Source of the DNA: Spirochaetia bacterium
GTDB lineage: Bacteria; Spirochaetota; Spirochaetia; CAKZLE01
Reading direction: 5' to 3'
Length of the DNA stretch: 64,000 nucleotides
Assembly (NCBI GenBank): GCA_963677595.1
Contig: OY782041.1
Span: forward strand, 512,001 to 576,000
The position numbers and the translations under genes were made by a program. Shown piece by piece: positions 1 to 64,000 of this stretch. Every line of letters starts with the position of its first letter. Within the stretch, counting starts at the first letter, position 1. A model generated the notes under the pieces. The model saw only the letters and a list, made by a program, of their open reading frames with translations, made no database searches and was not told the origin of the DNA.

Positions 1-312
1 AACATACCATCCTCCCCTGCATTCCCAAGCCTCAACCTCTCCCAGGCAGTACAGGTGATCACCTACACACTCTTCCGCACCCTTACTCCGAAGGCAGGGT
101 ACCTGCCGATCGACCGGGAGCGGCTCGACGGGGTGACCGGTACGATTGCCGATTCATTCGAGCAGATCGATTTCTACAAGCAGGATGAGCAGGAGGAGGT
201 CCGGCGTTTCTTCCGGGACATCCTCGGGCGGGCAGCCCTCTCAGAGGCTGAGGCGGCACGGGTCGAGAAGATGTTCACCAAGATGGCAAGGATCAAGATC
301 CATAAGTCATGA
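1..312 (+). CDS. TrmJ/TrmH SPOUT RNA methyltransferase, 3' part (cut by the window edge)
   Basis: Frame +1 from base 1 reads IPSSPAFPSLNLSQAVQVITY, the SPOUT motif 3, followed by a TrmJ-like helical C-terminus. Confidence 0.8.
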   Translation, partial: NIPSSPAFPSLNLSQAVQVITYTLFRTLTPKAGYLPIDRERLDGVTGTIADSFEQIDFYKQDEQEEVRRFFRDILGRAALSEAEAARVEKMFTKMARIKIHKS

Positions 313-352
313 GTACCGTGATAGAATAGGACATACGAACCAGGAGGCTGGA

Positions 353-1269
353 GTGAAGAGTATAGAGAAGAGAATCAACGCGTTCGGGTACCTCGATGAG
401 CTCATCGAAGGCTATGAGGCCTCATCCGGGGCGAACTTCATCAACGAGCGGAGGCTTCCCAACCTGCTGGCGATCAAGAACATCCTCGACACGCTGTTGG
501 AGATCCTCTTTCCCGGGGTCTCCGGCTCCCGGGACATCACGAGCGACAACCTCGTCTTCGTGATCGGGGACCTTCTGAGCACTGTCCGGTCCGAGCTGCG
601 GGATCAGATCGCCATGGCCTTCAAGCACCAGTGCAACGAGAAGGAGTGCGGCCATACGCTCTGCGACGATAAGGCGGACACCGCCGCGGATACCCTGCTC
701 GGCAGGCTCCCCGCGATCCGGAGATCCTCAAGGAGGATGTGGCAGCAGCCTATGCGGGGGATCCCGCAGCAACCTCAGAAGAGGAGGTGGTCATCTGCTA
801 CCCCGGGGTGCGGGCCCTTGCCATCCACCGGTTATCACATGAACTCTACAAGCTCGGGATACCCCTCATACCCCGGATGATGAGCGAGACCGCCCATAAG
901 GAGACCGGGATAGACATCCACCCCGGGGCTCAGATCGAGGAGGGATTCTTCATCGACCACGGCACCGGTGTGGTCATCGGGGAGACGACGATCATCGGCA
1001 GGCATGTCAAACTCTACCAGGGGGTAACCCTCGGGGCCTTGAGTTTCCCGAAGGATGACCGGGGCAACCTCGTCAGGGGCCAGAAGCGACACCCGACTAT
1101 CGGGGACAACGTCACGATCTATGCCCATGCCACCATCCTCGGGGATGTGACCATCGAGAACGGGGCTGTCATCGGGGGTAATGTCTGGCTGAAAGAGGAT
1201 GTCGATGCCCATACGGTCGTGACCAGTGAGGAACGCCCGGTCAACTACTTCAAGAAATCTAGGAAGTGA
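353..1269 (+). pseudogene. cysE: Serine O-acetyltransferase (EpsC type), frameshifted near 720
   Basis: AGGAGG then GTG at 353. The N-terminal frame ends LPAIR; the C-terminal frame has [27 protein letters not shown] and KRHPT. One missing G at ~720 would restore LPAIREILKEDV. Confidence 0.8.
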
Positions 1270-2359
1270 GCAGCGTATCGATGATCCCGCCGCCGAGCAC
1301 ATAATCCCCGCAGTAGAAGACTGCCGACTGTCCCGGGGTGACCGAGGCGGGCTCGTCAAGCTGGACGAGGATCCGGTCAGACATCCGTGCGATCCTGCAC
1401 GGCCTCTCCGGTGAGTTGTACCGGATCTTCACCATGATCCGGCCCTCTTCGGCCAGTTGGGCAGTACGGTCGGCTGGGATGAACCAGTTCTCGTCAGTGA
1501 GACTGAACATGTCATCGAGCAGGGACTCCTGCCTCCCGACAACCACCTGGTTCTTTGCAGGATCGAGCCGCTTCACATACCAGGGACCGTTCCCCAGTCC
1601 CAGGCCCTGCCGCTGCCCGATGGTATAGAACATGTACCCGCGGTGGGTGCCGAGCCGGTTGCCCTCCTCATCCACGATCGGTCCCTCACGGCGCACTACC
1701 TTCTCAGAGAATATCTCGATGAGCTTGTCGGTGTATTTCCCCGGGATGAAGCAGATATCCTGGCTCTCCTTCACGCTAGAGTTGGGGAAGCCCTCCCTCA
1801 GGGCGATCTCGACGATCTCCTCCTTCGTATACTCCCCAAGCGGGAACCGTACATGGGGGAGGATCTCCTTCGGGATGCGGTAGAGCATGTAGGACTGGTC
1901 CTTCTTACGATCTTTCCCCTTCTCCACACAGACATGTCCATCGAAGGTCGAGACCCTGGCATAATGGCCGGTTGCGAAGAGGAGGTCTTCAGGATCTGCA
2001 CAGATCCCGGAGGTGAGTGCCTGTTCCCGGCACCGTTCGAAGAAGGCCGTGAACCTGATCCGCTCGTTACAGCGGACACAGGGGTTGGGGGTCCTCCCGT
2101 CATAGTACTCATGGGCGAAGTCATCGATGACCGCCTCATTGAAGGCATCGACCATATTGAACCGCCAGTACGGGATGCCGAACCGTTCGGCGAGCCGTGC
2201 AGCCCTCCCGAGCGTCTCGTCATTGCAGGTCAGCGAATCCGTACAGATATCATGGGAAGCGCCGATAAGGCAGGGGTACTCTTTTCCAAGCAGGTAGAGC
2301 GCGACCGAGGAGTCCACTCCCCCGCTCATCCCGACTATCACACATTGCTCATTACTCAT
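1259..2359 (-). CDS. mnmA: tRNA-specific 2-thiouridylase
   Basis: [34 protein letters not shown] and TPGQSAVFY motifs. Confidence 0.95.
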
Positions 2360-2398
2360 ACCCCATCATACGGGAAACACCGGACTCTTGCAATCTGC

Positions 2399-3766
2399 TT
2401 ATACCGAGGTAAGGATCCTGCCGCCGCAGGGCGGTATGCTGACCCAACTCACCCCGTTCTCGATATAGATCCGTTCTCCCCCCGCAAGGCGGTCGGTGAA
2501 GAACCGCCTGTCATGGACGCCGGAGAGCTGGATATGAACCGGCTCGCCGGTCATGTTTATCAGCACCACGGTCTCCTCATCCCCATAGCCTCGACAGAAG
2601 CCGAAGTACCCGTTGGAGAGGACCGCCTGGCGGTAGTCCCCGTACCGGAGGGCGGGATCCGATCCCCTGATATCGATCAGCTGGCCGATGAATGACGCAA
2701 GCGCATCATCTCCCTCGAACCCGGGACTCAGGCGGGGGCGAAGTCCCCGGTCCGAGGTCCCGGTCCTCTTTCCGGTCATACCCTTCTCGCTCCCGTAATA
2801 GACAGACGGGACCCCGGGCATCGTCATCAGCAGGAGGTAGAGGGTATGCAGGTGCTTCTTCTCATGGAGGAGACTCGCTACCCGGTCCACGTCATGGTTG
2901 TCCACGAAATTGTAGAGCGGGCGTCCCTTCGAGATCCCCTCGCTGCCGAACTGCCTGCCAAGCTCGTAGGCGATCTCAAAACAGTTCAGGTCATTGTGTG
3001 AGGAGTAGAGCGCCTTATAACACTGGTAGTTGGTAACGGAGTCCAGCATGTCGTAGGTACGGTAGTCCCCGTGGATCACCTCCCCGAGCAGGATGAAGTC
3101 CTCCCGGCAGGAGCGGCAGACAGCCCTGAGTTCCCGCATGAAGTCCTTATCGAGGCAGTAGGCCACATCGAGGCGGAGACCCGAGATCCCGAAGTCATCG
3201 ATCCAGCCCCGTACGGCAGAGAAGAGGTATTCCCGCAGCCCGCGGTTCCCCAGGTTCAGCTCCACCAGTTCAGGATGTCCCTCCCAGCACCGGTAGGAGA
3301 AGGGCTCGTACCCGTTCGGTTTGGAAAGATCGATGTAGAACCAGTCCAGGTAGGGGGAGGCCTCCCCCCTGGCGATCACGTCCTGGAACGCGAAGAACCC
3401 CTTCCCCACATGGTTGAACACCCCATCGAACATCAGCCGGATGCCGGAAGAAGCGAACTGGCCTGCCGCCCATATCATGTCCTCCCGTGAGCCAAGCCGT
3501 CTGTCTATCTGCAGGAAATCGACCGTATCATAGCCGTGGTACTCGGACTCTAAGACAGGTCCGAGCAGCAGGGTATCGAAGCCGGACTCCTGCAGGTACG
3601 GGATCCACCCCGTGAGCTGGGCGAGCCTGTTCACGTGCGGATCTCTATCCGCATCGAGCGCACCGAGCATCCCTAGCGGGTAGCTGTGGTAGATGCAGGC
3701 ATCCTCGAACCAGCTGTGTGCTCCATCATTATCAATATACTTACCATTCGGTATATTCGTGTTCAT
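2399..3766 (-). CDS. GH13 alpha-amylase / neopullulanase-like glycosidase
   Basis: YHGYD, DGVFNH, GLRLDVA, GEVIH and FVDNHD conserved GH13 regions. Confidence 0.9.
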   Translation of the reverse strand: MNTNIPNGKYIDNDGAHSWFEDACIYHSYPLGMLGALDADRDPHVNRLAQLTGWIPYLQESGFDTLLLGPVLESEYHGYDTVDFLQIDRRLGSREDMIWAAGQFASSGIRLMFDGVFNHVGKGFFAFQDVIARGEASPYLDWFYIDLSKPNGYEPFSYRCWEGHPELVELNLGNRGLREYLFSAVRGWIDDFGISGLRLDVAYCLDKDFMRELRAVCRSCREDFILLGEVIHGDYRTYDMLDSVTNYQCYKALYSSHNDLNCFEIAYELGRQFGSEGISKGRPLYNFVDNHDVDRVASLLHEKKHLHTLYLLLMTMPGVPSVYYGSEKGMTGKRTGTSDRGLRPRLSPGFEGDDALASFIGQLIDIRGSDPALRYGDYRQAVLSNGYFGFCRGYGDEETVVLINMTGEPVHIQLSGVHDRRFFTDRLAGGERIYIENGVSWVSIPPCGGRILTSV

Positions 3767-3785
3767 AAAAAATATCCATCTCCTC

Positions 3786-4364
3786 TCACAATGAATAGAT
3801 CCCGTACATGTACTGCTTGATCACGGCCTCTGGACTCCACTGGCCGCCATTCTTCCCGGAGTACAGCTGATGGAGCAGGAAGTTGTTCAGGGTCCCGGTA
3901 AGGATCAAAGCCAGCAGCTCCTCATGGCCCCTGAGGTTCCCGTGCTCCGGGACGGAGCGTACGAAGAGGTCCCGGAAGACACCCCTGAAGCGCTCCATGA
4001 AGGGGGAGATCACCGAGCTAGCCGCATGTGTTGCGGGAAGGTAGGTACAGGAGAGCTGGAGGGAGGCCGAAGCCCTGTGGTCCAGGCCATACCGGGAGAA
4101 GACAGTCGCCAGGTCGACCAGCACCTTCGCGAGGTCCCCGGAATACCCTGCAGCCGTCGCCTCGAGCGCCCTCAGCAGCGGTTCGAAGTGATTCCTGCAT
4201 ACTGCATCAAGGAGCCCCTGCTTGCTGGAAAAGTAGTAGTAGAGGGTAGGTTTCGTTACCTCCGCGGCATCGACGATCTCCTGAATACCCACAGCGTCAT
4301 AACCTTTCTCGGAGAAGAGTCGTGTTGCTGCTGAGATGAGGATCTCCCGTTTCGTCTGTTCCAT
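3786..4364 (-). CDS. TetR-family transcriptional regulator
   Basis: N-terminal HTH (LFSEKGY...TKPTLYYYFSSK); ATG at 4364 lies 6 nt after TATAAT. Confidence 0.9.
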   Translation of the reverse strand: MEQTKREILISAATRLFSEKGYDAVGIQEIVDAAEVTKPTLYYYFSSKQGLLDAVCRNHFEPLLRALEATAAGYSGDLAKVLVDLATVFSRYGLDHRASASLQLSCTYLPATHAASSVISPFMERFRGVFRDLFVRSVPEHGNLRGHEELLALILTGTLNNFLLHQLYSGKNGGQWSPEAVIKQYMYGIYSL

Positions 4365-4370
4365 ACGGCT

Positions 4371-4438
4371 ATTATATACCGAACGGTAAGTAAGTGTCAA
4401 GGGTTTTTAATTGACACCTACCCTCTTTCAGGTACAAT
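4371..4438. promoter_or_regulatory. Divergent sigma70 promoters with a probable TetR operator
   Basis: Minus: TTGACA(4395-4400)-18-TATAAT(4371-4376). Plus: TTGACA(4411-4416)-16-TACAAT(4433-4438). Palindrome TACCGAACGGTA at 4377-4388. Confidence 0.7.
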
Positions 4439-4445
4439 GGTCACT

Positions 4446-5264
4446 ATGAACAGATCCTTCTTTTCACCAATACCCAGGATCCTCGCCCACAGGGGAGACT
4501 CGGCATGCTACCCGGAGAACACCCTTCCCGCCTTCGAGAGCGCCAGGGACCTCGGGGTAGATGTCATCGAGACCGATGTCCATATCACGAAGGACGGCAA
4601 GGTCATCATCTGGCATGATGACACCCTTGACCGAGAAACCAACGGATCAGGGATCGTGGAAGCCCACACGATGACTGAACTCCTCTCTCTCGATGCCGGG
4701 TATAACTTCTCCAACGATGACAGTCTTTCCTTCCCTTTCCGGGGAAAGGGGGTCAAGATGCTCCCCTTCGAGGAGGCCCTTGAGGCCCTCCCTGACATGC
4801 GGTTCAACGTGGACCTGAAGACGAAGGACACAGCACTCGGGGATGCCTTCATCGAGATCGTACGGAGACAGAAGGCCCAGGACCGGGTCCTCTGTGCGAG
4901 CTTCCACTCTTCCAACCTCCTTCATGTCCGGAAGGCTGCCCCTGAGATAGGGACGAGCATGGCGACCGGGGAGGTGCTCAAACTCCTCCTGCTCCAGAAG
5001 CTCCACCTGCCGGTCAGGAAGGAAGCCATCCCGGGGATCGCTTTCCAGGTCCCGGTGAGCCAGGGACCGATCACAGTGATCACCCCTGGGTTCATCCGGA
5101 GGTTCCACGAGTTAGGGCTGTTCATCCAGGTATGGACGATAAACGATGCAGATGAGATGCAGAGGCTGCTCACTCTGGGTGTGGACGGGATCTTCACTGA
5201 CGATCCAAGGCTCCTGCTGGAGGTCGCGGGAAGAAATGAGGCCTCAGGCGGGTCAAACGGATGA
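4446..5264 (+). CDS. Glycerophosphodiester phosphodiesterase
   Basis: AHRG, PENT, ETDV and DGIFTD motifs. Confidence 0.9.
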   Translation: MNRSFFSPIPRILAHRGDSACYPENTLPAFESARDLGVDVIETDVHITKDGKVIIWHDDTLDRETNGSGIVEAHTMTELLSLDAGYNFSNDDSLSFPFRGKGVKMLPFEEALEALPDMRFNVDLKTKDTALGDAFIEIVRRQKAQDRVLCASFHSSNLLHVRKAAPEIGTSMATGEVLKLLLLQKLHLPVRKEAIPGIAFQVPVSQGPITVITPGFIRRFHELGLFIQVWTINDADEMQRLLTLGVDGIFTDDPRLLLEVAGRNEASGGSNG

Positions 5265-6121
5265 GCAGACAGGTCATCTGTGAGCCAGTGCTCACGACAA
5301 AGCAGGTCGAGGATATCCTCCAGCTCTATGCTCTATGCAATGCCGAAGATTCCACTTCCTACACCTTCGACCCAGAAGATAATTTCAGGAAGGGGGATGA
5401 GGTGAACACCTTCGGCCTCTATGAGGGGGACAGGCTCATCGCTGCCCTCACGATCTTCGCCCCCACGCAGCGGGAAGCGGAGATCACCGCACTTACCCTC
5501 CCCGGGAAGAGGAGGTCAGGCTGCTTCAGCTCACTCATGAGGTATGCGCTAAAAGAGATCCAGCGCCGAGGGATCGTATCCATCCTCCTGGTATGTGATG
5601 CGGAATCAGAAGACGGGTTGGGAACCATCTCCGGTATGGGTGCAGCATACGAATACTCCGAGTACCTGATGGCCTACCGGGCAGGGACGCCAGCGGTCAC
5701 AAGGTCAGGAGTGGCCGTATCAGAAGCAGTACCATCGGAGAGAGAGCGGCTGGCATACATCAACCATGCAGCCTTCAGCAGTGACCTGTCCGAAGCGCGG
5801 AGTATCATAGACGAGTTCCTGCACAGCACACGAAGGAGGCTGTACACCATCAGGTTCAACGAGGACATCGTCGGCATGATCGGTGTCTATGACGAATCTA
5901 CCCGGGAGTATTTGTACGGGTTCTGCATCGAACCGAAGTTCCAGCATATGGGTATCGGGAGCCATGCATTAGCAGAGGCTGTGAGGACCTGCTCACATGG
6001 AGAGAAGGAGATCACTCTGGAGGTCCAGGCAGGTAACAGGCATGCGCTGCGCGTCTATGAACGTGCAGGTTTCGCTGTACAAGCTGAATTCAGGTATTAT
6101 CGTATGGGAATGCAGGTATGA
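5261..6121 (+). CDS. Tandem-domain GNAT acetyltransferase
   Basis: QHMGIG acetyl-CoA motif and N..ALRVYERAGF. Confidence 0.8.
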   Translation: MSRQVICEPVLTTKQVEDILQLYALCNAEDSTSYTFDPEDNFRKGDEVNTFGLYEGDRLIAALTIFAPTQREAEITALTLPGKRRSGCFSSLMRYALKEIQRRGIVSILLVCDAESEDGLGTISGMGAAYEYSEYLMAYRAGTPAVTRSGVAVSEAVPSERERLAYINHAAFSSDLSEARSIIDEFLHSTRRRLYTIRFNEDIVGMIGVYDESTREYLYGFCIEPKFQHMGIGSHALAEAVRTCSHGEKEITLEVQAGNRHALRVYERAGFAVQAEFRYYRMGMQV

Positions 6122-6136
6122 GGGGCTTAAAACAAT

Positions 6137-6164
6137 TCAGCCATCCGATTGCTCGAATGGCTGA
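6137..6164. terminator. Hairpin terminator between the GNAT gene and tRNA-Asp
   Basis: TCAGCCAT...ATGGCTGA inverted repeat between convergent genes. Confidence 0.6.
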
Positions 6165-6169
6165 TGTGT

Positions 6170-6243
6170 CGGGAGCGACGGGGATTGAACCCGCGATCTC
6201 CGGCTTGACAGGCCGGCGCGATAACCAGCTTCGCCACGCCCCC
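6170..6243 (-). tRNA. tRNA-Asp(GTC)
   Basis: GGGGGCG/CGCTCCC acceptor stem, CCGGC-CTGTCAA-GCCGG anticodon arm, GGTTCAATCC T-loop. Confidence 0.95.
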
Positions 6244-6280
6244 TTGACTTGAAAGAATTTGCCCTATTTGCCCGGTTTTG

Positions 6281-6925
6281 TCAACCCTTTTGCGTGAAAA
6301 TGGCCCCGTTTTTTCCGCACTCCCCTACTGTAAGGGATAACTCTTTTCCCAGTATAGAGAAAGAGTCAATTGAGAAAAAGGAGATGTGAGTCGGGTCCTC
6401 CTTGTACCACCAGGAGCTGAAGGCTTCCTGATCCATGTTCCCAGTGGTCATGGTCCTGATGACCATCCGTCCTCCAGGAGCCAACAAATCTCCCAAGCGG
6501 GAGAGTGTATCGACTGGATCGGCAAGGTGTTCGATGACCTCGAGCAGGATGATGAGGTCATACTGCTTTTCGGAATACGAGGGGTCCTCACAGAAGTAGC
6601 GGTCGTATGAAGTAACCTCGAACCCCAGCCTGCGAAGCAGGATGGACAGGACCGGTTCTGGTCCTGAACCGAAGTCGAGGATCGATGCTCCTATGGGGCA
6701 GTTCGGCAGGACCGACTGTTTGATGAACTTCTCAAGATAGGCAATATACCCGGTATTCTCGAAGCTGTTGTCATGCAGCAGGTACCGCTGCTTCTCATCA
6801 GGCTCACCGAGCCTGCAGGATTCATCCAGCTGGATAAATCCGCAGTGTTCACAGCGATGGTACCTCCGCGTACCGCGTGAATAGAACAGTGAGAAGCTTT
6901 CAGATATGCAGACAGGACATACCAT
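6281..6925 (-). CDS. Class I SAM-dependent methyltransferase with N-terminal zinc ribbon
   Basis: CPVC and CEHC; LDFGSGP, EVIEH and WWYKEDPTH. Confidence 0.85.
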   Translation of the reverse strand: MVCPVCISESFSLFYSRGTRRYHRCEHCGFIQLDESCRLGEPDEKQRYLLHDNSFENTGYIAYLEKFIKQSVLPNCPIGASILDFGSGPEPVLSILLRRLGFEVTSYDRYFCEDPSYSEKQYDLIILLEVIEHLADPVDTLSRLGDLLAPGGRMVIRTMTTGNMDQEAFSSWWYKEDPTHISFFSIDSFSILGKELSLTVGECGKNGAIFTQKG

Positions 6926-6993
6926 CTGTACATCATAGCAAACTATTTGCTTTCCTGGTACTCCCCCCGTATACTGTGATCAAGGAGGCGTCT

Positions 6994-7923
6994 ATGTCAG
7001 GATCGATCATTCTCTACTTCCAGGAACATGCGAACAGTTTCCTTGACCTCCTGATGCAGGGTATAACGATGGCAGGAGAGCAGATGGTCTTCATTGCCGT
7101 CATCACCTTCATCATCTGGAACATCTCGAAACGAAGCGGCTACATGCTTACCTACACCCTCATGACCTCCTCGATCCTGAACGGGCTGCTCAAGCTGATC
7201 GTCCACTCCCCGAGGCCCTTTCAGGTGCTCGAGGGTATCGAGGGCAAGAGGCTCTCCACCGCAGAGGGATACTCCTTCCCCAGCGGGCATACCCAGGGAG
7301 CGGTCACCTTCTATACAGGTGTTGCTCTCTGCCTGAAGAAGCGGCGGTATATGGCGGCTGCCGTGATCATTGCCGGTCTCGTAGGGCTCTCACGGGTCTA
7401 CCTCGGCGTCCACTGGCCGATCGACGTCATCGGCGGGTTCACGATCGGGCTGCTCTATACCCTGGTCATGTTCACGCTCTTGGAGAGACTCATTGACGAT
7501 CCTATATTCAGGCAGCGGCTGAATCTCATAACGGCAGGTATCTCAGCAGCGGGACTGCTGGTCCTCATTCCTCTGGCTTCAGGGGATTCTGTCCATTATG
7601 AGCAGTACCACAGCCTGATCAAACTCCTGTCGATCACCGGCGGGTTCACGATCGCCTCCTTCTTCGAGGAACGGCAGGTCCACTACGATACCGCCGGGTC
7701 ACTGATGATCAAGCTGCTCAGGTACGTCATCGGCCTTGCAGGAGCCCTGCTTATCATGTACGGATTCAAGCTGATCCTGCCGACCCATGAGATCTCGACG
7801 GTGATTCGCTATGCAGGAGCCGCACTCTGGGCCTTCTACCTCTACCCGCTGATCGGCATCAGGATCCGCATGGATTCTGACGGTACGACCCTGTTCACCG
7901 TATTGACTCCTCCAAATGATTAG
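6994..7923 (+). CDS. PAP2-family membrane phosphatase
   Basis: K..V..PRP, SFPSGH and SRVYLGVHW motifs; AGGAGG before ATG 6994. Confidence 0.9.
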   Translation: MSGSIILYFQEHANSFLDLLMQGITMAGEQMVFIAVITFIIWNISKRSGYMLTYTLMTSSILNGLLKLIVHSPRPFQVLEGIEGKRLSTAEGYSFPSGHTQGAVTFYTGVALCLKKRRYMAAAVIIAGLVGLSRVYLGVHWPIDVIGGFTIGLLYTLVMFTLLERLIDDPIFRQRLNLITAGISAAGLLVLIPLASGDSVHYEQYHSLIKLLSITGGFTIASFFEERQVHYDTAGSLMIKLLRYVIGLAGALLIMYGFKLILPTHEISTVIRYAGAALWAFYLYPLIGIRIRMDSDGTTLFTVLTPPND

Positions 7924-7953
7924 AATACTATCTAATTATCTAAAGAGGATGCT

Positions 7954-8217
7954 ATGGGTAATGTCTATAAGGCGCTCTCCGACCCCACACGACGTTCGAT
8001 GCTCTCGCTGCTGAAGGATTCCGATCTCACTGCAGGGGCGATCGCCGACCAGTTCCAGATGACTGCACCCTCGATCTCCCACCATCTCTCCATCCTCCAT
8101 GACGCAGGACTCGTGACCCGAAGGAAACAGGGCCAGCATGTCATCTACTCGATAAACACGACAGTCCTCCAGGATGTGATGAACTGGCTCATGGGACTGC
8201 AGAAGGACGCACCATGA
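7954..8217 (+). CDS. ArsR-family autorepressor, SdpR-like
   Basis: KALSDPTRR..L..L and SISHHL ArsR HTH; coupled to the SdpI-like gene. Confidence 0.85.
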   Translation: MGNVYKALSDPTRRSMLSLLKDSDLTAGAIADQFQMTAPSISHHLSILHDAGLVTRRKQGQHVIYSINTTVLQDVMNWLMGLQKDAP

Positions 8218-8870
8218 AAGCATACAAACGGTTCTATTACCTCTTCATCCCTATTGCCCTATCATTGATCGCGACCCTCGTCATCTACTCGAAGCTCCCC
8301 GACCAGGTTCCCTCACACTGGAACGCAGCCGGGGAGGTCGACAGCTACAAACCACGGTACTTCGTCATCTTCACCGCCCTGCTCCCGGCCCTGTTCATCT
8401 GGCTACTGAGCGTCATCCCTGCAATCGACCCGAGGGCGAAGAGTTATGAGCAGCACAAGAAGGCATACTCCATCACCGCTGTCTTCGTCGTCATCTTCAT
8501 CCTGGCCATCCACTGGTTCTCCATCCTGGCGTCTCTCGGCATCATCCTCCAGATAGAGTATGCGATCAAGCCGATGATCGGTATCCTATTCATCATCATA
8601 GGGAACTACCTGCCCCAGGCAAAGCAGAACTACACCTACGGGATCAGGACTCCCTGGACACTCGACAACGAGGAGGTCTGGCGGAAGACGACCAGGGTCG
8701 GTGGAAAGGGGTTCGTCATCTGCGGGATCATTATCACCCTGACCGTCCTGCTCCCGGCAAGGCCCTCGTTCTGGATCGTGTCTGGGTCGATCGTCTCGCT
8801 GATCGTCCTGATCTTCCTCTACTCATACCTCGTCTACACGAGACTGGCAAGACAGGGAGACAAACCCTGA
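8214..8870 (+). CDS. SdpI-family immunity membrane protein (DUF1648 + SdpI)
   Basis: LPDQVPSHWN..G.VD and GIRTPWTL...VWRKT motifs. Confidence 0.85.
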   Translation: MKAYKRFYYLFIPIALSLIATLVIYSKLPDQVPSHWNAAGEVDSYKPRYFVIFTALLPALFIWLLSVIPAIDPRAKSYEQHKKAYSITAVFVVIFILAIHWFSILASLGIILQIEYAIKPMIGILFIIIGNYLPQAKQNYTYGIRTPWTLDNEEVWRKTTRVGGKGFVICGIIITLTVLLPARPSFWIVSGSIVSLIVLIFLYSYLVYTRLARQGDKP

Positions 8871-8980
8871 TCTTCGTAATATTTCACGTTATCTAGTGAC
8901 ATAAAACGCAAAGCACCGTAGTATAGTCCATGTGCCTCCCGTTAGGCGCAGAGAATTCTTTAATGAGATGAGTAATACAT

Positions 8981-10144
8981 ATGAGAAAGATAACAACTGG
9001 GCAATTCAATGATTCCCTCTATCCAATCATGGATGGAGTTGGTCTGGTAGCACGGAACTATGCCTACTGGCTGAATGAGAAATATGGGACCGGGTACTGT
9101 ATCGGGCCAAAAGTCCCCGGCTTCGTCGACACTGAGGACTTCATCATTCGCTTCCCGACAATCCCTATCCCAGGAAACGCCCCCTACCGGTATGGCCTGC
9201 CCTGGCTCAAGGGATTCTACAGCAGGATCGACTCGATACCTTTTGATCTGGTCCATACCCACTGTCCTTTCGTAAGCGGAAAAGTGGCCCTGCATGTTAA
9301 AAGGAAACGGAACATTCCATTAGTGACTACCTTCCACTCGAAATACCGGGATGATTTCAAACGGGCATTCAAGACAGAGACTTTTGCAGATATGGCAGTG
9401 AAGCAGATCATGAAATTCTATGATCAAGCAGATCTTGTATGGGTCCCCAATGAACCGACGATAGATGTCCTGAGATCTTATGGGTTCAAAGGCACCATCG
9501 AGGTAAGTATCAACGGTACAGACCTTATCAGCCCGACAGAGCAGGAGCTTGCAAGCCTCAAAGCAGCCGGGTATAGGAACTCTGGTGCCAAAGAGGGGGA
9601 TTTCATCCTGCTCTTCGTAGGACAGCACCGGTGGGAGAAGAACACGAAACTGATGATAGACGGTCTCAAGGAGATCTCTGACTCTGGCTATGCCTTCAAG
9701 GCATTCTTCATTGGGACAGGTCCTGAAGCCGATGAGATGAAACGGATGGCTTCTTCTTATGGCCTTGATGACAAGGTTGAGTTCAAGGGAGTGATACGTG
9801 ATCGTGAGGTGCTGAAATCATATTATGCAATCAGTGACATCTTCATGTTCCCGTCTCTTTACGATACTGCCTCTCTTGTCATGCGGGAGGCCGCAGCATT
9901 CAAGGTACCCACCGTCCTGGTCCGGGAGGCATCTACAGCAAAAGGGGTCGAAGACGGTAAGAACGGGTTCCTGATAGATAACGACTCTTCTTCCTTAGCC
10001 CAGAAGATCATCTATGCCATAGACCATCCGGAAGCACGTGATGCCGCAGGAGAGGGGGCGCAGAAGACTATCTACCTCCCCTGGGAAAAGGTGGTTGACC
10101 AAGTGCATGACAGATATCTGAAGATTATCAGGGATTATACATAG
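8981..10144 (+). CDS. GT4 glycosyltransferase (diacylglycerol glucosyltransferase-like)
   Basis: DSLYPIMDGV, HTHCPF and FMFPSLYDT...EAAA. Confidence 0.8.
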   Translation: MRKITTGQFNDSLYPIMDGVGLVARNYAYWLNEKYGTGYCIGPKVPGFVDTEDFIIRFPTIPIPGNAPYRYGLPWLKGFYSRIDSIPFDLVHTHCPFVSGKVALHVKRKRNIPLVTTFHSKYRDDFKRAFKTETFADMAVKQIMKFYDQADLVWVPNEPTIDVLRSYGFKGTIEVSINGTDLISPTEQELASLKAAGYRNSGAKEGDFILLFVGQHRWEKNTKLMIDGLKEISDSGYAFKAFFIGTGPEADEMKRMASSYGLDDKVEFKGVIRDREVLKSYYAISDIFMFPSLYDTASLVMREAAAFKVPTVLVREASTAKGVEDGKNGFLIDNDSSSLAQKIIYAIDHPEARDAAGEGAQKTIYLPWEKVVDQVHDRYLKIIRDYT

Positions 10145-10157
10145 AGAGGTTATAGAG

Positions 10158-11267
10158 ATGACATATGATAATATTGTAGTCGGTGCCGGGCTTGCCGGTT
10201 CTGTTTCTGCCAGGGCTCTTGCAGAAGCTGGTAAGAAAGTACTCGTGATAGAACGTAACGGTCATATTGCAGGCCATTGCCATGATTTCAGGAATGAAGC
10301 GGGTATCACGGTGCATACCTATGGACCGCATATCTTCCATACGAAAAGCAAGAAGGTATGGGACTGGGTACGAAAGTTCTCAGATTTTATCTACTACCAG
10401 CATCGTGTTCTCAGTTTTGCAAATGGGCAGCTCCTGCCGTTCCCGATCAACAGGGATACCATATCCCAGCTCTTTGGAGCAGATCTTACCATCAATGAGG
10501 TCGAGGAATTCCTTGCCGGAGAAGTCGCTGCTTCAGAATTCAGCACACCCCCAAAGAACTTCAGGGATGCCGTAGTCTCCCAGGTGGGGGAGACACTTTA
10601 CTCGACCTTCTTCGAGAACTATACCAGGAAACAGTGGGAACGGGATCCTGCTGAACTCTCTGCGGATCTTGCCAGACGGATACCTGTCCGAAAGAACCGG
10701 GATGACAGATACTTCTCCGACCAGTACCAGGGTATCCCGGCAAACGGCTATACTGCGATGGTTGAGAGCATCCTTGACCATGAGAGCATATCAGTCATGC
10801 TGAACACCGATTATTTCAACGTACGGGATCTCTTCAAGGCAAAAGCAACCATCTACACTGGGGAACTTGACGCATTCTTTGATTATACCTACGGGACCCT
10901 CGAGTACCGATCCCTTGAGCTAGAGTTCAAGACCCTCGACACAGCGGAATACCAGCGGGCTGCTGTGGTCAACTACCCGAATGATTATGATTTTACCAGG
11001 ATCACCGAATTCAAGAAACTCAGCGGAGAGATCTCAGATAAGACAACTCTCTGCTTCGAGTACCCAAAAGCATCAGGTGAACCCTATTACATCGTACCTG
11101 ACGAAAAGAACTCAGCTATGAGGGAACGGTACATGGAACTGGCAGCTGATCTTGAGAAGAAAGGGACACATCTCTTTCTCGGCCGTCTTGCAGAGTACAC
11201 CTACTACAATATGGATCAGGTCATAGAGGCTGCCTTGAAAAAAGTCCAGCCGCTGATTCAGAAGTAG
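10158..11267 (+). CDS. glf: UDP-galactopyranose mutase
   Basis: GAGLAG FAD motif, HTYGPHIFHT, GRLAEYTYYNMDQ. Confidence 0.95.
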   Translation: MTYDNIVVGAGLAGSVSARALAEAGKKVLVIERNGHIAGHCHDFRNEAGITVHTYGPHIFHTKSKKVWDWVRKFSDFIYYQHRVLSFANGQLLPFPINRDTISQLFGADLTINEVEEFLAGEVAASEFSTPPKNFRDAVVSQVGETLYSTFFENYTRKQWERDPAELSADLARRIPVRKNRDDRYFSDQYQGIPANGYTAMVESILDHESISVMLNTDYFNVRDLFKAKATIYTGELDAFFDYTYGTLEYRSLELEFKTLDTAEYQRAAVVNYPNDYDFTRITEFKKLSGEISDKTTLCFEYPKASGEPYYIVPDEKNSAMRERYMELAADLEKKGTHLFLGRLAEYTYYNMDQVIEAALKKVQPLIQK

Positions 11268-11279
11268 CACAGGCAGCAA

Positions 11280-11311
11280 GGAGCCATTGCACACTACGTT
11301 TCAATGGCTCC
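11280..11311. terminator. Hairpin between convergent glf and topA
   Basis: GGAGCCATTG...CAATGGCTCC inverted repeat. Confidence 0.55.
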
Positions 11312-11316
11312 TGCTG

Positions 11317-13872
11317 TTATTTCCCCGACTTCTTAATGATCTCCTCTACCTTCGCCATATCGAGGGATTCGTAAGCATCGTTCTCCTTGTATTCCTTGGG
11401 CAGTCCGATGTTCTTCTTCCCGTACTTGATGTACGGCCCGTACCGTCCGGAGTAGATCGCTATCTCGACCCCGGCTGCATCCTTGCCCATGCTCTTGAGC
11501 ACTGAAGCTTTCCCCCTTCCCCTCTTGGGTTCGGCAAGCATCTCCAGGGCTCGTTCGAGCGTCACGGTATAGAGGTTGTCAGTTGCCTTCAGCGAACGGA
11601 ACTCCCCGTCATGACCGACGAAGGGCCCGAACCTGCCGTTGTTCGCGATGACCTCCTTACCTGTCTCGGGATGTATGCCGAGGATCCTCGGGAGATGTAT
11701 CAGCAGGGAGATCTCCTCCACGGTCATATCATCTGCCGTCTTTCCCTTCGGGATGCTTGCACGCTTAGGCTTCGGGTTATCGGGGCTCTTCTCCCCGAGC
11801 TGGTAGTATGGCCCGTACCGACCGCTGAGCAGGTAGATCGACAGCCCGGTCTTCGGGTCTTCCCCGATAGGCTCAGGCCCCTCCTTCTGGATCGCTATCA
11901 GCTTCTGGATCTCCTCATCAGTCAGGTCAGCCGGCGCGATATCCTCCGGGAGCGATGCATGGATCTCCTCCCCGCACTCCTCGGCAGTGCAGAGGATGTA
12001 GGGACCGTACTTCCCGATCCTCACCCCGTCCACCGAATGGACCTGGGGCATCGCTATCGTCCGTGCATCATCCGGCTTGATGAGCTTCGCCTGGGTCTCC
12101 ACCTCGTTCAGGAGTCCCTCCTTCCCGAGGTAGAATGCCTCGAGGTAGTGGGCCCGTTCGGTGTCCCCCTCGGCTATCTGGTCCAGCTTTGTCTCCATAT
12201 CAGAGGTGAACCCGTACTCGATGAGGTTGGAGAAGTTCTTCTCCAGCAGCTGGATGACACCGAACCCGATGAAGGTCGGGGTGATAGTAGTCCCCACTTT
12301 CCTGATGTATCCCCGCTCATTGAGGGTGTTGATGATCGATGCATAGGTCGAAGGTCGTCCGATCCCGAGCTTCTCCAGCTCCTTGACCAGCGAGGCGTCG
12401 GTATACCGTGCAGGGGCCTTTGTCTGGTGGCTGACCGTCTCGATCGACCGGGGATTCAAGCGTTCCCCCTCCTTCAGTTCAGGCAGCCAGCTCTCGGAGT
12501 TGGCCAGCATGGCTTCGGGGTCATCACTGCCCTCCACATACGCCCTGATGAAGCCGGGGAAGATGATCCGTGTCCCCGTTGCGGAGAACTGCGCATCCTC
12601 GACGGTGAACACGACCTTCGTGGAGGCCTTGACCGCCTCGGCCATCTGGGTCGCGAGCGTACGCCTCCAGATCAGTTTGTAGAGGGAGAGCTCCCTCCCT
12701 GAGAGCCCGGATTCCTCAGGAGTCTTGAAGACCTCGCCCGAGGGCCGGATCGCCTCATGTGCCTCCTGGGCGCCCTTGCTCTTCGTCGTGTATTGACGGG
12801 GACCGTCAGAGAGGTAGTCCTTTCCGAAGAGCCTGGTGATCGCATCCCGTGCGGAAGCGATCCCGTCATTGCTCAGGGTGGTAGAATCCGTTCTCATATA
12901 GGTGATCAGCCCGTTCTCATAGAGCCGTTGTGCGACCCTCATGGTCTCTCGGGCTGACATCTTCAGTTTCCTGTTCGCCTCCTGCTGCAATGTGGAGGTG
13001 ATGAATGGAGGGGCAGGCCGTGACCTGTTCTCCTTCTCCGTCACGCTGTCCACTTCCCAGGGCTTACCCTTAAGCCGTGCAGCAAGTCCTTGTGCAGCGT
13101 CCCTATCAAGGACGAGGGAGTTCTTCCCGATATAGGCACCGGTCTTGGAATCATAATCCTTGCTGCCTGCGACCCGCTTACCACCGACTGAATCCAGCTT
13201 CGCCTCGAAGAGTCCCTCATCGCTCGCCTGTTCCTTAGAGAGGGTACCCTTCAGGTCCCAGTACTCAGAGGAGCTGAAGAGGATCCGTTCCCGCTCACGT
13301 TCAACGATGAGCCGCAGCCCGGGAGACTGTACCCGTCCTGCTGAGAGGCCGTAAGCGATCTTCTTCCAGAGCAGCGGGGAGATGGTATAGCCGTAGAGAC
13401 GGTCTAAGATCCTCCTGGTCTCCTGTGCATTGACCAGGTCCATGTCGATCTCCCTGCCTGTCTCGAGTGCCCGGTGGATCGCCTTCTTCGTGATCTCATG
13501 GAAGACCATCCGCTTGAAGGGGACCTTCGGTTTCAGGACGTTGACCAGGTGCCAGGAGATACTCTCCCCCTCACGGTCCTCATCCGTCGCGAGCAGCAGT
13601 TCATCGGCATCCTTGAGCCGGCTCTTCAGTTCCCGGATCACCTTGCCCTTCCCCTTCGGGGTCACGTAGAGGGGCTGGAACCCGTTCTCCACGTCGATCC
13701 CCAGCCTGGACCATTCTTTATCCTTATAGGCTTTCGGGATCTCGGTCGCGGTCTGGGGGAGGTCCCGTATATGGCCTACACTGGCTTCGACCACATAGCC
13801 TGTCGGCAGGAACTTCTTGATGGTCTTTGCCTTCGTTGGTGACTCCACAATAACTAGTACTTTCTTTGCCAT
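11317..13872 (-). CDS. topA: DNA topoisomerase I
   Basis: IVESPTKAKTI, ATDEDREGE, SAGRVQS, ITYMRTDS and C-terminal GRYGPY repeats. Confidence 0.97.
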   Translation of the reverse strand: MAKKVLVIVESPTKAKTIKKFLPTGYVVEASVGHIRDLPQTATEIPKAYKDKEWSRLGIDVENGFQPLYVTPKGKGKVIRELKSRLKDADELLLATDEDREGESISWHLVNVLKPKVPFKRMVFHEITKKAIHRALETGREIDMDLVNAQETRRILDRLYGYTISPLLWKKIAYGLSAGRVQSPGLRLIVERERERILFSSSEYWDLKGTLSKEQASDEGLFEAKLDSVGGKRVAGSKDYDSKTGAYIGKNSLVLDRDAAQGLAARLKGKPWEVDSVTEKENRSRPAPPFITSTLQQEANRKLKMSARETMRVAQRLYENGLITYMRTDSTTLSNDGIASARDAITRLFGKDYLSDGPRQYTTKSKGAQEAHEAIRPSGEVFKTPEESGLSGRELSLYKLIWRRTLATQMAEAVKASTKVVFTVEDAQFSATGTRIIFPGFIRAYVEGSDDPEAMLANSESWLPELKEGERLNPRSIETVSHQTKAPARYTDASLVKELEKLGIGRPSTYASIINTLNERGYIRKVGTTITPTFIGFGVIQLLEKNFSNLIEYGFTSDMETKLDQIAEGDTERAHYLEAFYLGKEGLLNEVETQAKLIKPDDARTIAMPQVHSVDGVRIGKYGPYILCTAEECGEEIHASLPEDIAPADLTDEEIQKLIAIQKEGPEPIGEDPKTGLSIYLLSGRYGPYYQLGEKSPDNPKPKRASIPKGKTADDMTVEEISLLIHLPRILGIHPETGKEVIANNGRFGPFVGHDGEFRSLKATDNLYTVTLERALEMLAEPKRGRGKASVLKSMGKDAAGVEIAIYSGRYGPYIKYGKKNIGLPKEYKENDAYESLDMAKVEEIIKKSGK

Positions 13873-14072
13873 ACTTAACCCTTAACTCCCCTGTTGATCC
13901 CGGTGAACATGTGAGAATCTTCAATTTCATCGAGATGATTCTAAGATATATTCAACTGCAATGTCTCTATTATTACCTATCAATGAAACGAAAAGTCAAG
14001 GGGAAAAATCTTGATGCGCATCCACAATACTAGGTATACAGCCAAGTATCTTACTTTCATACAAGGTTTTAT

Positions 14073-15266
14073 TTACAGTTTTGCCAATCCTCCGGTTGAT
14101 GTCTCCCGATAGAGAGAAGGCAGTGCCTTGCCCGTCTCGTTCATGACGGAGACAACATCGTCGAAGGAGATCCTGTGCCTGCCGTCCGAGAGGAGGCTGT
14201 AGTTCATATGGTTCAGGGCCCTTGCCGAGGCCAGGGCATTCCGCTCGATACAGGGGATCTGCACCAGTCCCCCGATCGGGTCACAGGTGAGCCCGAGGTG
14301 GTGCTCCAGCCCCATCTCCGCGGCATACTCCACCTGGTAGTTCGTCCCTCCCATGAGCTGGGCACTTGCCCCGGATGCCATGGCACAGGCGGTCCCGATC
14401 TCCCCCTGGCACCCGACCTCCGCCCCGGAGATCGACGCATGCTCCTTGACGATCGCACCGATCAGGCCGGCGGTCGCCAGGGCACGGAGGATCCTGTTCT
14501 CGTTGATCTTGTAGACCTCTTTCTGGTACATGAGCACTGCGGGCACCACCCCGCAGGAACCGCAGGTGGGGGCTGTCACGATCCTGCCGCCGGAAGCGTT
14601 CTCCTCCGAGACCGCCAATGCGAAGGCGTAGACGCGTGAACGCTTGCCGATCGGACCGCTGAAGTGCATGGCCTTCGCATAGTATGAAGCAGCCTTCCTC
14701 GTGAGGTTCAGCCCACCGGGAAGGACTCCCTCGTGATCAAGGCCTGAACGTATCGCCTGCTGCATCACCTGCCAGACCTCGCGGAGGAACTCCATGATAT
14801 CTTCCTCCTCATGCTCGACGACGTACTCCCACATGGAACGGCCGTTATCAGTGCACCAGGAGAGAATCTCCCGCATCGTCGTAAGCGGGTAGATATGCTG
14901 CTCCCCGGGGTTTTCCCCTTCTGAGACAACCTTGCCTCCCCCGACGCTGTAGTAGAGCTTATCTGCCAGGACTGAACCGTCAGCGGAGAGGGCCTCGATC
15001 AGCAGGGCATTCGGGTGCCGTTCCCTGACTACTTCAGGTTTCCAGATGACCTCACAGGAAAGCCCTGCGCGGGCAGCCTCCTCGATGAGTGCGGCATCGG
15101 TCATATGCCCCCTGCCTGTCGCGGCAAGAGCCCCGAAGAGCGTGACCCGAAGGCTGTGCATAGAGGTGTTCACGGCAAGGAACCTCGCCAATGCGGTCCT
15201 TGGTCCCATGGTATGGCTGCTCGAGGGGCCATACCCGATACGATAGATTTCTTTAATCGATTCCAT
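14073..15266 (-). CDS. sdaA: L-serine dehydratase, iron-sulfur dependent
   Basis: GPSSSHTMGP, GAEVGCQGEIG and LGLTCDP..GLVQIPCIERN. Confidence 0.93.
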   Translation of the reverse strand: MESIKEIYRIGYGPSSSHTMGPRTALARFLAVNTSMHSLRVTLFGALAATGRGHMTDAALIEEAARAGLSCEVIWKPEVVRERHPNALLIEALSADGSVLADKLYYSVGGGKVVSEGENPGEQHIYPLTTMREILSWCTDNGRSMWEYVVEHEEEDIMEFLREVWQVMQQAIRSGLDHEGVLPGGLNLTRKAASYYAKAMHFSGPIGKRSRVYAFALAVSEENASGGRIVTAPTCGSCGVVPAVLMYQKEVYKINENRILRALATAGLIGAIVKEHASISGAEVGCQGEIGTACAMASGASAQLMGGTNYQVEYAAEMGLEHHLGLTCDPIGGLVQIPCIERNALASARALNHMNYSLLSDGRHRISFDDVVSVMNETGKALPSLYRETSTGGLAKL

Positions 15267-15400
15267 GGGACCATACTATAACTGATACTGACATTTGAAA
15301 AGGGAAATATTCCGGCTCGATTATCAACAGAACATTTCATAGTTGACAGGTTTCAGGGTTTAGTGCTATGTATATATTTACGTGTTCATACATTGAACCC

Positions 15401-15474
<74 letters not shown>

Positions 15475-15523
15475 TTAGTAAATGTATGTGACGTAAATAA
15501 TTAACTTTTCTAAACTGGTAAGG

Positions 15524-15542
15524 TGTAGCCGCAAAGTAGCCA
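15524..15542 (+). promoter_or_regulatory. Putative integrase arm-binding repeats
   Basis: TGTAGCCG and AGTAGCCA, 11 bp apart; a matching pair TGTAACCA/TGTAGCCA lies at 51169-51188 at the other prophage end. Confidence 0.55.
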
Positions 15543-15556
15543 TTTAGGAAAGTACA

Positions 15557-16702
15557 ATGAGATACAAAGAACCTTTCACACTATACCCAAGAAAAATTTC
15601 TAGTGGCAAAACTGTTTGGTATTACCGCACATATGATGAGTATGGGGTTAGAACAACTGGGAAAAGTACGGGTGAAACCAATAAAACACGAGCAAGGCTC
15701 TATTGTCTGGATCTATTAAAGAAGGATCAACTCATTTCAAAGAAGATGTCATTCTTTTCTGAATATGCTGAAGGTTGGTTTGAATGGGATACCTGTTCTT
15801 ATGTTAAAACTCGTAGAGTGCGGGGAACAGAGAAACACCCCGGAATTAAAAAGAGTTATGCTGCAGATCTGAAAAATCGATTAAAAAGAGATATCCTCCC
15901 CTCTTTCCAACAATATAAACTCGATAAAATCACTCCAAGAATTATTGAGAATTGGGTGATTAAGAAACGTGATGATGGTCTTGCACCAAAGAATATTAAC
16001 AACTCACTCTCTGTTCTTCGAATAATGATGGAAGAAGCTCATAAGAATAAGATCATTCCGTCCAATCCGGCTGAACTCGTTCAACCTCTTCTTGTTGAAA
16101 GAAAAGTCAGGAGAGTCATCACCCTAGACGAAATCAGAGAATTGTTTGCTAAAGAGAATATGGAAAAACTATGGAAGAATAACATATATTACTACACTGC
16201 AAATTTACTGGCGGCCTCGACGGGAATGCGCCAGGGAGAAATACGGGGGTTATTGAAGAATCATTATTTTGGGGATTATGCTTTAGTAGAATTCTCTTAT
16301 GGTCAATTCGGCTTCACAACAACTAAAACAAATGAAAGAAGGAATGTTCCAATCCCTAAAAGAACACAGATATATATCGATATGCTGTGCACACAACCAT
16401 GGGATTATATTTTTACCATGAAAGGAACAGTTCCTATAGGAAGTAGCAAGCTAACAGAATCATTGTACTCTGCTCTTGAGTTGATGGGTATCACTGAGGC
16501 CGAGCGGAAAGAACGATACATTACTTTTCATGGGTGGCGACATTTCTTTAATACGTATTGTAGATCAAATAACATTGCAGACTCAAAGTTGCAATCTGTT
16601 ACAGGACATAAAACACAAGAGATGGTCGAGAATTATACCAATTTTGAACTTTCAGACGTTAAGGAGATTACAGAACTTCAGAACTCAATGTTTGTTGATT
16701 AG
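15557..16702 (+). CDS. int: Tyrosine integrase
   Basis: TGMRQGE, HGWRH, GH..and NY catalytic motifs; adjacent to attL. Confidence 0.95.
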   Translation: MRYKEPFTLYPRKISSGKTVWYYRTYDEYGVRTTGKSTGETNKTRARLYCLDLLKKDQLISKKMSFFSEYAEGWFEWDTCSYVKTRRVRGTEKHPGIKKSYAADLKNRLKRDILPSFQQYKLDKITPRIIENWVIKKRDDGLAPKNINNSLSVLRIMMEEAHKNKIIPSNPAELVQPLLVERKVRRVITLDEIRELFAKENMEKLWKNNIYYYTANLLAASTGMRQGEIRGLLKNHYFGDYALVEFSYGQFGFTTTKTNERRNVPIPKRTQIYIDMLCTQPWDYIFTMKGTVPIGSSKLTESLYSALELMGITEAERKERYITFHGWRHFFNTYCRSNNIADSKLQSVTGHKTQEMVENYTNFELSDVKEITELQNSMFVD

Positions 16703-17002
16703 GTTGATTACAAGATAATGGTTCTTCGTTACTCATTTGAAACCGATCATGCTAATCGGGTAGAAAGTGCACTACTCTTGGCACTCATGGTCTACACGAA
16801 ATACTGACCAGAGTATGACCATCGTACCTCAGAGGATATTCTCAGAAAGTTGCAGCCGGTTTTAGAGGTGATTGAAAAGAGATCATATAACTTTCAATCA
16901 ATGACTTATGAATATTATTTTGTTTTATAATGTTATGTAACATATTGTTATCAGCTCAGTTTTATATATAAGTAACTATCACAAAAAGTGAAAGGAGTCC
17001 CA

Positions 17003-17227
17003 ATGTCATTACTCTTTGCCTTGAGCAGTTTGGCAATTACCACCATTGGCCTCTTCATTGTTTTGCTCGGAGCAAGGCCTGACAGACTATTGGATGAAGG
17101 GGGCTCCCCTAACGGCCCAAAACAAAAACTTTCTCGGAATAGAAAGATTCTGATAGTTTTGGGTATCTTGATCATTGTGATTCATGCTGGACTTGCAACT
17201 CTTCATATTGTCGTTCATGCTCAATGA
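17003..17227 (+). CDS. Small two-TM moron protein
   Basis: AAGGAG RBS, two hydrophobic segments, AT-rich upstream region, opposite strand to the late genes. Confidence 0.55.
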   Translation: MSLLFALSSLAITTIGLFIVLLGARPDRLLDEGGSPNGPKQKLSRNRKILIVLGILIIVIHAGLATLHIVVHAQ

Positions 17228-17682
17228 TTCGCCGTCACACCCTGCTTCTTCTCATAGGTCCTCATCCCCGCAAGCCCCAGCATCCCGGTCATAATCGGGA
17301 TCATCAAAGACAGATCGATTACCGGGAACTCAAACGTCTTTCCTGCAGCTGAAAGGACGGCAATCGCCCAGGGCCGGAGGATATAGTTATTCGCCAATGA
17401 TAGCCCGCACACCCACCCGATAAAGGGCCGCCAACCAGCCACGAACACAGATTGGTGCTGCGCTTCAGCAAGATTGATCTCGAGCTGCGTATGCTTCTGC
17501 AGATTCTCAGCTTCCAGGGCAATCTTCTCAAGCTCAGCCTTCTTCTCCGGGCTCATCTCTCCCGTGATTGCGGACCTGATCCCGGTCGCCAGGTTTGAGA
17601 TCCCATTGCTTACCGACTCCACCACGGTACTGGCAGCTTCAGCCGTCTCCTTCGCCCCGAAGATCTTTCCCAGCCAACTCAT
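17221..17682 (-). CDS. Holin, 3TM / gene-transfer-release family
   Basis: FVAGWRPFIGWVCG and MLGLAGMRTYEK family signatures. Confidence 0.75.
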   Translation of the reverse strand: MSWLGKIFGAKETAEAASTVVESVSNGISNLATGIRSAITGEMSPEKKAELEKIALEAENLQKHTQLEINLAEAQHQSVFVAGWRPFIGWVCGLSLANNYILRPWAIAVLSAAGKTFEFPVIDLSLMIPIMTGMLGLAGMRTYEKKQGVTANH

Positions 17683-17915
17683 GAGGGATCCTTCTGCTTG
17701 TCTGCCAGCATATCAGTCCGCTTTGCTATGTTCCCCGATACAGCCTTGATCCCATACAGGGAGATGATCAGCAAGGCCAGAGGACCCAGGACCGCATTGA
17801 TCACCGCAATCGGAGTCTCACTGATCACGGCCAGGATGCAGATCGTGAAGAAGATCAGACACCCCACCATCCCCATGGTCTTCTTTGCTACTATTCGATT
17901 CATGATGTTTTTCAT
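17679..17915 (-). CDS. Small two-TM phage membrane protein (lysis module)
   Basis: Two hydrophobic helices; translationally coupled to the holin. Confidence 0.6.
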   Translation of the reverse strand: MKNIMNRIVAKKTMGMVGCLIFFTICILAVISETPIAVINAVLGPLALLIISLYGIKAVSGNIAKRTDMLADKQKDPS

Positions 17916-17926
17916 ACCATCCTCCC

Positions 17927-18193
17927 CTATTGTATCGCAGTCTCGTTGAGGTAACTCTTGATCTCATCCTCAACACTCGAGATGTTCCCGTTGCACTTGC
18001 CAGTCCTCACCGCATCGATTAAGCCCAGCATCCCCTTGAAGAGTAATCGGTTCTCCTGGACCCGGTCCTCTCCCCGCTTCCGCATGGTCTTCAGGTCTGC
18101 AGAGATTCTCACCATCATCGTAATCAATGCCCCGATTATTGCAGTGGTCCCCGTTGCTGCCAATGTCGTGAATAATCGAACCCAATCAATCAT
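17927..18193 (-). CDS. Holin-like single-TM phage protein
   Basis: N-terminal TM followed by ..CNGN..; position after the tail fibre. Confidence 0.55.
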   Translation of the reverse strand: MIDWVRLFTTLAATGTTAIIGALITMMVRISADLKTMRKRGEDRVQENRLLFKGMLGLIDAVRTGKCNGNISSVEDEIKSYLNETAIQ

Positions 18194-18204
18194 GCTTAAT
18201 CCTC

Positions 18205-18564
18205 CTACACGTCCTCAGCATCTGAAAAATATGAGATATTTTCTTTTATATATTCATAGAGAGCAGTGATTATTGACTCTCGAGAAATTGCACCATCTAT
18301 TCTTAAAGCTGTAAGACTTGCAACCCGTGTGGCTGTATATAGCCAACAAGACCTACCCATATCTGGAAAGGATTCATCATCAAAGGAACAGTGATATAGT
18401 GTTTCCTCCTGTTGAGATGCTTCTATCGAAGCATAAGCACTAAGCCGATACTGAACACCATTTGTAGTAAAGTCTATGTTCACTTCAGACACTTTCCAGT
18501 ACGCATCAAGTACTTCGTAATATATTTTACAGTCCTCTTTACGAAGAGTCTTTTGCAATCCCAT
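18205..18564 (-). CDS. Phage protein, possible tail-fibre chaperone
   Basis: Follows the fibre gene; GGAGG RBS. Confidence 0.5.
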   Translation of the reverse strand: MGLQKTLRKEDCKIYYEVLDAYWKVSEVNIDFTTNGVQYRLSAYASIEASQQEETLYHCSFDDESFPDMGRSCWLYTATRVASLTALRIDGAISRESIITALYEYIKENISYFSDAEDV

Positions 18565-18573
18565 TGCAACCTC

Positions 18574-20325
18574 CTAATCTAATCTCAGCGCAAACCAATC
18601 AAAGGTAGTGGTGAACCCAGCGGTATTGTGTATATAAATTGTTGAACCCGATTGATAGCCGTGAGTCCCCCACATATCCGTGTTGTTATTGACGTTGTAC
18701 GCCTGGTGAACTCTCCAAGTCCCTGATACTCCGGTAGCGACTGCAACTCTACTGTTTGCTGATATGGTTACCGATCCATATTTAACCCCTGGACCTCGTA
18801 TAGAGTTTAGATACGTCCACAATCCTGCTATGTTCCCATTATTTAAGGGTAAAAGTTCGTTTGTATCAAACCGGATATTCTGCCCATTATCAGGGCCAAT
18901 CTGGAAAGCATGGTCTACACTGGTTTCAGAAGCATCCTGAGTATTGGTTAAGCGTTGTTTAGTAAGTTCAAGAACTCCATTTGACGCTTTCAAATACTCT
19001 GTACCAATGTTATTTTTTATAGAAAGTCCATACATAGACCCTTGAGTGAATGACCAAGTGTCGGTAGTAGAATGGCCTAGCTCATTCCCAAACGAGATTT
19101 TTACATTATTACCTAGGTCATAGGAGGTCCCAGCCGTGATTGCGGTAGGAGAACTCCATGTCCCACCTACCAATCTCCATTGAAAATATTCTACTGGTTT
19201 GGAGGTTTTCCTCATCGGTCTTGCTCGTCTGTCTAGTCCAATACTAGCCCATGTATAACTTCCATCTGACATATCTACTTGATACCAAGTTCTATCGTCA
19301 TCGTTATAATACTGATAAGCCCAATATAAGTTTTCCCTTAAGCTTAATGCCGTCTTTTGTGGGTACATCGCAAGCACTTGTTGAAGATTACCTAAAAACC
19401 AATCCGAGAAACCACCTTGTGAATAGGCGTTACAAGCATCACGCGCCTCCCATGCATTATAGTAATAATTATCTGGATAACTCCCGTTATCCCAATATGG
19501 TGAAGCCGCTTCTAAGTACCTGTAACCATCATCCCAATTGCCTTTATCATAAAAAACGGTTCCACCAGCTTCCCCGATGCCTCCGACAGAATATGGCGCA
19601 GACACTTGCCCTGTTGAAATCTTTACTTCATACGATGCCTCAATTGTTCCATCTTGGGTAATTTGTAAATCATTTAGTCCAGAGCCAGTGTAATGTATAG
19701 AGGTAATACCTGCATCTTCCTTGACGGCGACTCTTGCACTATCAGAGGCCCCATTACCAGACCTGAAGGTGCCAATGAATTCTCCATCTTTTGCTTTGAA
19801 GATTCCATTACCTCCAAGAAAGAATCCCTTACCATCAGCGGGAGGATTCCCATTTTCATCATATCCAGAATACACCACCCCATTGCCTGTTATTCGGATC
19901 TTCGTTGCTATGAGATATAGAAAATATGGAATCCAATAGAATACACTTGGATCAACAATTTCCGCATCATATGTAGGGGAAGTCTGATTATAGGCATGCC
20001 CAATGTATTGCCTGGTTCCTGGGATATCGCTTAAGTTGCTTCCATCTGCATCATCGGCATAGGCGACCCACATATAATGAGAAATGCCATCAATACCATC
20101 TGTTCCATCGGTACCAGTTGGGCCCTGTGGTCCAGTGGCCCCTTGAGGGCCTTGGGCTCCCGTGGCGCCGGTTTCTCCTTGTGGCCCTGTTGCACCGGTT
20201 TCCCCTTGGACACCTTGAGCTCCTTGAGGACCCGTAGCGCCTGTTTCTCCTTGGATACCTTGTGGCCCCTGCTCACCATCTGAGACATCTATGATTGTGA
20301 TCTGGTTCTTGGTAATCAGGCTCAT
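18574..20325 (-). CDS. Tail fibre / receptor-binding protein with collagen repeats and a DUF1566/Lcl-like lectin domain
   Basis: GXY run, [10 protein letters not shown] module, GPAGG-like [12 protein letters not shown]...GGFSDWFL...YW...RPMR segment. Confidence 0.8.
20085..20278 (-). repeat. Collagen-like Gly-X-Y repeat
   Basis: [18 protein letters not shown]... repeated in frame. Confidence 0.9.
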
Positions 20326-20335
20326 ACTACTCCTC

Positions 20336-21382
20336 TTAACTTACCGAGCAGGTAATGGTGGATTTCACATCCACGTCAGTTGTCCCAACTGAGATGCTTT
20401 TCCCGGTTTTGGAAGCCGAAGCATCCGCAAAGGTCCGGGCATTCCCGTCCTTGTTCGTGATCGTCCAGGTATAGGTGTACCCAGCCCCCCCGGCGTCGAT
20501 CTCTGCCCCATTCTGGTACAACTTTGCCGTCAGGGTGGTAGTCCCTACCCCATTCTTGAAGACCGTCCCGGCTGAGGATTCAATGACAACCTGGATCGGG
20601 TCGGTCATGTCGGTGAAGGCAATCACGTCATAGAAAGAATCCCCGTTGGTAGGACTTGCCGCATCGTTGTCAGTGATCTTCACCTTGAACTGCTGCAGCC
20701 CGTCAACCATTGCCGGAGTGATGGCCAGGGTATTGCTCGTCTGCCCTGCCATGAGATCCCAATCAGCGCCGGCCCCCTCATCCGCATTCCCGGGAGCATA
20801 CTTGAACCACTGGTATGAAAGCAGCGTGGTGTCCAGGGTTGCCCCTCGGTAGAGCTCGGCCTTTGCTGAAAGGGAAGTAGGTTCACTGTTCTTGAAGACA
20901 TTCCCGTTCGGCGCATGAACTGCAGCCACGGCAATATTATTCCCGTCGATCACCTTCGAGAGGTTGATACTGACCTTGTAGGTAAGATCCAACCCGGTAG
21001 CTGCATCATGGTAGATGATCGTACAGAGGTACTCGATCGCACTCAGAGAACCAGTCAGCTTATTAGCTGAGACGGTGAGAATATGACTCTTTGCCCCCGA
21101 TACGGCTTCCCCGGACGTGAGCGCCGAGAATGAACTTTGATCAGAGGGTTTGCGCTGCCAGGCAACTGACTGCACCGCTGAATCCGTGATCTTATCGGTC
21201 CCGCTTCCCAGGATGAAGAGACTGGGAGTGAGCACCAAAGAGGTACTTCCCCAGTCTGGGGTAAACGTCCCGGTATCCGCTGAATACCGCTGAGTTTTCG
21301 GTAAGTTCGATGTGATGAACCCGGTGAGGGTCAACGCATCGTTATAATCCATAATCGTAATCTGTCCAACTGAAGCAGCCAT
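20336..21382 (-). CDS. Minor tail / baseplate protein with Ig-like segments
   Basis: QITIMDYND start, two G.VFKN repeats and Y.W motifs typical of siphophage tail proteins. Confidence 0.65.
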
Positions 21383-21394
21383 AGTATTTTCCTC

Positions 21395-23377
21395 CTATAT
21401 GAGCTCGCAAAAGAATGTCGCTCGTTTCTCGACATCACTGTCCGTTATCTGAATACTCTTCCCCCCGGTGGAGTAATGAGCCGAATTCCATACCGCATCA
21501 CTTTGCGTATCCCCTGATGTCCTCGACCACCGAAACCGTGAAGGGAGATACTGGTCCGTGATATCCTGCCCGCTCTGGAAGATGTGAGCTTCCAGGGTGG
21601 TATCCGTCAGTGCCGGCCGAAAGATATCCCCATTCGTTGAGAGGATCTGCAGCTGTACCGCCGGCTCCCCCTGAGGCCCTTCATACAGTGACCATGTGTA
21701 TTCAGCAGGATCCTCACTTGGTATTGAAGATTCTTTATTGTAGGCAATGCCTAAATAGGGCTTACCGGCAGGATTTTCACTCATCCCCGATCCATTCGCA
21801 TCATCAGCATACCTGATCCAGTTATAGAAACTTCTGGCAGAATCTATACCGGCAGGGGTCTCCTTCATCACGACAAAAGGGGTTCCTGCAGGGATGAACT
21901 CAGTTGTTTCCGTACATACAAGATGGGTGATCATACCGGCCAGGGTTTTTCCCTGTAAGCTATGGTCATAGGTGTCAATCACACAGGGAACAGGATCCTT
22001 ACCGGGAAGTTGCACCACTATCCGTGCTTTCCTTTGCAATTGCGGTAAAAACGAGGTGGCAAACGAGAACTGCCGCACTCGGTCTTTGCCTTCAGTCACC
22101 TTGAGAGAGAGCACCTGGTTGATCTGATCGGGAGAGGCAGCATACTTCCCTTCAATCTCTTCGTCTACATACAGTACTTCATCAGTTACTACCGGATCAG
22201 AGAATTCTACTTCCTGCTCTTTCGTCTGACGGTACGGAACCCCGCGAATCGTGAGTTTCCGTATTCGACAGACAGACGCCCCCGTATTCTGTAGAATAAT
22301 CTCGGAACAGGTTGGCAGTTGCCGGGTATACGCATTTGACCCATTGCAGGAAACCAGGGTTAGGGCACCTCCCTCATATACGATCTCTGCAGTACTGCTG
22401 CCATTTGAGAGGGAAGGAACCTGCACTGATGATGCATAAGGATACGCTTCACCTGTGGAGGGATCCTTATACTTCAGCTGCGCTTTATCTGCCGCTGCAG
22501 GACCTGGCCAGTATGCTCCTGGCTGCAACTCGATAAGGCATTGATCCAGTTCCTGATTGTAATTATCCGTGTTTTTATAGATGATCCGTTCAGACAATTC
22601 CTCAAACACGGCAATCGTACTTTTTGCCCGATTACAGGTAACTGCCCGATACGAGATCTCAACCGGCCCAATGATTCGGGATGCATTCCCCGAGATCGCC
22701 ACTGTAGGGTTACCTTGGAAGAGCCATTCAGATACCGGTTCCTGAAAGTTCTCTTCCAGCGGGGACCTAAATCGGAGTCTCCCAAGATGATCAAAATAGC
22801 AATCAGCATGGTAAGCTTCTGCAAGTAGCTGTAGTTCCTTCCAAATAGTTTTCGAGCCAATCTGCACCACCGGAAGCGTGTAGGGAATCTTCACGGTATC
22901 AAGTGAGGTAATCCCCATCTTTGCAGCAAGGATATGGATGATGGAACTTGCAGGATTACTCGGGTTGCTGATCATGCAATTCACCATGAGCACATCAGAG
23001 GGCTTGCGCTTTGTCCCCTTTCTACTTGTGGGGTCTACCAATTCAAGGGAGACCTGATCATTGGTACGTAATCCTACCGTACGTTTACACCCATCATCCG
23101 ATACATACCCAGTCCAGATACGATAGAAAGACAACCCATCAATGGAGCATTCAATTGCTGCAGAATATCCGGCAAACATACCCTCTTCAAATGCACCTCG
23201 ATTCTTCATTGAAATATGCCATTTCTGGTATTCACCAGCAGCAGTGCAGGAAAAATTCACCGGGTATAGCTCGAAGTTCTGATCATCGAGATCAAGGATG
23301 ACCTTCAGATAGCGCGCTATGCTGGGTTCTTTCAGGGCATCCCGAATAGCCTCTGGCAGAGGTATCATGTATCCCAT
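21395..23377 (-). CDS. Tail tip / host-specificity protein
   Basis: Follows the tape measure gene; C-terminal WIRYADDANG module and GPQG. Confidence 0.7.
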   Translation of the reverse strand: MGYMIPLPEAIRDALKEPSIARYLKVILDLDDQNFELYPVNFSCTAAGEYQKWHISMKNRGAFEEGMFAGYSAAIECSIDGLSFYRIWTGYVSDDGCKRTVGLRTNDQVSLELVDPTSRKGTKRKPSDVLMVNCMISNPSNPASSIIHILAAKMGITSLDTVKIPYTLPVVQIGSKTIWKELQLLAEAYHADCYFDHLGRLRFRSPLEENFQEPVSEWLFQGNPTVAISGNASRIIGPVEISYRAVTCNRAKSTIAVFEELSERIIYKNTDNYNQELDQCLIELQPGAYWPGPAAADKAQLKYKDPSTGEAYPYASSVQVPSLSNGSSTAEIVYEGGALTLVSCNGSNAYTRQLPTCSEIILQNTGASVCRIRKLTIRGVPYRQTKEQEVEFSDPVVTDEVLYVDEEIEGKYAASPDQINQVLSLKVTEGKDRVRQFSFATSFLPQLQRKARIVVQLPGKDPVPCVIDTYDHSLQGKTLAGMITHLVCTETTEFIPAGTPFVVMKETPAGIDSARSFYNWIRYADDANGSGMSENPAGKPYLGIAYNKESSIPSEDPAEYTWSLYEGPQGEPAVQLQILSTNGDIFRPALTDTTLEAHIFQSGQDITDQYLPSRFRWSRTSGDTQSDAVWNSAHYSTGGKSIQITDSDVEKRATFFCELI

Positions 23378-23379
23378 AC

Positions 23380-25812
23380 CTATGCTACCCCTGAGATGAT
23401 CTCAACATTGCCGCCAATCCCGGCATAGGCTTTGACTGCTTTTACGACATACTCTCCAACTGCTTCCATGCCTCCATCCCCGATGACATTACCTTGGAAG
23501 TACTGGTGCACTTCAATGGTCACCTGCTGCACCGAAGTGCTTGATCCGGTACTCCCTGTAGTATTCCCAATCAATGAGGATCCCGATGCCGTTAAGGTCT
23601 CATAATTAATCGTATCGAGTCTCCCTGCATCCAGAGCCCGCTCTGCCATCCGGTACTTGATGTTCACCCCCAACCAACCCAAAACCCCATTCACTCCATC
23701 AATGAGCCCATTAACAATTTTTGCAACTCCGTTATGAATCCAGTTGAAGAGGGTGATCAGCATATTCCCGACCGGAACAATCACGGAGTTATACATCCAC
23801 AGCCAGCCCTTTGCGACAATCTCAATAATACCGCCCAGGGTCTTCAATACTGGGGCTATCACCTTTCCAATCGTCTGCCCAAGTATCCGAAGTATCCCTA
23901 CCATCGGGGCTAATACCTCATCAATAACCGGTCCCAAGATATCCATGACACCGCCGAGGATCGTTGAGATCGGGTCCATGATTGCCGTTACCGATCCCAA
24001 CCCTTTAACCAGGTCAACAATCTTTCCTCCAAATGATCCAAGGAGCTCACCAAGCCCTGATGCCGCGTTCTTCAAGATATCAAGTATCCCTGTCCCTCCG
24101 GTTCCCGGCAGCGTTCCCTTTGACTGCTGATACTTGGCCGTCTGGGTAGCTTCCTGCTGGGCCTCAGTATTGTCTTCGGTGGCTTCCGTTTGGGCAAAGC
24201 TTGCATCCATAAGCCCCTTGATATCGCCCCCAACAGCAGAGAGGGCCCCGGCAAGGTGCCCGAAAGCAGCCGTTCTCACATCCTTGGTATTCGCAGGGCC
24301 TAAGGCTGTTTGTACGTAGGTTACCAGGCTATCCTTTGCCTGGACGAAGGCGTCCTTGATACCATCTGTGACATCTTTGAATGTCGCATCATTCGATGTA
24401 GGAGCCGTGACCGGATTGATCCCCCCAATATAAGCTCGTGGAATATCATTCCCTGTATCTTCAAGCCGTGCGATCCCGCCCGAGTACGCTTCTCTTTTAC
24501 TGGCACGTAATGGGTGCTTGAGCGTCTGGGTAACATTCCAAGCTTTCTCTGAAACAATATTTATCTGATCGATAAAGAAATTGATCACCGATCGGAACAT
24601 ATCCTTGAACCCGGTCCCAATGGTCTGTCCGATGTTCCAGAAGGCTTCTCCAATCACATTGATTTTCTCGATCATGAAATTCAATCCAGAGACCACTCCT
24701 CCTTGAATAGCACCCCAGGCTTTCTGAAATCCAAACTTGATTGGCTCCCAGATCACCGCACCGAGGAGATTGATCAGGGAAGCCATATACTGCAGATATG
24801 CTTCCCCGGTAGCTTTGAACCATTCCCACATAGCTGTCCCGAGTGATTTCCAGTATTCGACGGTAAAGATCTGATCGATGAATGCCTTGATAGCCTCTAC
24901 GATCGTCGCCACATAGTCCGGGAGATTCCCGATCACCGTCACGATTCCGGTCAACACAGCTCCCATGTTCTGTGCAAATGCCTGGAACGTCTCTGAATCA
25001 CGCAGTTTCCCCAACATCGTGATCACCGACGAAAGGACCTGCTTGATTGCCGGCAGCAAGGTTTCCATGAGCTCCGCGAGCGTTATGTTGAGATTATCCC
25101 TGAAGGTTGAGATCACCCCATTCAAGGTCTGCGATTGCTTCTCAAGCATCCCGGCAAATTGGCCCTGCCCGGTAGTCAAGGATGTTAGGGCCTGATCGAC
25201 ATCAGCAAAGCCAACCTTTCCAGCAGAAACCATCTTGAAGAGTTCCTCGGTAGATACACCATACTGATCAGCAAGGGTCTGCAGGATCGGTACGCCCGCT
25301 TCAGTGATCATGTTGAGTTCTTCGAGTGAGGCTTTTCCCTTCGCATTGATCTTTCCGTAGGCCCGTACCAATGAATCAAGTTTCTGCTCATTCCCCATAG
25401 AGGCATTCCCGAGCATTTCCATCTTCTCTTTGACGGAATCTGCCCCCACCCCAAACGCCATGAGGTTCTGTGCCCCCTTGGTAATGGTCTTGAATTCAAG
25501 CGGGGTCGACGCTGAGAAGTCTCGCAGCTCCCCAATGACCTGTTGGGCTTTTTGGGCATTCCCGATCAAGACTTCAAATGAGACATCAATCTGCTCAAAG
25601 TCTGCAGCCTGGGAGATCCCTGTCTTTAATCCCTTGAAGAGAAGGACCAGTCCGCCAATCTTGGTAGCAACAGCCGCCAATGAGGAGACCATGGACTTGG
25701 ACATCGTCCCGGTTACCCCCGAGAGTTTCCCTAAGGATTTCCCGGCTGAAGCGGCAGCCTTTGAGACGTATTCTGTGCCATTTATCACCACGCTTACTTG
25801 GTTGCTTGCCAC
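23380..25812 (-). CDS. Tape measure protein
   Basis: Tape-measure N-terminal domain (TPLEF..AYGKINAKGKASLEELN); Ala/Gly/Trp-periodic repeats. Confidence 0.9.
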   Translation of the reverse strand: MASNQVSVVINGTEYVSKAAASAGKSLGKLSGVTGTMSKSMVSSLAAVATKIGGLVLLFKGLKTGISQAADFEQIDVSFEVLIGNAQKAQQVIGELRDFSASTPLEFKTITKGAQNLMAFGVGADSVKEKMEMLGNASMGNEQKLDSLVRAYGKINAKGKASLEELNMITEAGVPILQTLADQYGVSTEELFKMVSAGKVGFADVDQALTSLTTGQGQFAGMLEKQSQTLNGVISTFRDNLNITLAELMETLLPAIKQVLSSVITMLGKLRDSETFQAFAQNMGAVLTGIVTVIGNLPDYVATIVEAIKAFIDQIFTVEYWKSLGTAMWEWFKATGEAYLQYMASLINLLGAVIWEPIKFGFQKAWGAIQGGVVSGLNFMIEKINVIGEAFWNIGQTIGTGFKDMFRSVINFFIDQINIVSEKAWNVTQTLKHPLRASKREAYSGGIARLEDTGNDIPRAYIGGINPVTAPTSNDATFKDVTDGIKDAFVQAKDSLVTYVQTALGPANTKDVRTAAFGHLAGALSAVGGDIKGLMDASFAQTEATEDNTEAQQEATQTAKYQQSKGTLPGTGGTGILDILKNAASGLGELLGSFGGKIVDLVKGLGSVTAIMDPISTILGGVMDILGPVIDEVLAPMVGILRILGQTIGKVIAPVLKTLGGIIEIVAKGWLWMYNSVIVPVGNMLITLFNWIHNGVAKIVNGLIDGVNGVLGWLGVNIKYRMAERALDAGRLDTINYETLTASGSSLIGNTTGSTGSSTSVQQVTIEVHQYFQGNVIGDGGMEAVGEYVVKAVKAYAGIGGNVEIISGVA

Positions 25813-26563
25813 TGTTGCTGTATCTCCTCATTGCGAAGCGCGTTCCATCGATTACGAATAATGTCATAGACCGCCAGATCATAGGCCGGCTGGTCTGCCA
25901 TGCCCCCATCATACTTGAATCGGGCATAGGTCCCTTCCCCATCCAACAAGCGGATGCAGTCAGCAACCCACGGCCCCCAATACTCAATGAGCTCAACCGG
26001 ATCACTGCCGTCCGGCAGCAGATCCCCGTACTCGAACTCTACTCCTTTGTAGATCCATTCGGTGACATCTCGGATTTCGGTGAGCTCGTTTCGGCTAAAG
26101 GGCGATTATGTTCCGCAATACATCCTAAGATTTCTCCCGCAATCTCGGGGTATTCCAGGAGATCCCGCACAAAGGAATCATCCACCACCGATGAGTGCCG
26201 GGTATCGAGTTCTCCCTCACAGAAATTGTGAGAATCAATCCCGAAGGTCAACCTGGCTTTGCATAGGTCATAGGTTGCTGCGGTATCCCCATCCATAAGC
26301 GCTTCAAGTTCCTCTGCGGTGAGCAGCTCCATGATCTCCTGCTCACTCATATGCGCAAGTTCCGATCCGCGCTCCTCGGCTTTCTTGGTTACCGAAACCA
26401 GGGCTTTCCGATTGACTCCTTTCTGCAGCCGCCGCATCTCTTCATTGATCGCATCTTCCCCAGCCTTCGAGAATTTCCTCGGCTTGATCCAGTATCCTGG
26501 AAAGGTCGTTAAGATCTTCTTTCCCCCAACAACGGTTCGCCTGGCATCATCTTTCCATCCCAT
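25794..26563 (-). CDS. Tail assembly chaperone G-T, made by -1 frameshift
   Basis: Slippery C CCT TTA (26096-26102) in the G frame; the -1 frame is open to TAA at 25794 and reads FSRNELTEIRDVTEW...GGMADQPAYDL. Confidence 0.8.
26039..26563 (-). CDS. Tail assembly chaperone G
   Basis: Lies between the tail tube and tape measure genes and contains the slippery heptamer. Confidence 0.8.
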   Translation of the reverse strand: MGWKDDARRTVVGGKKILTTFPGYWIKPRKFSKAGEDAINEEMRRLQKGVNRKALVSVTKKAEERGSELAHMSEQEIMELLTAEELEALMDGDTAATYDLCKARLTFGIDSHNFCEGELDTRHSSVVDDSFVRDLLEYPEIAGEILGCIAEHNRPLAETSSPKSEMSPNGSTKE

Positions 26564-27855
26564 TACGCGTCATACCTCCCTGCATCAGTAGTGAGTAACA
26601 TGATCTGAACCATCGGGTCATAGCTCATCTGATCAATCACCTGATAGGCAAACTGCAGATCAATCACGTTCCCGGATTCTGTGGGTTCCCCCTCGGTATA
26701 TTGCACTGCTGGCAGATCAATGATCGCCAGTTCCGGGATATCAGCTGCATACTGGCCCCCCTGGAATACAGCAAGCAGAGAAGCAATCCCATCATCGAGG
26801 ACCTTACTGCGTTCGGCCTTGGCCGATGCATCGGTGCGGATCTTGAAAGACCCGGTAGCATCAAACTCTCCTCGGGCATGTTCTGATTTATACAAGGATC
26901 CCTGTCCGTAGCCGACATCACTGTCATGGTTGTTCTTGATATCAACCGAGAACGATTTGATATAGCTATACTTCGTTCCCGATACGAAGGAGGAGCCCCG
27001 GAAGAACCGCATCGGCTCCTGAGGAGGAAGCGGAAGCGCTGATGCTTCCTGACCTCCGGTGTGGGTAAGCCCAATCAGAGATAATGAAGCTGAAGCTCGT
27101 CCTTTTAACTCTGCAGATATCGATGCACCATCGGCTACCATCCCAGCAGAAAGGATATTGTCTGTGATCCCATCTGCCTGGATAGAATAGGTAGGCCGTT
27201 CCACTGTCCCGAGCACACTCTTGATCGTGTGTAGGTACACCCCGGAGGTGTCACTTGAAAAGAAGATGACTACCTGGCGATCCTTCCCCTGGGCTGCTGT
27301 TATGGCAACGGGGTTAATCGTCGAGAGGTTATCAGGGCCGAACAGGATTTCTGCCTCATATGCTGCATATCCATTCAGGACGGTTTGTAATTCAAGAAGG
27401 GTATTCACACTTTCATCTGTCAGTGTCTCAACCCCAGCGGTTCCAAATGCTGGATCTGCAGTCTCTGAACCCAGGCTCCCAATGAAGGAAGAGATCTGCT
27501 GCCCCGCATCGGTGACCATGATCTTGCAACTAGGTTGTACTCCGGTATAGCGAAGCAATATCGCCCCGCCAACCTGCTTGGGTGTGGTATCTCCCCCCAG
27601 AAGCGAAGTGAGTCCCATGCCGATCCCGGAACAGGGGGCAAATTTCAACGGAAACTCCCCAGTAACCTCGATGGAGTCAGTGTATACCTTCCCCTTAGAG
27701 TTCCTCCCCGTGACCACCTCATCGCTCTGCTTTGAGGGGGTTGCTTTCAATGTCGGGATCCCGGTAATGGGAAGCCTGGCTGTACGTGCTACAGCCGTTC
27801 CGGGAGTTGCTTCTTTCCCGCCGATACACGCTACTACATGTGCCTTCTTATCCAT
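26563..27855 (-). CDS. Major tail tube protein
   Basis: Position; KEATPGT start and IKNNH..YG.G tube-like motifs. Confidence 0.7.
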   Translation of the reverse strand: MDKKAHVVACIGGKEATPGTAVARTARLPITGIPTLKATPSKQSDEVVTGRNSKGKVYTDSIEVTGEFPLKFAPCSGIGMGLTSLLGGDTTPKQVGGAILLRYTGVQPSCKIMVTDAGQQISSFIGSLGSETADPAFGTAGVETLTDESVNTLLELQTVLNGYAAYEAEILFGPDNLSTINPVAITAAQGKDRQVVIFFSSDTSGVYLHTIKSVLGTVERPTYSIQADGITDNILSAGMVADGASISAELKGRASASLSLIGLTHTGGQEASALPLPPQEPMRFFRGSSFVSGTKYSYIKSFSVDIKNNHDSDVGYGQGSLYKSEHARGEFDATGSFKIRTDASAKAERSKVLDDGIASLLAVFQGGQYAADIPELAIIDLPAVQYTEGEPTESGNVIDLQFAYQVIDQMSYDPMVQIMLLTTDAGRYDA

Positions 27856-27870
27856 GATTCATATACTCCT

Positions 27871-28302
27871 TTAGGTATGTGTGTATTCAGTGATTGCAAT
27901 ACTGACAACTGCATACTGTCGATTCCCCGTGCCCCCAGGATAGAACTCTGCCTGCGTAACTTCTGCATGCTCACAGAGCCCATCCAACTGATCATTGCTG
28001 GTCACTAAACTGGTAATGGCATCGGCATACTTCATCGCCTGCTGCAGCACCAGATCAGAATCATATCCATCAACCGATATCAGGCAGTCTATTGAAAGGT
28101 CAGACTGCAAAGATCCTTGATAGACATCCCTGTCAAAGTCAATGCGGGAAGGGCTCACCAGTACACAGGGTTGAGGTCGTCCTTTCTTCTCATAATCGGT
28201 TCCTATTCCCACGTACTTGATTCCACGCTCATATTCGGCAATATGCTGCTCCACAAAGGCAGCTACCCCGCTGGTGATCCGGTATGATGCATCAAACCTC
28301 AT
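27871..28302 (-). CDS. Tail terminator / completion protein
   Basis: Synteny and size. Confidence 0.55.
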   Translation of the reverse strand: MRFDASYRITSGVAAFVEQHIAEYERGIKYVGIGTDYEKKGRPQPCVLVSPSRIDFDRDVYQGSLQSDLSIDCLISVDGYDSDLVLQQAMKYADAITSLVTSNDQLDGLCEHAEVTQAEFYPGGTGNRQYAVVSIAITEYTHT

Positions 28303-28754
28303 ATCTTTATACCCAATGTCTTCATCTCAGCATCGATCGCTTTCACCGCAATACGGTTTAGCTCCCCTGAAGCCAGAAACCCTCGGATTCCAGGATAGAA
28401 GAACGGCCTCGGCTCAATGCGGACGGAGGAACGATAGATCACTTCCCCATCAATCTCAAACCGCAGCGCTTTTCCCTTCGCCTGGATGTTTGCCCCATGA
28501 TGCTCATAGATCGATGCTAACGCCGGAGCCTTCAAGCGGTAATACGCCTTTCTGGTCTTTCGATACTGGATCCCTTTTCGCATCTTCCCGCTCCGCTCGG
28601 TGAATCGGCTGTTCATCTGCCTGATTACAGCCTGCTTTGCCCCAAAACTGATTCCTGAAAGTACGTGGTCGAGTGCTTCAGGAGACCGCTTGCTGAGCTT
28701 CTGCAGCTTCTCACTCACCTCATCACTGAAGGTAATGGCAGGTCGCCTATTCAT
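28299..28754 (-). CDS. HK97 gp10-like neck protein
   Basis: RSGKMRKGI and PRPFFYP motifs. Confidence 0.65.
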   Translation of the reverse strand: MNRRPAITFSDEVSEKLQKLSKRSPEALDHVLSGISFGAKQAVIRQMNSRFTERSGKMRKGIQYRKTRKAYYRLKAPALASIYEHHGANIQAKGKALRFEIDGEVIYRSSVRIEPRPFFYPGIRGFLASGELNRIAVKAIDAEMKTLGIKI

Positions 28755-29323
28755 ACACGCTCCACGCGATACCCGCGAAAGACATCCTTGATCGATGGCG
28801 GAAGATATCGCTCATAGGCAGTATTGATCCCTTCAGATGAACTGATTGTCGCCACCCCTATGGCATGGTCATTGAACCGGTCCATCAGCCAGGAGACCCC
28901 TTCAATGGTTGCCTGTTTGACATCAGCGGGAATCTCGGTATACCCGATGGTGGCAACCAGCTTGATTGTCCGCCTCCCCTTTGGGGCGAGCCGGTCCAGC
29001 AGATAAATCAGTCCTGCATCCTGATCAACGTCGTAGGACTCTGCGGGTATCAAGGTATCAAGTCCAAATTCCCGAGTCCTATCAAGGTAGAGAGCCGAAA
29101 CCACAGTGAGCGGGAATGCCGGAACGATAATACATCGGCCAGCATGTCCTTCGAGATACATTTCTTCGTTCACACGCTCACAGATGATCCTTCCTGACAG
29201 ACGGTGTGCTGTCGCACTCATGGCATTAATACACCAGATCGTACGCTCCCGGAGTTCAATCGGAATCTGCAGGATAGCCTCAGCCTCTTCGACGCTGATC
29301 AGGGCAGTACTGATGAGTTCCAT
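28751..29323 (-). CDS. Head-tail connector (gp6-like)
   Basis: GY..IPADVKQA and terminal YR motif. Confidence 0.7.
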   Translation of the reverse strand: MELISTALISVEEAEAILQIPIELRERTIWCINAMSATAHRLSGRIICERVNEEMYLEGHAGRCIIVPAFPLTVVSALYLDRTREFGLDTLIPAESYDVDQDAGLIYLLDRLAPKGRRTIKLVATIGYTEIPADVKQATIEGVSWLMDRFNDHAIGVATISSSEGINTAYERYLPPSIKDVFRGYRVERV

Positions 29324-29326
29324 AAT

Positions 29327-29578
29327 CTACCGCTTCTCCACCGCTTCTTTCGGGGTCGCGGTTTCGAGTTCGGTAGCTGTTGAGAGCACCTCTGCATACC
29401 CGCAACGCGCTAACTCGAGGGCGACCGATCGTTCCAGGATCGGCATGTCCCCCTTCACAAACGATCCATGGGGACCGGAATGTGGAACAAGAACCTTCAC
29501 GTGTGCGAGGGTTTGCGAAACTTCCAGTGGTGCGTTTTCGCTTTGTGTAGGCTCTGCTATTGGCTTCTTTGGCATCAT
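29327..29578 (-). CDS. Small phage head-associated protein
   Basis: A.EL...GYAE motif after the capsid gene; AGGAGG RBS. Confidence 0.55.
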   Translation of the reverse strand: MMPKKPIAEPTQSENAPLEVSQTLAHVKVLVPHSGPHGSFVKGDMPILERSVALELARCGYAEVLSTATELETATPKEAVEKR

Positions 29579-29637
29579 TGCCTCCTTGTGTATTGATACA
29601 TCTACAGGGGAGGACCCTCCCCTGCACGAATCAGCGC

Positions 29638-30822
29638 TTATGCTGCTGCCATGGTAAGCTTCTTGATTGCATCAGAGAGCATCACCGACGCATCCAGCCG
29701 CTCGAATACGCGGTACCCCACCTGCCCGCTTTCTGCATAAAGCTCATTGAGCCGCTGTACGGACCGGGCTCCTCGCTGGGCGATGGTGTAGTACTTCAGG
29801 TTCCCGAAGATCAGCGGCGTTGCCCCGGCTGCAATGGTAGGCATCCCCAGGGTTTCCTCAAAGGTGTTCCCCAAGAGGCTGTCAGGCTGCCCAGCGGTGA
29901 GTGCCGGCTGCCAGATATACCGCCCTTGAGCATCCTTCATTTTCCGGATCACTTTCGCGGTATCGGTAGCACCTACCCAGATAGCATTATTCCGGTACTG
30001 CTTCTTCAACGAATACTGGAAGTCGATGAGCTCATCGGTGGTAAATGCCAGCGTTGATGCTGCCGTCTTCCCCAAAGAAGACCCTGCGATCAGCCCACCA
30101 ATCTCATTCGCTCCGGTTCCCTGGCAGAACTTGATGTCCTGGGCTTCTCCGGCGAGATCGGCATAGTTGGTTGCCAGTTCGCCGAACAGGTCATACCCGG
30201 AATCAGCCAGGAGTTCCTCTGAGAGTTTGACCAGGTAGGTGAGCTTGTATGCGGTCAACGCCTTTTTGTCATAGGTCGGCGTACTGTCCTGGAAATCTTC
30301 CGCTTCACCCTTCCAGTACACCGTTCCGCGGTTGTTGCTGATCGGGATTTCCCGGTCATGCTTGAGGTTCAGAACCTTTGCATATTTCCTGATCACTGCG
30401 ATATCAGGTAAAGCTCGCATAATAGCCTTATCCAAGTCTGTTGGTGCTAAGTATCCGCCGTTTGCATCGGTTCCAATCGACATGGCCCGCAGTTCACCGG
30501 GATCCCCAGTCTGCAGGTAGCGGGTATATGCGGACCGATACTCCTCAGTCTCGAGAATAGATCCCCGCTGCTCCCCTTCACCTTCAGGATTCGGTCGAGT
30601 ACCTGAGAAGTCAGTGGTTCTGAGCTCTTCCTCAGCTGCTTCCTGACGTTTACGCAGCTGAATATCGGCATTGACCGAATCAAAATCAGCCATGATCCCT
30701 TCATATTTAGATCGTTCCTCGGCAGTGAGATCTCGTTTCTCACCATCTGCGGTATCCAGAATGCCTCGTGCTGATTTCAACAGCTTTGCTCGTTTGTCTA
30801 AGAGTTCCTGTAATTTATGCAT
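29638..30822 (-). CDS. Major capsid protein, HK97 fold
   Basis: N-terminal coiled-coil delta domain, GGYLAP, SEELLADS, KDAQGRYIW, FGNL. Confidence 0.93.
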   Translation of the reverse strand: MHKLQELLDKRAKLLKSARGILDTADGEKRDLTAEERSKYEGIMADFDSVNADIQLRKRQEAAEEELRTTDFSGTRPNPEGEGEQRGSILETEEYRSAYTRYLQTGDPGELRAMSIGTDANGGYLAPTDLDKAIMRALPDIAVIRKYAKVLNLKHDREIPISNNRGTVYWKGEAEDFQDSTPTYDKKALTAYKLTYLVKLSEELLADSGYDLFGELATNYADLAGEAQDIKFCQGTGANEIGGLIAGSSLGKTAASTLAFTTDELIDFQYSLKKQYRNNAIWVGATDTAKVIRKMKDAQGRYIWQPALTAGQPDSLLGNTFEETLGMPTIAAGATPLIFGNLKYYTIAQRGARSVQRLNELYAESGQVGYRVFERLDASVMLSDAIKKLTMAAA

Positions 30823-31477
30823 GGTTGTGCTCCTGTTCATAGAGATATAGTTGATCTCGCAAGATCGAAATCGGTGTTTCTCCTGGTTCCGCTCCCGTTG
30901 GAGCTGCCTCACCTGACGTTTCAGGCTTCGGCTGGTTCCGGCAGATCAACTCTTTCGACCTAGCATAGACTTCAGTTGTAGGGTATGCCGGCTGGCATAC
31001 CGGGGAGAAATCAGGGAGCTCGGAAAACTCCTTGATGGTCCTGATATCCAGGATGGAGCCGTCTTCGTTCTCTTCTATGCTCCACTCATCCTGACCGCGG
31101 GCAACTTTGAACCCGAAAGACATCTGGTTCACAATCCCGCTCATGATCGCCTCATACCCATCCCGGCCCCAGACGGTCCCCTGGACCTCGGCCCGTATGA
31201 ATACCCCATGCTCATCCTCGGTAGCTTCCAGCGTGCCGTTCTCGAACCCAGCCATAGGTTTCGAGGTATCATGATTCCAATACACCTTTGTGGTTCGTTT
31301 CCCCAGGGCTTGTGTAGCCGCTCCCGGTAGGATCACTTCTACCAGTCCCGGCCACAGAACGGTCCGCTGGTTGTAGACAATCGGATATCCTTCGATGATC
31401 ATCTTGTCTTTCTCGACAGTTACGCGGAGCTCTTCTCCGCCAAACTGCCTGAATCGTCGTTCAATTTCCGTCCTCAT
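30815..31477 (-). CDS. HK97-family prohead protease
   Basis: IEGYPIVYN, WNHD, MSFGF and PAYPTT. Confidence 0.9.
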   Translation of the reverse strand: MRTEIERRFRQFGGEELRVTVEKDKMIIEGYPIVYNQRTVLWPGLVEVILPGAATQALGKRTTKVYWNHDTSKPMAGFENGTLEATEDEHGVFIRAEVQGTVWGRDGYEAIMSGIVNQMSFGFKVARGQDEWSIEENEDGSILDIRTIKEFSELPDFSPVCQPAYPTTEVYARSKELICRNQPKPETSGEAAPTGAEPGETPISILRDQLYLYEQEHNHA

Positions 31478-33603
31478 ATACCCTCCGCTACAATGTCACA
31501 GTCACATCCATCGTGGTACGGTGCATGTGATCGATTGGTATGGGGAATAAGCACACTCTGTGCCCCCTCGGGCTTGAATTCTTCCCCTTTATAGATGAAT
31601 GATTCTTCTATCCCGATCACCTTCCCATTCAACGCACTGCAGAACGGGCAATTATCCCCATGGGCTACCGATCGAATCTTGGTGATCCCGGCGATCCCGT
31701 ATGCTCCCTTGGCCAGATAATTCCTGAGCCTCGTCACTTCCCGCTGCTCTATTTTCTGCGCGTTCGTCTCCTCCCAGCTATCCATCCGCCTGTTGATATC
31801 CTCTATAAAATCTTCGGTAGCCTCCTCGATGAGCTTCACCAGTTGTCCCTTTGATGAGGAGGTGTACCGAAGCGCAAATGCACTGACATATTTTGTGAGT
31901 AACTCACTGTAGGTATCAGGAATTTCAGCGGCAAGACCAACTTCCGCGGCATACACCCCATAAAGCTCCTCACCCATCTTCCTAAAAACCGGGGTAAAGA
32001 GCTCTTGTACGGTGGTCGTGAAGGAAGGATAGGTATCCTTCAGCCAGGTGATCATCTCGCCAGCTGTTTTTCCCTCAATCGCCTCGCGAATCTCGGCAAG
32101 TTCCTGATTCACCATCTGCTGCGCAGTATCTCTGACCTGCCCCCGGTACCGATCTGCGATAAACCGCCGGTCGGCAAGCGAACGATACTCGATCGATCGT
32201 CTCTCCACTCCTGAGAGACTGCCCCTGTTTGCCGCAGAAGGCCTTTGGTCTCCGGCAGAGCCCATGACGGCCAGGGCCTGTTCATCACTCAGTCCGAAGA
32301 GGATGTTCAACTGGGAGATGCCGGCATCTTTCGGGATGACTCCGGTATTCACTTTTTCCACAATGGCCGTGATTGCCGTGGTATTCGCCGTGGTTGACTG
32401 CTGCTCGGTCGGCAGCAGGTTCCGCTTATCACCCATATTCAGGGGGGCTAAGAAGATCTTCCCCATTCCGTCAGGCTGGGGATTCATATCTTCCAAGGCC
32501 CTGATCTCATCCGCATTCATCCACCCATTCTCGATCGCGATCTTGTAGGCTTCATACCGGCTCTTGATATCTCCTCGAAGTAGCCCCTCAAGGGAAAACT
32601 TAATATATTCATCATCTCGGAGCAGTTTCATGGTGAGTTCCTGCTCTAACCGGATCACCCGCGGCCGCCATGTGTAGGCCACCGCTTCAATGGACTGCTG
32701 CTCAATATTGCTGAAGGTTGCCTTCTCGAGATCCCCGATCATATGCGGCTTCATCCCAAACCAGCGGGCAATCTCACTGTTCTGGAACTTCCTGGTCTCG
32801 AGAAACTGTGCATCCTCATTCGTAAGCCCGATCTTTTGGTATTCCAGACCATCTTCCAGGATAATGAGGCCGTGTGATTTCTCGAGCCCCTTGTACTTCT
32901 GATTCATCTCTTCGCGCAGCCGGTTAAATGCCTGATCACTCAAGCCTTTCGGGTGCCGCAAGAAACCGCCCATGTTGGTGCCCTGGCCGAAGAACCGCGA
33001 TCCATACTGCTGCGCTGATAATCCAAGCCCAATAGACTCCCTGGCCAACTGGATCACCGAATAGCTATCAATCCCGTTTGACCCCAGGCCCCGAAAGTGC
33101 AGAATCTTGCTTGCAGGAAACTTGTGTCCGGTCGGTAGGTACTCATAGATGAGCTGCTGCTTACTTCCCCGTGTAATCCGCATATGATCCGGGTGAATCG
33201 GCCAGAGTTCTACCGGGTCCCCATAGCCATTACGGACAATCTCAGCAAATGCCTTTCCCCGCAATTCAAGATGTCCCTGGATGACTTCCCGGAACACATT
33301 CGCGGGCATCTCAGGATTAGCTTGTCGAGTTAACAGCTTGGTCACAGGGTGGCTCGCCACCTCTTCACGTCCTGCAGTAGTACGCCTGAAGATATGCGCC
33401 GGGATCGTAGAGATCGTTTCGGTCGATAAACGGACACAGGCAAAGACCGCAGAGAGATTGAGCGCACTATGATTGGTCACCGTGATGCCAGAGGCAGTTT
33501 TTGGCGCAAAGATATCTTCCCAGCCGGAGGCGTCCTGCAAATTGATCACAGTTCCACCTAAGGAACGAGCGGCAAACTGCAGCATTCTAGATCGTAGACT
33601 CAT
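31474..33603 (-). CDS. HK97-family portal fused to a MuF-like minor head domain
   Basis: Portal motifs DAQFLETRKF, FSNIEQQ and LLRGD; the extension ends CPFC..LNG...PYHDGCDCDI. Confidence 0.85.
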   Translation of the reverse strand: MSLRSRMLQFAARSLGGTVINLQDASGWEDIFAPKTASGITVTNHSALNLSAVFACVRLSTETISTIPAHIFRRTTAGREEVASHPVTKLLTRQANPEMPANVFREVIQGHLELRGKAFAEIVRNGYGDPVELWPIHPDHMRITRGSKQQLIYEYLPTGHKFPASKILHFRGLGSNGIDSYSVIQLARESIGLGLSAQQYGSRFFGQGTNMGGFLRHPKGLSDQAFNRLREEMNQKYKGLEKSHGLIILEDGLEYQKIGLTNEDAQFLETRKFQNSEIARWFGMKPHMIGDLEKATFSNIEQQSIEAVAYTWRPRVIRLEQELTMKLLRDDEYIKFSLEGLLRGDIKSRYEAYKIAIENGWMNADEIRALEDMNPQPDGMGKIFLAPLNMGDKRNLLPTEQQSTTANTTAITAIVEKVNTGVIPKDAGISQLNILFGLSDEQALAVMGSAGDQRPSAANRGSLSGVERRSIEYRSLADRRFIADRYRGQVRDTAQQMVNQELAEIREAIEGKTAGEMITWLKDTYPSFTTTVQELFTPVFRKMGEELYGVYAAEVGLAAEIPDTYSELLTKYVSAFALRYTSSSKGQLVKLIEEATEDFIEDINRRMDSWEETNAQKIEQREVTRLRNYLAKGAYGIAGITKIRSVAHGDNCPFCSALNGKVIGIEESFIYKGEEFKPEGAQSVLIPHTNRSHAPYHDGCDCDIVAEGI

Positions 33604-35297
33604 ACGGCTCGCACTCCTCGTTTGTCATACACACTTCCGTTGATATTCCCATGGACCGCCCGATCGAGAGACATAATTGAGGTGACCGTCCCGTCAATCC
33701 GTTTCCCGGTCTTCTTCCGTTCCGGTTTTACTGGCTTGATGTTATCTGATGGGTCTGATTTCACCTCGGTACAGCTGATCATCCAAGCTGTCACCGGATT
33801 ATTCCCGTGATTGATCTCCCTCGCCAGGACCTTCTTCTCAAAATCTTTCGAGGGAGCGCTCATCGAGGCATACCCCTGGCGAAATTGCACCATTTCCATC
33901 CCCTCATCCATGAGATTCTGGACGATCTCGTTGGAGTTCCAGGGGTCATATGCAATCTCTTCAATCATGAAGGTATCGGCATCCTTGCGAATCTGGGCTT
34001 TAATGAAGGCATAATCAATCACATTTCCAGGAGTCGCAAAGACAAATCCGCGATCCCGCCACAGCAGATACGGCACTTTATCCCGTCGCTGGCGATCTAG
34101 GAGATTCTCTTCCGGGATGAAGTAGCGATACAGGAAGATATACCGGGGATCAAGGTCTGTAGGGGGGAAACAGAGCGTCCATGATGTGATATCGGTACTG
34201 GTTGAGAGGTCCATGGCCCCATAACAGGTACGGCCGGCAAGATCAGCTTCATGCACCTTGCCCCCACATGCGGCCCAGGCTTCATCGCCAATCCAGGCAG
34301 TCACAGCCTGCGTCCATATATTCAGATTCTTGGTTTTCACCGAGTTCTGTTTCTGCGGGGTGGCCAAAGCTTTCCGAACCTGGGATCTGATGTATTCCTC
34401 GTAGACTGACACACCCAGGTTCGGATTCGCTTTGATCCATACGGTTTCATCTGTCCAATCATCGCCCTCATCCAGAGTAAAGATAATCCCAAAGACATCC
34501 TCCGGGACCGGGTCCAAGGTCCCGGAGAGGATCCCGACAACCAGGGTGCGTTCTTCCTGGTAGCAGGGGCAGTTTTTATCATAGCCGGCTGTGGTAATGA
34601 TGTAGATAATCGGCTGTTCACGTGCCCCCATACCATCTTCCATGACATTCAGGAGCTCTGCAGTCTTATGCGCATGGTACTCATCGATGAGGGCAAAGTG
34701 CGGGTTCTGTCCATCTTCAGTATCGGAGTCCTTACCAAGCGGACGCATGAGCGCATTACTCCCCGGAAGGGTCACCGTCGAGTTCTGTTTGTAGACCTTG
34801 CACTTATTCCGCAGGAATGAATGCTTCCTGATCTGCATCTCAGCTTCCCGCCAGCCGATCTTGGCCTGGTCCTTCTTGGTTGCTACCATATAGACCTCAG
34901 GCCCCTCTTCGCCGTCCATGAGCAGGCAGTAATTCGCCGATGTTGCTCCGAAGGTGGTCTTCCCGTTCTTCCGGGAGACCTCGATGTAGGCTTTGGTGAA
35001 TCGTCGGGTGTGGGTATCTGAGCGTTTCCACCCGAACACACACCAGTCAATAAACTGCTGCCAGGGCTCGAGCGTGATATTCAATCGCTCTTTGGCCCAT
35101 TTACCCTTCGTGTGTTTCAGATCCTGGGAGAAATTAATCTTCCGCTCAGCTGCCTTCTCATCGAAATAGTAGGGGAATCCTTTGGTATTCTGGCGCCTGA
35201 GATCCCGAACATGGCGCTGGACCGCCTGTTTTACAAACACACAAACCGTAATGCGGCCATGTAGCACATCCTCGATGTATTCTTTGGCTCTAACCAT
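33600..35297 (-). CDS. terL: Terminase large subunit
   Basis: SRKNGKT Walker A, LIDEYH, ITTAG, YDPWN and KRIDG; start ATG at 35297. Confidence 0.95.
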   Translation of the reverse strand: MVRAKEYIEDVLHGRITVCVFVKQAVQRHVRDLRRQNTKGFPYYFDEKAAERKINFSQDLKHTKGKWAKERLNITLEPWQQFIDWCVFGWKRSDTHTRRFTKAYIEVSRKNGKTTFGATSANYCLLMDGEEGPEVYMVATKKDQAKIGWREAEMQIRKHSFLRNKCKVYKQNSTVTLPGSNALMRPLGKDSDTEDGQNPHFALIDEYHAHKTAELLNVMEDGMGAREQPIIYIITTAGYDKNCPCYQEERTLVVGILSGTLDPVPEDVFGIIFTLDEGDDWTDETVWIKANPNLGVSVYEEYIRSQVRKALATPQKQNSVKTKNLNIWTQAVTAWIGDEAWAACGGKVHEADLAGRTCYGAMDLSTSTDITSWTLCFPPTDLDPRYIFLYRYFIPEENLLDRQRRDKVPYLLWRDRGFVFATPGNVIDYAFIKAQIRKDADTFMIEEIAYDPWNSNEIVQNLMDEGMEMVQFRQGYASMSAPSKDFEKKVLAREINHGNNPVTAWMISCTEVKSDPSDNIKPVKPERKKTGKRIDGTVTSIMSLDRAVHGNINGSVYDKRGVRAV

Positions 35298-35862
35298 GGG
35301 ATTCCTCCCACATGAGCTCCATCTCGCTCTTCTCTTCAGGCTTCTTCCCGGAGATATCGATCCGGTTACGCGCCACCGGGGTGAGGCCAAGCTGAATCGC
35401 ATACTTGAGGAATTGCTCTTTCCCTTTATGCATAGTCGTGAGCTCAAACCCGGTTTGGGAGTTCCTGGTCTTCAGGTACTCGGCAAGCTTCTGTGCATGG
35501 ACTTTCATCTTGAATGATGAGGACCCGCACTGGGGGCAGTAACCATCGTCCACGATTTCCCCGCATTCGGTACAAGTCCGGTATACGGGTTTATAGATAG
35601 CATCCCTGGCTTCACGGAACATGTTGTAGGATTCGCAGCAGATCTCAAGTGACTGCCAGTCAACCTCACTCATGATCCCGCTGGATACCAGCTCTTCGGC
35701 CAACTCATCCCATAGCCGTTTCCCATATTTCCCGATATGGCTGGGGGCATTCCGTACGCCGCTGCTCATCGTCGGTTCGGGTTCCTCACCCACTTCGCGG
35801 TCGGGCCGAAAGGTTCCTTGATGGAGTTTTATGATCTTCGGTTTTCGTGGTCTTCCGCTCAT
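35290..35862 (-). CDS. terS: Terminase small subunit (P27-like) with a zinc-ribbon insertion
   Basis: GRPRKP..K...GT.R.DR start and LGLTPVARNRI end. Confidence 0.85.
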   Translation of the reverse strand: MSGRPRKPKIIKLHQGTFRPDREVGEEPEPTMSSGVRNAPSHIGKYGKRLWDELAEELVSSGIMSEVDWQSLEICCESYNMFREARDAIYKPVYRTCTECGEIVDDGYCPQCGSSSFKMKVHAQKLAEYLKTRNSQTGFELTTMHKGKEQFLKYAIQLGLTPVARNRIDISGKKPEEKSEMELMWEESHG

Positions 35863-35869
35863 AACCCCT

Positions 35870-35955
35870 TATCTCCATTTTGACCATGCACACACGGAGC
35901 TACTCCCGCGGTAGGATCGCGATAGATTGTAGAGATTCATCTACCCCCTCCCCCT
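35870..35955 (-). other. Probable cos region
   Basis: GGGGAGGGGG...ACCGCGGGAG tract between the HNH gene and terS, the usual cos position in HK97-like phages. Confidence 0.4.
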
Positions 35956-36312
35956 GCTTGAAGCAAACCGTCCTTGGTGATCCCGAATCACATCTTCGGT
36001 GGCAGTCTTGCGGTTATGGTCAGAGATTCTCTTCGGTACGAGATCATACTTTCGGTGGTCAGGTTCTATCTGAGGATTGTAGGGAGGATTATGATCGACC
36101 GCATAACACGGCCATAGGTCGGTGGGGATTCCTGCTGCAGATAAAACTTCTTCTCGAATCTTCTTCCATCGATGGTCATAACCACGCTGATAGGAAGAGG
36201 ATCGCTGCTTGATTTTGTCTGCAGATCGTTTACATGAAGGGCAATGAGATCCAGTACCTGAAAATGTTCTGCGGCATCTGATACAGATGACTTTATCGTT
36301 CCGCTGTGCCAT
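35941..36312 (-). CDS. Packaging-associated HNH endonuclease (gp74-like)
   Basis: RGYDHRWKKIR, VDH and HNRKTA motifs directly upstream of terS. Confidence 0.8.
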   Translation of the reverse strand: MAQRNDKVICIRCRRTFSGTGSHCPSCKRSADKIKQRSSSYQRGYDHRWKKIREEVLSAAGIPTDLWPCYAVDHNPPYNPQIEPDHRKYDLVPKRISDHNRKTATEDVIRDHQGRFASSRGRG

Positions 36313-36830
36313 GATTTTAGTGTGATACTGGTAGAGACTTGTATGGAAGGACTAACGGCCCAATCTTGGGCCGAATAAAAAAGAATACTCTATATTACTG
36401 ATTTTCCTCTCTGTTTTAAACATATCACTCCTGAGTTTGATTTTTTGCAACTTGTTATTATACATGCAATTATGAGTCTTTCAAACAATAAACATTTGAC
36501 AGCAGTAAGGGAAGAATACTATAATTTATTTGTTCATATTAAAAAGTATATATCACCAAAAAACTCGTATACTCTTATCCTTCAATTTATTTTAAGATTT
36601 AAAGATATTATTCTTACATCCTGAAAATACTCTTTATTCCCATGTAATTACCTTATTTAGTACTGTATTTTCTGTATTGTAAATTATTACTATAAAAATA
36701 AGAGCATTTACACTTTTATAAAACATTATTTCCTATTATTAAGAGTTTTTACACTTGCATTACTAGTTTTTATGGTTTAATATTTTATGTAATAAGTGCT
36801 ATCGATAGTAAAAAAATTCAGGAGTATGAA

Positions 36831-37040
36831 ATGAAAAAACGATCACTGAAAGGCGTCGTAGCTTTAGCCGCAATTCTTGTTTCTGGTTTTGTGATTCCAA
36901 ATCTGGGATTGATGGTACCTGCAGCAGGGGTTGGGATTGCTGTTGGTTCTGCATATTTTGGAGCATGCGCTGTTGCTTGTGGAGCAACAGGTCCTGCTGG
37001 TTGGGGAATCTTTGGTCTGATAACAGCTTGGTCTCTCTAA
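36831..37040 (+). CDS. Hydrophobic Gly/Ala-rich peptide, putative circular-bacteriocin-like precursor
   Basis: AGGAG RBS; 69 aa; first gene of a DUF95/ABC operon; followed by a strong hairpin. Confidence 0.65.
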   Translation: MKKRSLKGVVALAAILVSGFVIPNLGLMVPAAGVGIAVGSAYFGACAVACGATGPAGWGIFGLITAWSL

Positions 37041-37054
37041 AAATTTAACATGAT

Positions 37055-37084
37055 CTACAGTAAAGGCCTTAGCCTTTACTGTAG
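37055..37084 (+). terminator. Stem-loop after the precursor gene
   Basis: CTACAGTAAAGGC-CTTA-GCCTTTACTGTAG, a perfect 13-bp stem. Confidence 0.7.
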
Positions 37085-37091
37085 TAATATT

Positions 37092-37595
37092 ATGAAAAAA
37101 AAGAAATTTCCAATTTTAGCATCCCTCATGATCTGGGGGCTAATAATAATTACCTCATATTACTTTTCTTTGTCTAAAGAAATAGAAATAGATAAACTTT
37201 TAGAAATGTCTCCATTAAATATATGGATTAAGAACCTTTTTGTTTTAGGTTTATATATTTCAGGCATATTTACATATGGTATATCAACAATAATATTAAT
37301 AGTATCAAATGCTACTTATATAGGATATATAGTAATTCCATATGTAAAACACTATTCTCAAATTCACCCATTAATATGGATTTTTGTGGTCCTTGAACTA
37401 TTTTCATATATACTTGCATCTTCAATAGGTCTTCCAAATTTCCTGCGTTTATTTAACGTGAAGATGAGAAAAAATTATAAAGTAGATTTAGCATTAACTA
37501 TTCTATGTAGCTTATTACTACTATTAGCAGCATTTCTAGAAAATCATGATATTAATTATATTAATTCTCAACTGGAGCTTCTATGCAATATTTAA
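37092..37595 (+). CDS. SpoIIM/DUF95-family membrane protein
   Basis: I..KNL, N...IG, LEL.SYILA...G and LLAAFLE signatures. Confidence 0.7.
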   Translation: MKKKKFPILASLMIWGLIIITSYYFSLSKEIEIDKLLEMSPLNIWIKNLFVLGLYISGIFTYGISTIILIVSNATYIGYIVIPYVKHYSQIHPLIWIFVVLELFSYILASSIGLPNFLRLFNVKMRKNYKVDLALTILCSLLLLLAAFLENHDINYINSQLELLCNI

Positions 37596-38140
37596 AATTC
37601 ATACTAATTCTTATTTGCGCCTTTGTTCAAACAAAAGTACAAATAGTTAATTTTTCATTTATAGATCTTTCAGATGGGGCAATACCATCAATAGTTAATT
37701 CAAACATCTATTTAGCTTTCATGACATTAATACAATTCTTTATTTATATCGTCTTAGCTAAAATATATACAAAAGCATATTTTTACTTTTTTTTATATGA
37801 TTCTGAAATAAAAGACTCAGAGCAAATTCTCTATAATTCAATTTGCAGGTCTTATATTGTATTTTTAATCTCAGGTATATTATTTCTTTTTTTTGCAAGA
37901 ATCCAACCAGGTTCTTATGAATTATATATTTTTGGCACACACAAAGATGGAAATTCTATAAATAGCTTTGTTATGTTGGCATTAGCCTTTATTCAAGCTA
38001 TAATAGTTTTTTTTCAATTTTATATACAAGTTCTTAAGCAAGAGGAAAATATCAATAAATTTCTTAGATTATTAACTCTTTGTATAATATTACTAATCGT
38101 ACATTTACCTGGAGTGATCCACTTTGGAGGAACTTTTTGA
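37583..38140 (+). CDS. Multi-pass membrane protein (possibly Yip1-like)
   Basis: About five hydrophobic segments within the operon. Confidence 0.55.
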   Translation: MQYLKFILILICAFVQTKVQIVNFSFIDLSDGAIPSIVNSNIYLAFMTLIQFFIYIVLAKIYTKAYFYFFLYDSEIKDSEQILYNSICRSYIVFLISGILFLFFARIQPGSYELYIFGTHKDGNSINSFVMLALAFIQAIIVFFQFYIQVLKQEENINKFLRLLTLCIILLIVHLPGVIHFGGTF

Positions 38141-38862
38141 TTCAAATTAAAAATATATCAAAGCAAATATCCAATAACTTAATTCTTAATAATATTAGTT
38201 TAGATTGCCCAGAAAACAGTATTTATGCACTCATTGGGCCTAATGGAGTTGGAAAAACAACATTAATAAGATGCATTCTAGGAATTTATTCAATTCAAAC
38301 GGGTAAAATATTCATAGATAAAGTGCCAGTTATTTATAATAATTTTTCAACACCATCACATGTTGGTGTTTTTACAGACGATGCAAAAATGTATCCGAAT
38401 CTTTCCGTTAAAGATAATTTAAACTATTATTATTCTTTTTATGAAAAAAAAATATTTAGCAATAATATTTTGTTAATTATTGAAGAACTTGGATTAATGA
38501 AATATTTAGATACTAAATATTATGCCCTATCAACCGGGAATAAAAGGAAGTGTGGTATAGTTAGATCCCTTTTAAATAACCCTAAAATTATTATTTGGGA
38601 TGAACCTTTCGCCTCTCTAGACCCAGAAAGCATCTTTGAATTAAAAACTCTTATTAAACATCTTAAAAGTTTGAAGAAAACAATTTTTATTACATCAAAC
38701 GATCTTAATCGTCTTGAATTGATTTATGATAAAGTAGGTTTTTTCTATACAAATGAACTTTTAGCAGAATACCAAGCAAATTCCTTAAAAACCATGTATA
38801 AGGGCTCTTCACTAGAAGAAATATATTTCAAACTAAAAAAAGAGATTGTTACATATGATTGA
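38137..38862 (+). CDS. ABC transporter ATP-binding protein
   Basis: GPNGVGKT, LSTGNKRK and WDEP; TTG start after GGAGG. Confidence 0.9.
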   Translation: MIQIKNISKQISNNLILNNISLDCPENSIYALIGPNGVGKTTLIRCILGIYSIQTGKIFIDKVPVIYNNFSTPSHVGVFTDDAKMYPNLSVKDNLNYYYSFYEKKIFSNNILLIIEELGLMKYLDTKYYALSTGNKRKCGIVRSLLNNPKIIIWDEPFASLDPESIFELKTLIKHLKSLKKTIFITSNDLNRLELIYDKVGFFYTNELLAEYQANSLKTMYKGSSLEEIYFKLKKEIVTYD

Positions 38863-39613
38863 AAATAAAATATTCCTTTTTGACTTAAAAAATATTTTAA
38901 GAGATAAAAAAACAATGATCACCGTTTTTATTAACTTACTAATCCAATTATTATTATGCTTTTCATTAGTCATAATCAAACTTACAAGCAAAGAAAGCAT
39001 TTTAGAGCCCCTTGCTATTTATATAACTGAAAATTATTCTCCTTTCTTTTTTCTTATTAACTATATTTATCCTGTCTACATATTTGTCTTATTATCTGTA
39101 ATCCCCTTTGTAATCGGATTATCACTTGTAAGTTCAGAGAAAGAAATGGGAACCTTAGAATCTTTACTATATTTACCAATTAAAAGAAGAAGTATTTTTT
39201 ATACAAAAATCATATGTCTTTTTATTGTATCTTATTGCTTATCTCTTATTTGTGTTCTAACCCAACTAATAATATTTGTAATATTTTCAGGTCCACAAAC
39301 ATTAGATCTATTGTTTTGGATTAAGTACTTACTAATATATTTACCATTCTGGATAGCCTTTATTTCTTCAATTATTACCATTATTTCCACAATTTCTAAA
39401 ACCACCAAAGAAGCTAATCAGTTTTCATTAGGTTTTTGTTTTGCTCTACTAATTTTAGTTCAAGGTAGCACCATTTTTAAAATCAATATATTTTCACATT
39501 ATTTTTTTCTGATTATTTTAGTTTTATCTGTTATACCAATTATAATGACTCTTATATGGATTGCTAGAAATTTACAAATTGAAAAAATACTTTTTAGGAT
39601 TTCAAAGTACTGA
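38855..39613 (+). CDS. ABC-2 type permease
   Basis: EKEMGTLESLLYLPI.R..I...K motif. Confidence 0.85.
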   Translation: MIENKIFLFDLKNILRDKKTMITVFINLLIQLLLCFSLVIIKLTSKESILEPLAIYITENYSPFFFLINYIYPVYIFVLLSVIPFVIGLSLVSSEKEMGTLESLLYLPIKRRSIFYTKIICLFIVSYCLSLICVLTQLIIFVIFSGPQTLDLLFWIKYLLIYLPFWIAFISSIITIISTISKTTKEANQFSLGFCFALLILVQGSTIFKINIFSHYFFLIILVLSVIPIIMTLIWIARNLQIEKILFRISKY

Positions 39614-39793
39614 TGATAATTCATCATCAATTGTGCAAAAATCAGATCCTCTAAAATAGAATTTACCACTTTTTAAAAGTCGTTTAATATGGCTCGTAGA
39701 AGTATTCAAAGCTTGAGCACAATCCTTTATTGATTCAAAATTCTCAGTTTTATTGGATATATTCCAAAAGACAATCACTGGTCTCCGTCGCAT
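39602..39793 (-). CDS. Small NUMOD1-like DNA-binding protein
   Basis: FESIKDCAQALN.S.S.I motif; GGAGG RBS. Confidence 0.55.
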   Translation of the reverse strand: MRRRPVIVFWNISNKTENFESIKDCAQALNTSTSHIKRLLKSGKFYFRGSDFCTIDDELSSVL

Positions 39794-39802
39794 ACGTTCC
39801 TC

Positions 39803-40612
39803 CTAAAACAACTCCTGCTGTCCCATATCAAGATCATAATTTGCTGTCAGCACTTCTATCTTGGTAGTCTTCCGATTCTTCGATTTCGAGTTCACACTCA
39901 TCTTCATTTCTAGTTCTCTTTGCTCCCATCCATGCTCTTTCGTGAATTCTTTCAAGATGTCACTGGGGTATGAACTCAGGAGGAACCGACCCTCAATCTT
40001 TGAAAGGTGCTCCAATAGTTGACGATAATCTTCTTCAGAATATCCATCGTAATGACCGCAGTCAGATCCGATGTAGGGCGGATCACAATAGAAGAAAGCA
40101 TCTGGAGCATCATAACTTCTGATAATCCTCAGTGCATCAGTACATTCAATATCAACTTTCTGCAGTCGAATAGCATAATCAAGCGTGAAAGAATTCCGCT
40201 TATTCATCACCTTCAATGACGTCTGACCAGTATGGTCATACCCATAGGTCCCGCCAAGCATCGAGCCAAAACTCTGTGCTGCAGTTACCCATACCGCCCA
40301 GGCGCGCTTGATTTTATCAAACATATCCGGGTTGTTATAAATCACATTTGCCTGACGGTGAATACTCCTACTATGGAGACTGATCTGAATCTCTTTTTCC
40401 AATGATACGTAGTCTCTCTGTATGACCTCATAGAAATTGATTAGTTCCGCATTGACATCGTTGATCACTTCATTCTCTGATGGTTTCTTGCTGAAGAAGA
40501 TAGCCCCTCCTCCAAGAAACGGCTCACAGTACGTTCTATGTTCTGGGATCAAGGGTAAAATGGTCGATACTAATTGCTGCTTTCCTCCGTAATACGTCAA
40601 AGGTGTCTTCAT
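39803..40612 (-). CDS. D12-class N6-adenine DNA methyltransferase
   Basis: YYGGK, EPFLGGG, EVIND and YCDPPY. Confidence 0.92.
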   Translation of the reverse strand: MKTPLTYYGGKQQLVSTILPLIPEHRTYCEPFLGGGAIFFSKKPSENEVINDVNAELINFYEVIQRDYVSLEKEIQISLHSRSIHRQANVIYNNPDMFDKIKRAWAVWVTAAQSFGSMLGGTYGYDHTGQTSLKVMNKRNSFTLDYAIRLQKVDIECTDALRIIRSYDAPDAFFYCDPPYIGSDCGHYDGYSEEDYRQLLEHLSKIEGRFLLSSYPSDILKEFTKEHGWEQRELEMKMSVNSKSKNRKTTKIEVLTANYDLDMGQQELF

Positions 40613-40641
40613 ACTTATAGTTCCTCGTTATTGATGAATTA

Positions 40642-40773
40642 GGACGATTGAACAACTGGATATTATCCGGTACCATACCGCTATTCAAAATATAAGCTTG
40701 CTGGATGGTGGTGGGTTATCCTATAGGTGTCACAAGCACCTGTTCGGGAGTTGCTGCTCCTGAACCGCTGTCC
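40642..40773 (-). ncRNA. Structured 5' leader of the methyltransferase
   Basis: Closing GGAC/GTCC plus internal stems GTTC-GGAG/CTCC-GAAC, AGGTG/CACCT, TTGAATAGC/GTTGTTCAA and GGAT/ATCC. Confidence 0.5.
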
Positions 40774-40808
40774 TTTCACAGTTCTCATTCATAAAAATTC
40801 AGTGAAAC

Positions 40809-41012
40809 TCACTTCCTATTCTTGGTCTTAAATGCCTCTTCAAATCCACAGGCAGTGCATACAAATTTCTTGCCGTTGGTAAAAAGCTTTTTCTCACACG
40901 TAGGGCATGGTCTTACTGACATCCAATAGGTCCCAGCATAGAGCCCATTGATCAGCTCTTTCTTTTCCCCTACCTGGAACATCCCTCTGGTGATACCCCC
41001 TATCGGTTCCAT
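40809..41012 (-). CDS. Small zinc-ribbon protein
   Basis: CPTC and CTAC. Confidence 0.55.
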   Translation of the reverse strand: MEPIGGITRGMFQVGEKKELINGLYAGTYWMSVRPCPTCEKKLFTNGKKFVCTACGFEEAFKTKNRK

Positions 41013-41314
41013 TTCACGGCTCCATGCAAATATTCCTCGACGGCCATACAGGACATTCCCAAGACACCTGCAAGCATCATCTCAATACCCATACCCCGAG
41101 AAGTGTGTTTGGTATGCACCACGGCTACCCCATCACATTCCAGCATCGCTTTGAGGTCTTGCTTCATCGCATCTTCCCAGGTTGCAGGATCCTCAACAAT
41201 TTCAACCGGATTGACTACCTCATACCCGGCTTTCCTCATGCGTAACGCAGCTTCCTGGAATTCTTCGCGATACTTGGGATTTTGACTGATCGGCCCCGAC
41301 AAATAGATCTTCAT
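41000..41314 (-). CDS. DUF4406 protein (nucleoside deoxyribosyltransferase-like)
   Basis: KIYLSGPIS, VVNP, W...M..DL..M.ECD and SRG..IE. Confidence 0.85.
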   Translation of the reverse strand: MKIYLSGPISQNPKYREEFQEAALRMRKAGYEVVNPVEIVEDPATWEDAMKQDLKAMLECDGVAVVHTKHTSRGMGIEMMLAGVLGMSCMAVEEYLHGAVKWNR

Positions 41315-41341
41315 ACTGCTGTACTCCTCCTGATGTACTAT

Positions 41342-42349
41342 TTAGTAATTCGGCAACGCCCGTTTATTCATCTTCACATGCACATACATGTCCTGCGTCA
41401 TGGCAGTGCTATAATGTCCGAGATATTCTGATACTGCTTTGATTGGCTGCCCATCCTCAATCATGAGGGTAGCGAAGCTGTGCCGTAAGCGGTGTGCTGA
41501 TACCGGTCTCCCGATAATCATCTTTCCATATCGATGCAACTCCCGAGATATGTAATTCCTGGAGAATTTCCCTCCTCCGCGATTACAGAACAAGGCTCCC
41601 CGCTGAAATATCCCACCTGGATGGAATTCCTTCATAATCTTTCTGAAGAGATCCTGGTCTATGTAGATAATCCGCTCTTTCTGGCCCTTCCCCATGACGG
41701 TGATCTCATATTCATCCTGGACCGTGAGCTCATAATTACCCCACGTGATATTCACCATTTCAGAGACACGGCATCCGGTATTAATCAAGAATCGGGCAAA
41801 CAGGTGAATCCGCGGGTTGATATGGGAAAGATGATCCATGAATTCATTCAACTCATCCCGTGACAAGATCCGCTGGTACGATACCGCATTGGTCTGTTTC
41901 TTCTGGGACTTGATTGATCGGAACAGCTGATCAATTTTGTATTGCTCGATCACCGTCCAATGATCAGGATTTTGTTTTGAAATCTCAGTCACGATCTTTT
42001 TCACCTGGGCTTTCCGCACATTCACCGTATTGGCTGAGTATCGCTTACTGCTTCGCGCCTCCTCGATGTAGGCGACCAGTGATGGAAGGTCAAAATCATA
42101 ATCACTGAATTCGAGCCAGTAGATCAGCTGTTTATTCTTCTCTACATAGGAGCCAAACCGGACATCATCCAGAAGAAAGTCTACCTGCTTCTCGGTAAGG
42201 TATTTCTTGGTATCCACAGTAACAGCGAGTGAAGAAACAAAGCAGGCAGTATGGTTTCTGAAGGGGAATCCTTTCAGGTTGGTATACCGGGCATGCTTCT
42301 TACATTCAGTGTTTTCGGTATCAAAAAATACGCACGTTTTACACGCCAT
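41342..42349 (-). CDS. Second tyrosine recombinase (XerC/D-like)
   Basis: TGCRVSE, KGQKER, HRLRHSFAT, LGH and MY. Confidence 0.9.
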   Translation of the reverse strand: MACKTCVFFDTENTECKKHARYTNLKGFPFRNHTACFVSSLAVTVDTKKYLTEKQVDFLLDDVRFGSYVEKNKQLIYWLEFSDYDFDLPSLVAYIEEARSSKRYSANTVNVRKAQVKKIVTEISKQNPDHWTVIEQYKIDQLFRSIKSQKKQTNAVSYQRILSRDELNEFMDHLSHINPRIHLFARFLINTGCRVSEMVNITWGNYELTVQDEYEITVMGKGQKERIIYIDQDLFRKIMKEFHPGGIFQRGALFCNRGGGKFSRNYISRELHRYGKMIIGRPVSAHRLRHSFATLMIEDGQPIKAVSEYLGHYSTAMTQDMYVHVKMNKRALPNY

Positions 42350-42495
42350 AATCTCTCTCTTTTCTCCCCTCAAAATTTGTTTTGGTAGCGAATTTTCATA
42401 AAAGTAAAATGTAAAAATATTTCTTTACTTTATCGGTAATTATAAGCCGTCAAGTACGACTTTGTTAACGGAATGCTAATTCTGTATACTTTCTT

Positions 42496-43608
42496 CTAAC
42501 TAGCTTGTTCATCACCGCGCTTGGGCACCTCGACATCATCGGTATTCGTCACCCAAACCCCGTCTTGCAGCTCCATAAACGTCCGGCATTTCCGGCACAT
42601 CCGCACCCCGGTAACACTGCCGAGCTCAGTACTCCCGCAGGTCGGACACACGGTAGGAGCCTCTGGAATCCGGTTCTTCTCTTCAGGACGTTTGACCATC
42701 GCCAAGGCTTCAATCTGGGAGGAGAATACCTTGTACCGGTACCCGGCCTTCTCTGCGAACCAGGCTATGTTCTGGACCTTGTCAGTAAAGAATATCTCGA
42801 GCATGAAGAGTACTTTCTCCATTCCGAAGCGGGAGAGATGCTGTGAAATCAGGTCGATCTCTTCAGTGGTCAAGAGAGCTGGATCATACCCAAAGCGATC
42901 ATGGTATGCTGTGCAAAATGCCTTGGTGATTTCCTGAACTGGATCTGAGAGAGAATGATCCTCTTGGTTTCTCTTTCTCTCTTTAAGCATTTTATTTCTT
43001 TCTTTAAGCATTTGTTGCCCATCACCGTACGTACGGCTAGCCGCTGGGCGGTCAGCTATACCACCGGTCTGTTTTTCATTCTGAGCCGGTGGTATGGATT
43101 CCGACCCTCCGGGTGTATGTGTAGTTCCAGCCGGAGGGTTGTTTTCTGTACCTTCGGCCGGGATTCCTTTTTTTACCGGTGGTATGGATTCTGTACTACC
43201 GGTCATAAATCCGAATAATGCCAGTTGGCCAGCTTTCTCAGGATCGTAGGTTTCCTCAATCTGTGGCTCCCATCGGAAAAAGTTAACCTGGATAAACACA
43301 TCATGCAGCTTGCCGGAAGAGTCCCGCCGTTGGACGTAGGAGATCAGCCCCTTCGTCTTCAGGAACGCCTTAGCCCGTTTAATCTTCACCTGTCCCCATC
43401 CAAGCCCTTTACTCAAGTACGTGTTATTTGCATGAATGACATTCGTCTCCTGTAGCCTGGCGGTGAAGAGTAGATGGTCATAGAGTTGTTTGGCCTCCAA
43501 TCCTTCTTGCCGGTTTGCCAGGAACATCTTATAGAGCCCGACCGAACAAAAAATGAGATCATAATCCTTATCGATGTGTACATTCACAATATTCTGATCA
43601 TCCATCAA
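42496..43608 (-). CDS. Phage replication initiator with internal iterons and a C-terminal zinc ribbon
   Basis: Winged-helix-like N-terminus, low-complexity linker encoded by repeats, CPTC and CRKC. Confidence 0.7.
   Translation of the reverse strand: MMDDQNIVNVHIDKDYDLIFCSVGLYKMFLANRQEGLEAKQLYDHLLFTARLQETNVIHANNTYLSKGLGWGQVKIKRAKAFLKTKGLISYVQRRDSSGKLHDVFIQVNFFRWEPQIEETYDPEKAGQLALFGFMTGSTESIPPVKKGIPAEGTENNPPAGTTHTPGGSESIPPAQNEKQTGGIADRPAASRTYGDGQQMLKERNKMLKERKRNQEDHSLSDPVQEITKAFCTAYHDRFGYDPALLTTEEIDLISQHLSRFGMEKVLFMLEIFFTDKVQNIAWFAEKAGYRYKVFSSQIEALAMVKRPEEKNRIPEAPTVCPTCGSTELGSVTGVRMCRKCRTFMELQDGVWVTNTDDVEVPKRGDEQAS
43041..43202. repeat. Four iteron-like repeats with a 45-bp period (probable phage origin)
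   Basis: CCG..GG...CGG units start at 43041, 43086, 43131 and 43176. Confidence 0.7.
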
Positions 43609-44309
43609 CTTGCCTCCTGTGATATTATGTGATGTTCAATGAGTTTTCGTCTGATATAGTCAACTCCTCGTTGGTATACGAGGGTTTTAAGTGAAATACT
43701 GACTTCTCCATTTGCCTTATTGAACCGCTGCTCAATAACCCGGAAGTATCCCCGATCCACAAAGGTTTGATACGGGATATTATTCTGCTGCAGTACTTGA
43801 ATCTCACGAAGGAAGGTAAAGAGCTTATTTCGCCCGATCCCAGGGATACCCAGAGTCTTGGCAACAGACGCCATTTCGATCGCCGTCTTAGAGCCTGCAA
43901 CCTGATCATAGAAATCGGCCTTCGGCTTGAGTTCGAGGAGTTGTTGCTGCTGTTGATCGATCTTTACCTGAGCGACCTGCAGGGCCCTGGCTATGACTAG
44001 ATCAGGGGAGTTCCAGGCTTTCTCAACTTTGATAAAGTATTCCCTGACCTCTTTCCCCTTCTCTGACCGGGACAACATACAGATGTGTTTCGCGATATCG
44101 AGATTGAGGAGGAAGTCTTCAAATGGCCTACCGCCGGTACTTTGTAAGGGTAACCTGACAAAGTCTATTCCTTCAATCAGATCCTCGAGGTGGGGACCAA
44201 TCCATGAAGCATACCGCATCCTGATTTCCAGGGCGGTATAGAGATCATGCGCAGATACGGAATCTGTACCGATCTCCTGCTGATAGGTAATCGGAACCAA
44301 TTCGTTCAT
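43605..44309 (-). CDS. Antirepressor (AntA/AntB + KilAC)
   Basis: VSAHDL, TGGRP, AKHICM, AWNSP, KPKADFYD and IGRNKLF..LR. Confidence 0.9.
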   Translation of the reverse strand: MNELVPITYQQEIGTDSVSAHDLYTALEIRMRYASWIGPHLEDLIEGIDFVRLPLQSTGGRPFEDFLLNLDIAKHICMLSRSEKGKEVREYFIKVEKAWNSPDLVIARALQVAQVKIDQQQQQLLELKPKADFYDQVAGSKTAIEMASVAKTLGIPGIGRNKLFTFLREIQVLQQNNIPYQTFVDRGYFRVIEQRFNKANGEVSISLKTLVYQRGVDYIRRKLIEHHIISQEAS

Positions 44310-44599
44310 AAGGTGACTCCCCGTGCATCGGGGAGCTCATCCTCCTCATCGAACCTATCCGAACTCCGATAATCATCCAACCGGGCAAACACGAGCTGGG
44401 TCTTCTGGCACAGCTGCAGTTGGATGGTACTTGATGAGATTTCAAGCGGTTCTTGAAAGTGTGGGCACCAATCGCCACACTCGATGCCGCTTGTCGACAT
44501 TAGCGGACATTCCTGTTGGATATATGCACCTTTTCGACAAATAAGCAGTAATCCATCTGATGTAATCATTCCGGTAATCATGGTTTTCCCCCTATACAA
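44306..44599 (-). CDS. Cys-rich phage protein
   Basis: QECP..CGDWCPHF..LQLC; coupled to neighbours. Confidence 0.55.
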   Translation of the reverse strand: MYRGKTMITGMITSDGLLLICRKGAYIQQECPLMSTSGIECGDWCPHFQEPLEISSSTIQLQLCQKTQLVFARLDDYRSSDRFDEEDELPDARGVTL

Positions 44600-44607
44600 T
44601 GAAGCTG

Positions 44608-44799
44608 CTACAGAATCTGTGGCAGCTTGTTTCCTGATGAGATGATAGATTGTTCCAATAACGTGATATACTTCCCTACGAGATGATATGAGAGCGGTGT
44701 GAGATCTGATCTGGGATCATGGGCTTTCGCAGATATTCCCGCTGATAGGATCGATCGTATCTTTAGATTGGTGATCTGGTAGTCAAATACTCTACTCAT
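44608..44799 (-). CDS. Hypothetical phage protein
   Basis: ORF overlapping the upstream stop codon. Confidence 0.45.
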   Translation of the reverse strand: MSRVFDYQITNLKIRSILSAGISAKAHDPRSDLTPLSYHLVGKYITLLEQSIISSGNKLPQIL

Positions 44800-45473
44800 G
44801 CTTCTACCTGGATACTCAACTGCACTTGCTCACCCGCAACGAGACCTCGATAGAACGCACGAGAACCGCGTGGAGCCTTTACCGATACCATTTCTTCACC
44901 TCCTAGCTGGTCAAGATACTCATGCAGCGCCTTATCCTCAGTTACGACCACTGCCCGAGTCTCGGGATCGATTTCTTCCTGGTGGTACATCTGGGAGAGG
45001 TTATAGGCGATGGTGTAGGCCATACCAAGCCGGAACTCACGTCTGTACTGCTGCTTGGCCTGTCTGGGTATCTGTTGCTTTGCTATCCGATCGATTGCAC
45101 CGATCAGATACACGGCCATCCATGTGGCAGTTGCGATGTGGGCTTTTTTCCCAACAAATCGCACGCGGAAAAAATCTTTACGATAATACCCGCCAGAATA
45201 TCTTGAATACACCGCTCTACAGAAATTGGTCCTGGCGGTCACATCATAGATAGTTCGCCGCCAATCCTTTAGTCTGTGTCCGGATGTAATCTCAGATTCC
45301 TCAATCTGCTCCTGTTCAATCTCAAGGTCTTGTATTGAGACCTTGTATTTCATCATGAGCTTATGAGCCATGATTGCAGCGGCTTCCGCTTCGGCCTGAA
45401 CAGGAGAACCTTTCAGAGCTAAGAGCTTTTGAATCTTCTGCAGTACACGATCGAGCTGATCTCGCTCCTCCAT
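44796..45473 (-). CDS. DUF2786-domain phage protein
   Basis: KIQKLLAL..SP..AEAEAA...A.KLM.KY. Confidence 0.8.
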   Translation of the reverse strand: MEERDQLDRVLQKIQKLLALKGSPVQAEAEAAAIMAHKLMMKYKVSIQDLEIEQEQIEESEITSGHRLKDWRRTIYDVTARTNFCRAVYSRYSGGYYRKDFFRVRFVGKKAHIATATWMAVYLIGAIDRIAKQQIPRQAKQQYRREFRLGMAYTIAYNLSQMYHQEEIDPETRAVVVTEDKALHEYLDQLGGEEMVSVKAPRGSRAFYRGLVAGEQVQLSIQVEA

Positions 45474-45474
45474 G

Positions 45475-45594
45475 TTACCCTCTCCCCTGCCCCGAGAGAT
45501 CAACTCCCATATCGGTGAGGTCTTTGGTGCTGTACCGGATACTGATACATATCAATCCTAGAGAAACGATACCTATACAGATACATGCAATCAT
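45475..45594 (-). CDS. Small single-TM peptide
   Basis: AAGGAG RBS; MIACICIGIVSLGLICISIR. Confidence 0.45.
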   Translation of the reverse strand: MIACICIGIVSLGLICISIRYSTKDLTDMGVDLSGQGRG

Positions 45595-45615
45595 CAATGT
45601 CTCCTTATGAAAATT

Positions 45616-45672
45616 GCCGGTCTTTCCCGGCTGCCTAGCAGTTGGCGCTACTTCTCGTCTTTCCGAGCCGTC
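45616..45672 (-). repeat. Two covarying hairpins with a GAAAGA loop
   Basis: GACGG-CTCG-GAAAGA-CGAG and GGCA-GCCGG-GAAAGA-CCGGC. Confidence 0.65.
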
Positions 45673-45704
45673 AAAAACATAAGCATGCTGCTTCTTGCAG
45701 CGGA

Positions 45705-45775
45705 TAGCACCGGCAGGATTCGAACCTGCGATAAGTAGGTGTGACAAATCCTCCTAATCAAACCGATTCAGTGCT
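45705..45775 (-). ncRNA. tRNA-like element 3 (acceptor and T-arm intact, D/anticodon arms degenerate)
   Basis: AGCACTG/CGGTGCT-A acceptor; GCAGG-TTCGAAT-CCTGC T-arm. Confidence 0.7.
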
Positions 45776-45909
45776 GTATGCCGGGTTCCCCCGGCATCAA
45801 AATTGGAAATTACTATGAAACGTATGTCTACCAATCATCGAAAGAAAACTGATATACATTGCACCTGTACGCCGGTGCCTGCTTTATTTCCAGCTCATAC
45901 GGGCAAGGA

Positions 45910-46134
45910 TTACTCATTAGGTCCTGGGGCGATATCAATGAAGAACCTCTGGCCTTCCTTGAAACAGGAGTCTGTATCGTTGGTTTTCACGAAAAAGCTT
46001 GAGGCAGCAAGCAGAGTAAAGGGTGATGAACTTTCATCATCCTGAGAAGATTCTTGACCAAGCACAACCACATCTACTGCCTTCAGGCCATTCCCATAAT
46101 CTGATACCTTATGACTGATACACTCGAACCTCAT
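45910..46134 (-). CDS. Small hypothetical phage protein
   Basis: GAGGAG RBS; MRFECISHKV...F.EGQRFFIDI. Confidence 0.55.
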   Translation of the reverse strand: MRFECISHKVSDYGNGLKAVDVVVLGQESSQDDESSSPFTLLAASSFFVKTNDTDSCFKEGQRFFIDIAPGPNE

Positions 46135-46173
46135 TGACAGCTTCTCCTCTCTGAACAATCACTACAGATATAT

Positions 46174-46285
46174 TGGGGGATGGTGGACTTGAACCACCGA
46201 CCCTGCGGGAACCAGGGCTTATCCTATATTGCCTGGCTATATATCGCCTGGGTCCCGATGCTCTGACCATCTGAGCTAATCCCCC
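46174..46285 (-). ncRNA. tRNA-like element 2 (anticodon loop replaced by a long hairpin)
   Basis: GGGGGAT/ATCCCCC-A acceptor, TA-GCTC-AGATGGTCA-GAGC D-arm, GGTGG-TTCAAGT-CCACC T-arm; 112 nt in total. Confidence 0.8.
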
Positions 46286-46463
46286 AGGTACCGGCAACGC
46301 CGGTCCTATGAAAAGTATGGGAACATTTCAGGTTGTTCCCGGACCTCCCAACATGTACTCATCACACTCTGCAGGTGGCAGATTCGAGGGGCCGATGATT
46401 CCCCTCCGGTCGGTCAGGCATTGGCATTCTACCTGGTCTCGTATAGCTACAAACATCGGGTTA

Positions 46464-46517
46464 TGGATTGGACGGGACTTGAACCCGCAGCCGCTACTGG
46501 CTCCTATATTCCAACCC
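46464..46517 (-). ncRNA. tRNA-like element 1 (54-nt mini-tRNA with G3-U70 and A73)
   Basis: GGGTTGG/CCAATCC-A acceptor, AGCC-AGTAGC-GGCT arm, GCGGG-TTCAAGT-CCCGT T-arm. Confidence 0.7.
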
Positions 46518-46573
46518 GTTTCTCGTCTCCCCTGGTAAGGTGTAGCCATTTCGCCTTACAGATTCACCAGACT

Positions 46574-46807
46574 CTACGATCTGATGTTTTTATAAACAGC
46601 AACAACTTCTTGTGCATCTATAAACTCGTCCAACTGTTTTTTTGTGAACATGACCCGTCCATTCAACATTTTCATGTAATCAATTTTCCTGTTCCCCATC
46701 ATTCTCCGAAGTGTTGACTCCGAAATTCGGAGATACTTTGCAGCTTCAGATACCAGTAGTAATGGAGAATTCAATTCGTTAATTGAAACCGTTGCAAGAT
46801 TCTTCAT
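46574..46807 (-). CDS. Excisionase-like HTH_17 protein
   Basis: LL.VSEAAKYLRISESTLRR....KI...K....V.F....LDEFI. Confidence 0.85.
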   Translation of the reverse strand: MKNLATVSINELNSPLLLVSEAAKYLRISESTLRRMMGNRKIDYMKMLNGRVMFTKKQLDEFIDAQEVVAVYKNIRS

Positions 46808-46902
46808 AATCCCTCCTGCCGGGTATCGTGATACCCAGAACGTTATATAAAATGCTGAAAACTGTAGGGCCGGCCACTGAGGCGCAGTGTAGCCCTGCAG
46901 CA

Positions 46903-47082
46903 TCAGCAATCTATTTCTTTTGTTTCACGGGTATACCGTTCAAGAATTGCCTGGCGAATCCACCAACCTTTTTTCTGGCCCTGAGTTTTTAGAAGTAACT
47001 CAAGGTTTTTGTTTTCTGTAGGTGTGAGGTCCGTCCGAACTGTACAAGTTTGTTTCTCTTTGATTACATCAACATCAATCAT
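46903..47082 (-). CDS. 59-aa ribbon-helix-helix-like protein in the Cro position (absent from the ORF track)
   Basis: MIDVDVIKEKQTCTVRTDLTPTENKNLELLLKTQGQKKGWWIRQAILERYTRETKEIDC; starts 6 nt after the -10 box. Confidence 0.6.
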   Translation of the reverse strand: MIDVDVIKEKQTCTVRTDLTPTENKNLELLLKTQGQKKGWWIRQAILERYTRETKEIDC

Positions 47083-47088
47083 GTTGCT

Positions 47089-47154
47089 ATAATAGTCTCA
47101 CTTCTGTGACATGTCAACCATTTTTTTCCAGTTTTGTACCTTTTGTGATACAAT
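47089..47154. promoter_or_regulatory. Lysis/lysogeny switch promoters
   Basis: Minus: TTGACA(47112-47117)-17-TATTAT(47089-47094) with palindrome TGACATGTCA. Plus: extended -10 TGaTACAAT (47146-47154). Confidence 0.7.
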
Positions 47155-47159
47155 TTGCC

Positions 47160-47540
47160 ATGGACCAAGATATTTTAGAGTTTTGGAAACGATTCGATAC
47201 TCTATGCCGAGCACAAGACCTTTCTCTTCTGGAAGTATCAAGCCTAACAGGTATAAGCTATTCAAATATCAGGAATCAAAGGACAAAACTCATACTTCCA
47301 AAGACTATTGCTACGCTAAAAATTGCCAAAGCTCTGAACACAAGTGTTGAGTATTTAATAACTGGATCGGGATCAGAGCAGATTGTGGACCCCGTCATAG
47401 ATATTGTATTAAAACGTGAACCCCTTAAAGATCTGATGATTAAAATGATCAGTTTAAACGATAAACAACTAGCAGCCATTTCCACAGTTGTCGATTCCTA
47501 TATGCCGGATCAACCGAAACATCAGAGCCAGGTCGGATAA
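47160..47540 (+). CDS. CI-like XRE repressor
   Basis: FWKR...TGISYS.I...P......KIAKALNTSVEYLITG; divergent from the early operon. Confidence 0.85.
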   Translation: MDQDILEFWKRFDTLCRAQDLSLLEVSSLTGISYSNIRNQRTKLILPKTIATLKIAKALNTSVEYLITGSGSEQIVDPVIDIVLKREPLKDLMIKMISLNDKQLAAISTVVDSYMPDQPKHQSQVG

Positions 47541-47756
47541 TCCCATTTCCCCAAGTACCTGAAAAGTACTGACGTTTGGGAGGATATCCAAGAAAAACTT
47601 ATACATGACTTATTTACTACTCTTTATCTTGTCTTTGCTACCACATCTTAAATGATGTTTTTATATCTCATGCTGTACTTATACCCTCTTATGGGTTATC
47701 ATTATTATAGATCCTGTAGGAATGGGTAATGAGTAATACTAATTTAAAGGATTTAT

Positions 47757-47955
47757 ATGCCATATTATTTTGTTAATGATGTTGCTCAGCATGATGGATA
47801 CCATGAAGTTCATGATAGTTCTTGTGGATGGATTGGTCTAAAAAAACATTACACAGACTTAGGTTGGCATGCAAACTGCCAGGAAGCAATGAATGCAGCA
47901 ATATCCTCTTGTAGATGGTTGTAAGTTTTGTTGTTTCCATTGTCATAAACGATAG
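47757..47955 (+). pseudogene. Frameshifted small Cys/His-rich protein
   Basis: MPYYFVNDVAQHDGYHEVHDSSCGW...LG...NCQEA continues in another frame as VDGCKFCCFHCHKR*. Confidence 0.5.
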
Positions 47956-47968
47956 AGAATATACAATA

Positions 47969-48385
47969 ATGAACTCATGCCTTAATTGTTATAATCTGAC
48001 ACAAAACTGGATAAGTATGGAGCCAGCAACTCATAATCAAACCCAATCTGAACCTGTTTCAGAAGAGAGAAGAGAAATTCTTAAATCCACTGTAACCCCC
48101 TTTAATAGGAATAGACCTTCCTGGATTTCATGTTCTTATAGTGTTTGGGATTATGAAAGAGTGTTAGAACCCTTACAATTACACGAAGCTATTACGAAAT
48201 CGAGAAATAACTGTCCAATGTTTACTCCTTTCTCTAAACACAAAGAAAAACTTATCATTCAGGGAAAAGTAATCAGGAATAAAACAAGAAAAGAAAATTT
48301 AAAACAAACAATAATTAGAATATGGAGACCTGTAATCACTGCAGTGCTTATTGGCTTAGTAACCACCTATATCTTGAAGAAATAA
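47969..48385 (+). CDS. Hypothetical Cys-containing protein with a C-terminal TM
   Basis: CLNC start and hydrophobic C-terminus. Confidence 0.55.
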   Translation: MNSCLNCYNLTQNWISMEPATHNQTQSEPVSEERREILKSTVTPFNRNRPSWISCSYSVWDYERVLEPLQLHEAITKSRNNCPMFTPFSKHKEKLIIQGKVIRNKTRKENLKQTIIRIWRPVITAVLIGLVTTYILKK

Positions 48386-48400
48386 TAATAGGAATATTCA

Positions 48401-49375
48401 ATGGCTGAAACGAAAAACATAAGTGAAATGGCAAATAGAATATCGGAAGAGATATTCAAAGTATTTGGATGGGAAAGAGTTGGTCAGAATGATAAAAACT
48501 GGCCATGTATCAATCCAGATCACAAGAAGAAGACTCACCCTACGGATTGTGTTTTTACATATCCTGATCCTTACTCGAATTCGCATACATACTTCAATTG
48601 TGACTTGAAAAGTTATAAGGAAACATCAATTACAACAAAATCATTTCGAGACTCATTAATAAGTTTAGCTATGGGGAGTTCCTGTGCAAAAAAAAGTAAG
48701 GAATGGCAAAACGCTTATATTACAAATGAAGTAAATTCTAATATTCATGGATTATTATTTATCTTTAACTATAATAATTTATATGATAAAGACTTATATA
48801 TTGAGTTAGAAAAAATTACCAAAACAGCTTTACCATTGAATATCAATACAAAATTATTTCTTATAACTCCAAAAGATATTAGACTTTTAAATACAATTGC
48901 TAATGATATCATGGTATCTATAGGAAAAAATGTATTACCATCATTTGAGAATATTTCCTTTTTTTATCCGGATCAAGATAGCAGGATCACAACGAAATCA
49001 AATTGGAAAAAAGCTGCTACGATAGAAATGTTGAAAAGCCAATGGATAATCTTAAAACATCGTAAAGATAGTTCAATCCCTAATTATGATGGTTTGACAA
49101 TTTACTATAAAAGCAGAGGGACGATTAGAGAAGAATTCGTATATTTAATTGACTATCTAGTGCATTGGCAGATAATTAGCAGCATCAACAATATTACAAT
49201 CAAATTAGTCAATCCAGATGAAAGTGCATTTGAGTTAGCTGAAAAAGCCAAATCTACTTACTGTTCAAGATATAGTATTTATGAAAATCATGAATCTACA
49301 ATAAAAAGTATAAAAATCAAATCAGTTCAAAATGTAATTCCTACTTTTTATGAAGCAGAAATTGGTATGGAGTAA
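48401..49375 (+). CDS. PD-(D/E)XK-like nuclease, GapS4a-like candidate defence protein
   Basis: E...IF..FGW...C...H...THP.D.VF.Y.DP...DLKSY pattern. Confidence 0.55.
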   Translation: MAETKNISEMANRISEEIFKVFGWERVGQNDKNWPCINPDHKKKTHPTDCVFTYPDPYSNSHTYFNCDLKSYKETSITTKSFRDSLISLAMGSSCAKKSKEWQNAYITNEVNSNIHGLLFIFNYNNLYDKDLYIELEKITKTALPLNINTKLFLITPKDIRLLNTIANDIMVSIGKNVLPSFENISFFYPDQDSRITTKSNWKKAATIEMLKSQWIILKHRKDSSIPNYDGLTIYYKSRGTIREEFVYLIDYLVHWQIISSINNITIKLVNPDESAFELAEKAKSTYCSRYSIYENHESTIKSIKIKSVQNVIPTFYEAEIGME

Positions 49376-49380
49376 TTAAT

Positions 49381-50499
49381 ATGGAGTTTAAATCAGTTTT
49401 TTACCCTACAGAAATGGATTTATATGATGCTTTCATCTCAAATCACCAGAAGGTGACAAATAATTATCTAATAACGTTGCTGAGAGATAAGGGTATTTTG
49501 GTTTCCAATGATTGTTCACGAGAATTCTTAGTAGGTTATGTTTCACAATTAAATTTTGATTACCTCGAATTTAAAAACATTTCAAACTATCTTACACCTA
49601 GCAGTAGATCGGAAAAAACTACTTCAGAAATTATTGAAACTGAAATCAATGATGATGAAATACTACAGGGCTTTGATAATCTAAAAGAAGCAAGAGGGAG
49701 TCATAATGAAAATTATAATATTGTTCTTCTTGAAGGAGCAAACACCACAAGAATAGAAATTTTCTATGAAGAAGTTGATCATTCAAAAACAAGAGTAATC
49801 CAAAAAGTCACTAAAGAAGGATTTATTGATATAGTAAAAACTGATAAAGGAATAAAAATCCGTCATACATCAAATGATAGAGTAGCGAGAATTAAAGATT
49901 CTTTTATTAAACAGATCGCAGAGAACAAGGACGATAAAATTGAACCTATTAGAATTTCATTTAGCGGTATTGCAGATTTAAAATACCAAACCATATTCTT
50001 TACTAGTTTATTGAAATATATAAAAGGATTGACTCCTGAGACTGTTGTCAAAATAAGTCTTAGTAGAGATGATATTACCCCACTTGATTTAGATATTGAC
50101 GATGCAGAAAAAGAGGACCTAGAGGATAATATGCGTCAATGTATTAGAAAAGCAAGATTTGATGGGGAAAGTCTTTTAGAAACAGACATCTACCAAGAGT
50201 TGAAGCAAAAAGGATATTATTTAACATCAATGCGTTGGATTTCTCTTGAGAATCTAAATAACCCGAGGAAATTTGAATTTGAAGCTTCATTTGTGGATAG
50301 AGGATATGCAATTGTTTTTGAATATTCGCTTAAGGGAGTATATAATTTTAAAAAAGAAAAATACACAAACCTAATTACAAAAATACCAGAAGATGAGAAA
50401 AAAAATCTAATATCCAGATTTGAAACTGCAGCAAATCAGGTTTATACTAAAATAATTAACGAAATCAAAGAGTTGAAAAATGACAATAAGAACATATAA
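49381..50499 (+). CDS. GapS4b-like partner protein
   Basis: L..LLRDKGILV...RE.L.....L....EF......EK.TS N-terminus; coupled to the nuclease gene. Confidence 0.5.
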   Translation: MEFKSVFYPTEMDLYDAFISNHQKVTNNYLITLLRDKGILVSNDCSREFLVGYVSQLNFDYLEFKNISNYLTPSSRSEKTTSEIIETEINDDEILQGFDNLKEARGSHNENYNIVLLEGANTTRIEIFYEEVDHSKTRVIQKVTKEGFIDIVKTDKGIKIRHTSNDRVARIKDSFIKQIAENKDDKIEPIRISFSGIADLKYQTIFFTSLLKYIKGLTPETVVKISLSRDDITPLDLDIDDAEKEDLEDNMRQCIRKARFDGESLLETDIYQELKQKGYYLTSMRWISLENLNNPRKFEFEASFVDRGYAIVFEYSLKGVYNFKKEKYTNLITKIPEDEKKNLISRFETAANQVYTKIINEIKELKNDNKNI

Positions 50500-51160
50500 G
50501 ATCAATTATAACTTTGATTTGGATATCCTGTTTAAAGGGATGCAATCCTGCCCATATAATGAAGATGAAAAAAGTGGGTACTTCATTGATAGCTTCATTA
50601 ATAATCAAATTGAAGGACGATTTGTTTTAAAAAGAATCTTCTCCGAAGAATCTATTTCTCCAATAGATGGAGAAATTCAACTTAACGAAATAATTCAATT
50701 TGAGGTTTTTCATTTCAAGATTTTTCATGATAATAAAATACTGATGCTCTATAATTCTCCAAGAAGCACATCAATTTTCTTCACTAGTATTAACTCTCTA
50801 TTCGATTTTTCAATATCAATAGAAAAATGTGATTTGAATCTTTTAAACTTTATTGAAAACGTGAAATTAAAAACTGATATCAATGAAGTTATATATTTAG
50901 AATTATGTAATATCTCATTTTCGAATCTTACAAAGGGAAAGGTCATAATTTCAGGCAATGAAAATGTTATACCATATATTGAAAAAGCAACATTCCATTC
51001 CACAAACTATGAGATAAATCGATTAGGTTTAAAAATAATTTTTAATGACAAACCAATTAGATTAGATATTACAAATACTGGGTCTTATAGGGTTGCTGAT
51101 TCCTATGCCCATTTTGTTCTCCCGAAGATCTCTGAAGCTATACTTGATTATTTTGAATGA
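50480..51160 (+). CDS. Third gene of the candidate defence operon
   Basis: Overlaps the upstream gene; same AT-rich composition. Confidence 0.55.
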   Translation: MTIRTYKINYNFDLDILFKGMQSCPYNEDEKSGYFIDSFINNQIEGRFVLKRIFSEESISPIDGEIQLNEIIQFEVFHFKIFHDNKILMLYNSPRSTSIFFTSINSLFDFSISIEKCDLNLLNFIENVKLKTDINEVIYLELCNISFSNLTKGKVIISGNENVIPYIEKATFHSTNYEINRLGLKIIFNDKPIRLDITNTGSYRVADSYAHFVLPKISEAILDYFE

Positions 51161-51369
51161 TCGTTTTATGTAACCAGTTATGTAGCCAATTGAGTGCTAT
51201 TGACCTATATAATTTGGTATATTTTAATATTGATTAACTTTTTATTTTGTTATATAGTATAAATATATAAAATTTTAAATGAGGCTTCTTGCGGTTCAAC
51301 CCACATTCCTCACTATTTCTCAGCAAAAAACGGGTATTTAATTTCGGGCTAAAATCGGTTTAAAAAGCG

Positions 51370-51732
51370 CTACCCTTCATCGTCCAAGAGGACCAAAATG
51401 GCTTCATACGCATCCTGAGAGAGCTTCTTCATGGCATTCATCGTCTTCTCCAGGGTTCTCCTGTTCTCAATCCATGGTTGGAGGACCTCAGCCTGCTGCT
51501 CTGTGAGCTTCCTGGCTACGGTCTTCCCGCCCTTTTTGGTCGTCCAATAGTAATACGGTCCATGCTTGGCCTCAGTGTCTGTATGACACTTGCACGAGGG
51601 GTTCCCGCAGGTAAGAAACCGTTTGGAGATGGATCCTGACCAGATAAATTCGATCGTGCTCAGTTCCTTGGCGAGTTCCTGCTGTTTGCGGCGAAGTACC
51701 TGAAGGCGCTTCTGTGCCGTCTCGGTGGTCAT
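51370..51732 (-). CDS. DUF6788-like IS accessory protein
   Basis: GSIS.....CGNPSCKC......HGPYYYWT; lies inside the IS ends. Confidence 0.7.
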   Translation of the reverse strand: MTTETAQKRLQVLRRKQQELAKELSTIEFIWSGSISKRFLTCGNPSCKCHTDTEAKHGPYYYWTTKKGGKTVARKLTEQQAEVLQPWIENRRTLEKTMNAMKKLSQDAYEAILVLLDDEG

Positions 51733-51822
51733 GACTTGACTCCTCTCTTGTCCTACTGTATAATACAGTAGGTTCAGTGATCAGTCAAGTCCTGTTTCCA
51801 CGACCGCTACAGGAGGATACCG

Positions 51823-53526
51823 ATGGCCAGTACTCCGCCCCTTTCAACCCTGTTTCAGCATACCAGAATCTATACCCATTCCTACCTGCCCATTGCGGCG
51901 GCCTACTGCCGCATGCTCGGGTTGAGAGACATCGTGGATGCGGCGGTGGAGACCCGTATGCAGCTATCTCCGGGGCTCGTGGTACAGACGATGGTGCTCG
52001 ATGTCCTGCATGGACGGTCGCCGCTGTATCGGATCGAGCAGTTCATCGAGCAGCAGAACCGCAGCCTATTGCTGGGACAGGAGGTAGATCCGCATCTGTT
52101 CAATGACACGAACATAGCTCGGTCCCTGGATGCGATCTTCGATGCCGGCCCATCGAAGATTGTGACCGAACTGGGGATTCGGGCAGCACAGGTCTTCGAT
52201 CTGGATATGCATGCCCTCAGTTACGATACTACCAGTACGAGTGTCTGGGGGGAATACCGGGGGAGTGAGCAGGAAAAGACCCCGGGGCCTTCGATCGTCC
52301 TGGGGCACTCCAAGGATCACCGACCGGATCTCAAGCAGTTCATGACGGAGTTACTGTGCGTGGATCATGGGGTCCCAATCTTCAGCAGTACCCTCAATGG
52401 GAACTCCTCAGACAAGACGTCTAACAATGCGATGCTCACACGGATCAGTACACTGCTCTCCCGACATGGGTTGGGAGATGGGGCCTGTATCTATGTTGCA
52501 GACTCGGCCATGGTGACGCAGGAGAATCTGGAGGCTTTAGGGTCGATGCCATTCATCAGCCGTCTTCCGGCAACCTACGGCGCATGTGACCAGGCAATAA
52601 GGGAAGCGATCGGAGCGGGTCGCTGGAGTCCCATAGGCATGATGGCTGAAACACCAACAGGGAAGAACCGGCCTCCTGCGATCTATAAGGGGTGCGAGAC
52701 GACGGTAACGTTGTATGAAAAGCCCTATCGCGGGGTCGTGATACATTCGAGTTCCCATGATAAGCGAAGGCAGAAGAAGATTGACAAAGCGATTGAGCAA
52801 TCGTTGAAGGAGCTGAACGGGAAATTGAAGAAAGTTCAGCGACAGTATTACTGCAGCGAAGATGCGCAGGTTGCTGCTGCCAACCTCGCTGCGGTCTCTT
52901 CCCCGCTGCACTCGTTAACGGTTACGATCCAAGAAGTGGCGGTTCGGCGTCGTGGACGTCCCCCGAAGGAGGGTCCGCCGCCTGTAGATCTGCGGTATGA
53001 GTTGAACTGGGAGATCACCGAAAAGTCGGACAAGCTGCAGGTGCTCAGAGAGCAGGCAGGATGTTTTGTGCTGCTTACCAATGTTGCTGTTGCATCGCTT
53101 GATGCCGCATCGGTACTGCGTACGTACAAAGGCCAGTATGGGATCGAGAGTGATTTTTCATTCCTCAAGGATCCCCTGGTAGTCAATGACCTGTTTCTGA
53201 AAACCCCTTCCCGCATAGATGCATTGGGGATGATTCTCGTGATCGCCCTGATGGTCTGGCGGTTGATGGAGCGGCAGATGCGGCGGTATCTCCAGAAGGA
53301 AGGTACTACGGTACCAGGCTGGGACAACAAACCGACGGCAAAGCCGACTTCATTCATGATGAGTACCGTGTTTGGCGGTATCATGGCGGCAGAGATGGGA
53401 GCAGAAGCGGTGCTGGTAAATCCGCTCTCTTCCCGTCAGTTGGCCTTCCTGTCTGCATTGGGTCTTGATGAACGCGTATTCTACGACAAGGGGGTGAGGT
53501 GTGTCCTGACCTCTCTGCATGCATGA
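51823..53526 (+). CDS. IS1634-family DDE transposase
   Basis: YDTTS, GHSKDHRPDLKQ, VADSA and YK.QY.IE..F.FLK.P. Confidence 0.9.
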   Translation: MASTPPLSTLFQHTRIYTHSYLPIAAAYCRMLGLRDIVDAAVETRMQLSPGLVVQTMVLDVLHGRSPLYRIEQFIEQQNRSLLLGQEVDPHLFNDTNIARSLDAIFDAGPSKIVTELGIRAAQVFDLDMHALSYDTTSTSVWGEYRGSEQEKTPGPSIVLGHSKDHRPDLKQFMTELLCVDHGVPIFSSTLNGNSSDKTSNNAMLTRISTLLSRHGLGDGACIYVADSAMVTQENLEALGSMPFISRLPATYGACDQAIREAIGAGRWSPIGMMAETPTGKNRPPAIYKGCETTVTLYEKPYRGVVIHSSSHDKRRQKKIDKAIEQSLKELNGKLKKVQRQYYCSEDAQVAAANLAAVSSPLHSLTVTIQEVAVRRRGRPPKEGPPPVDLRYELNWEITEKSDKLQVLREQAGCFVLLTNVAVASLDAASVLRTYKGQYGIESDFSFLKDPLVVNDLFLKTPSRIDALGMILVIALMVWRLMERQMRRYLQKEGTTVPGWDNKPTAKPTSFMMSTVFGGIMAAEMGAEAVLVNPLSSRQLAFLSALGLDERVFYDKGVRCVLTSLHA

Positions 53527-53747
53527 ACTTCGTAGGTGTACCTGCGTCTGATCCTCAGAACCTATGAGAAGGCTGGTTACTGTCCTGATCATCAGCATGT
53601 CTGTTCAGACGGGGTAGCAACCAGGCGGATTTGCCGATTTTTATGCCGTGTGGAGGATCGGTAAGGATGAATAGCCCTTCGTAGTCTCAATCCTTTCCTG
53701 AAATGGAAAATCCTGCTATGTGTGCGTCATGAAAGTGAGGAATGTGG

Positions 53748-53769
53748 GGTTCAACTCCCCTTACCTCCA
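53748..53769 (+). repeat. attR core
   Basis: Copy of the tRNA-Ala 3' end. Confidence 0.9.
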
Positions 53770-53774
53770 CAAAG

Positions 53775-53800
53775 GAAGCCGCTGCATCTGCAGCGGCTTC
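53775..53800 (+). terminator. Displaced tRNA-Ala terminator
   Basis: GAAGCCGCTGCA-TC-TGCAGCGGCTTC followed by a pyrimidine tract, directly after attR. Confidence 0.75.
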
Positions 53801-53808
53801 TCTCTTGG

Positions 53809-53844
53809 TTGACATGTTACGATTTTATGATAAAATAGTAACAT
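53809..53844 (+). promoter_or_regulatory. abiE promoter with an autorepression inverted repeat
   Basis: TTGACA-16-TAAAAT overlapped by ATGTTACGATTTTAT-G-ATAAAATAGTAACAT. Confidence 0.7.
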
Positions 53845-54495
53845 ATGAAGCAAGAGAAACCGCTCTCAAAAACTCAACAAATCCGGAATCAGATACTACG
53901 GCTGGAGAAAGGAACCATCTTTTTATCGGATATTATTGATCTAAGCGATAGATCTGTGCTTCGAGTGATTCTATCACGCATCATTGCTGAAGGATTGATT
54001 GAGCGGCTTGGGCCCGGAATCTATCTATACCCGAGATATTCAGCATTACTGCAAAGAAATGTAACACCATCTCTAGAGGAAATCGCACAAGCCATTGCAC
54101 TGAAAGAACACTCAAGGATTGTACCTTCCGGTTCGTATTCAATGTACAAACTCGGATTTACAACACAGGTTCCCACGAAAGCTGTGTTCCTTACTGATGG
54201 CTCACCTAGAAAGATCACATTGGTCGATGGCAGAACAATCTTATTTAAATCAACGACGGCAAAGAACCTTGCTTTCAAAAATCCCCTTATGCAGTTATTG
54301 GTCTCAAGTCTCAAAATGATGAGATCAACCAATATCTCACCTGAGCAGTTAGTAAAGATTCGTTCTTTACTCACACATATACCTGATAAGGATTTTCAAT
54401 CTGATATCAAGCTGGCACCGGAAAGGATCCAAAAACTATTGATCCAACACAGGGAGGATACCCATGTTGCTCTGCAACCTATCGAAACAGGATAG
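53845..54495 (+). CDS. AbiEi-type antitoxin (DUF6088-like)
   Basis: LSR....G.IERLG.GIY, LGFTTQVP and FLTDGSPR. Confidence 0.85.
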   Translation: MKQEKPLSKTQQIRNQILRLEKGTIFLSDIIDLSDRSVLRVILSRIIAEGLIERLGPGIYLYPRYSALLQRNVTPSLEEIAQAIALKEHSRIVPSGSYSMYKLGFTTQVPTKAVFLTDGSPRKITLVDGRTILFKSTTAKNLAFKNPLMQLLVSSLKMMRSTNISPEQLVKIRSLLTHIPDKDFQSDIKLAPERIQKLLIQHREDTHVALQPIETG

Positions 54496-55492
54496 AATAG
54501 ATATTTTCAATGAAGCTGAAACACAAATGTTTATCGTTAGTAAAGCTATAGAGAAGGACTGGTGGGTATGCATTATATTGAAAGCCTTATTTTCAACTAA
54601 ATTTTATGATTATCTTGTTTTCAAGGGAGGTACTTCGCTTAGCAAAGGCTGGCACCTTATTGAGAGGTTCTCTGAGGATATCGATATTTCCATCCAAAGG
54701 GAATATCTTGGATTTGGGAACACTCTATCAAAAACACAAATCAGCAACAGATTACGTCGTGCTTCATGCTCTTTCGTAAGAACAGATCTGAAAAATGCTG
54801 TATCAGATGAGCTTTTAAAACTCGGAGTACCGGCAGCCCAATTCAACATCTCTGTGGAAAAAACAGCAGTGACCACTGTTGACCCGGAAAGAATCTTTGT
54901 CGAATATGAAAGTGTCTTTGATGATCCAGTGAATACCTATATTCACCCAAGCGTGATCATTGAAGCTGGGGCTAGAAGCATCTATGAACCCGCATCAAGA
55001 AGAACGATCAAGTCATTCATCTCGGAGTTATTCCCCAATCAGCCTTTCTCAGATACAGGAGTTGTTGTACATATTGCTCCTGCAGAAAGAACCTTTCTTG
55101 AAAAAGCATTTCTTCTTCATGAAGAATTCCATAAGCCAGAAGAATGCATTCGATCTGAACGAATGAGTCGCCATCTCTATGATCTGGAAAGGATGATGGA
55201 CACTCCTATATCGAAGGTTATAGGAAACACAACGATGTACCATGAAATAGTGGATCATCGAAAAAGGTATTTTGGCCTTAAAGGATTTAACTATGATACA
55301 TTGGACTATGGGTCCATAGATTTCGTCCCTCCTGAGACTGTTGCCAAGGTATGGAAACAGGACTATCAGGCTATGCGTGAATCAATCATTTATGGGCCTT
55401 CACTAACATATGAAAGCTTGATTGCACGTATTCAAGAATTGAATCGTATATTCCACCATCATGCTACAGATAGCACATCGAAATTTCCTTAA
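54464..55492 (+). CDS. AbiEii nucleotidyltransferase toxin
   Basis: IEKDWW, FKGGTSLSK, RFSEDID and SRHLYD. Confidence 0.9.
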   Translation: MLLCNLSKQDRIDIFNEAETQMFIVSKAIEKDWWVCIILKALFSTKFYDYLVFKGGTSLSKGWHLIERFSEDIDISIQREYLGFGNTLSKTQISNRLRRASCSFVRTDLKNAVSDELLKLGVPAAQFNISVEKTAVTTVDPERIFVEYESVFDDPVNTYIHPSVIIEAGARSIYEPASRRTIKSFISELFPNQPFSDTGVVVHIAPAERTFLEKAFLLHEEFHKPEECIRSERMSRHLYDLERMMDTPISKVIGNTTMYHEIVDHRKRYFGLKGFNYDTLDYGSIDFVPPETVAKVWKQDYQAMRESIIYGPSLTYESLIARIQELNRIFHHHATDSTSKFP

Positions 55493-55578
55493 CGCAAAGT
55501 ATTCTACAGGATGATCGACTACCGCATCCTGAACGGTATGCAGTATGCAGCTGGCACTGCATACTGCTCTCGGGAGAT

Positions 55579-56232
55579 TTATGCATCCAAAGGTTTATGG
55601 CAGAACCACCAGTCAAATCCCTCATACTCATCAAGCCGCTTCTCAGCAGCAGCCTGACTGTTTGCCGGCGGGATGATGACCCGGTCACCGATGAGTTCGT
55701 TCTCTGGCCATCCCGCAGGTATTGCTACTTTGTTGTTATCGGCTATCTGCAGGGCTTTCACCGCCCTGACGATCTCGTCCATGTTCCTGCCGATCTCCTG
55801 GGGATAGTAGAGGACCAGCCGTACCGCTCCCTTCGGGTCCACGACGAATACCGCCCGGACTGTGTTAGAACCCTTCCCCGGATGGAGGAGCCCGAGTGAG
55901 TTGGCAATCGCATCATTCGCTGCGACGATCGGGAAGGTGATCTCGACTCCCAGAGATTCCTTGATCCACTGGACCCACTTGATATGGCTGAAGACCTGGT
56001 CTACCGAGAGGCCAACCAGCTTGACGCCGAGAGCATCGAACTGCTCCACCCGCTTCTGGAAGGCCACGAACTCCGTGGTACATACCGGGGTGAAATCAGC
56101 CGGATGGCTGAAGAGGACGAACCATGACCCGTTCATATCATCGGGCAGGATCATCGGACCATGGGTGGTGTTGACTTTCAGCTGGGGAAACGCGTCTCCG
56201 AGGAGAGGCATATTGATTGACTCATTGTTCAT
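55579..56232 (-). CDS. Peroxiredoxin (Prx6 type)
   Basis: [14 protein letters not shown] and DWWFC. Confidence 0.93.
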
Positions 56233-56265
56233 ACTAAGAATCCTCCTGTTTTGTTTATGGCTTAA

Positions 56266-56280
56266 TGATAATAATTATCA
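56266..56280. promoter_or_regulatory. Fur/PerR-type 7-1-7 box
   Basis: TGATAAT-A-ATTATCA upstream of the peroxiredoxin gene. Confidence 0.75.
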
Positions 56281-56497
56281 TATTTAATGTCAATATATTT
56301 TTGTAATAATTATAAATCTTAATTTATATTAACCACTAGGTAGGAATCATTCATAGATACGCGACGGTACAGGGATGAGAGTCGGTTATAGAGTTTGCCG
56401 TATTGGGACAGCCTGAGGTCCAGGCCTTCAGGAGATGAGAGAGCAGGAACACCGCTCTATTGAAGATATTCCCCAGTATATCTTCAGGTGATGCATG

Positions 56498-56698
56498 CTA
56501 AATGAAACCTTCGTCTAATGCTAAATCATACTCATCGGGATAATCTTCGAGATCATCAACAAAGATATCATATACCTCATAATACTGATAATCATCGTCA
56601 TCACTATATAACTTCATATAGTTGTTTGCAGCAGCTTTTGAAAGAAAACAGCCGATGGGGCTTACCCCGTCGGTTACGAACCATAACTTATCTTTCAT
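56498..56698 (-). CDS. Small acidic hypothetical protein
   Basis: GGAG RBS; Asp/Tyr-rich 66-aa ORF. Confidence 0.55.
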   Translation of the reverse strand: MKDKLWFVTDGVSPIGCFLSKAAANNYMKLYSDDDDYQYYEVYDIFVDDLEDYPDEYDLALDEGFI

Positions 56699-56988
56699 TC
56701 CATACTCCGTACATGTCAGAAAATTGAGTTCTTCAGGCTGGGGAACGGGTATAGGACGGACCTATGGTTCACGACTTATACCTCCTAGAATAGCTCAAAT
56801 CCTTTCCAAGTAAGATATAAGCAGACACCGTTAGCGTGCAGGGTCCGTTTGTCTGCCAAGATTTATAAAAATCTAGGTTCAATATAATCGATTTTGCTGT
56901 TTTGTCAATTCTTTTATAGAGAGACAGGGCCTCCTTTTTCCCGGGAGAGAGAGTGTGTTCCAGCCGGGAGCAGGAAGCCCTGTCAGGA

Positions 56989-57621
56989 TTACCTACCGAT
57001 ACTGCAGACATCCCTGGGACAGGGATCGATGCACTGGTAGCACTGCAGGCATTCGTGTCCAAGGTTGTAGCGCTTGCCGTCCTCCCTGGTCTGGATCGAC
57101 CCTGCAGGGCACTTCTTCTGGCAGATCCCGCAGCTGATGCAGCCCGATTCATCGATCTTCATCGAGACTCCTGCCTTCCTGGAGGTCAGGCTCAGGATCG
57201 TGCCGAAGGGACAGAGCCGCCGGTGCCAGAACTCCTCCTCGAAGATGAGTGTGACGAGGATGGAGAAACCGACGATGTAGAGCAGGATGTTCACCTTGAT
57301 ATGAAGCATCCTGGTCGCGACCATGGCGGCGATGAAGAGGATGAGAAGGATATACCTCACGGCAGGATGCGAGAGTACCTTCGGGGAAGGCAGCCGCTTG
57401 ATCTTCAGCTTCCGGTAGATCCAGTCGATGGGACGGAATAGCGTGTTCATCGGGCAGACCCAGCCGCAGTAGTAGCGGCCGATGAAGATCGATAGGATGA
57501 CCCCCGCAGCGAAGATGACGAACCAGAGTTGGAGCTTGTGGTTCACCGTCAAGGCAATGAACAGGATAAGTGCGGCGATCTCAATGACCCACCTGATGAT
57601 ATACAGCCTGTTTCTCTTCAT
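56989..57621 (-). CDS. Membrane 4Fe-4S binding protein
   Basis: GRYYCGWVCP, LCPFG, CISCGICQKKCP and CLQCYQCIDPCP. Confidence 0.88.
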   Translation of the reverse strand: MKRNRLYIIRWVIEIAALILFIALTVNHKLQLWFVIFAAGVILSIFIGRYYCGWVCPMNTLFRPIDWIYRKLKIKRLPSPKVLSHPAVRYILLILFIAAMVATRMLHIKVNILLYIVGFSILVTLIFEEEFWHRRLCPFGTILSLTSRKAGVSMKIDESGCISCGICQKKCPAGSIQTREDGKRYNLGHECLQCYQCIDPCPRDVCSIGR

Positions 57622-57714
57622 ACGATCCCCCTGTGCGTGATGCTGTATCAAGCATACGGCTTAGGGTCACTGCCGTCCGTGATTGTGATCACACACTAAG
57701 GGATTAACAGAAGA

Positions 57715-58551
57715 TCAACCAGGTGTCTCGGCATCTGCTGCCATGGGAACAGGGTAATGGACCGTGACCTGCGGGAAGGGGATCTCGACCCCCTGTTCAC
57801 GGAATCGCTCATGGATATCGATCATGATGGAGTTCCGGGTCTCGATATACTGGGTCTTATCGAACCAGACACCGAACTTGACGGTGATGCCGGAGTCCCC
57901 GAAAGCGTTGACCATCCTGAAGGGTGCCGGCTCGTTGAGACAGAAAGGATTGTCCCTCCCGATAGCCTGCAGGATCGCGAGGACCTGTTCCAGGTCGGAG
58001 CGGTAGGCTACCGACAGGAGGATATCCATCCTCCTGATGGGAAACCGCGTGATATTGATGATATCGGTGGAGATCATCGTCTCATTGGGGATCCTGATGA
58101 GCAGGTTGTCGAAGGTCCTGAGCATGACCGAGAGCAGCTCGACCGAGCTGACCACCCCGGTCTTGTCCCCTACGGTGATGACATCCCCGATCTCGAAACT
58201 CTTCTCGGTGATGATGAAGAACCCGCTTATGATGTTACCCAGGCTCTTCTGGGAGGCGACACCGAGGGCGATACCGAGGATACCCGCAGCTCCCAGGAGG
58301 GCAGTGAGGCTGATCCCCAGTTCGGAGAGGACGATCACGATCAGGATGAGGAACCCGGCATAGTTGATGAGCTTCATCCCGATCATGCGTGTCTGCCGTT
58401 TCGCCCTACTGAAGACGGACTTGGTGAGCAGGAGCTTGATCAGCCGCAGCAGCAGGAACCCGACGAGGAGGATGATGACGACCTTGATGATCTGCTGGTA
58501 CTGGATCGAGGCGAAGAACTTCGTGATCGACTCTTTACTGAATATATCCAT
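57715..58551 (-). CDS. MscS small mechanosensitive channel
   Basis: GAAGILGIALG.ASQ..L.N, FEIGD, IPNE and GVEIPFPQ. Confidence 0.92.
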   Translation of the reverse strand: MDIFSKESITKFFASIQYQQIIKVVIILLVGFLLLRLIKLLLTKSVFSRAKRQTRMIGMKLINYAGFLILIVIVLSELGISLTALLGAAGILGIALGVASQKSLGNIISGFFIITEKSFEIGDVITVGDKTGVVSSVELLSVMLRTFDNLLIRIPNETMISTDIINITRFPIRRMDILLSVAYRSDLEQVLAILQAIGRDNPFCLNEPAPFRMVNAFGDSGITVKFGVWFDKTQYIETRNSIMIDIHERFREQGVEIPFPQVTVHYPVPMAADAETPG

Positions 58552-58554
58552 AGC

Positions 58555-59298
58555 CTACCCTGAATAGAGATTCTTGATATAGTAGAAGCTCCGCTTGAGG
58601 ATACTCTGCGGTTCTGCCTTCTTCGAGAGCGAAACGAGTTTGAGCTCGTTCTCGGGGTCAGCGGGAGACTTCCGGTAGACGACTTGGCTGACCTGGTCCT
58701 GCCCCTTGAAGGTGATGTGGACGGGGCTGGCGATGAGCACCGTGGGGCTGTGGAAGATCGAGAGATTCGCCGTCCTGAAGACCAGTCGGTCGAACGCGAG
58801 ACTCGCGGATGACTTGTTGATGACCACGAGCGGGCAGTACACACTTATATGGGGTCTCTCGTAGTCGGAGATCCTCGGGAATACCCGGCTCTCCATGTGG
58901 TAGGCGAACTCCCCCTTCTCGGGACCGTCGACATAGCATCGGGAGATGTCCGAAGGACGGTACTCGAAGAGCAGTGTCTTCTTCTGCTCTGGACCGAAAA
59001 GGAACTTGATGGAGAACGGGATCTCGAGGAAGGCATTGAACTTCATGGCTGGGAGGATCGTGATGGTATCGACCGGCTTGATGAGGATCGGCAGGTCAGG
59101 CAGCCCCGGCTCCATATAGACCGGGGTATCAGAGCCGATGACGAAACGGTGAGCCTCCTCATTCCCGTTCACGGAGATCCTGATGAGGATCTCCCGGCTG
59201 TTCTTCACCACCTCGAGGGTATGGCCTTCTGCCAGTTCGAATGAGAACAGCGTATCAGTGAACTGTATCTCCCCCCAGGGGATCCTCTCTTCCTGCAC
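58555..59298 (-). CDS. DUF432-like protein
   Basis: PDLPILIKP and GP.KGEFAY; sits next to mscS. Confidence 0.55.
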   Translation of the reverse strand: MQEERIPWGEIQFTDTLFSFELAEGHTLEVVKNSREILIRISVNGNEEAHRFVIGSDTPVYMEPGLPDLPILIKPVDTITILPAMKFNAFLEIPFSIKFLFGPEQKKTLLFEYRPSDISRCYVDGPEKGEFAYHMESRVFPRISDYERPHISVYCPLVVINKSSASLAFDRLVFRTANLSIFHSPTVLIASPVHITFKGQDQVSQVVYRKSPADPENELKLVSLSKKAEPQSILKRSFYYIKNLYSG

Positions 59299-59329
59299 AT
59301 GGACCTCACATCATTCGTCTTACTGACAG

Positions 59330-60034
59330 TATACCTGTTGAGAAGATTTCTTTCCATGGAAAAATATATTATACTGTCTGAAACCAGGGATCGGAGGTGA
59401 CCGTATGTCCAGATTCTTCAAGAAGCGGGATGCAGTACTCGGCAAGCGCCCGGGAGAACTCGTCTATATAGGCAAGCACGGTACGAATGTACTCCGTGCC
59501 GATACGATCAGCTATACCCATGCAGGGCTTGCGGAACAGGAGGGGCTCCCCGCTGACAGGGTCCCGAGGTCGGCACCGGACGGGAACCTGTGGGTCAATG
59601 TCGAGGGTATCTCCGATGTCCCAGCCATGGAACAGCTGGAATCCCTCTGGGACCTCGATCCTCTGGTCGCGGCCAGTATCATGCATACCGGGACGAGGCC
59701 GATGATCATGAGGACCGGGGACGGGATCTTCTTCCTCATGAAGATGCTCTGCTACGACGAGGACCACGGGAGGATCACCTCCGAGCAGCTGAGCATGCTC
59801 ATCACCGATTCCAGGCTGATCACCTTCCAGGAAGCTGCCGGGGATGTCTTCGATGCTGTCAGGGCAAGGCTCGGGGATGTGAACTCACGCCTCAGGCACA
59901 GCGGCGTTGACTACCTCGCCTTCTCCCTCATGGATTCCATCGTGGACAACTATATGCTCATCATCCAGAACATAGCGGAAGCGGTAGAGAACATCGAGGA
60001 GAAGATGCTCGAGAGACCCGACGAGACGGTCATC
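59330..60034 (+). repeat. 705-bp direct repeat, copy 1
   Basis: Matches 62195-62899 (offset 2865); the ORF translations are identical. Confidence 0.92.
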
Positions 60035-60094
60035 CCCGGTCTTTTTACCAGAATTAGCGAGTATGCCCATTTTCCCCATTTCAGCCCTGTCTAG
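59405..60094 (+). pseudogene. corA: Truncated corA duplicate
   Basis: Identical to the intact copy up to DETVIP, then reads into the IS end and stops. Confidence 0.9.
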
Positions 60095-62194
60095 GGCTAT
60101 TTTTTTGGCCATTACGAATTTTTAAAGAAATATTACTGTGCTACGTTGTACCACGTTGCGCCACGCTACCAAATGTGTTACACTATATTACACAGGAGGT
60201 AGCCCATGCATGTCTCCGTTATCCCAGAACACGCAACCGGCAAGCATCTGATGCAGTACGTCACAAGTACCCGCAAAGGGAAAAAGACTAAGAAAACCAC
60301 GGAGGAAACCATCGGCTATGTCGAGGACTTCCTTGATCGCTATGATGACCCGGTCGCTCACTTCAAAGCAGAGGCCAAGCGGATCACAGCAGAGCGGAAA
60401 GCTCAGCAGAAGACTATAGGGGTTGAACTCCAACCCGATGCACGGCTTCCCTTCGATCCGGATACCCACAGCTTCTCCCGTGAATTCAACATCGGCCATG
60501 CGGCGATCAGTCAGGTATTCCACACCCTTGACCTCCACACCTTCTTTGATCGGCGCCGGATAAAGCTTGATGTGCAGTTCAATCTGACCGCTGTCATGAA
60601 ACTCCTCATCTATGAGCGTATTCTGGCTCCTGCCTCCAAACGCGCTACCTGGAAGTCTCGAAGGCGATACTTTGACAAGATGGACTTCAATCTCAATGCG
60701 GTATACCAGACCCTTTCTCACATCAACCCCTGGACTGATGACCTGATCGCTCACCTGCATGCGAAGATGGTAGAACTCTATGACCGGGATACCACCCTCA
60801 TGTACTATGATGTGACCAACTACTACTTTGAGATCGACGAAGCTGATGATTTTCGCATAAGGGGAATCTGCAAGGAGCACCGTCCGTTACCGATCGTGCA
60901 GATGGGGCTGTTCATGGATGAACAGGGCTTCCCGGTGTCCTTTGACTTGTTTCCCGGTAATGTCAATGACTGCCTGACCTTTGAAGCAATGAGCGAGCAT
61001 GCCAGAACCCTGTTTGAGGCCAAGCATCTGATCTTCGTAGCTGACAAGGCCATGCTCACGGGGAACAACATCGCAGATGTGATCCTCCATCATAACGGGT
61101 ATGTCTTCAGCAAGTCGGTACGGGGCGGGACGAAAAAACTCAAGCAGGCGGTCAGGGATCCTCATGGCTATCTGCGGTTTGCGGAAGACGGGAAGCTCAT
61201 TGCGCCTGGTGACAACGAGACGGCAGTCTGGTCCAAGTACAAGATCCTTGATGAGCAGAAACCCACCTATGTGACGAACACGGACGGCAAGCGGGTAGCC
61301 TCCTCAGGTGTTGGCCACTACCAGATCATCTATTGGTCACGTGCGTATGACAAACGAGCCAAAGCGCAGCGGCTGGAAGCGGTAGAGCATGCGCTTGATG
61401 CATCATCACGGCAGAGTAAGGAAGTCATCGACAGTAACTACGGGAAGAACAAGTATCTGATGACCATGGTCTATGATCCCCAGACCAAGAAGTATACCGA
61501 CAACTATAAGGCCAAGACGGAGTTTGATGCTGCCAAGCTTGAAGAAGATGAGTCGTTTGACGGATTCTATGTCATTGAGACCAATGTGACGGGGCTCAGA
61601 CCGTTTGTCGATGCCAGGGGACATGAGACCGGTGAACTCGAGCCTGCGTTTGCCACACCTCACCGCTGGCTCAAAGAAGAGGGCATGCTGCAGCTCAACC
61701 GGCCGATTGGCCCTCTGGATATTATTACGATGTACCATGGGCTGTGGAAGATCGAACAGTCCTTCAGGGTCACCAAGAGTGAGTTGGATGCCCGTCCGGT
61801 CTTTCTGTCTTTAGAGGATCGAATTCATTCCCACTTCCTTACCTGCTTCATCGCTCTGCTCATCCTGCGTATCCTGGAGCATGAACTCGATCATGAATTC
61901 TCAACAGAGCAGATAGGGACTTCCCTGAATCAGGCGAATGTCGCAGAGATCACTGGGGCAACGTACATGACTTTGCAGTACGATGAAGTCCAAAAGGCTT
62001 TGAAGGAAAAGATGGGAATCCCGTTCGGCATGAATGTATACTCGAGAGCTGCGATCAAGAAGATGATCGCTGAGACGAAAAAAAACCGGAAACGGTAGGG
62101 ACGTACTACAAGTTTTTTTAGCCAGGTGCTGACCTATTGTGTTGTATTGCAATAGGTTAGCGCCGTCATTTCCTAAATTGGTAAAAACACAGGG
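60035..62194 (+). mobile_element. IS1634-family insertion sequence
   Basis: Imperfect IRs CCCGGTCTTTTTACCA and TGGTAAAAACACAGGG abut the long direct repeats. Confidence 0.9.
60206..62098 (+). CDS. IS1634-family DDE transposase
   Basis: YYDVTNYYFE, KEHR..PIVQMGL, VADKA and WKIEQSFRVTKSEL..RPVF. Confidence 0.92.
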   Translation: MHVSVIPEHATGKHLMQYVTSTRKGKKTKKTTEETIGYVEDFLDRYDDPVAHFKAEAKRITAERKAQQKTIGVELQPDARLPFDPDTHSFSREFNIGHAAISQVFHTLDLHTFFDRRRIKLDVQFNLTAVMKLLIYERILAPASKRATWKSRRRYFDKMDFNLNAVYQTLSHINPWTDDLIAHLHAKMVELYDRDTTLMYYDVTNYYFEIDEADDFRIRGICKEHRPLPIVQMGLFMDEQGFPVSFDLFPGNVNDCLTFEAMSEHARTLFEAKHLIFVADKAMLTGNNIADVILHHNGYVFSKSVRGGTKKLKQAVRDPHGYLRFAEDGKLIAPGDNETAVWSKYKILDEQKPTYVTNTDGKRVASSGVGHYQIIYWSRAYDKRAKAQRLEAVEHALDASSRQSKEVIDSNYGKNKYLMTMVYDPQTKKYTDNYKAKTEFDAAKLEEDESFDGFYVIETNVTGLRPFVDARGHETGELEPAFATPHRWLKEEGMLQLNRPIGPLDIITMYHGLWKIEQSFRVTKSELDARPVFLSLEDRIHSHFLTCFIALLILRILEHELDHEFSTEQIGTSLNQANVAEITGATYMTLQYDEVQKALKEKMGIPFGMNVYSRAAIKKMIAETKKNRKR

Positions 62195-62899
62195 TATACC
62201 TGTTGAGAAGATTTCTTTCCATGGAAAAATATATTATACTGTCTGAAACCAGGGATCGGAGGTGACCGTATGTCCAGATTCTTCAAGAAGCGGGATGCAG
62301 TACTCGGCAAGCGCCCGGGAGAACTCGTCTATATAGGCAAGCACGGTACGAATGTACTCCGTGCCGATACGATCAGCTATACCCATGCAGGGCTTGCGGA
62401 ACAGGAGGGGCTCCCCGCTGACAGGGTCCCGAGGTCGGCACCGGACGGGAACCTGTGGGTCAATGTCGAGGGTATCTCCGATGTCCCAGCCATGGAACAG
62501 CTGGAATCCCTCTGGGACCTCGATCCTCTGGTCGCGGCCAGTATCATGCATACCGGGACGAGGCCGATGATCATGAGGACCGGGGACGGGATCTTCTTCC
62601 TCATGAAGATGCTCTGCTACGACGAGGACCACGGGAGGATCACCTCCGAGCAGCTGAGCATGCTCATCACCGATTCCAGGCTGATCACCTTCCAGGAAGC
62701 TGCCGGGGATGTCTTCGATGCTGTCAGGGCAAGGCTCGGGGATGTGAACTCACGCCTCAGGCACAGCGGCGTTGACTACCTCGCCTTCTCCCTCATGGAT
62801 TCCATCGTGGACAACTATATGCTCATCATCCAGAACATAGCGGAAGCGGTAGAGAACATCGAGGAGAAGATGCTCGAGAGACCCGACGAGACGGTCATC
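62195..62899 (+). repeat. 705-bp direct repeat, copy 2
   Basis: Matches 59330-60034. Confidence 0.92.
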
Positions 62900-63328
62900 C
62901 CCGATATCGTCTTCCACAAGAAGGAGCTGCTCTACCTGAGGAAGACGATCCTCCCCTTCCGGGACGCCCTGCGCCAGTTCCTCAGCGACCTGCCGCCGCT
63001 CTTTGCCGATTCCGAGCGGTTCCTCCAGGACCTCCTCTCCAACCTGCTCCATATCGTGGACACGATCGAGGTCTACCGGGAGATCACCTCAGGGCTGCAG
63101 AACACCTATGACTCCTTCATGAACAACCGGCTCAATGACATCATGCGGTTCCTCACCATCTTCTCAGTCATCTTCCTGCCGCTGACGCTGATCACCGGGA
63201 TCTACGGGACGAACTTCGACTACATCCCGGAGCTGCACTTCGCCTATGGGTATCTGTTCCTCTGGGGGACGCTGGTCATCTCCACCGTGGTCATGATCAT
63301 CATCTTCAAGAAGAAGAAATGGCTCTGA
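62270..63328 (+). CDS. corA: Magnesium/cobalt transporter CorA
   Basis: N..M..LT..S.IFLPLT.ITGIYGTNF..IPEL (GTN variant of GMN). Confidence 0.9.
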   Translation: MSRFFKKRDAVLGKRPGELVYIGKHGTNVLRADTISYTHAGLAEQEGLPADRVPRSAPDGNLWVNVEGISDVPAMEQLESLWDLDPLVAASIMHTGTRPMIMRTGDGIFFLMKMLCYDEDHGRITSEQLSMLITDSRLITFQEAAGDVFDAVRARLGDVNSRLRHSGVDYLAFSLMDSIVDNYMLIIQNIAEAVENIEEKMLERPDETVIPDIVFHKKELLYLRKTILPFRDALRQFLSDLPPLFADSERFLQDLLSNLLHIVDTIEVYREITSGLQNTYDSFMNNRLNDIMRFLTIFSVIFLPLTLITGIYGTNFDYIPELHFAYGYLFLWGTLVISTVVMIIIFKKKKWL

Positions 63329-63406
63329 GACCTTTTGGCAGAACGATCGATCCATGATAGAATAAACTCTATACAAATAGACAAAGACGATAAGGAGACT
63401 TGCCTC

Positions 63407-64000
63407 ATGATAGGAGTTGAAGAGTATACCGGGAGGATAGACCGGGTCAGGACCCGCTGCAGGGAGGAGGGCCTCGATGCGTTCCTGGCAACCTCGGGAG
63501 ACAACCTCTATTACCTGACAGGTAAGTCCTTCATGCCGTTCGAGCGGCCCTTCATCCTGATCATCAGGGCTGAGGGTGAACCGACGTTCATCGTCCCGCA
63601 GCTCGAGGTGGACCATCTCCGGGTGATCAGCCATATAACGGATTTCGTGACCTACTATGAGTACCCTGCCGAGCAGGAGAAGAGCTGGCACACGATCCTC
63701 TCACAGCAGACTGCAGGCATGAAGAGGATCGGGACCGACCTCTATACCCGGTCGGAGATCTTCAGCCTCCTGGGAAAGGAAGCTGAGGTGGAGTGCTTTG
63801 ACTGGGTCTACAGCCAGAGGTTCACCAAGTCGCCGGCGGAGATCGATATGCTCAGGGAGACAGCCCGGTATGTGAGGGCCTCCATGGGTGATTTCATGGG
63901 GAAGGTACGTAAGGGGTCCATGGTCCTCGACACGCTGGAACCAGCCAAGCAGGCACAGAAGAAGGCCATGATGGACCGGGGATTCGATATCGACTTCCTC
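63407..64000 (+). CDS. M24 Xaa-Pro peptidase / creatinase family, 5' part
   Basis: AAGGAG RBS; GLDAFL....NLYYLTG....FERP and R..KSPAEI. Confidence 0.8.
   Translation, partial: MIGVEEYTGRIDRVRTRCREEGLDAFLATSGDNLYYLTGKSFMPFERPFILIIRAEGEPTFIVPQLEVDHLRVISHITDFVTYYEYPAEQEKSWHTILSQQTAGMKRIGTDLYTRSEIFSLLGKEAEVECFDWVYSQRFTKSPAEIDMLRETARYVRASMGDFMGKVRKGSMVLDTLEPAKQAQKKAMMDRGFDIDFL

Follow-up and report, generated by a model that had tools for sequence, protein, structure and literature searches.

The window, that is the whole stretch of 64,000 nucleotides analysed from a Spirochaetia bacterium (contig OY782041.1, positions 512,001 to 576,000), holds five ORFs on its + strand, between positions 36831 and 39613, in the orientation opposite to that of the flanking phage genes (Table 1). 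The existence of an AT-rich, counter-oriented five-gene operon, proposed in the first-pass annotation of this DNA, was confirmed by the ORFs, their strand and a GC content of 27.1% (54.6% for the genome, in which 0.1% of the same-size segments are equally low). The ABC transporter ATPase scored 99.9 bits with ABC_tran and the permease 52.6 bits with ABC2_membrane_2 (PF12679); the ATPase likely starts at the TTG codon at 38137, which is preceded by a GGAGG site. The precursor gene has a ribosome-binding site of its own (36820..36824), and a GGAG-type site is also present 5' of this gene in the related loci L005 to L008. The perfect sigma-70-like match upstream is an unproven candidate promoter of the cassette, such sites being 22 in number as compared with 24.7 expected from shuffles. 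The 13-bp hairpin between the precursor and DUF95 genes, which was likewise confirmed, has a perfect stem (−22.9 kcal/mol; z −5.46; 0/200 shuffles equally stable) and no terminator-type T-run on its 3' side. L008 has a hairpin of another sequence at the equivalent position (−25.4), L007 has a weaker hairpin (−11.3), and the precursor/DUF95 junction of L006 has no clear one. This element would likely set the level of the precursor mRNA above that of the downstream genes. No small cationic immunity ORF with a ribosome-binding site was found on the + strand between 36300 and 39850, and the cassette contains no outer-membrane channel or adaptor gene.

Table 1. Features of the cassette and of its prophage surroundings (positions in the window).
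Feature	Position	Strand	Basis or remark
Host prophage (HK97-type head genes, tail tube, tape measure)	15451..53769	.	Pfam and att repeat
HNH-like gene, slot flank	35941-36312	-	
Variable low-GC cargo slot	36313..39802	.	Between HNH-like gene and Dam-type methylase
Perfect sigma-70-like promoter match	36496..36525	+	12/12 consensus positions
Ribosome-binding site of precursor gene	36820..36824	+	Seen in sequence
69-aa precursor gene	36831-37040	+	No Pfam match
Predicted leader, residues 1-24	36831..36902	+	Basic N-terminus, hydrophobic helix, ends Ile-Pro-Asn
Predicted 45-aa core, Leu25-Leu69, plus stop	36903..37040	+	Uncharged, Gly/Ala-rich
13-bp hairpin, precursor/DUF95 intergenic	37055..37084	+	Stem 37055-37067 / 37072-37084
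DUF95/SpoIIM membrane protein, short, stand-alone, 167 aa	37092..37595; alternative start 37050	+	PF01944
Membrane protein, 185 aa, weakly Yip1-like	37583..38140	+	5 predicted TM segments (hydropathy)
ABC transporter ATPase	38137..38862; longest ORF start 38080	+	ABC_tran
ABC-2-type permease, 6 predicted TM segments	38855..39613; longer ORF from 38846	+	PF12679
Dam-type methylase, slot flank	39803-40612	-	

The prophage setting proposed earlier was verified by the presence of genes for an integrase, holin, tape measure, tail tube, capsid, protease, portal and both terminase subunits, and by a 24-bp att core located at the 3' end of a tRNA-Ala, together with the repeat of this core (15451-15474, identical to 53746-53769). 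The host looks spirochaetal, and its Omp85 supports the diderm envelope that had been presumed. The slot that houses the cassette has a GC content of 26.8%, as compared with 52.2% in the structural genes. In a sister phage (L020) both slot flanks are matched at 68-73% and the slot genes are different: one set encodes a restriction-modification-type methylase and a specificity subunit, another a Panacea-domain antitoxin and its partner, and a DUF2971-like gene is present as well. The cassette thus has the marks of a phage moron or variable cargo, i.e., an orientation of its own, an atypical GC content and other genes in its place in a related phage. PADLOC 2.0 returned no match for the peptide, the DUF95 protein, the 5-TM protein or the permease, and only generic P-loop matches for the ATPase; PHROGs gave none for the four cassette proteins scanned. 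The source prophage also holds a second defence cargo, Hp1-Hp2-Hp3.

The peptide belongs to a family of 12 members, none of which was matched in Pfam (PF12173 and PF09221 included), NCBIfam or PDB, so that by these searches it is a previously uncatalogued family, as the first-pass annotation had anticipated. The alignment of 12 rows, which excludes P0006, P0007, P0015 and P0016 (cluster mates of included rows), reveals a variable leader of 23-26 aa and a conserved core of 45-46 aa, with a mean pairwise identity of 22% for the leader (66 pairs) and 58% for the core, and a best conservation change point at residue 25. All 12 leaders combine a basic N-region with a hydrophobic helix. The residue at −1 is variable (Cys in four members, Asn and Phe in three each, His and Ser in one each), and Ile-Pro-Asn ends the leader in 3/12, including the source copy. 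The core begins with an invariant Leu followed by a small residue and ends with W-x-(L/A/F), all sequences terminating two residues past the invariant Trp. Cleavage likely occurs just before Leu25, and the predicted cyclic mass of Leu25-Leu69 is 4205.13 Da (monoisotopic). Third-position changes dominate in the core-coding sequence.

The lack of charged residues after Lys7 noted at first (no K, R, D, E or H in the source copy) was confirmed and extends to the core of all 12 members (GRAVY 1.18-1.42); in the source genome, only four of the 14,092 six-frame ORFs of at least 60 aa are charge-free over their last 45 residues. The CAVAC pair and the TGPAGW motif, also singled out, do occur in the source copy but each in 1/12 members, and are not family features; the looser GPxGW is found in 11/12. 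We rejected the Cys pair as a family disulfide or modification site (CxxxC in 1/12; 5/12 cores without Cys) and, similarly, a lipoprotein reading of the Cys at −1, which is not conserved and comes after Pro. AlphaFold modelled the linear precursor, with low confidence (pLDDT 68, pTM 0.34), as three long helices, two of them in the core, and a fold search with this model gave a best Z of 6.0, to unrelated helices.

That the ORF at 37092-37595 encodes a DUF95 protein, on which the earlier interpretation hinged, was borne out by the PF01944 HMM (36.2 bits; cut-off 26.9). Its orthologues in L006 to L008 are 34-39% identical to it; the one from L006 scored 33.7 bits, and those from L007 and L008 did not reach the Pfam E 0.01 threshold (2/4 of the family DUF95 proteins), yet are 34% identical to the source protein. 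A single-sequence query with the DUF95 protein retrieved only itself and 0/60 relatives. The 300 same-class genomes contain 28 other SpoIIM matches above cut-off; the short DUF95 protein beside the peptide is distinct from these since each of them is at least 320 aa long. The long spirochaete forms (320-660 aa) share with the cassette form the PF01944 domain with its conserved Asn, Glu and C-terminal AAxxE positions, but retain the His of the H-x-x-x-E motif, which is absent in 4/4 cassette proteins and present in PlcD and in 10/10 aligned long SpoIIM proteins. No precursor-plus-ABC cassette was flagged at the 28 long-form loci, read with 1.5-kb flanks. The cassette DUF95 protein is a candidate maturation or export factor. 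The 185-aa 5-TM protein has no Pfam or Foldseek match (Atlas feature scores of 0.84-0.86, a lead only), and its orthologues are 24-27% identical; as compared with the L007 orthologues, the values are 43% for the ATPase and 36% for the permease. A complex prediction for the DUF95 protein, the 5-TM protein and the precursor scored 0.20, against a mark of 0.32, which gives no verdict either way.

In Treponema the cassette was found in 3 of the 338 genomes searched, and its gene order is kept in 3/3 MAG loci as far as the contigs extend (it is complete in L007). None of these three loci lies inside a prophage, so that the phage carriage emphasized at first holds for the source copy but is one setting of several. 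In L005, a close subfamily member on a 1.2-kb contig, the gene after that of the peptide encodes not DUF95 but a 137-aa membrane protein that looks unrelated. The precursor profile found nothing in the five other genomes of the source order, no genuine member among 400 genomes of the phylum sample, and nothing beyond the known loci in 400 genomes of the Treponema family sample; viral contigs gave no confirmed relative of the peptide or of DUF95, and phage and plasmid records no match. Several candidates were dropped: L004 (E 4e-4, within a T4-like baseplate-region gene), L009 and L010 (Acidobacteriota; matches over 23 residues, inside long ORFs that lack the cassette), G138 (two matches, both with stops) and G1076 (within a 197-aa frame). 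From the Treponema copies outside prophages and the other genes in the L020 slot, we conclude that the five-gene unit is a mobile cassette rather than a phage-specific system. Its patchy spread and its low GC content in every host (24-30%) fit a mobile competition trait.

By its gene content, the cassette qualifies genetically as a circular-bacteriocin cluster. The minimal set common to all of the reported clusters comprises a precursor, a DUF95 protein and an ATP-binding protein (PMC8534725; PMC8659200), in support of the hallmark invoked in the first-pass annotation, and DUF95 is described as class-defining and, among bacteriocins, as specific to circular clusters. Here the PF01944 gene and the ABC ATPase and permease accompany a small hydrophobic precursor with a variable leader, a conserved core and hydrophobic ends. 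Of the claim of a new cyclic family, the novelty of the peptide family stands, but a predicted precursor from Thermotogae has already been published. Circular bacteriocins are known nearly exclusively from Bacillota, to which 6,925 of the 6,928 predicted precursors belong (PMC8534725). In the Atlas, the clusters with the most similar features are those of class IIc cyclic bacteriocins (0.80) and of circularin/uberolysin (0.79), which is no more than a weak lead, and hhalign against plantacyclin B21AG gave 0.2% for the precursor and 0.5% for the DUF95 protein.

The closest parallels are with subgroup ii (gassericin A, acidocin B, butyrivibriocin AR10, plantaricyclin A and plantacyclin B21AG; PF12173), which shares a hydrophobic near-neutral core, a leader of 22-35 aa, and clusters consisting of a precursor, a short DUF95, an ABC ATPase, an ABC-2 permease and a membrane protein of 170-185 aa. 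An Asn before the cleavage site marks this subgroup; in the cassette family an Asn precedes the predicted site in only 3/12 members, the source copy included. The Ile-Pro-Asn leader end of these three corresponds to the residues preceding Ile-Tyr-Phe in the butyrivibriocin AR10 precursor. Of the view that the uncharged core is unusual, the family-wide lack of charge holds, but neutral hydrophobic cores already mark subgroup ii. The differences are that the subgroup ii core is about 58 aa, the shortest described, whereas the cassette core would be 45-46 aa if cut before Leu25; that plantacyclin B21AG has three K/R and one D/E, as compared with no charged residue in the cassette core; that subgroup ii has a 54-aa immunity gene; and that the cassette has no detectable homology to it, a DUF95 protein without His, and spirochaete hosts. 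Subgroup i (AS-48, circularin A, uberolysin and pumicyclin A; PF09221) shares DUF95, the ABC ATPase and a Yip1-like/5-TM accessory protein, as well as a bulky hydrophobic +1, a small +2 and a hydrophobic last residue, but has cores of 60-70 aa with a net charge of +2 to +6. The variable −1, Leu +1, small +2 and L/A/F end fit the mutagenesis rules reported for circularin A and pumicyclin A, as well as the model that assigns cleavage and ligation to DUF95 (PMC13463998). Sublancin is likewise encoded by a temperate phage, Bacillus phage SPbeta, to the reported benefit of the lysogen, but it is a glycocin whose cluster includes modification enzymes and an immunity gene of its own; in the same survey of phage-borne bacteriocins, the word 'circular' is absent from the main text (10.1101/2020.10.01.322628).

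The reading that we favor, with a probability of about 0.45, is that the precursor is cleaved, cyclised and exported to yield an antibacterial peptide acting on competitors. The 69-residue precursor would be cut before Leu25, the DUF95 and 5-TM proteins would join the core head-to-tail into an uncharged 45-residue ring, and the ABC pair would export this ring, which would probably permeabilise the membranes of competing bacteria. Since the cassette holds no outer-membrane channel or adaptor gene, the product may first reach the periplasm, or be retained in the envelope membranes, and neighbours would be reached through contact, vesicles or lysis. A small cationic immunity gene is usual in circular-bacteriocin clusters but not universal, being reportedly absent from 3/10 AS-48-type clusters (PMC7132975); in the cassette, which has none, self-protection would fall to the DUF95 protein and the ABC exporter. 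The phage would gain a more competitive lysogen, in line with the benefit that phage-borne bacteriocins reportedly bring to lysogens (10.1101/2020.10.01.322628). Several points count against this reading. First, no sequence link connects the family to any known circular bacteriocin. Second, the core is 13 residues below the shortest described subgroup, and its low-confidence model has two helices instead of the usual four to five. Third, the DUF95 proteins lack the His and half of them fall short in Pfam, no small immunity ORF was found, and L005 has no adjacent DUF95. Fourth, an uncharged peptide cannot be drawn to target membranes electrostatically.

It is unlikely that the peptide is processed, probably cyclised, and kept in the producer envelope to block the adsorption or DNA entry of rival phages, by superinfection exclusion or membrane remodelling, rather than to kill neighbours. 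The restriction-modification and Panacea-type genes in the L020 slot and the second defence cargo of the source prophage point in this direction, and the uncharged hydrophobic core without outer-membrane export or immunity gene would suit a self-acting membrane peptide; however, the Treponema copies outside prophages and the PADLOC results speak against it, and a slot that once held defence genes need not always hold them. A broader proposal, which we also regard as doubtful, is that of a new cyclic subgroup, the shortest and the only fully uncharged one, from diderm spirochaetes and with a His-less DUF95, serving as an envelope-retained, phage-delivered superinfection-exclusion factor or contact-range toxin. 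Equally improbable in our eyes is a linear mature peptide (microcin- or class IId-like) for which residues 1-24 would be a Sec-like signal, the DUF95, 5-TM and ABC proteins serving export or self-resistance only. The leader architecture, the His-less DUF95 and the L005 locus agree with it, and DUF95 need not imply ring closure since the cyclic product of the leucocyclicin Q cluster reportedly formed even without DUF95 (PMC7132975). Nevertheless, no conserved small-x-small signal-peptidase motif precedes Leu25 (P/G at −2, N/C/F/H/S at −1), the C-terminus keeps a fixed register and the hydrophobic ends are those expected of a ligation site, and the reported restriction of DUF95 to circular clusters also argues for a ring. 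Finally, we consider it highly improbable that the peptide is a membrane subunit, signal or structural element of the transporter, resembling bacteriocins in gene content only: the lack of homology to bacteriocins, the helical-hairpin model and the 5-12 small-xxx-small motifs per core would suit such a role, but the leader/core split, the strong ribosome-binding site and the hairpin after the peptide gene suggest a product made in excess, and the rare mobile distribution is unlike that of housekeeping transporters.

The ring-closing enzyme of circular bacteriocins is still only proposed, and the cassette raises three questions: its occurrence in a spirochaete asks whether a diderm can close and export such a ring, its uncharged 45-residue core whether activity requires charge, and its natural His-less DUF95 which residues of that protein matter. 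As the slot otherwise carries defence-type genes, an anti-phage role of a cyclic peptide becomes testable. If a ring is formed and retained in the envelope to exclude phages, this class of peptides would be extended to anti-phage defence in diderms, and the cassette would offer a minimal system for pinning down the cyclase. If it is a plain bacteriocin, as in the favored reading, the peptide would still represent a new scaffold, of a kind that precursor-driven mining misses.

The five cassette genes of the window match the AT-rich, counter-oriented operon described by the first-pass annotation: they are abutting or overlapping + strand ORFs enclosed by minus-strand phage genes, in an island of 27.1% GC (genome 54.6%) that falls within the lowest 0.1% of genome windows. 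The DUF95 identity proposed for the second product was borne out by the Pfam SpoIIM/DUF95 profile PF01944 (36.2 bits; cut-off 26.9), and ABC_tran and ABC-2 permease matches occur among the cassette proteins; Pfam assigned no family to the 69-aa peptide or the 185-aa protein. The peptide gene has an AGGAG site six bases 5' of its ATG and is followed by the reported 13-bp hairpin, which is well beyond chance (z −5.46). A perfect sigma-70 match (see the table) lies in an AT-rich stretch not enriched for such matches (22 observed vs 24.7 expected). A 63-aa ORF with a good RBS, convergent with the cassette and directly downstream of the Dam-type methylase, gave weak HNH-endonuclease-associated PHROG matches (E 0.035–0.047).

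Coordinates of the features in the window and in the related contigs
Sequence	Coordinates	Strand	Feature
Window	15451		att core (24 bp), at the tRNA-Ala 3' end
Window	15515-15530 and 46532-46547		exact direct repeat of 16 bp: one copy immediately upstream of the integrase, the other in the early region
Window	36260-40286		region where one public run has no second phage variant
Window	36496-36525		perfect sigma-70 match
Window	39602-39793	−	63-aa ORF
Window	46174-46285	−	phage-borne tRNA-like gene
Window	48401-51160	+	second AT-rich cargo, three genes
Window	51298-53748		multi-copy insertion sequence
Window	53746-53769		repeat of the att core (right)
Window	53845-55492	+	DUF6088 and AbiEii-type nucleotidyltransferase pair, type IV toxin-antitoxin-like
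L020 (sister phage)	3235-8955		slot cargo: methylase with HsdR-N domain, specificity subunit, Panacea-domain protein and unknown partner, DUF2971-like gene
L005 (71-aa family member)	669-1082	+	137-aa four-TM protein
L007 (Treponema)	9340-9651 and 12770-13081		312-bp duplication, 90% identical
L008 (Treponema)	5643-7483	−	divergent permease-ATPase-permease operon

Relatives of the peptide were found by phmmer (four, among 1.84 billion representatives) and by profile search (11), making 12 members with the window copy, none of which matched Pfam, NCBIfam or PDB sequences, as expected of the new peptide family that had been suggested. In the 12-member alignment, conservation rises at residue 25 (window numbering); the leaders (23–26 aa, mean identity 22%) carry every charged residue, and the cores (45–46 aa, mean identity 58%) carry none in 12/12. 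L25, P30, S40, A45, G54, P55, W58, G62 and W67 are invariant, and the stop codon lies two residues past W67 in the 12 aligned members; an excluded cluster mate, P0007, is an 87-aa extension. As judged from core changes that fall mainly at third codon positions (for example, 13/10/35 vs L005), the peptide ORF is a real gene under selection. Among the peculiarities singled out by the annotation, the alignment identifies the absence of charge as the true family signature and the cysteine pair as incidental, CAVAC and TGPAGW each occurring in 1/12 members and GPxGW in 11/12. In the 71-aa subfamily (P0012–P0014 and L005), the single readable contig (L005, GC 56%) encodes a four-TM protein right after the peptide, where DUF95 would be expected; it is a candidate immunity protein, or part of an orphan precursor-immunity pair.

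The bacterium that carries the prophage is very likely a spirochaete and, as had been supposed, a diderm: the best PDB match of uL5 is 8FMW (260 vs 237 bits for the next), as is that of uS8 (159 vs 143), an entry apparently tied to a Borrelia ribosome paper, and the genome has an Omp85 gene above cut-off (887-aa frame, terminal residue Tyr). The prophage is bounded by att cores and has a complete Pfam gene set for head, tail, lysis and integration. Its right att core is abutted and overlapped by an insertion sequence that recurs at least six times in other parts of the genome, as near-identical copies or fragments; the overlap may affect excision, and the toxin-antitoxin-like pair lies just outside this site. 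The tRNA-like gene scored 47.6 bits in Rfam and received no ARAGORN call, and the 16-bp repeat is a possible integrase-arm or regulator site. The second cargo matches PADLOC Hp1 (E 1e-65), Hp2 (1e-37) and Hp3 (3e-12), a complete three-gene defence system that we take to be 3HP.

Both cassette flanks are matched at 68–73% nucleotide identity in L020 (TerL 74%), and the slot between the HNH-like gene and the Dam-type methylase contains different genes there; of the four closest phage contigs, L020 alone has DNA spanning this slot. From this comparison, the cassette is exchangeable cargo. In one public run, a second phage variant (~92% identical) is present in the flanks and absent over 36260-40286, which is no more than suggestive. 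The claim of phage carriage holds for the window, and such carriage is one of several settings, since none of the three Treponema MAG cassettes (L006, L007, L008) lies within a prophage. These share the gene order and are AT-rich (24–30% GC vs 33–43% in the flanks); L007 is complete from peptide to permease, and L006 and L008 end at the contig edge inside the third gene. The L007 cassette starts 3.4 kb past the integrase end of a prophage, separated from it by two genes that are presumably dehydrogenase-like and fumarase-like, and is bracketed by a duplication of the 3' end of the fumarase-like gene, which suggests that the cassette was inserted and how. In L008, the divergent operon, which lies upstream of the cassette at a distance of 2.5 kb, is bracketed by a 95-bp direct repeat (87%) and is possibly an accessory self-resistance exporter. 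The precursor profile was positive in 3/338 genomes of that Treponema genus, with no genuine match in a 400-genome phylum sample and 0/5 in the host's own order.

All reported circular-bacteriocin clusters share a precursor, a DUF95 protein and an ATP-binding protein (PMC8534725, PMC8659200). In circularin A and pumicyclin A, mutagenesis revealed a tolerant −1 site, a bulky hydrophobic +1, a small +2 and a hydrophobic last residue; the same authors proposed DUF95 as the cleaving and ligating enzyme, and an extra five-TM protein was essential in the cluster studied (PMC13463998). Leu25 and the C-terminus of our family match each of these site patterns, and the window leader ends in Ile-Pro-Asn, like that of the butyrivibriocin AR10 precursor. 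From the gene set, the site patterns and this leader end, we infer that the leader would be cleaved off just before Leu25, that Leu69 would be ligated to Leu25 to form a ring of 4205.13 Da, and that the cyclised peptide would be exported by the ABC transporter. The cassette lacks an outer-membrane channel, so the uncharged product would remain within or between the membranes of the envelope.

Several observations count against a circular bacteriocin. No homology of the cassette peptide or DUF95 to known precursors or to PlcD (the DUF95 protein of the plantacyclin B21AG cluster) was found, and similarity to cyclic-bacteriocin clusters in the Atlas feature resource (0.79–0.80) is lower than shuffled proteins often score. 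In length, the core falls short of those of subgroup ii (58 aa) and subgroup i (60–70 aa; 10.1101/2025.10.31.685828), and no immunity ORF was found at the cassette. Four residues before the conserved Glu, 4/4 family DUF95 proteins have Phe, whereas ten long spirochaete SpoIIM proteins and PlcD, the one protein on the bacteriocin side of this comparison, have His. Leucocyclicin Q was still cyclised in the absence of DUF95 (PMC7132975). On balance, ring closure of the core is probable, and the full reading of leader removal, ring, export and an antibacterial role has a probability of about 0.45. What the annotation observed was confirmed, and its interpretation was supported in part. An action on the producer itself, in an anti-phage role, is unlikely, and would fit both the retention of the product in the envelope and the other cargo carried by the same slot.

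Literature searches, with subscription journals mostly outside their scope, found no published spirochaete circular bacteriocin, and the supplements of PMC8659200 and PMC7132975 contain neither spirochaete names nor the GPAGW motif. The organisms with predicted circular precursors in the main text of PMC8534725 are Firmicutes, two Actinobacteria and one Thermotogae only, and in a rumen survey Lachnospiraceae hold 9/10 predicted circular bacteriocins (PMC13289728). Since phage-borne bacteriocins (10.1101/2020.10.01.322628) and neutral circular-bacteriocin cores (PMC8659200) are already known, neither phage carriage nor a neutral core is surprising alone. What is new is the combination of zero charge, a 45-aa core, a His-less DUF95, a spirochaete as host and a phage slot of the defence type.

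Follow-up and report, generated by a model that had tools for sequence, protein, structure and literature searches.

The early lytic operon of a temperate spirochaete prophage carries a tRNA-shaped gene whose anticodon loop is replaced by an insert of 42 nt. By its sequence this element is a real non-decoding tRNA-like gene, and it occupies a slot in which related prophages carry tRNA top halves of their own: slot position, strand and tRNA top half are conserved, and the lower half is free. A non-decoding tRNA mimic is likely because the codon-reading loop has given way to the insert and because tRNA-shaped elements lie in the same early-gene region of seven related prophages. Such a mimic would be made early in the lytic cycle and would most likely work by way of its elbow and acceptor end, probably decoying defence proteins that recognise tRNA. 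The window is the whole stretch of DNA that was analysed, 64,000 nucleotides in length, and positions without a locus label refer to it (Table 1).

The body of the element, read from 46285 to 46174, scores 47.6 bits against the Rfam tRNA model (RF00005), 44 nt occupying the place of 7 in the model. The acceptor is Watson–Crick paired throughout (7/7), as are the D stem (4/4) and the T stem (5/5), so that the perfect acceptor, D and T arms described by the initial annotation hold; the tRNA scaffold it saw at this place is confirmed as well and lies on the minus strand, the annotation having named no strand. The tertiary nucleotides U8, A14, G15:C48, G18G19, A21 and A73 are all found. In essence, the body is that of a canonical tRNA (7-bp acceptor, D and T arms, tertiary nucleotides), while the 5-bp stem and 7-nt anticodon loop with U33 are missing, 42–44 nt standing in place of the 7, and ARAGORN at its default settings does not call the element as a tRNA.

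Folding of the element strand gives a z of -2.99, with 2 of 200 shuffles equally stable. In the minimum free energy fold (ViennaRNA, -46.2 kcal/mol) the second CCAGG pairs with CCUGG, and GACCC pairs with GGGUC. The continuous long hairpin first proposed, in which the CGGGA/UCCCG stem runs on into the first CCAGG/CCUGG and then UAUAU/AUAUA, is one of two folds, but it takes up only about 9–11% of the unconstrained ViennaRNA ensemble and reaches -45.1 kcal/mol if forced. Tertiary contacts, which lie outside the fold model, could tip the element toward the cloverleaf. The insert, earlier put at about 45 nt in lieu of the anticodon loop, is real, its length being 42 nt between the CGGGA and UCCCG strands. 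Its imperfect tandem repeat, also seen earlier, stands up to shuffling: the match of 11/12 nt was reached in 1 of 2000 shuffles, and it is this repeat that makes two alternative pairings with CCUGG possible. When one repeat unit is removed in silico a long non-decoding arm still remains, and the loss of the anticodon thus predates the duplication.

Among the 49 ARAGORN calls in the genome, tRNA-Ala(UGC) is nearest to the element body, yet the G3:U70 identity pair of tRNA-Ala is missing and replaced by G3:C70. Charging is governed by the anticodon and, for alanine, by the G3:U70 pair; by these established identity rules the element, which has neither, is probably uncharged. Its missing CCA is normal for this host, since none of the 46 host tRNA genes checked encodes one. 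A pattern made of the T arm and the 3' acceptor strand (the 3' half) found 8 IMG/VR stretches, 7 of them of tRNA-Tyr(GUA) type, and none in 150 other genomes; this half may descend from a Tyr tRNA or have converged on one.

The prophage also contains terminase and capsid genes. From 47117 onward the early operon runs in the order cro-like ORF, excisionase-like gene, ncRNA slot, antirepressor and replication gene. No canonical tRNA lies in the ncRNA slot of this prophage; it holds two further top-half elements, and the one at 46464-46517 has a 9-mer in common with the insert. The small GC hairpin motif in the slot, which has no Rfam match here, occurs in at least 121 IMG/VR matches (L264-L384), very often just before a tRNA or tRNA-like gene, and a non-coding block at 45830-45900 (-), adjoining the tRNA-like elements, is conserved with the sister prophage G001. 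The idea of an att remnant was rejected, as the att repeats sit at 15451 and 53746.

Other cargo lies further away. Within the prophage, the AT-rich stretch of three genes at 48401-51160 (+) corresponds to Hp1, Hp2 and Hp3 of PADLOC, which make up the defence system known as 3HP. A very AT-rich moron (~28-31% GC) at 37050-39613 (+) runs against the phage strand and encodes a SpoIIM-like membrane protein, an ABC ATPase and a permease, and a gene just inside attR (51823-53526) is transposase-like, judged from its sequence only. Directly outside attR, at 53845-55492 (+), lies an AbiEi/AbiEii toxin–antitoxin pair, which shows that this type of tRNA-end-modifying toxin is found in the host; nothing links it to the element.

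Table 1. Positions of the tRNA-shaped gene, its parts and the surrounding prophage features in the window.
Feature	Position	Strand	Details
tRNA-shaped ncRNA gene	46174..46285	-	Rfam RF00005, fold, identity nucleotides
Acceptor of the tRNA-shaped gene	46285-46279/46181-46175	-	7-bp stem
D arm of the tRNA-shaped gene	46276-46260	-	
T arm of the tRNA-shaped gene	46198-46182	-	
Discriminator A73 of the tRNA-shaped gene	46174	-	G3:C70; CCA not encoded
42-nt insert in anticodon-loop position	46211..46252	-	closed by CGGGA/UCCCG stem (46257-46253/46210-46206)
Imperfect direct repeat within insert	46225..46251	-	copies 46251-46240 and 46236-46225; 11/12 identical, period 15
Prophage, 38 kb	15451..53769	.	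24-bp att repeats: 15451-15474 in tRNA-Ala(GGC), and 53746-53769
Integrase	15557-16702		prophage gene
Early lytic promoter, Sigma-70-like	47089..47117	-	TTGACA-17-TATTAT, 11/12; consensus match only; predicted driver of the operon holding the tRNA-shaped gene
cro-like ORF, 58 aa	46906..47082	-	without family match; role inferred from position; 10-nt insert match at 46946-46955
Excisionase-like HTH_17 gene	46574..46807	-	Pfam PF12728, PHROG 66; directly upstream of ncRNA slot
cI-like repressor gene	47160..47540	+	PHROG 8/4; divergent from early operon
Antirepressor (AntA + KilAC)	43605..44309	-	downstream of, and in same operon as, the tRNA-shaped gene
Replication gene	42496-43608	-	after antirepressor in same operon
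Second tRNA top-half element, minimal, 54 nt	46464..46517	-	acceptor and T arm, G3:U70, A73; Rfam 22.6 bits, sub-gathering
Third tRNA top-half element, 71 nt	45705..45775	-	acceptor and T arm, degenerate lower half, A73; Rfam 24.8 bits, sub-gathering
Terminator-like hairpin	46319..46340	-	35 nt upstream of the tRNA-shaped gene; kept in sister prophage G001, one compensatory pair change
Small GC hairpin motif	45616..45631	-	widespread in phages, often directly before tRNA or tRNA-like element

Relatives were chosen by a replication-protein profile, which matched in 10 of 401 genomes; the replication-gene matches G372 and G213, together with locus L219, were left out of the slot count, being without an early region in the available contigs or belonging to a different element. 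In all eight prophages with a contiguous interval, this one included, tRNA top-half elements lie between the excisionase and replication genes, one to three in each. Over 25,491 bases in the eight Spirochaetia prophages, all 15 T-arm elements of the slot are on the lytic strand and the opposite strand has none; the genome background predicts 0.34 elements, and related prophages are not independent of each other in these counts. The remaining 28 kb of the present prophage holds none. Only one of the 15 is a normal tRNA, the tRNA-Ser(UGA) in G005; 14 of the 15 are without a normal anticodon arm, and 14 of the 15 pass the closure rule or Rfam.

The variants differ widely below the top half. One element in G325 has an intact body and a long insert as here, the replacement being 83 nt of unrelated sequence, and the G001 element has a divergent body and a 22-nt loop. 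Two families of anticodon-less elements are common to G312, G195 and G265, where the homologs are kept with compensatory changes. Acceptor and T pairing is complete (100%) in five aligned family elements, and 9 of the 12 pairs are changed on both sides. In part this covariation stems from different tRNA ancestors and so reflects ordinary tRNA evolution. A73 is found in 13/13 tallied non-canonical slot elements (a tally that omits one G325 element that failed the closure rule) compared with 27/46 host tRNAs. The lower halves of the slot elements are unrelated to one another. Eight natural variants are alike only in their tRNA top half, which suggests that the work is done by the elbow and acceptor end and not by the cargo.

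Several further RNAs were observed in these regions. Three genomes share homologous tRNA-like elements (L396:7737-7815, L397:8492-8566, L398:8031-8107) with a 9-10-nt loop in which a Leu-type triplet (UAG or GAG) is followed by AGGC. A second class of slot element (L396:7892-7960, L398:8247-8316, L397:8625-8691, L395:11926-11999, L216:10437-10526), mostly without a clear D stem, has in common the pyrimidine motif U-U/A-UCCCU on the 3' side of its single arm. In the same early slot of G156 (L263:9312-9390) lies a 76-nt element with G3:U70 that resembles only the tRNA-like domain of tmRNA (Rfam tmRNA, 35.4 bits), a possible SmpB/AlaRS-binding mini-RNA. At L219:5603-5669, in a satellite-like element with a shared replication gene, an int-alpA RNA match (35.7 bits, just sub-gathering) follows the integrase.

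Searches beyond these prophages returned little of direct kinship. BLAST of 45600-46700 against 60 relatives gave 4 short matches beyond the own genome: a 40-nt match in G001, the only one in a slot, a normal tRNA in G028 and two more of 22-23 nt. In INPHARED the element matched 8 records, over 29 nt at most. The scaffold-plus-insert pattern matched in 6 of 400 other Spirochaetia genomes, each time beginning with an ordinary tRNA, and it missed the G325 element because the insert there is longer than the allowed gap. The pattern AATATAGG matched 81 IMG/VR stretches, none of them homologous. Queries with DUF2786, the replication protein and the XerC-like protein found no relatives of the prophage in IMG/VR and metagenomes, and among the 39 distant loci found with the antirepressor no comparable cassette was seen.

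The comparison of inserts among homologs suggested by the initial annotation came out in two ways. The same design with unrelated inserts recurs, in G325 and in IMG/VR, where 81 of 104 distinct pattern matches, among the matches listed, are closed tRNA scaffolds with a 52-82-nt middle (6 of those 81, among the matches listed, contain an internal T loop). For this insert, however, no homolog was found by BLAST against relatives or in the INPHARED, IMG/VR and Spirochaetia pattern searches, so that selection on the element after insertion cannot be shown. An (A/G)CAGCAA motif occurs in 11 of the 120 IMG/VR tRNA-scaffold inserts listed (L001, L002, L036, L044, L047, L065, L080, L102, L115) and suggests a separate conserved insert family; the present insert was rejected as a member, having at most 8 nt in common with any of those inserts. 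A CsrA sponge (AGGA in loops) was dropped, as AGGA is not kept in the relatives, judged by eye only.

The best explanation, to which we give a probability of roughly 0.4, is that the element is a processed, uncharged tRNA mimic acting via its top half, most likely as a decoy for host proteins that recognise the top half or the 3' end. It would be transcribed from the promoter at 47117, cleaved at its 5' end by RNase P (the acceptor has 7 bp, U stands at -1, and RNase P RNA is present in the genome), then trimmed at its 3' end and given CCA as in host tRNAs. The product, escaping charging, would be available as an uncharged mimic early in the lytic cycle. Its target is a guess: tRNA-attacking defence proteins, for example nucleotidyltransferases of the AbiEii/MenT type or anticodon/stem nucleases. 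The insert would be tolerated cargo, derived in part from local duplication, and its main effect the removal of decoding.

This explanation draws on the conservation of the slot with its strand count, on a top half that is kept while lower halves differ, on the like design in G325 and on the lack of a splicing route. By analogy, T5 RNA1/RNA2, YrlA and AbiEii/MenT offer precedents: M. smegmatis YrlA, with its 7-bp acceptor-like stem, is cleaved by RNase P and receives CCA (PMC4201824), and AbiEii/MenT enzymes are described as adding nucleotides to tRNA 3'-CCA ends (10.64898/2026.01.19.700257). Several points count against it. The same source indicates an apparent preference of the S. agalactiae AbiEii for class II tRNAs, and the AbiE pair here sits outside the prophage. 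The anti-defence phage tRNAs of PMC11464382 and PMC12445682 replace cleaved tRNAs in decoding and are not decoys, and the normal tRNA-Ser(UGA) in the slot of G005 fits a simple supply of tRNA.

It is possible, if rather unlikely, that the top halves serve as mRNA punctuation: cleavage at them by RNase P/RNase Z would divide the early mRNA and uncouple ant/rep from cro/xis, with the excised RNA, insert included, as a by-product. All 15 elements lie on the lytic strand of one operon within one interval, the features kept are only those that processing needs, and RNase P is reported to cut mRNAs and phage RNAs (PMC11143913). A single site would be enough, however, and yet up to three different elements stand in tandem. 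Furthermore, the element studied here retains an intact D arm and G15:C48, neither of which is required in minimal RNase P substrates.

Unlikely, too, is a decaying pseudo-tRNA, that is, a former phage tRNA knocked out by a recent insertion and duplication and now neutral, as most elements of this type in the early regions of phages would be. No search found the insert anywhere else, the duplication within it looks recent, its interior is no more stable on folding than shuffles (p=0.084), a normal tRNA-Ser fills the same slot in G005, and degenerate tRNA-likes are common in phages. Decay would nevertheless have to accommodate slot elements that nearly all lack a normal anticodon arm (14/15) while their top halves are closed, and the anticodon-less homologs kept with compensatory changes across G312, G195 and G265. 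The arm that persists with one repeat unit fewer, again long and non-decoding, also places the loss of the anticodon before the duplication.

The initial annotation had the scaffold displaying an aptamer or a guide. As for an aptamer, the searches gave no conserved homolog of the insert. The guide idea is another matter: in its most developed form, which we consider doubtful, the element would be a tRNA-scaffolded antisense regulator like C4 of P1: the loop would pair with a repressor-sense transcript and push the phage toward lysis, the targets being a PRE-like leader across cro here (by analogy with lambda PRE) and, in G001, the coding part of cI. A lytic-sense stretch of 10 nt in the cro-like gene (46946-46955) recurs in the insert, with p=0.002-0.006 if only that gene is considered and ~0.05 over the immunity region; the third element likewise has a 10-nt lytic-sense match to this gene. 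Both elements would pair with a plus-strand transcript, for which a promoter-like site facing cI lies at 46783-46810; the duplex of loop and plus strand comes to -15.2 kcal/mol, equalled by 1 of 60 shuffles. In G001 two sites on the antisense strand of cI (L216:9139 and 8799) match the loop of that prophage's element (L216:10437-10526) over 12+10 nt (0/3000 shuffles).

These matches do not extend to the other elements. Under one rule applied to all, an own-immunity match at p<=0.05 is found in 3 of 14 elements, exactly the three that prompted the idea; the six other prophages contribute 10 elements and no such match. The same threshold is passed by 5/98 cross-phage controls (Fisher p=0.06), and the 10-nt match of the insert to the cro-like gene lies at their level. 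Nor are IMG/VR tRNA-likes enriched, with 4/69 non-canonical and 8/90 canonical among the matches listed (160 of 241 loci, those with long flanks), and the guide claim is accordingly not upheld. The lytic/ant transcript contains no C4-type complement (longest 8 nt, p=0.63), and no match at E<=10 was found in 44000-48000 to the Rfam C4 family, that of the C4 antisense RNA of P1/P7, which has a parallel in the P4 CI RNA. Part of the G001 match is the pyrimidine motif common to 5 of 6 aligned elements; the 12+10-nt match to its own cI is not replicated in other family members and stands unexplained. A broader version, in which spirochaete temperate phages use tRNA bodies as a stabilising chassis for swappable antisense guides against their own repressor transcript, the duplicated CCAGG unit toggling between a closed cloverleaf and a guide-exposing fold in an RNA-level lysis–lysogeny switch, seems highly doubtful.

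An intron spliced out to give a working tRNA is extremely improbable: ARAGORN with introns allowed does call tRNA-Leu(CAG) with a 35-nt intron, and introns are predicted in Lak phage tRNAs (10.1101/356790), but U33 results from none of the 18 excisions compatible with a stem, a 7-nt loop and a normal variable region, neither the splicing endonuclease EndA nor RtcB was found in a search of the genome (95.4% complete), the body, short variable loop included, resembles an Ala tRNA and not a Leu tRNA, and tRNA-Leu(CAG) and both Ala tRNAs are already encoded by the host. Since no excision restores U33 and no EndA/RtcB was found, we take the element not to be a spliced tRNA, in agreement with the earlier view of a natural tRNA scaffold with a replaced anticodon loop and no intron; Rfam scans over the element and the surrounding region likewise match no intron family.

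The preferred reading, a non-decoding mimic with a decoy role, has relatives of form among known systems. T5 RNA1/RNA2 (NC_005859 T5s03, T5s06; 125-144 nt), annotated as 'tRNA-like stable RNA with unknown functions', have acceptor, D and T arms around a long arm without an anticodon loop and fold with the same layout, and in that sense the kind of element described here is already known. The T5 RNAs, however, have a variable arm and are encoded within a virulent phage's tRNA cluster, whereas our element, a predicted RNA, lies in a temperate-phage early operon and has a short variable loop. It falls outside canonical tRNA, intron-containing tRNA, C4 and YrlA, and shares the structure of T5 RNA1/RNA2 without their cluster location.

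The other parallels are more partial. Lak megaphage tRNAs with 'enigmatic' introns (10.1101/356790) are likewise phage tRNA genes of unusual length that have additional sequence around the anticodon, but their inserts are identical across cohorts, some with insert-less counterparts, while the present insert is unique and not excisable to a canonical arm. C4 of P1/P7 is also a small structured RNA in an antirepressor operon, and an RNase P substrate (PMC11143913), as the element is predicted to be; C4 pairs with ant mRNA (PMC12197685), whereas the element has no such complement and no Rfam C4 match and is a true tRNA derivative. YrlA Y RNAs are non-decoding tRNA mimics too, with D and T arms and an acceptor-like stem, yet they are permuted and lie beside Ro60 (PMC4201824), whereas the ends of our element are on the acceptor stem; no Ro60/TROVE gene (PF05731) was found in the genome, nor an Rfam YrlA match at the element. 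T5 tRNA-Lys against PARIS (PMC11464382) and tRNA-Thr against P2-OLD (PMC12445682) are phage tRNA genes in conflict with tRNA-attacking defences and have, like the element, an altered anticodon arm, but they still decode and replace a host tRNA, which the element cannot do.

In the literature covered, which takes in few subscription papers, no paper was found that describes cassettes of tRNA-like elements in the early operons of phages that are temperate or infect spirochaetes. The new part is the conserved, swappable early-operon slot in temperate spirochaete phages: anticodon-less tRNA-likes fill a defined, hypervariable position in one temperate-phage family, which makes the slot a compact, testable system. 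If the decoy reading is true, these RNAs would counter host defence in another way than the replacement tRNAs already known.

Follow-up and report, generated by a model that had tools for sequence, protein, structure and literature searches.

A copy of the integrase leader behind the excisionase gene of a spirochaete prophage and its possible role as an antisense key to integrase translation

Introduction

In many prophages that are inserted in tRNA genes, the integrase gene (int) is uncoupled from the excisionase gene (xis) and lies behind a strong host tRNA promoter. Integrase (Int) has to be low in the lysogen yet ready at induction, and the mechanism by which this is achieved is known for few systems. 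The DNA analysed here, a stretch of 64,000 nucleotides from a Spirochaetia bacterium (contig OY782041.1, positions 512,001 to 576,000; hereafter the window), holds such a prophage, in which a segment of the int leader recurs directly behind xis, where the xis transcript would carry its complement. An earlier note, made from the letters alone, had taken this repeat for either a trans antisense RNA or an additional DNA site for Int. What is the repeat, and what could it do for the integrase?

The prophage and its att arms

The window holds a complete siphovirus-like prophage in tRNA-Ala(GGC), with the lysis, tail, head and replication genes on the minus strand. Among the named homologues of Int, most come from spirochaetes, the closest being 49% identical. 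The following features make up the integration and control regions.

15401..15474, plus strand: host tRNA-Ala(GGC), whose 3' 22 nt (15453-15474) are the attL core
15557..16702, plus strand: tyrosine integrase gene (int), 381 aa, spirochaete subfamily
46574..46807, minus strand: xis-like gene (HTH_17 / Tn916-Xis), 77 aa, likely a recombination directionality factor (RDF)
47106-47540, plus strand: cI-like gene
47089..47117, minus strand: early promoter-like site TTGACA-17-TATTAT (11/12, a consensus match only), divergent from the cI-like gene
43605-44309: antirepressor gene, downstream in the control region with the tRNA-like elements

Judged by its sequence, the TTGACA-17-TATTAT site would drive cro and xis, and the repeat behind xis would thus be transcribed as the complement of the int leader. 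A second tyrosine recombinase is encoded at 41342-42373 in the early/replication region and is 82% identical in the sister prophage of genome G001. As cargo, the prophage carries a three-gene block of unknown PHROGs (7059, 6531 and 5850) at 47915-51160, which is also found beside int in the related locus L039, and an ABC-2 transporter/SpoIIM-like operon at 37050-39613, which the aligned part of G001 lacks. Outside the prophage, the host DNA contains an exact direct repeat of 710 bp (59329-60038 and 62194-62903).

Both att arms carry paired short repeats, and the right arm is interrupted by an insertion sequence (IS).

15522..15544, plus strand: two GTAGCC units with a period of 11, likely the P'-arm Int arm-type sites, inside the leader hairpin loop
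51167..51190, plus strand: TATGTAACCAGT/TATGTAGCCAAT pair with a period of 12, likely the P arm, 112 bp inside the original attR
51300..53748: IS encoding a DUF4277 protein (51823-53526), with 15-bp terminal inverted repeats (51300; 53734-48) and a 6-bp duplication, GTTCAA
53749..53769, plus strand: remainder of the attR core, followed by a strong hairpin that is likely the displaced host tRNA terminator

The paired units at 15525/15536 and 51170/51182 are direct repeats about one helical turn apart, and the repeated GTAGCC unit is predicted to be, and very likely is, an arm-type site of the integrase. Exact tandem repeats with a period of 10-12 occur in 75 of 166 related int leaders as against 170 of 4980 shuffled ones (about 3%); in a smaller earlier set they were seen in 45 of 109 homologous int leaders. 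By our own count, and taking an exact leader match of at least 12 nt as the threshold, the leader unit recurs some 125-200 bp inside attR or across attP in seven of about 23 long elements with an att repeat (G757C1, G743C63, G763C22, G768, G191, G271 and G735). The same att-arm recurrence is found in G493 with the GTAGCCA unit itself, and L484 retains nearly the same unit pair and linker as the window. The IS, presumably of the IS1634 family, sits in the T-loop part of the attR core, the P arm now lies 2.45 kb from the core, and the prophage split in this way is probably excision-defective. A GGTAAGG at 53660 was considered as an attR arm site and ruled out, being inside the IS.

A copy of the int leader behind xis

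46532..46551, minus strand: 20 nt copied from the attL arm/int leader, one 11-nt unit being absent; 22-41 nt past the xis stop and complementary to the leader in the xis transcript

Two identities had been reported in the earlier note, one of 16 nt between 15515-15530 and 46532-46547 and one of 10 nt between 15536-15545 and 46542-46551, and both proved exact (16/16 and 10/10). Together, 46532-46551 has the sequence of the int leader at 15515-15545 from which one 11-nt unit, lying between two GTAGCC repeats, has been taken out, with 20/20 bases identical, and it contains one arm-type unit (46539-46550 on the plus strand). The 31 kb given in the earlier note as the separation holds as a distance along the prophage; on the circle the two sites are about 7.3 kb apart, and some 4.8 kb if the IS is discounted.

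Is the copy more than a coincidence? A prophage of 38 kb may easily contain some 16-mer repeat, as 53 of 100 order-4 Markov simulations did, and the pair discussed here was chosen post hoc. Against chance stands that a match to the 82-nt int leader was found in 0/300 simulated prophages (analytic chance about 0.001), that matches of at least 16 nt within 150 nt behind xis occurred in 0/20,000 simulations, with a maximum of 15 reached once, and that four more bases match the second unit. In the 4,325,376-base genome the shared 16-mer has exactly two occurrences at 0-1 mismatches. A chance origin is thus very improbable and largely refuted already; the repeat behind xis is a real, one-off copy of the att arm. 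Matches in a scan with the 16-mer were three copies of one unrelated phage stretch and were taken as chance. A 73-aa open reading frame that starts inside the copy (46549-46328) was rejected, as it has no family match and carries a 1-nt deletion in the strain variants X1 and X2.

In both of these variants the 20-nt copy itself is unchanged. Over 46337-46869 (533 nt) X1 and X2 show 23 variant sites, none of them in the region of the copy and hairpin (46530-46572), which for the 20-mer is weak evidence (p roughly 0.3); in X2, nearby non-coding DNA is about 4% different (10 sites in 237 nt) and the copy is still 20/20. The copy must therefore be older than the X1/X2 split, while as evidence of selection its constancy is weak. 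Contig joints at 45917-46151 and 46980-47484 in X1 skip 233 and 503 bases, which suggests that the X1 sample includes variant prophages whose early or cI segments differ.

Related elements were searched for a similar arrangement, taking every fetched locus with int and an xis-like gene. These 127 int-xis pairs (113 leaders) include two likely transposase ORFs recovered with the xis HMM, duplicates and genes outside their element, and they count as non-orthologous because the searched sets yielded no Int above 49% identity and no close Xis. None of the 127 has an antisense match longer than 10 nt in the 150 nt after xis, compared with 16 here, and the longest antisense match among the 21 opposite-strand pairs is 8 nt. 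For comparison within the host order only 6 genomes were available. The sister prophage G001:C26, whose structural proteins are about 80% identical, has a different int/xis module and no copy of the 20-mer. In the G001 sister prophage and the G004 fragments the integrase is about 29% identical and xis is of another type, and their early regions have nothing notable in common with their own int leaders. The fragmented G002 genome (86% complete) yielded no copy of its own int leader. L184 shares the circular layout and has an Int that is 48% identical, and its contig breaks off within xis. No relative was found in INPHARED or in viral scans that used two early proteins or the tRNA-like 3' end as queries, and a viral scan with the L184 cI returned distant repressors only. 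Being absent from related elements, the copy may be a relic.

The comparison of G001:C26 with the window also reveals a near-identical phage body combined with an integrase of a different subfamily, another kind of xis and another target tRNA (Met instead of Ala), which is a clean swap of the integration/immunity module. In L034 and L005, inverted matches of 13-16 nt connect the int upstream region with the xis upstream region and are possibly shared operators.

The region between xis and the first tRNA-like element

46535..46559, minus strand: inverted repeat GTAAGG/CCTTAC, with a context-dependent fold
46464..46517, minus strand: tRNA-like element 1, an acceptor stem with G3.U70 and a T arm, scoring 22.6 bits where the Rfam gathering score is 29

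The earlier note had further proposed a hairpin that displays the leader complement in its loop. Such a hairpin does form in short pieces and is nearly absent in longer contexts: the pair probability of the stem GTAAGG(46559-54)/CCTTAC(46540-35) reaches about 0.98 when 33 nt are folded and about 0.6 for the 56 nt between the xis stop and tRNA-like element 1, and is at most 0.02 in three longer contexts, and the folding z-scores of the region (-0.6 to -1.1) are not significant. As a core-type site, the inverted repeat was ruled out by eye, its spacer being 9 as opposed to 7 at attB.

tRNA-like element 1 lies 14 nt 3' of the copy, has no variant sites in X1/X2, and is a candidate RNase P site at which cleavage is possible. 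It is one of three tRNA-like elements in the minus-strand early operon (46174-46285, 46464-46517 and 45705-45775); in that at 46174-46285 a 44-nt insert replaces the anticodon loop. By eye, a tRNA-like element is found at the same place in G001 and an apparent tRNA-Ser in G004, and tRNA genes lie 3' of xis in G745C3, G746C14 and G741C99. An Rfam search of the window matched RF00005 (tRNA) as the only family; the int-alpA RNA motif gave no match in it.

A predicted hairpin over the int ribosome-binding site

15504..15553, plus strand: predicted int leader hairpin of 15 bp, with its 5' arm at 15504-15519 and its 3' arm at 15539-15553 covering the Shine-Dalgarno sequence (SD) AGGA at 15546-15549
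15488..15516, plus strand: candidate int promoter GTGACG-17-TAAACT, a weak match (8/12) that falls short of the scan threshold

The other partner of a putative RNA interaction, the int leader, is predicted to fold into a hairpin that buries the int SD and holds the arm sites in its loop, a feature absent from the earlier note. Opening the int ribosome site costs 10.9 kcal/mol, compared with 2.6 kcal/mol in shuffled leaders, and exceeds all 20 of 20 shuffles. Among related elements, SD-locking int leaders are commoner than expected, with 25 of 168 above all 20 shuffles and about 8 expected, kin in this set not being independent. Hairpins of diverse sequence that enclose an arm-site pair and are predicted to pair with the SD occur in L003, L019, L027, L031, L048, L053, L061, L079, L150, L155 and others, and in many other leaders of the family the hairpin ends just before the SD. 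According to these folding models, hairpins around arm sites are possibly a family-wide cis-regulatory RNA structure.

Whether the lock matters depends on where the int mRNA starts. No terminator was found between tRNA-Ala and int, which are 82 nt apart, and a strong hairpin follows attR instead, from which we infer read-through into int in the lysogen. In contrast, an mRNA from the weak GTGACG-17-TAAACT promoter would be without the anti-SD arm, so that an RNA key would be unnecessary; across related leaders, promoters have no consistent position relative to the arm repeats. The P arm carries a promoter-like site, TTGATT-17-TATAGT (51230-51258), which would face int on the circular phage. In this it resembles Pint/Pcirc of ICEclc, for which the part of the source drawn on here describes no RNA switch (PMC5812530).

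Could the copy open the int leader?

A trans antisense RNA that tunes Int translation, functionally like lambda sib, had been one of the earlier suggestions. Such pairing is energetically feasible, with a net binding of about -15 kcal/mol, yet the predicted sign is activation, unlike sib. Cofolding of the leader with the xis 3' RNA lowers the cost of opening the SD from 8.1 to 1.6-2.1 kcal/mol at a net binding of -15 to -17, and with the tRNA attached to the leader the cost falls from 6.8 to 2.1 kcal/mol. Within 700 nt around the xis end, no segment binds the leader better than the copy segment (-19.2), and the predicted pairing runs beyond the copy into the anti-SD arm, where the X1/X2 change at 46528-29 keeps one pair as G.U by our reading, which assumes an unchanged leader. 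As cofolding frees the SD, the element, if it works as RNA, should activate Int.

A course of events can be proposed on this basis. In the lysogen, read-through from the tRNA promoter would yield int mRNA that is translationally locked by the leader hairpin. Upon induction, the early promoter would give rise to xis mRNA, whose 3' end, perhaps released by RNase P at tRNA-like element 1, would pair via the leader loop and free the SD, and Int and Xis would rise together despite their separate, opposite transcripts. We tentatively put first the reading that the copy is an antisense RNA key that opens the modelled hairpin over the int ribosome-binding site, since all 20 bases would take part in pairing but not in Int binding, and since the predicted lock needs opening. 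It is possible, if rather doubtful, that the whole constitutes a natural toehold switch coupling excisionase and integrase, with the 3' end of the xis mRNA as the trans key; similarly doubtful is the idea that a single sequence combines the functions of DNA site for Int, lock on translation and target of the antisense RNA.

What speaks for activation is that the identity continues for 8-10 nt outside the arm unit, in bases that the P arm has not retained; these would be needed for pairing and are not expected for Int binding, which favours pairing. On the other side, that a complement of the inhibitory leader frees the SD is a prediction and is not specific to this placement, as 40 of 70 placements of a perfect 16-mer, those at 15491-15530, also open the leader. 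On the short mRNA from the weak promoter, the RNA is predicted to be inert or slightly inhibitory (1.5 to 2.1-2.4), and unfolding the antisense segment costs 9-11 kcal/mol. In three related elements with the same layout and locked leaders of 11-13.5 kcal/mol (G757C1, G176a and G739C1), no opening RNA was found within 700 nt of the xis end. Activation is also opposed by the 127 int-xis pairs, none of which shows such a copy, and by the sister prophage in G001 with its other int/xis module. Furthermore, excision of KplE1 is switchable by RDF expression alone with Int low and constant, according to the part of the source cited here (PMC2951348).

Other readings of the copy

A functionless duplicate is a possibility to be taken seriously, if still a doubtful one: a 31-nt piece of the att arm would have been copied once next to xis and have lost one unit by slippage. 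At this place, the edge of the xis-cI-att-int module, the copying might, just as uncertainly, have come about through aberrant recombination or a template switch. This would fit a copy that is unique among the 127 int-xis pairs, whose strain invariance is weak evidence, and which lies just inside the edge of the int-type-specific module, homology with G004/G001 ending near 46450. In L222, L234 and G749C150 a GTAGCCA P-arm site lies 14-50 nt 3' of xis in sense orientation, so that xis next to an arm site has precedent as a native layout. The copy in the window, however, is oriented the opposite way, and its inversion together with its match to the phage's own P' flank points to direct copying from the phage's own leader. 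A neutral history also has to accommodate 20/20 identity kept beside non-coding DNA that has diverged in X2, and it makes a coincidence of both the antisense position in the xis 3' UTR and the span of the leader loop.

The copy might alternatively act as DNA, as the earlier note had also considered, and the shared unit bears this out in part. Int at 46539-46550 would then damp or sense early transcription by a roadblock or a loop to att, which we consider unlikely, as we do the corresponding feedback of Int on the xis operon. In a scan of the prophage the copy ranks third and is the best-scoring arm unit outside the att arms (14.4 compared with 16.4 for the top unit, partly by construction), and IntS autoregulates via arm sites, in the portion of the source cited (PMC2951348). 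Yet a chance unit inside a gene (31311) scores 13.9, some 540 nt separate the copy from the early promoter upstream of it, and among the related loci listed no exact arm unit was seen beside an xis remote from att. Arm-type arrays would comprise at least two units within about 200 bp of the att core, and both att arms have pairs, but the copy has just one unit, and the original attR core is 4.7 kb away. Its 8-10 additional identical bases are missing from the P arm, and Int binding alone is thus insufficient to account for its length. Still less probable is an antisense repressor, whereby xis 3' RNA would pair beside the SD or trigger int mRNA cleavage and keep Int below Xis after induction, an outcome, no more probable here, which lambda reaches with sib. 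The 10-nt match (15536-15545) does adjoin the SD, and a duplex of 16-20 bp is a possible RNase III substrate. On read-through mRNA, by contrast, the 16-bp register wins and frees the SD, and the short mRNA binds natural fragments weakly (-6.7 to -8.2) with barely any change in the SD cost. In KplE1 and P4, the RDF is known to be linked to a down-regulation of int, as far as the cited part of the source goes (PMC2951348).

Comparison with known systems

DsrA is an anti-antisense activator of rpoS. Among prophage RNAs, IsrK of Gifsy-1 acts in trans and turns on the translation of a phage mRNA, and its target is orf45-anrP, not integrase, in the part of the source used here (PMC12197685). If the copy has an RNA role, it would, by analogy with what that part describes, work like such an IsrK-type trans-activating antisense RNA (PMC12197685). 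The proposed system would differ in that its target doubles as an Int arm-type DNA site and its regulator is the xis 3' UTR.

The CI RNA of P4 is matured by RNase P. The window resembles the C4 antisense RNA of P1/P7 (PMC12197685) and the CI RNA of P4 in short complementarity encoded in trans, tRNA-like elements and an antirepressor gene downstream. C4 and CI RNAs repress ant or early genes, whereas the complement in the window would target int. It also departs from this class in that the complement lies 14 nt 5' of the tRNA-like body and only RF00005 matches.

Of the systems that control integrase itself, lambda sib acts in cis from beyond int, on the PL transcript that also carries int, and lowers Int; the window element would share with it that the Int:Xis ratio is set after induction at the RNA level (PMC2951348, cited in part). 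The element differs from sib in position, as it follows xis on a separate, opposite-strand transcript 31 kb away from int, and in predicted effect, which is a rise in Int. KplE1/HK620-type prophages (IntS, TorI) are closer in layout: they are inserted in tRNA genes and have attL arm-type sites that overlap the int upstream region, and they and the window both have int and the RDF on uncoupled transcripts and arm sites over the int upstream region, the window repeats sharing the layout of the KplE1 arm-type sites, as far as the part of the source used here describes them (PMC2951348). Their control is transcriptional repression by Int and the RDF on DNA, unlike the RNA key proposed here; in the cited part of that work no leader hairpin or distal arm copy was seen, and 'antisense' occurs 0 times in its main text (PMC2951348).

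Implications

A search of the open-access literature, judged by titles and the beginnings of abstracts, found no description of such control of int. As a functional element, the copy would be a single instance, striking if true. In that case, control of an uncoupled integrase by a key in the xis 3' UTR would join two other solutions as a third, next to lambda's co-transcription with sib and the DNA-level autorepression of KplE1. It is likewise possible, if rather doubtful, that hairpins which enclose arm sites and lock the SD serve the spirochaete integrase family more widely. Should the copy be neutral, there remain the identification of the arm sites and the leader hairpins that are predicted to lock the SD in the integrase family.
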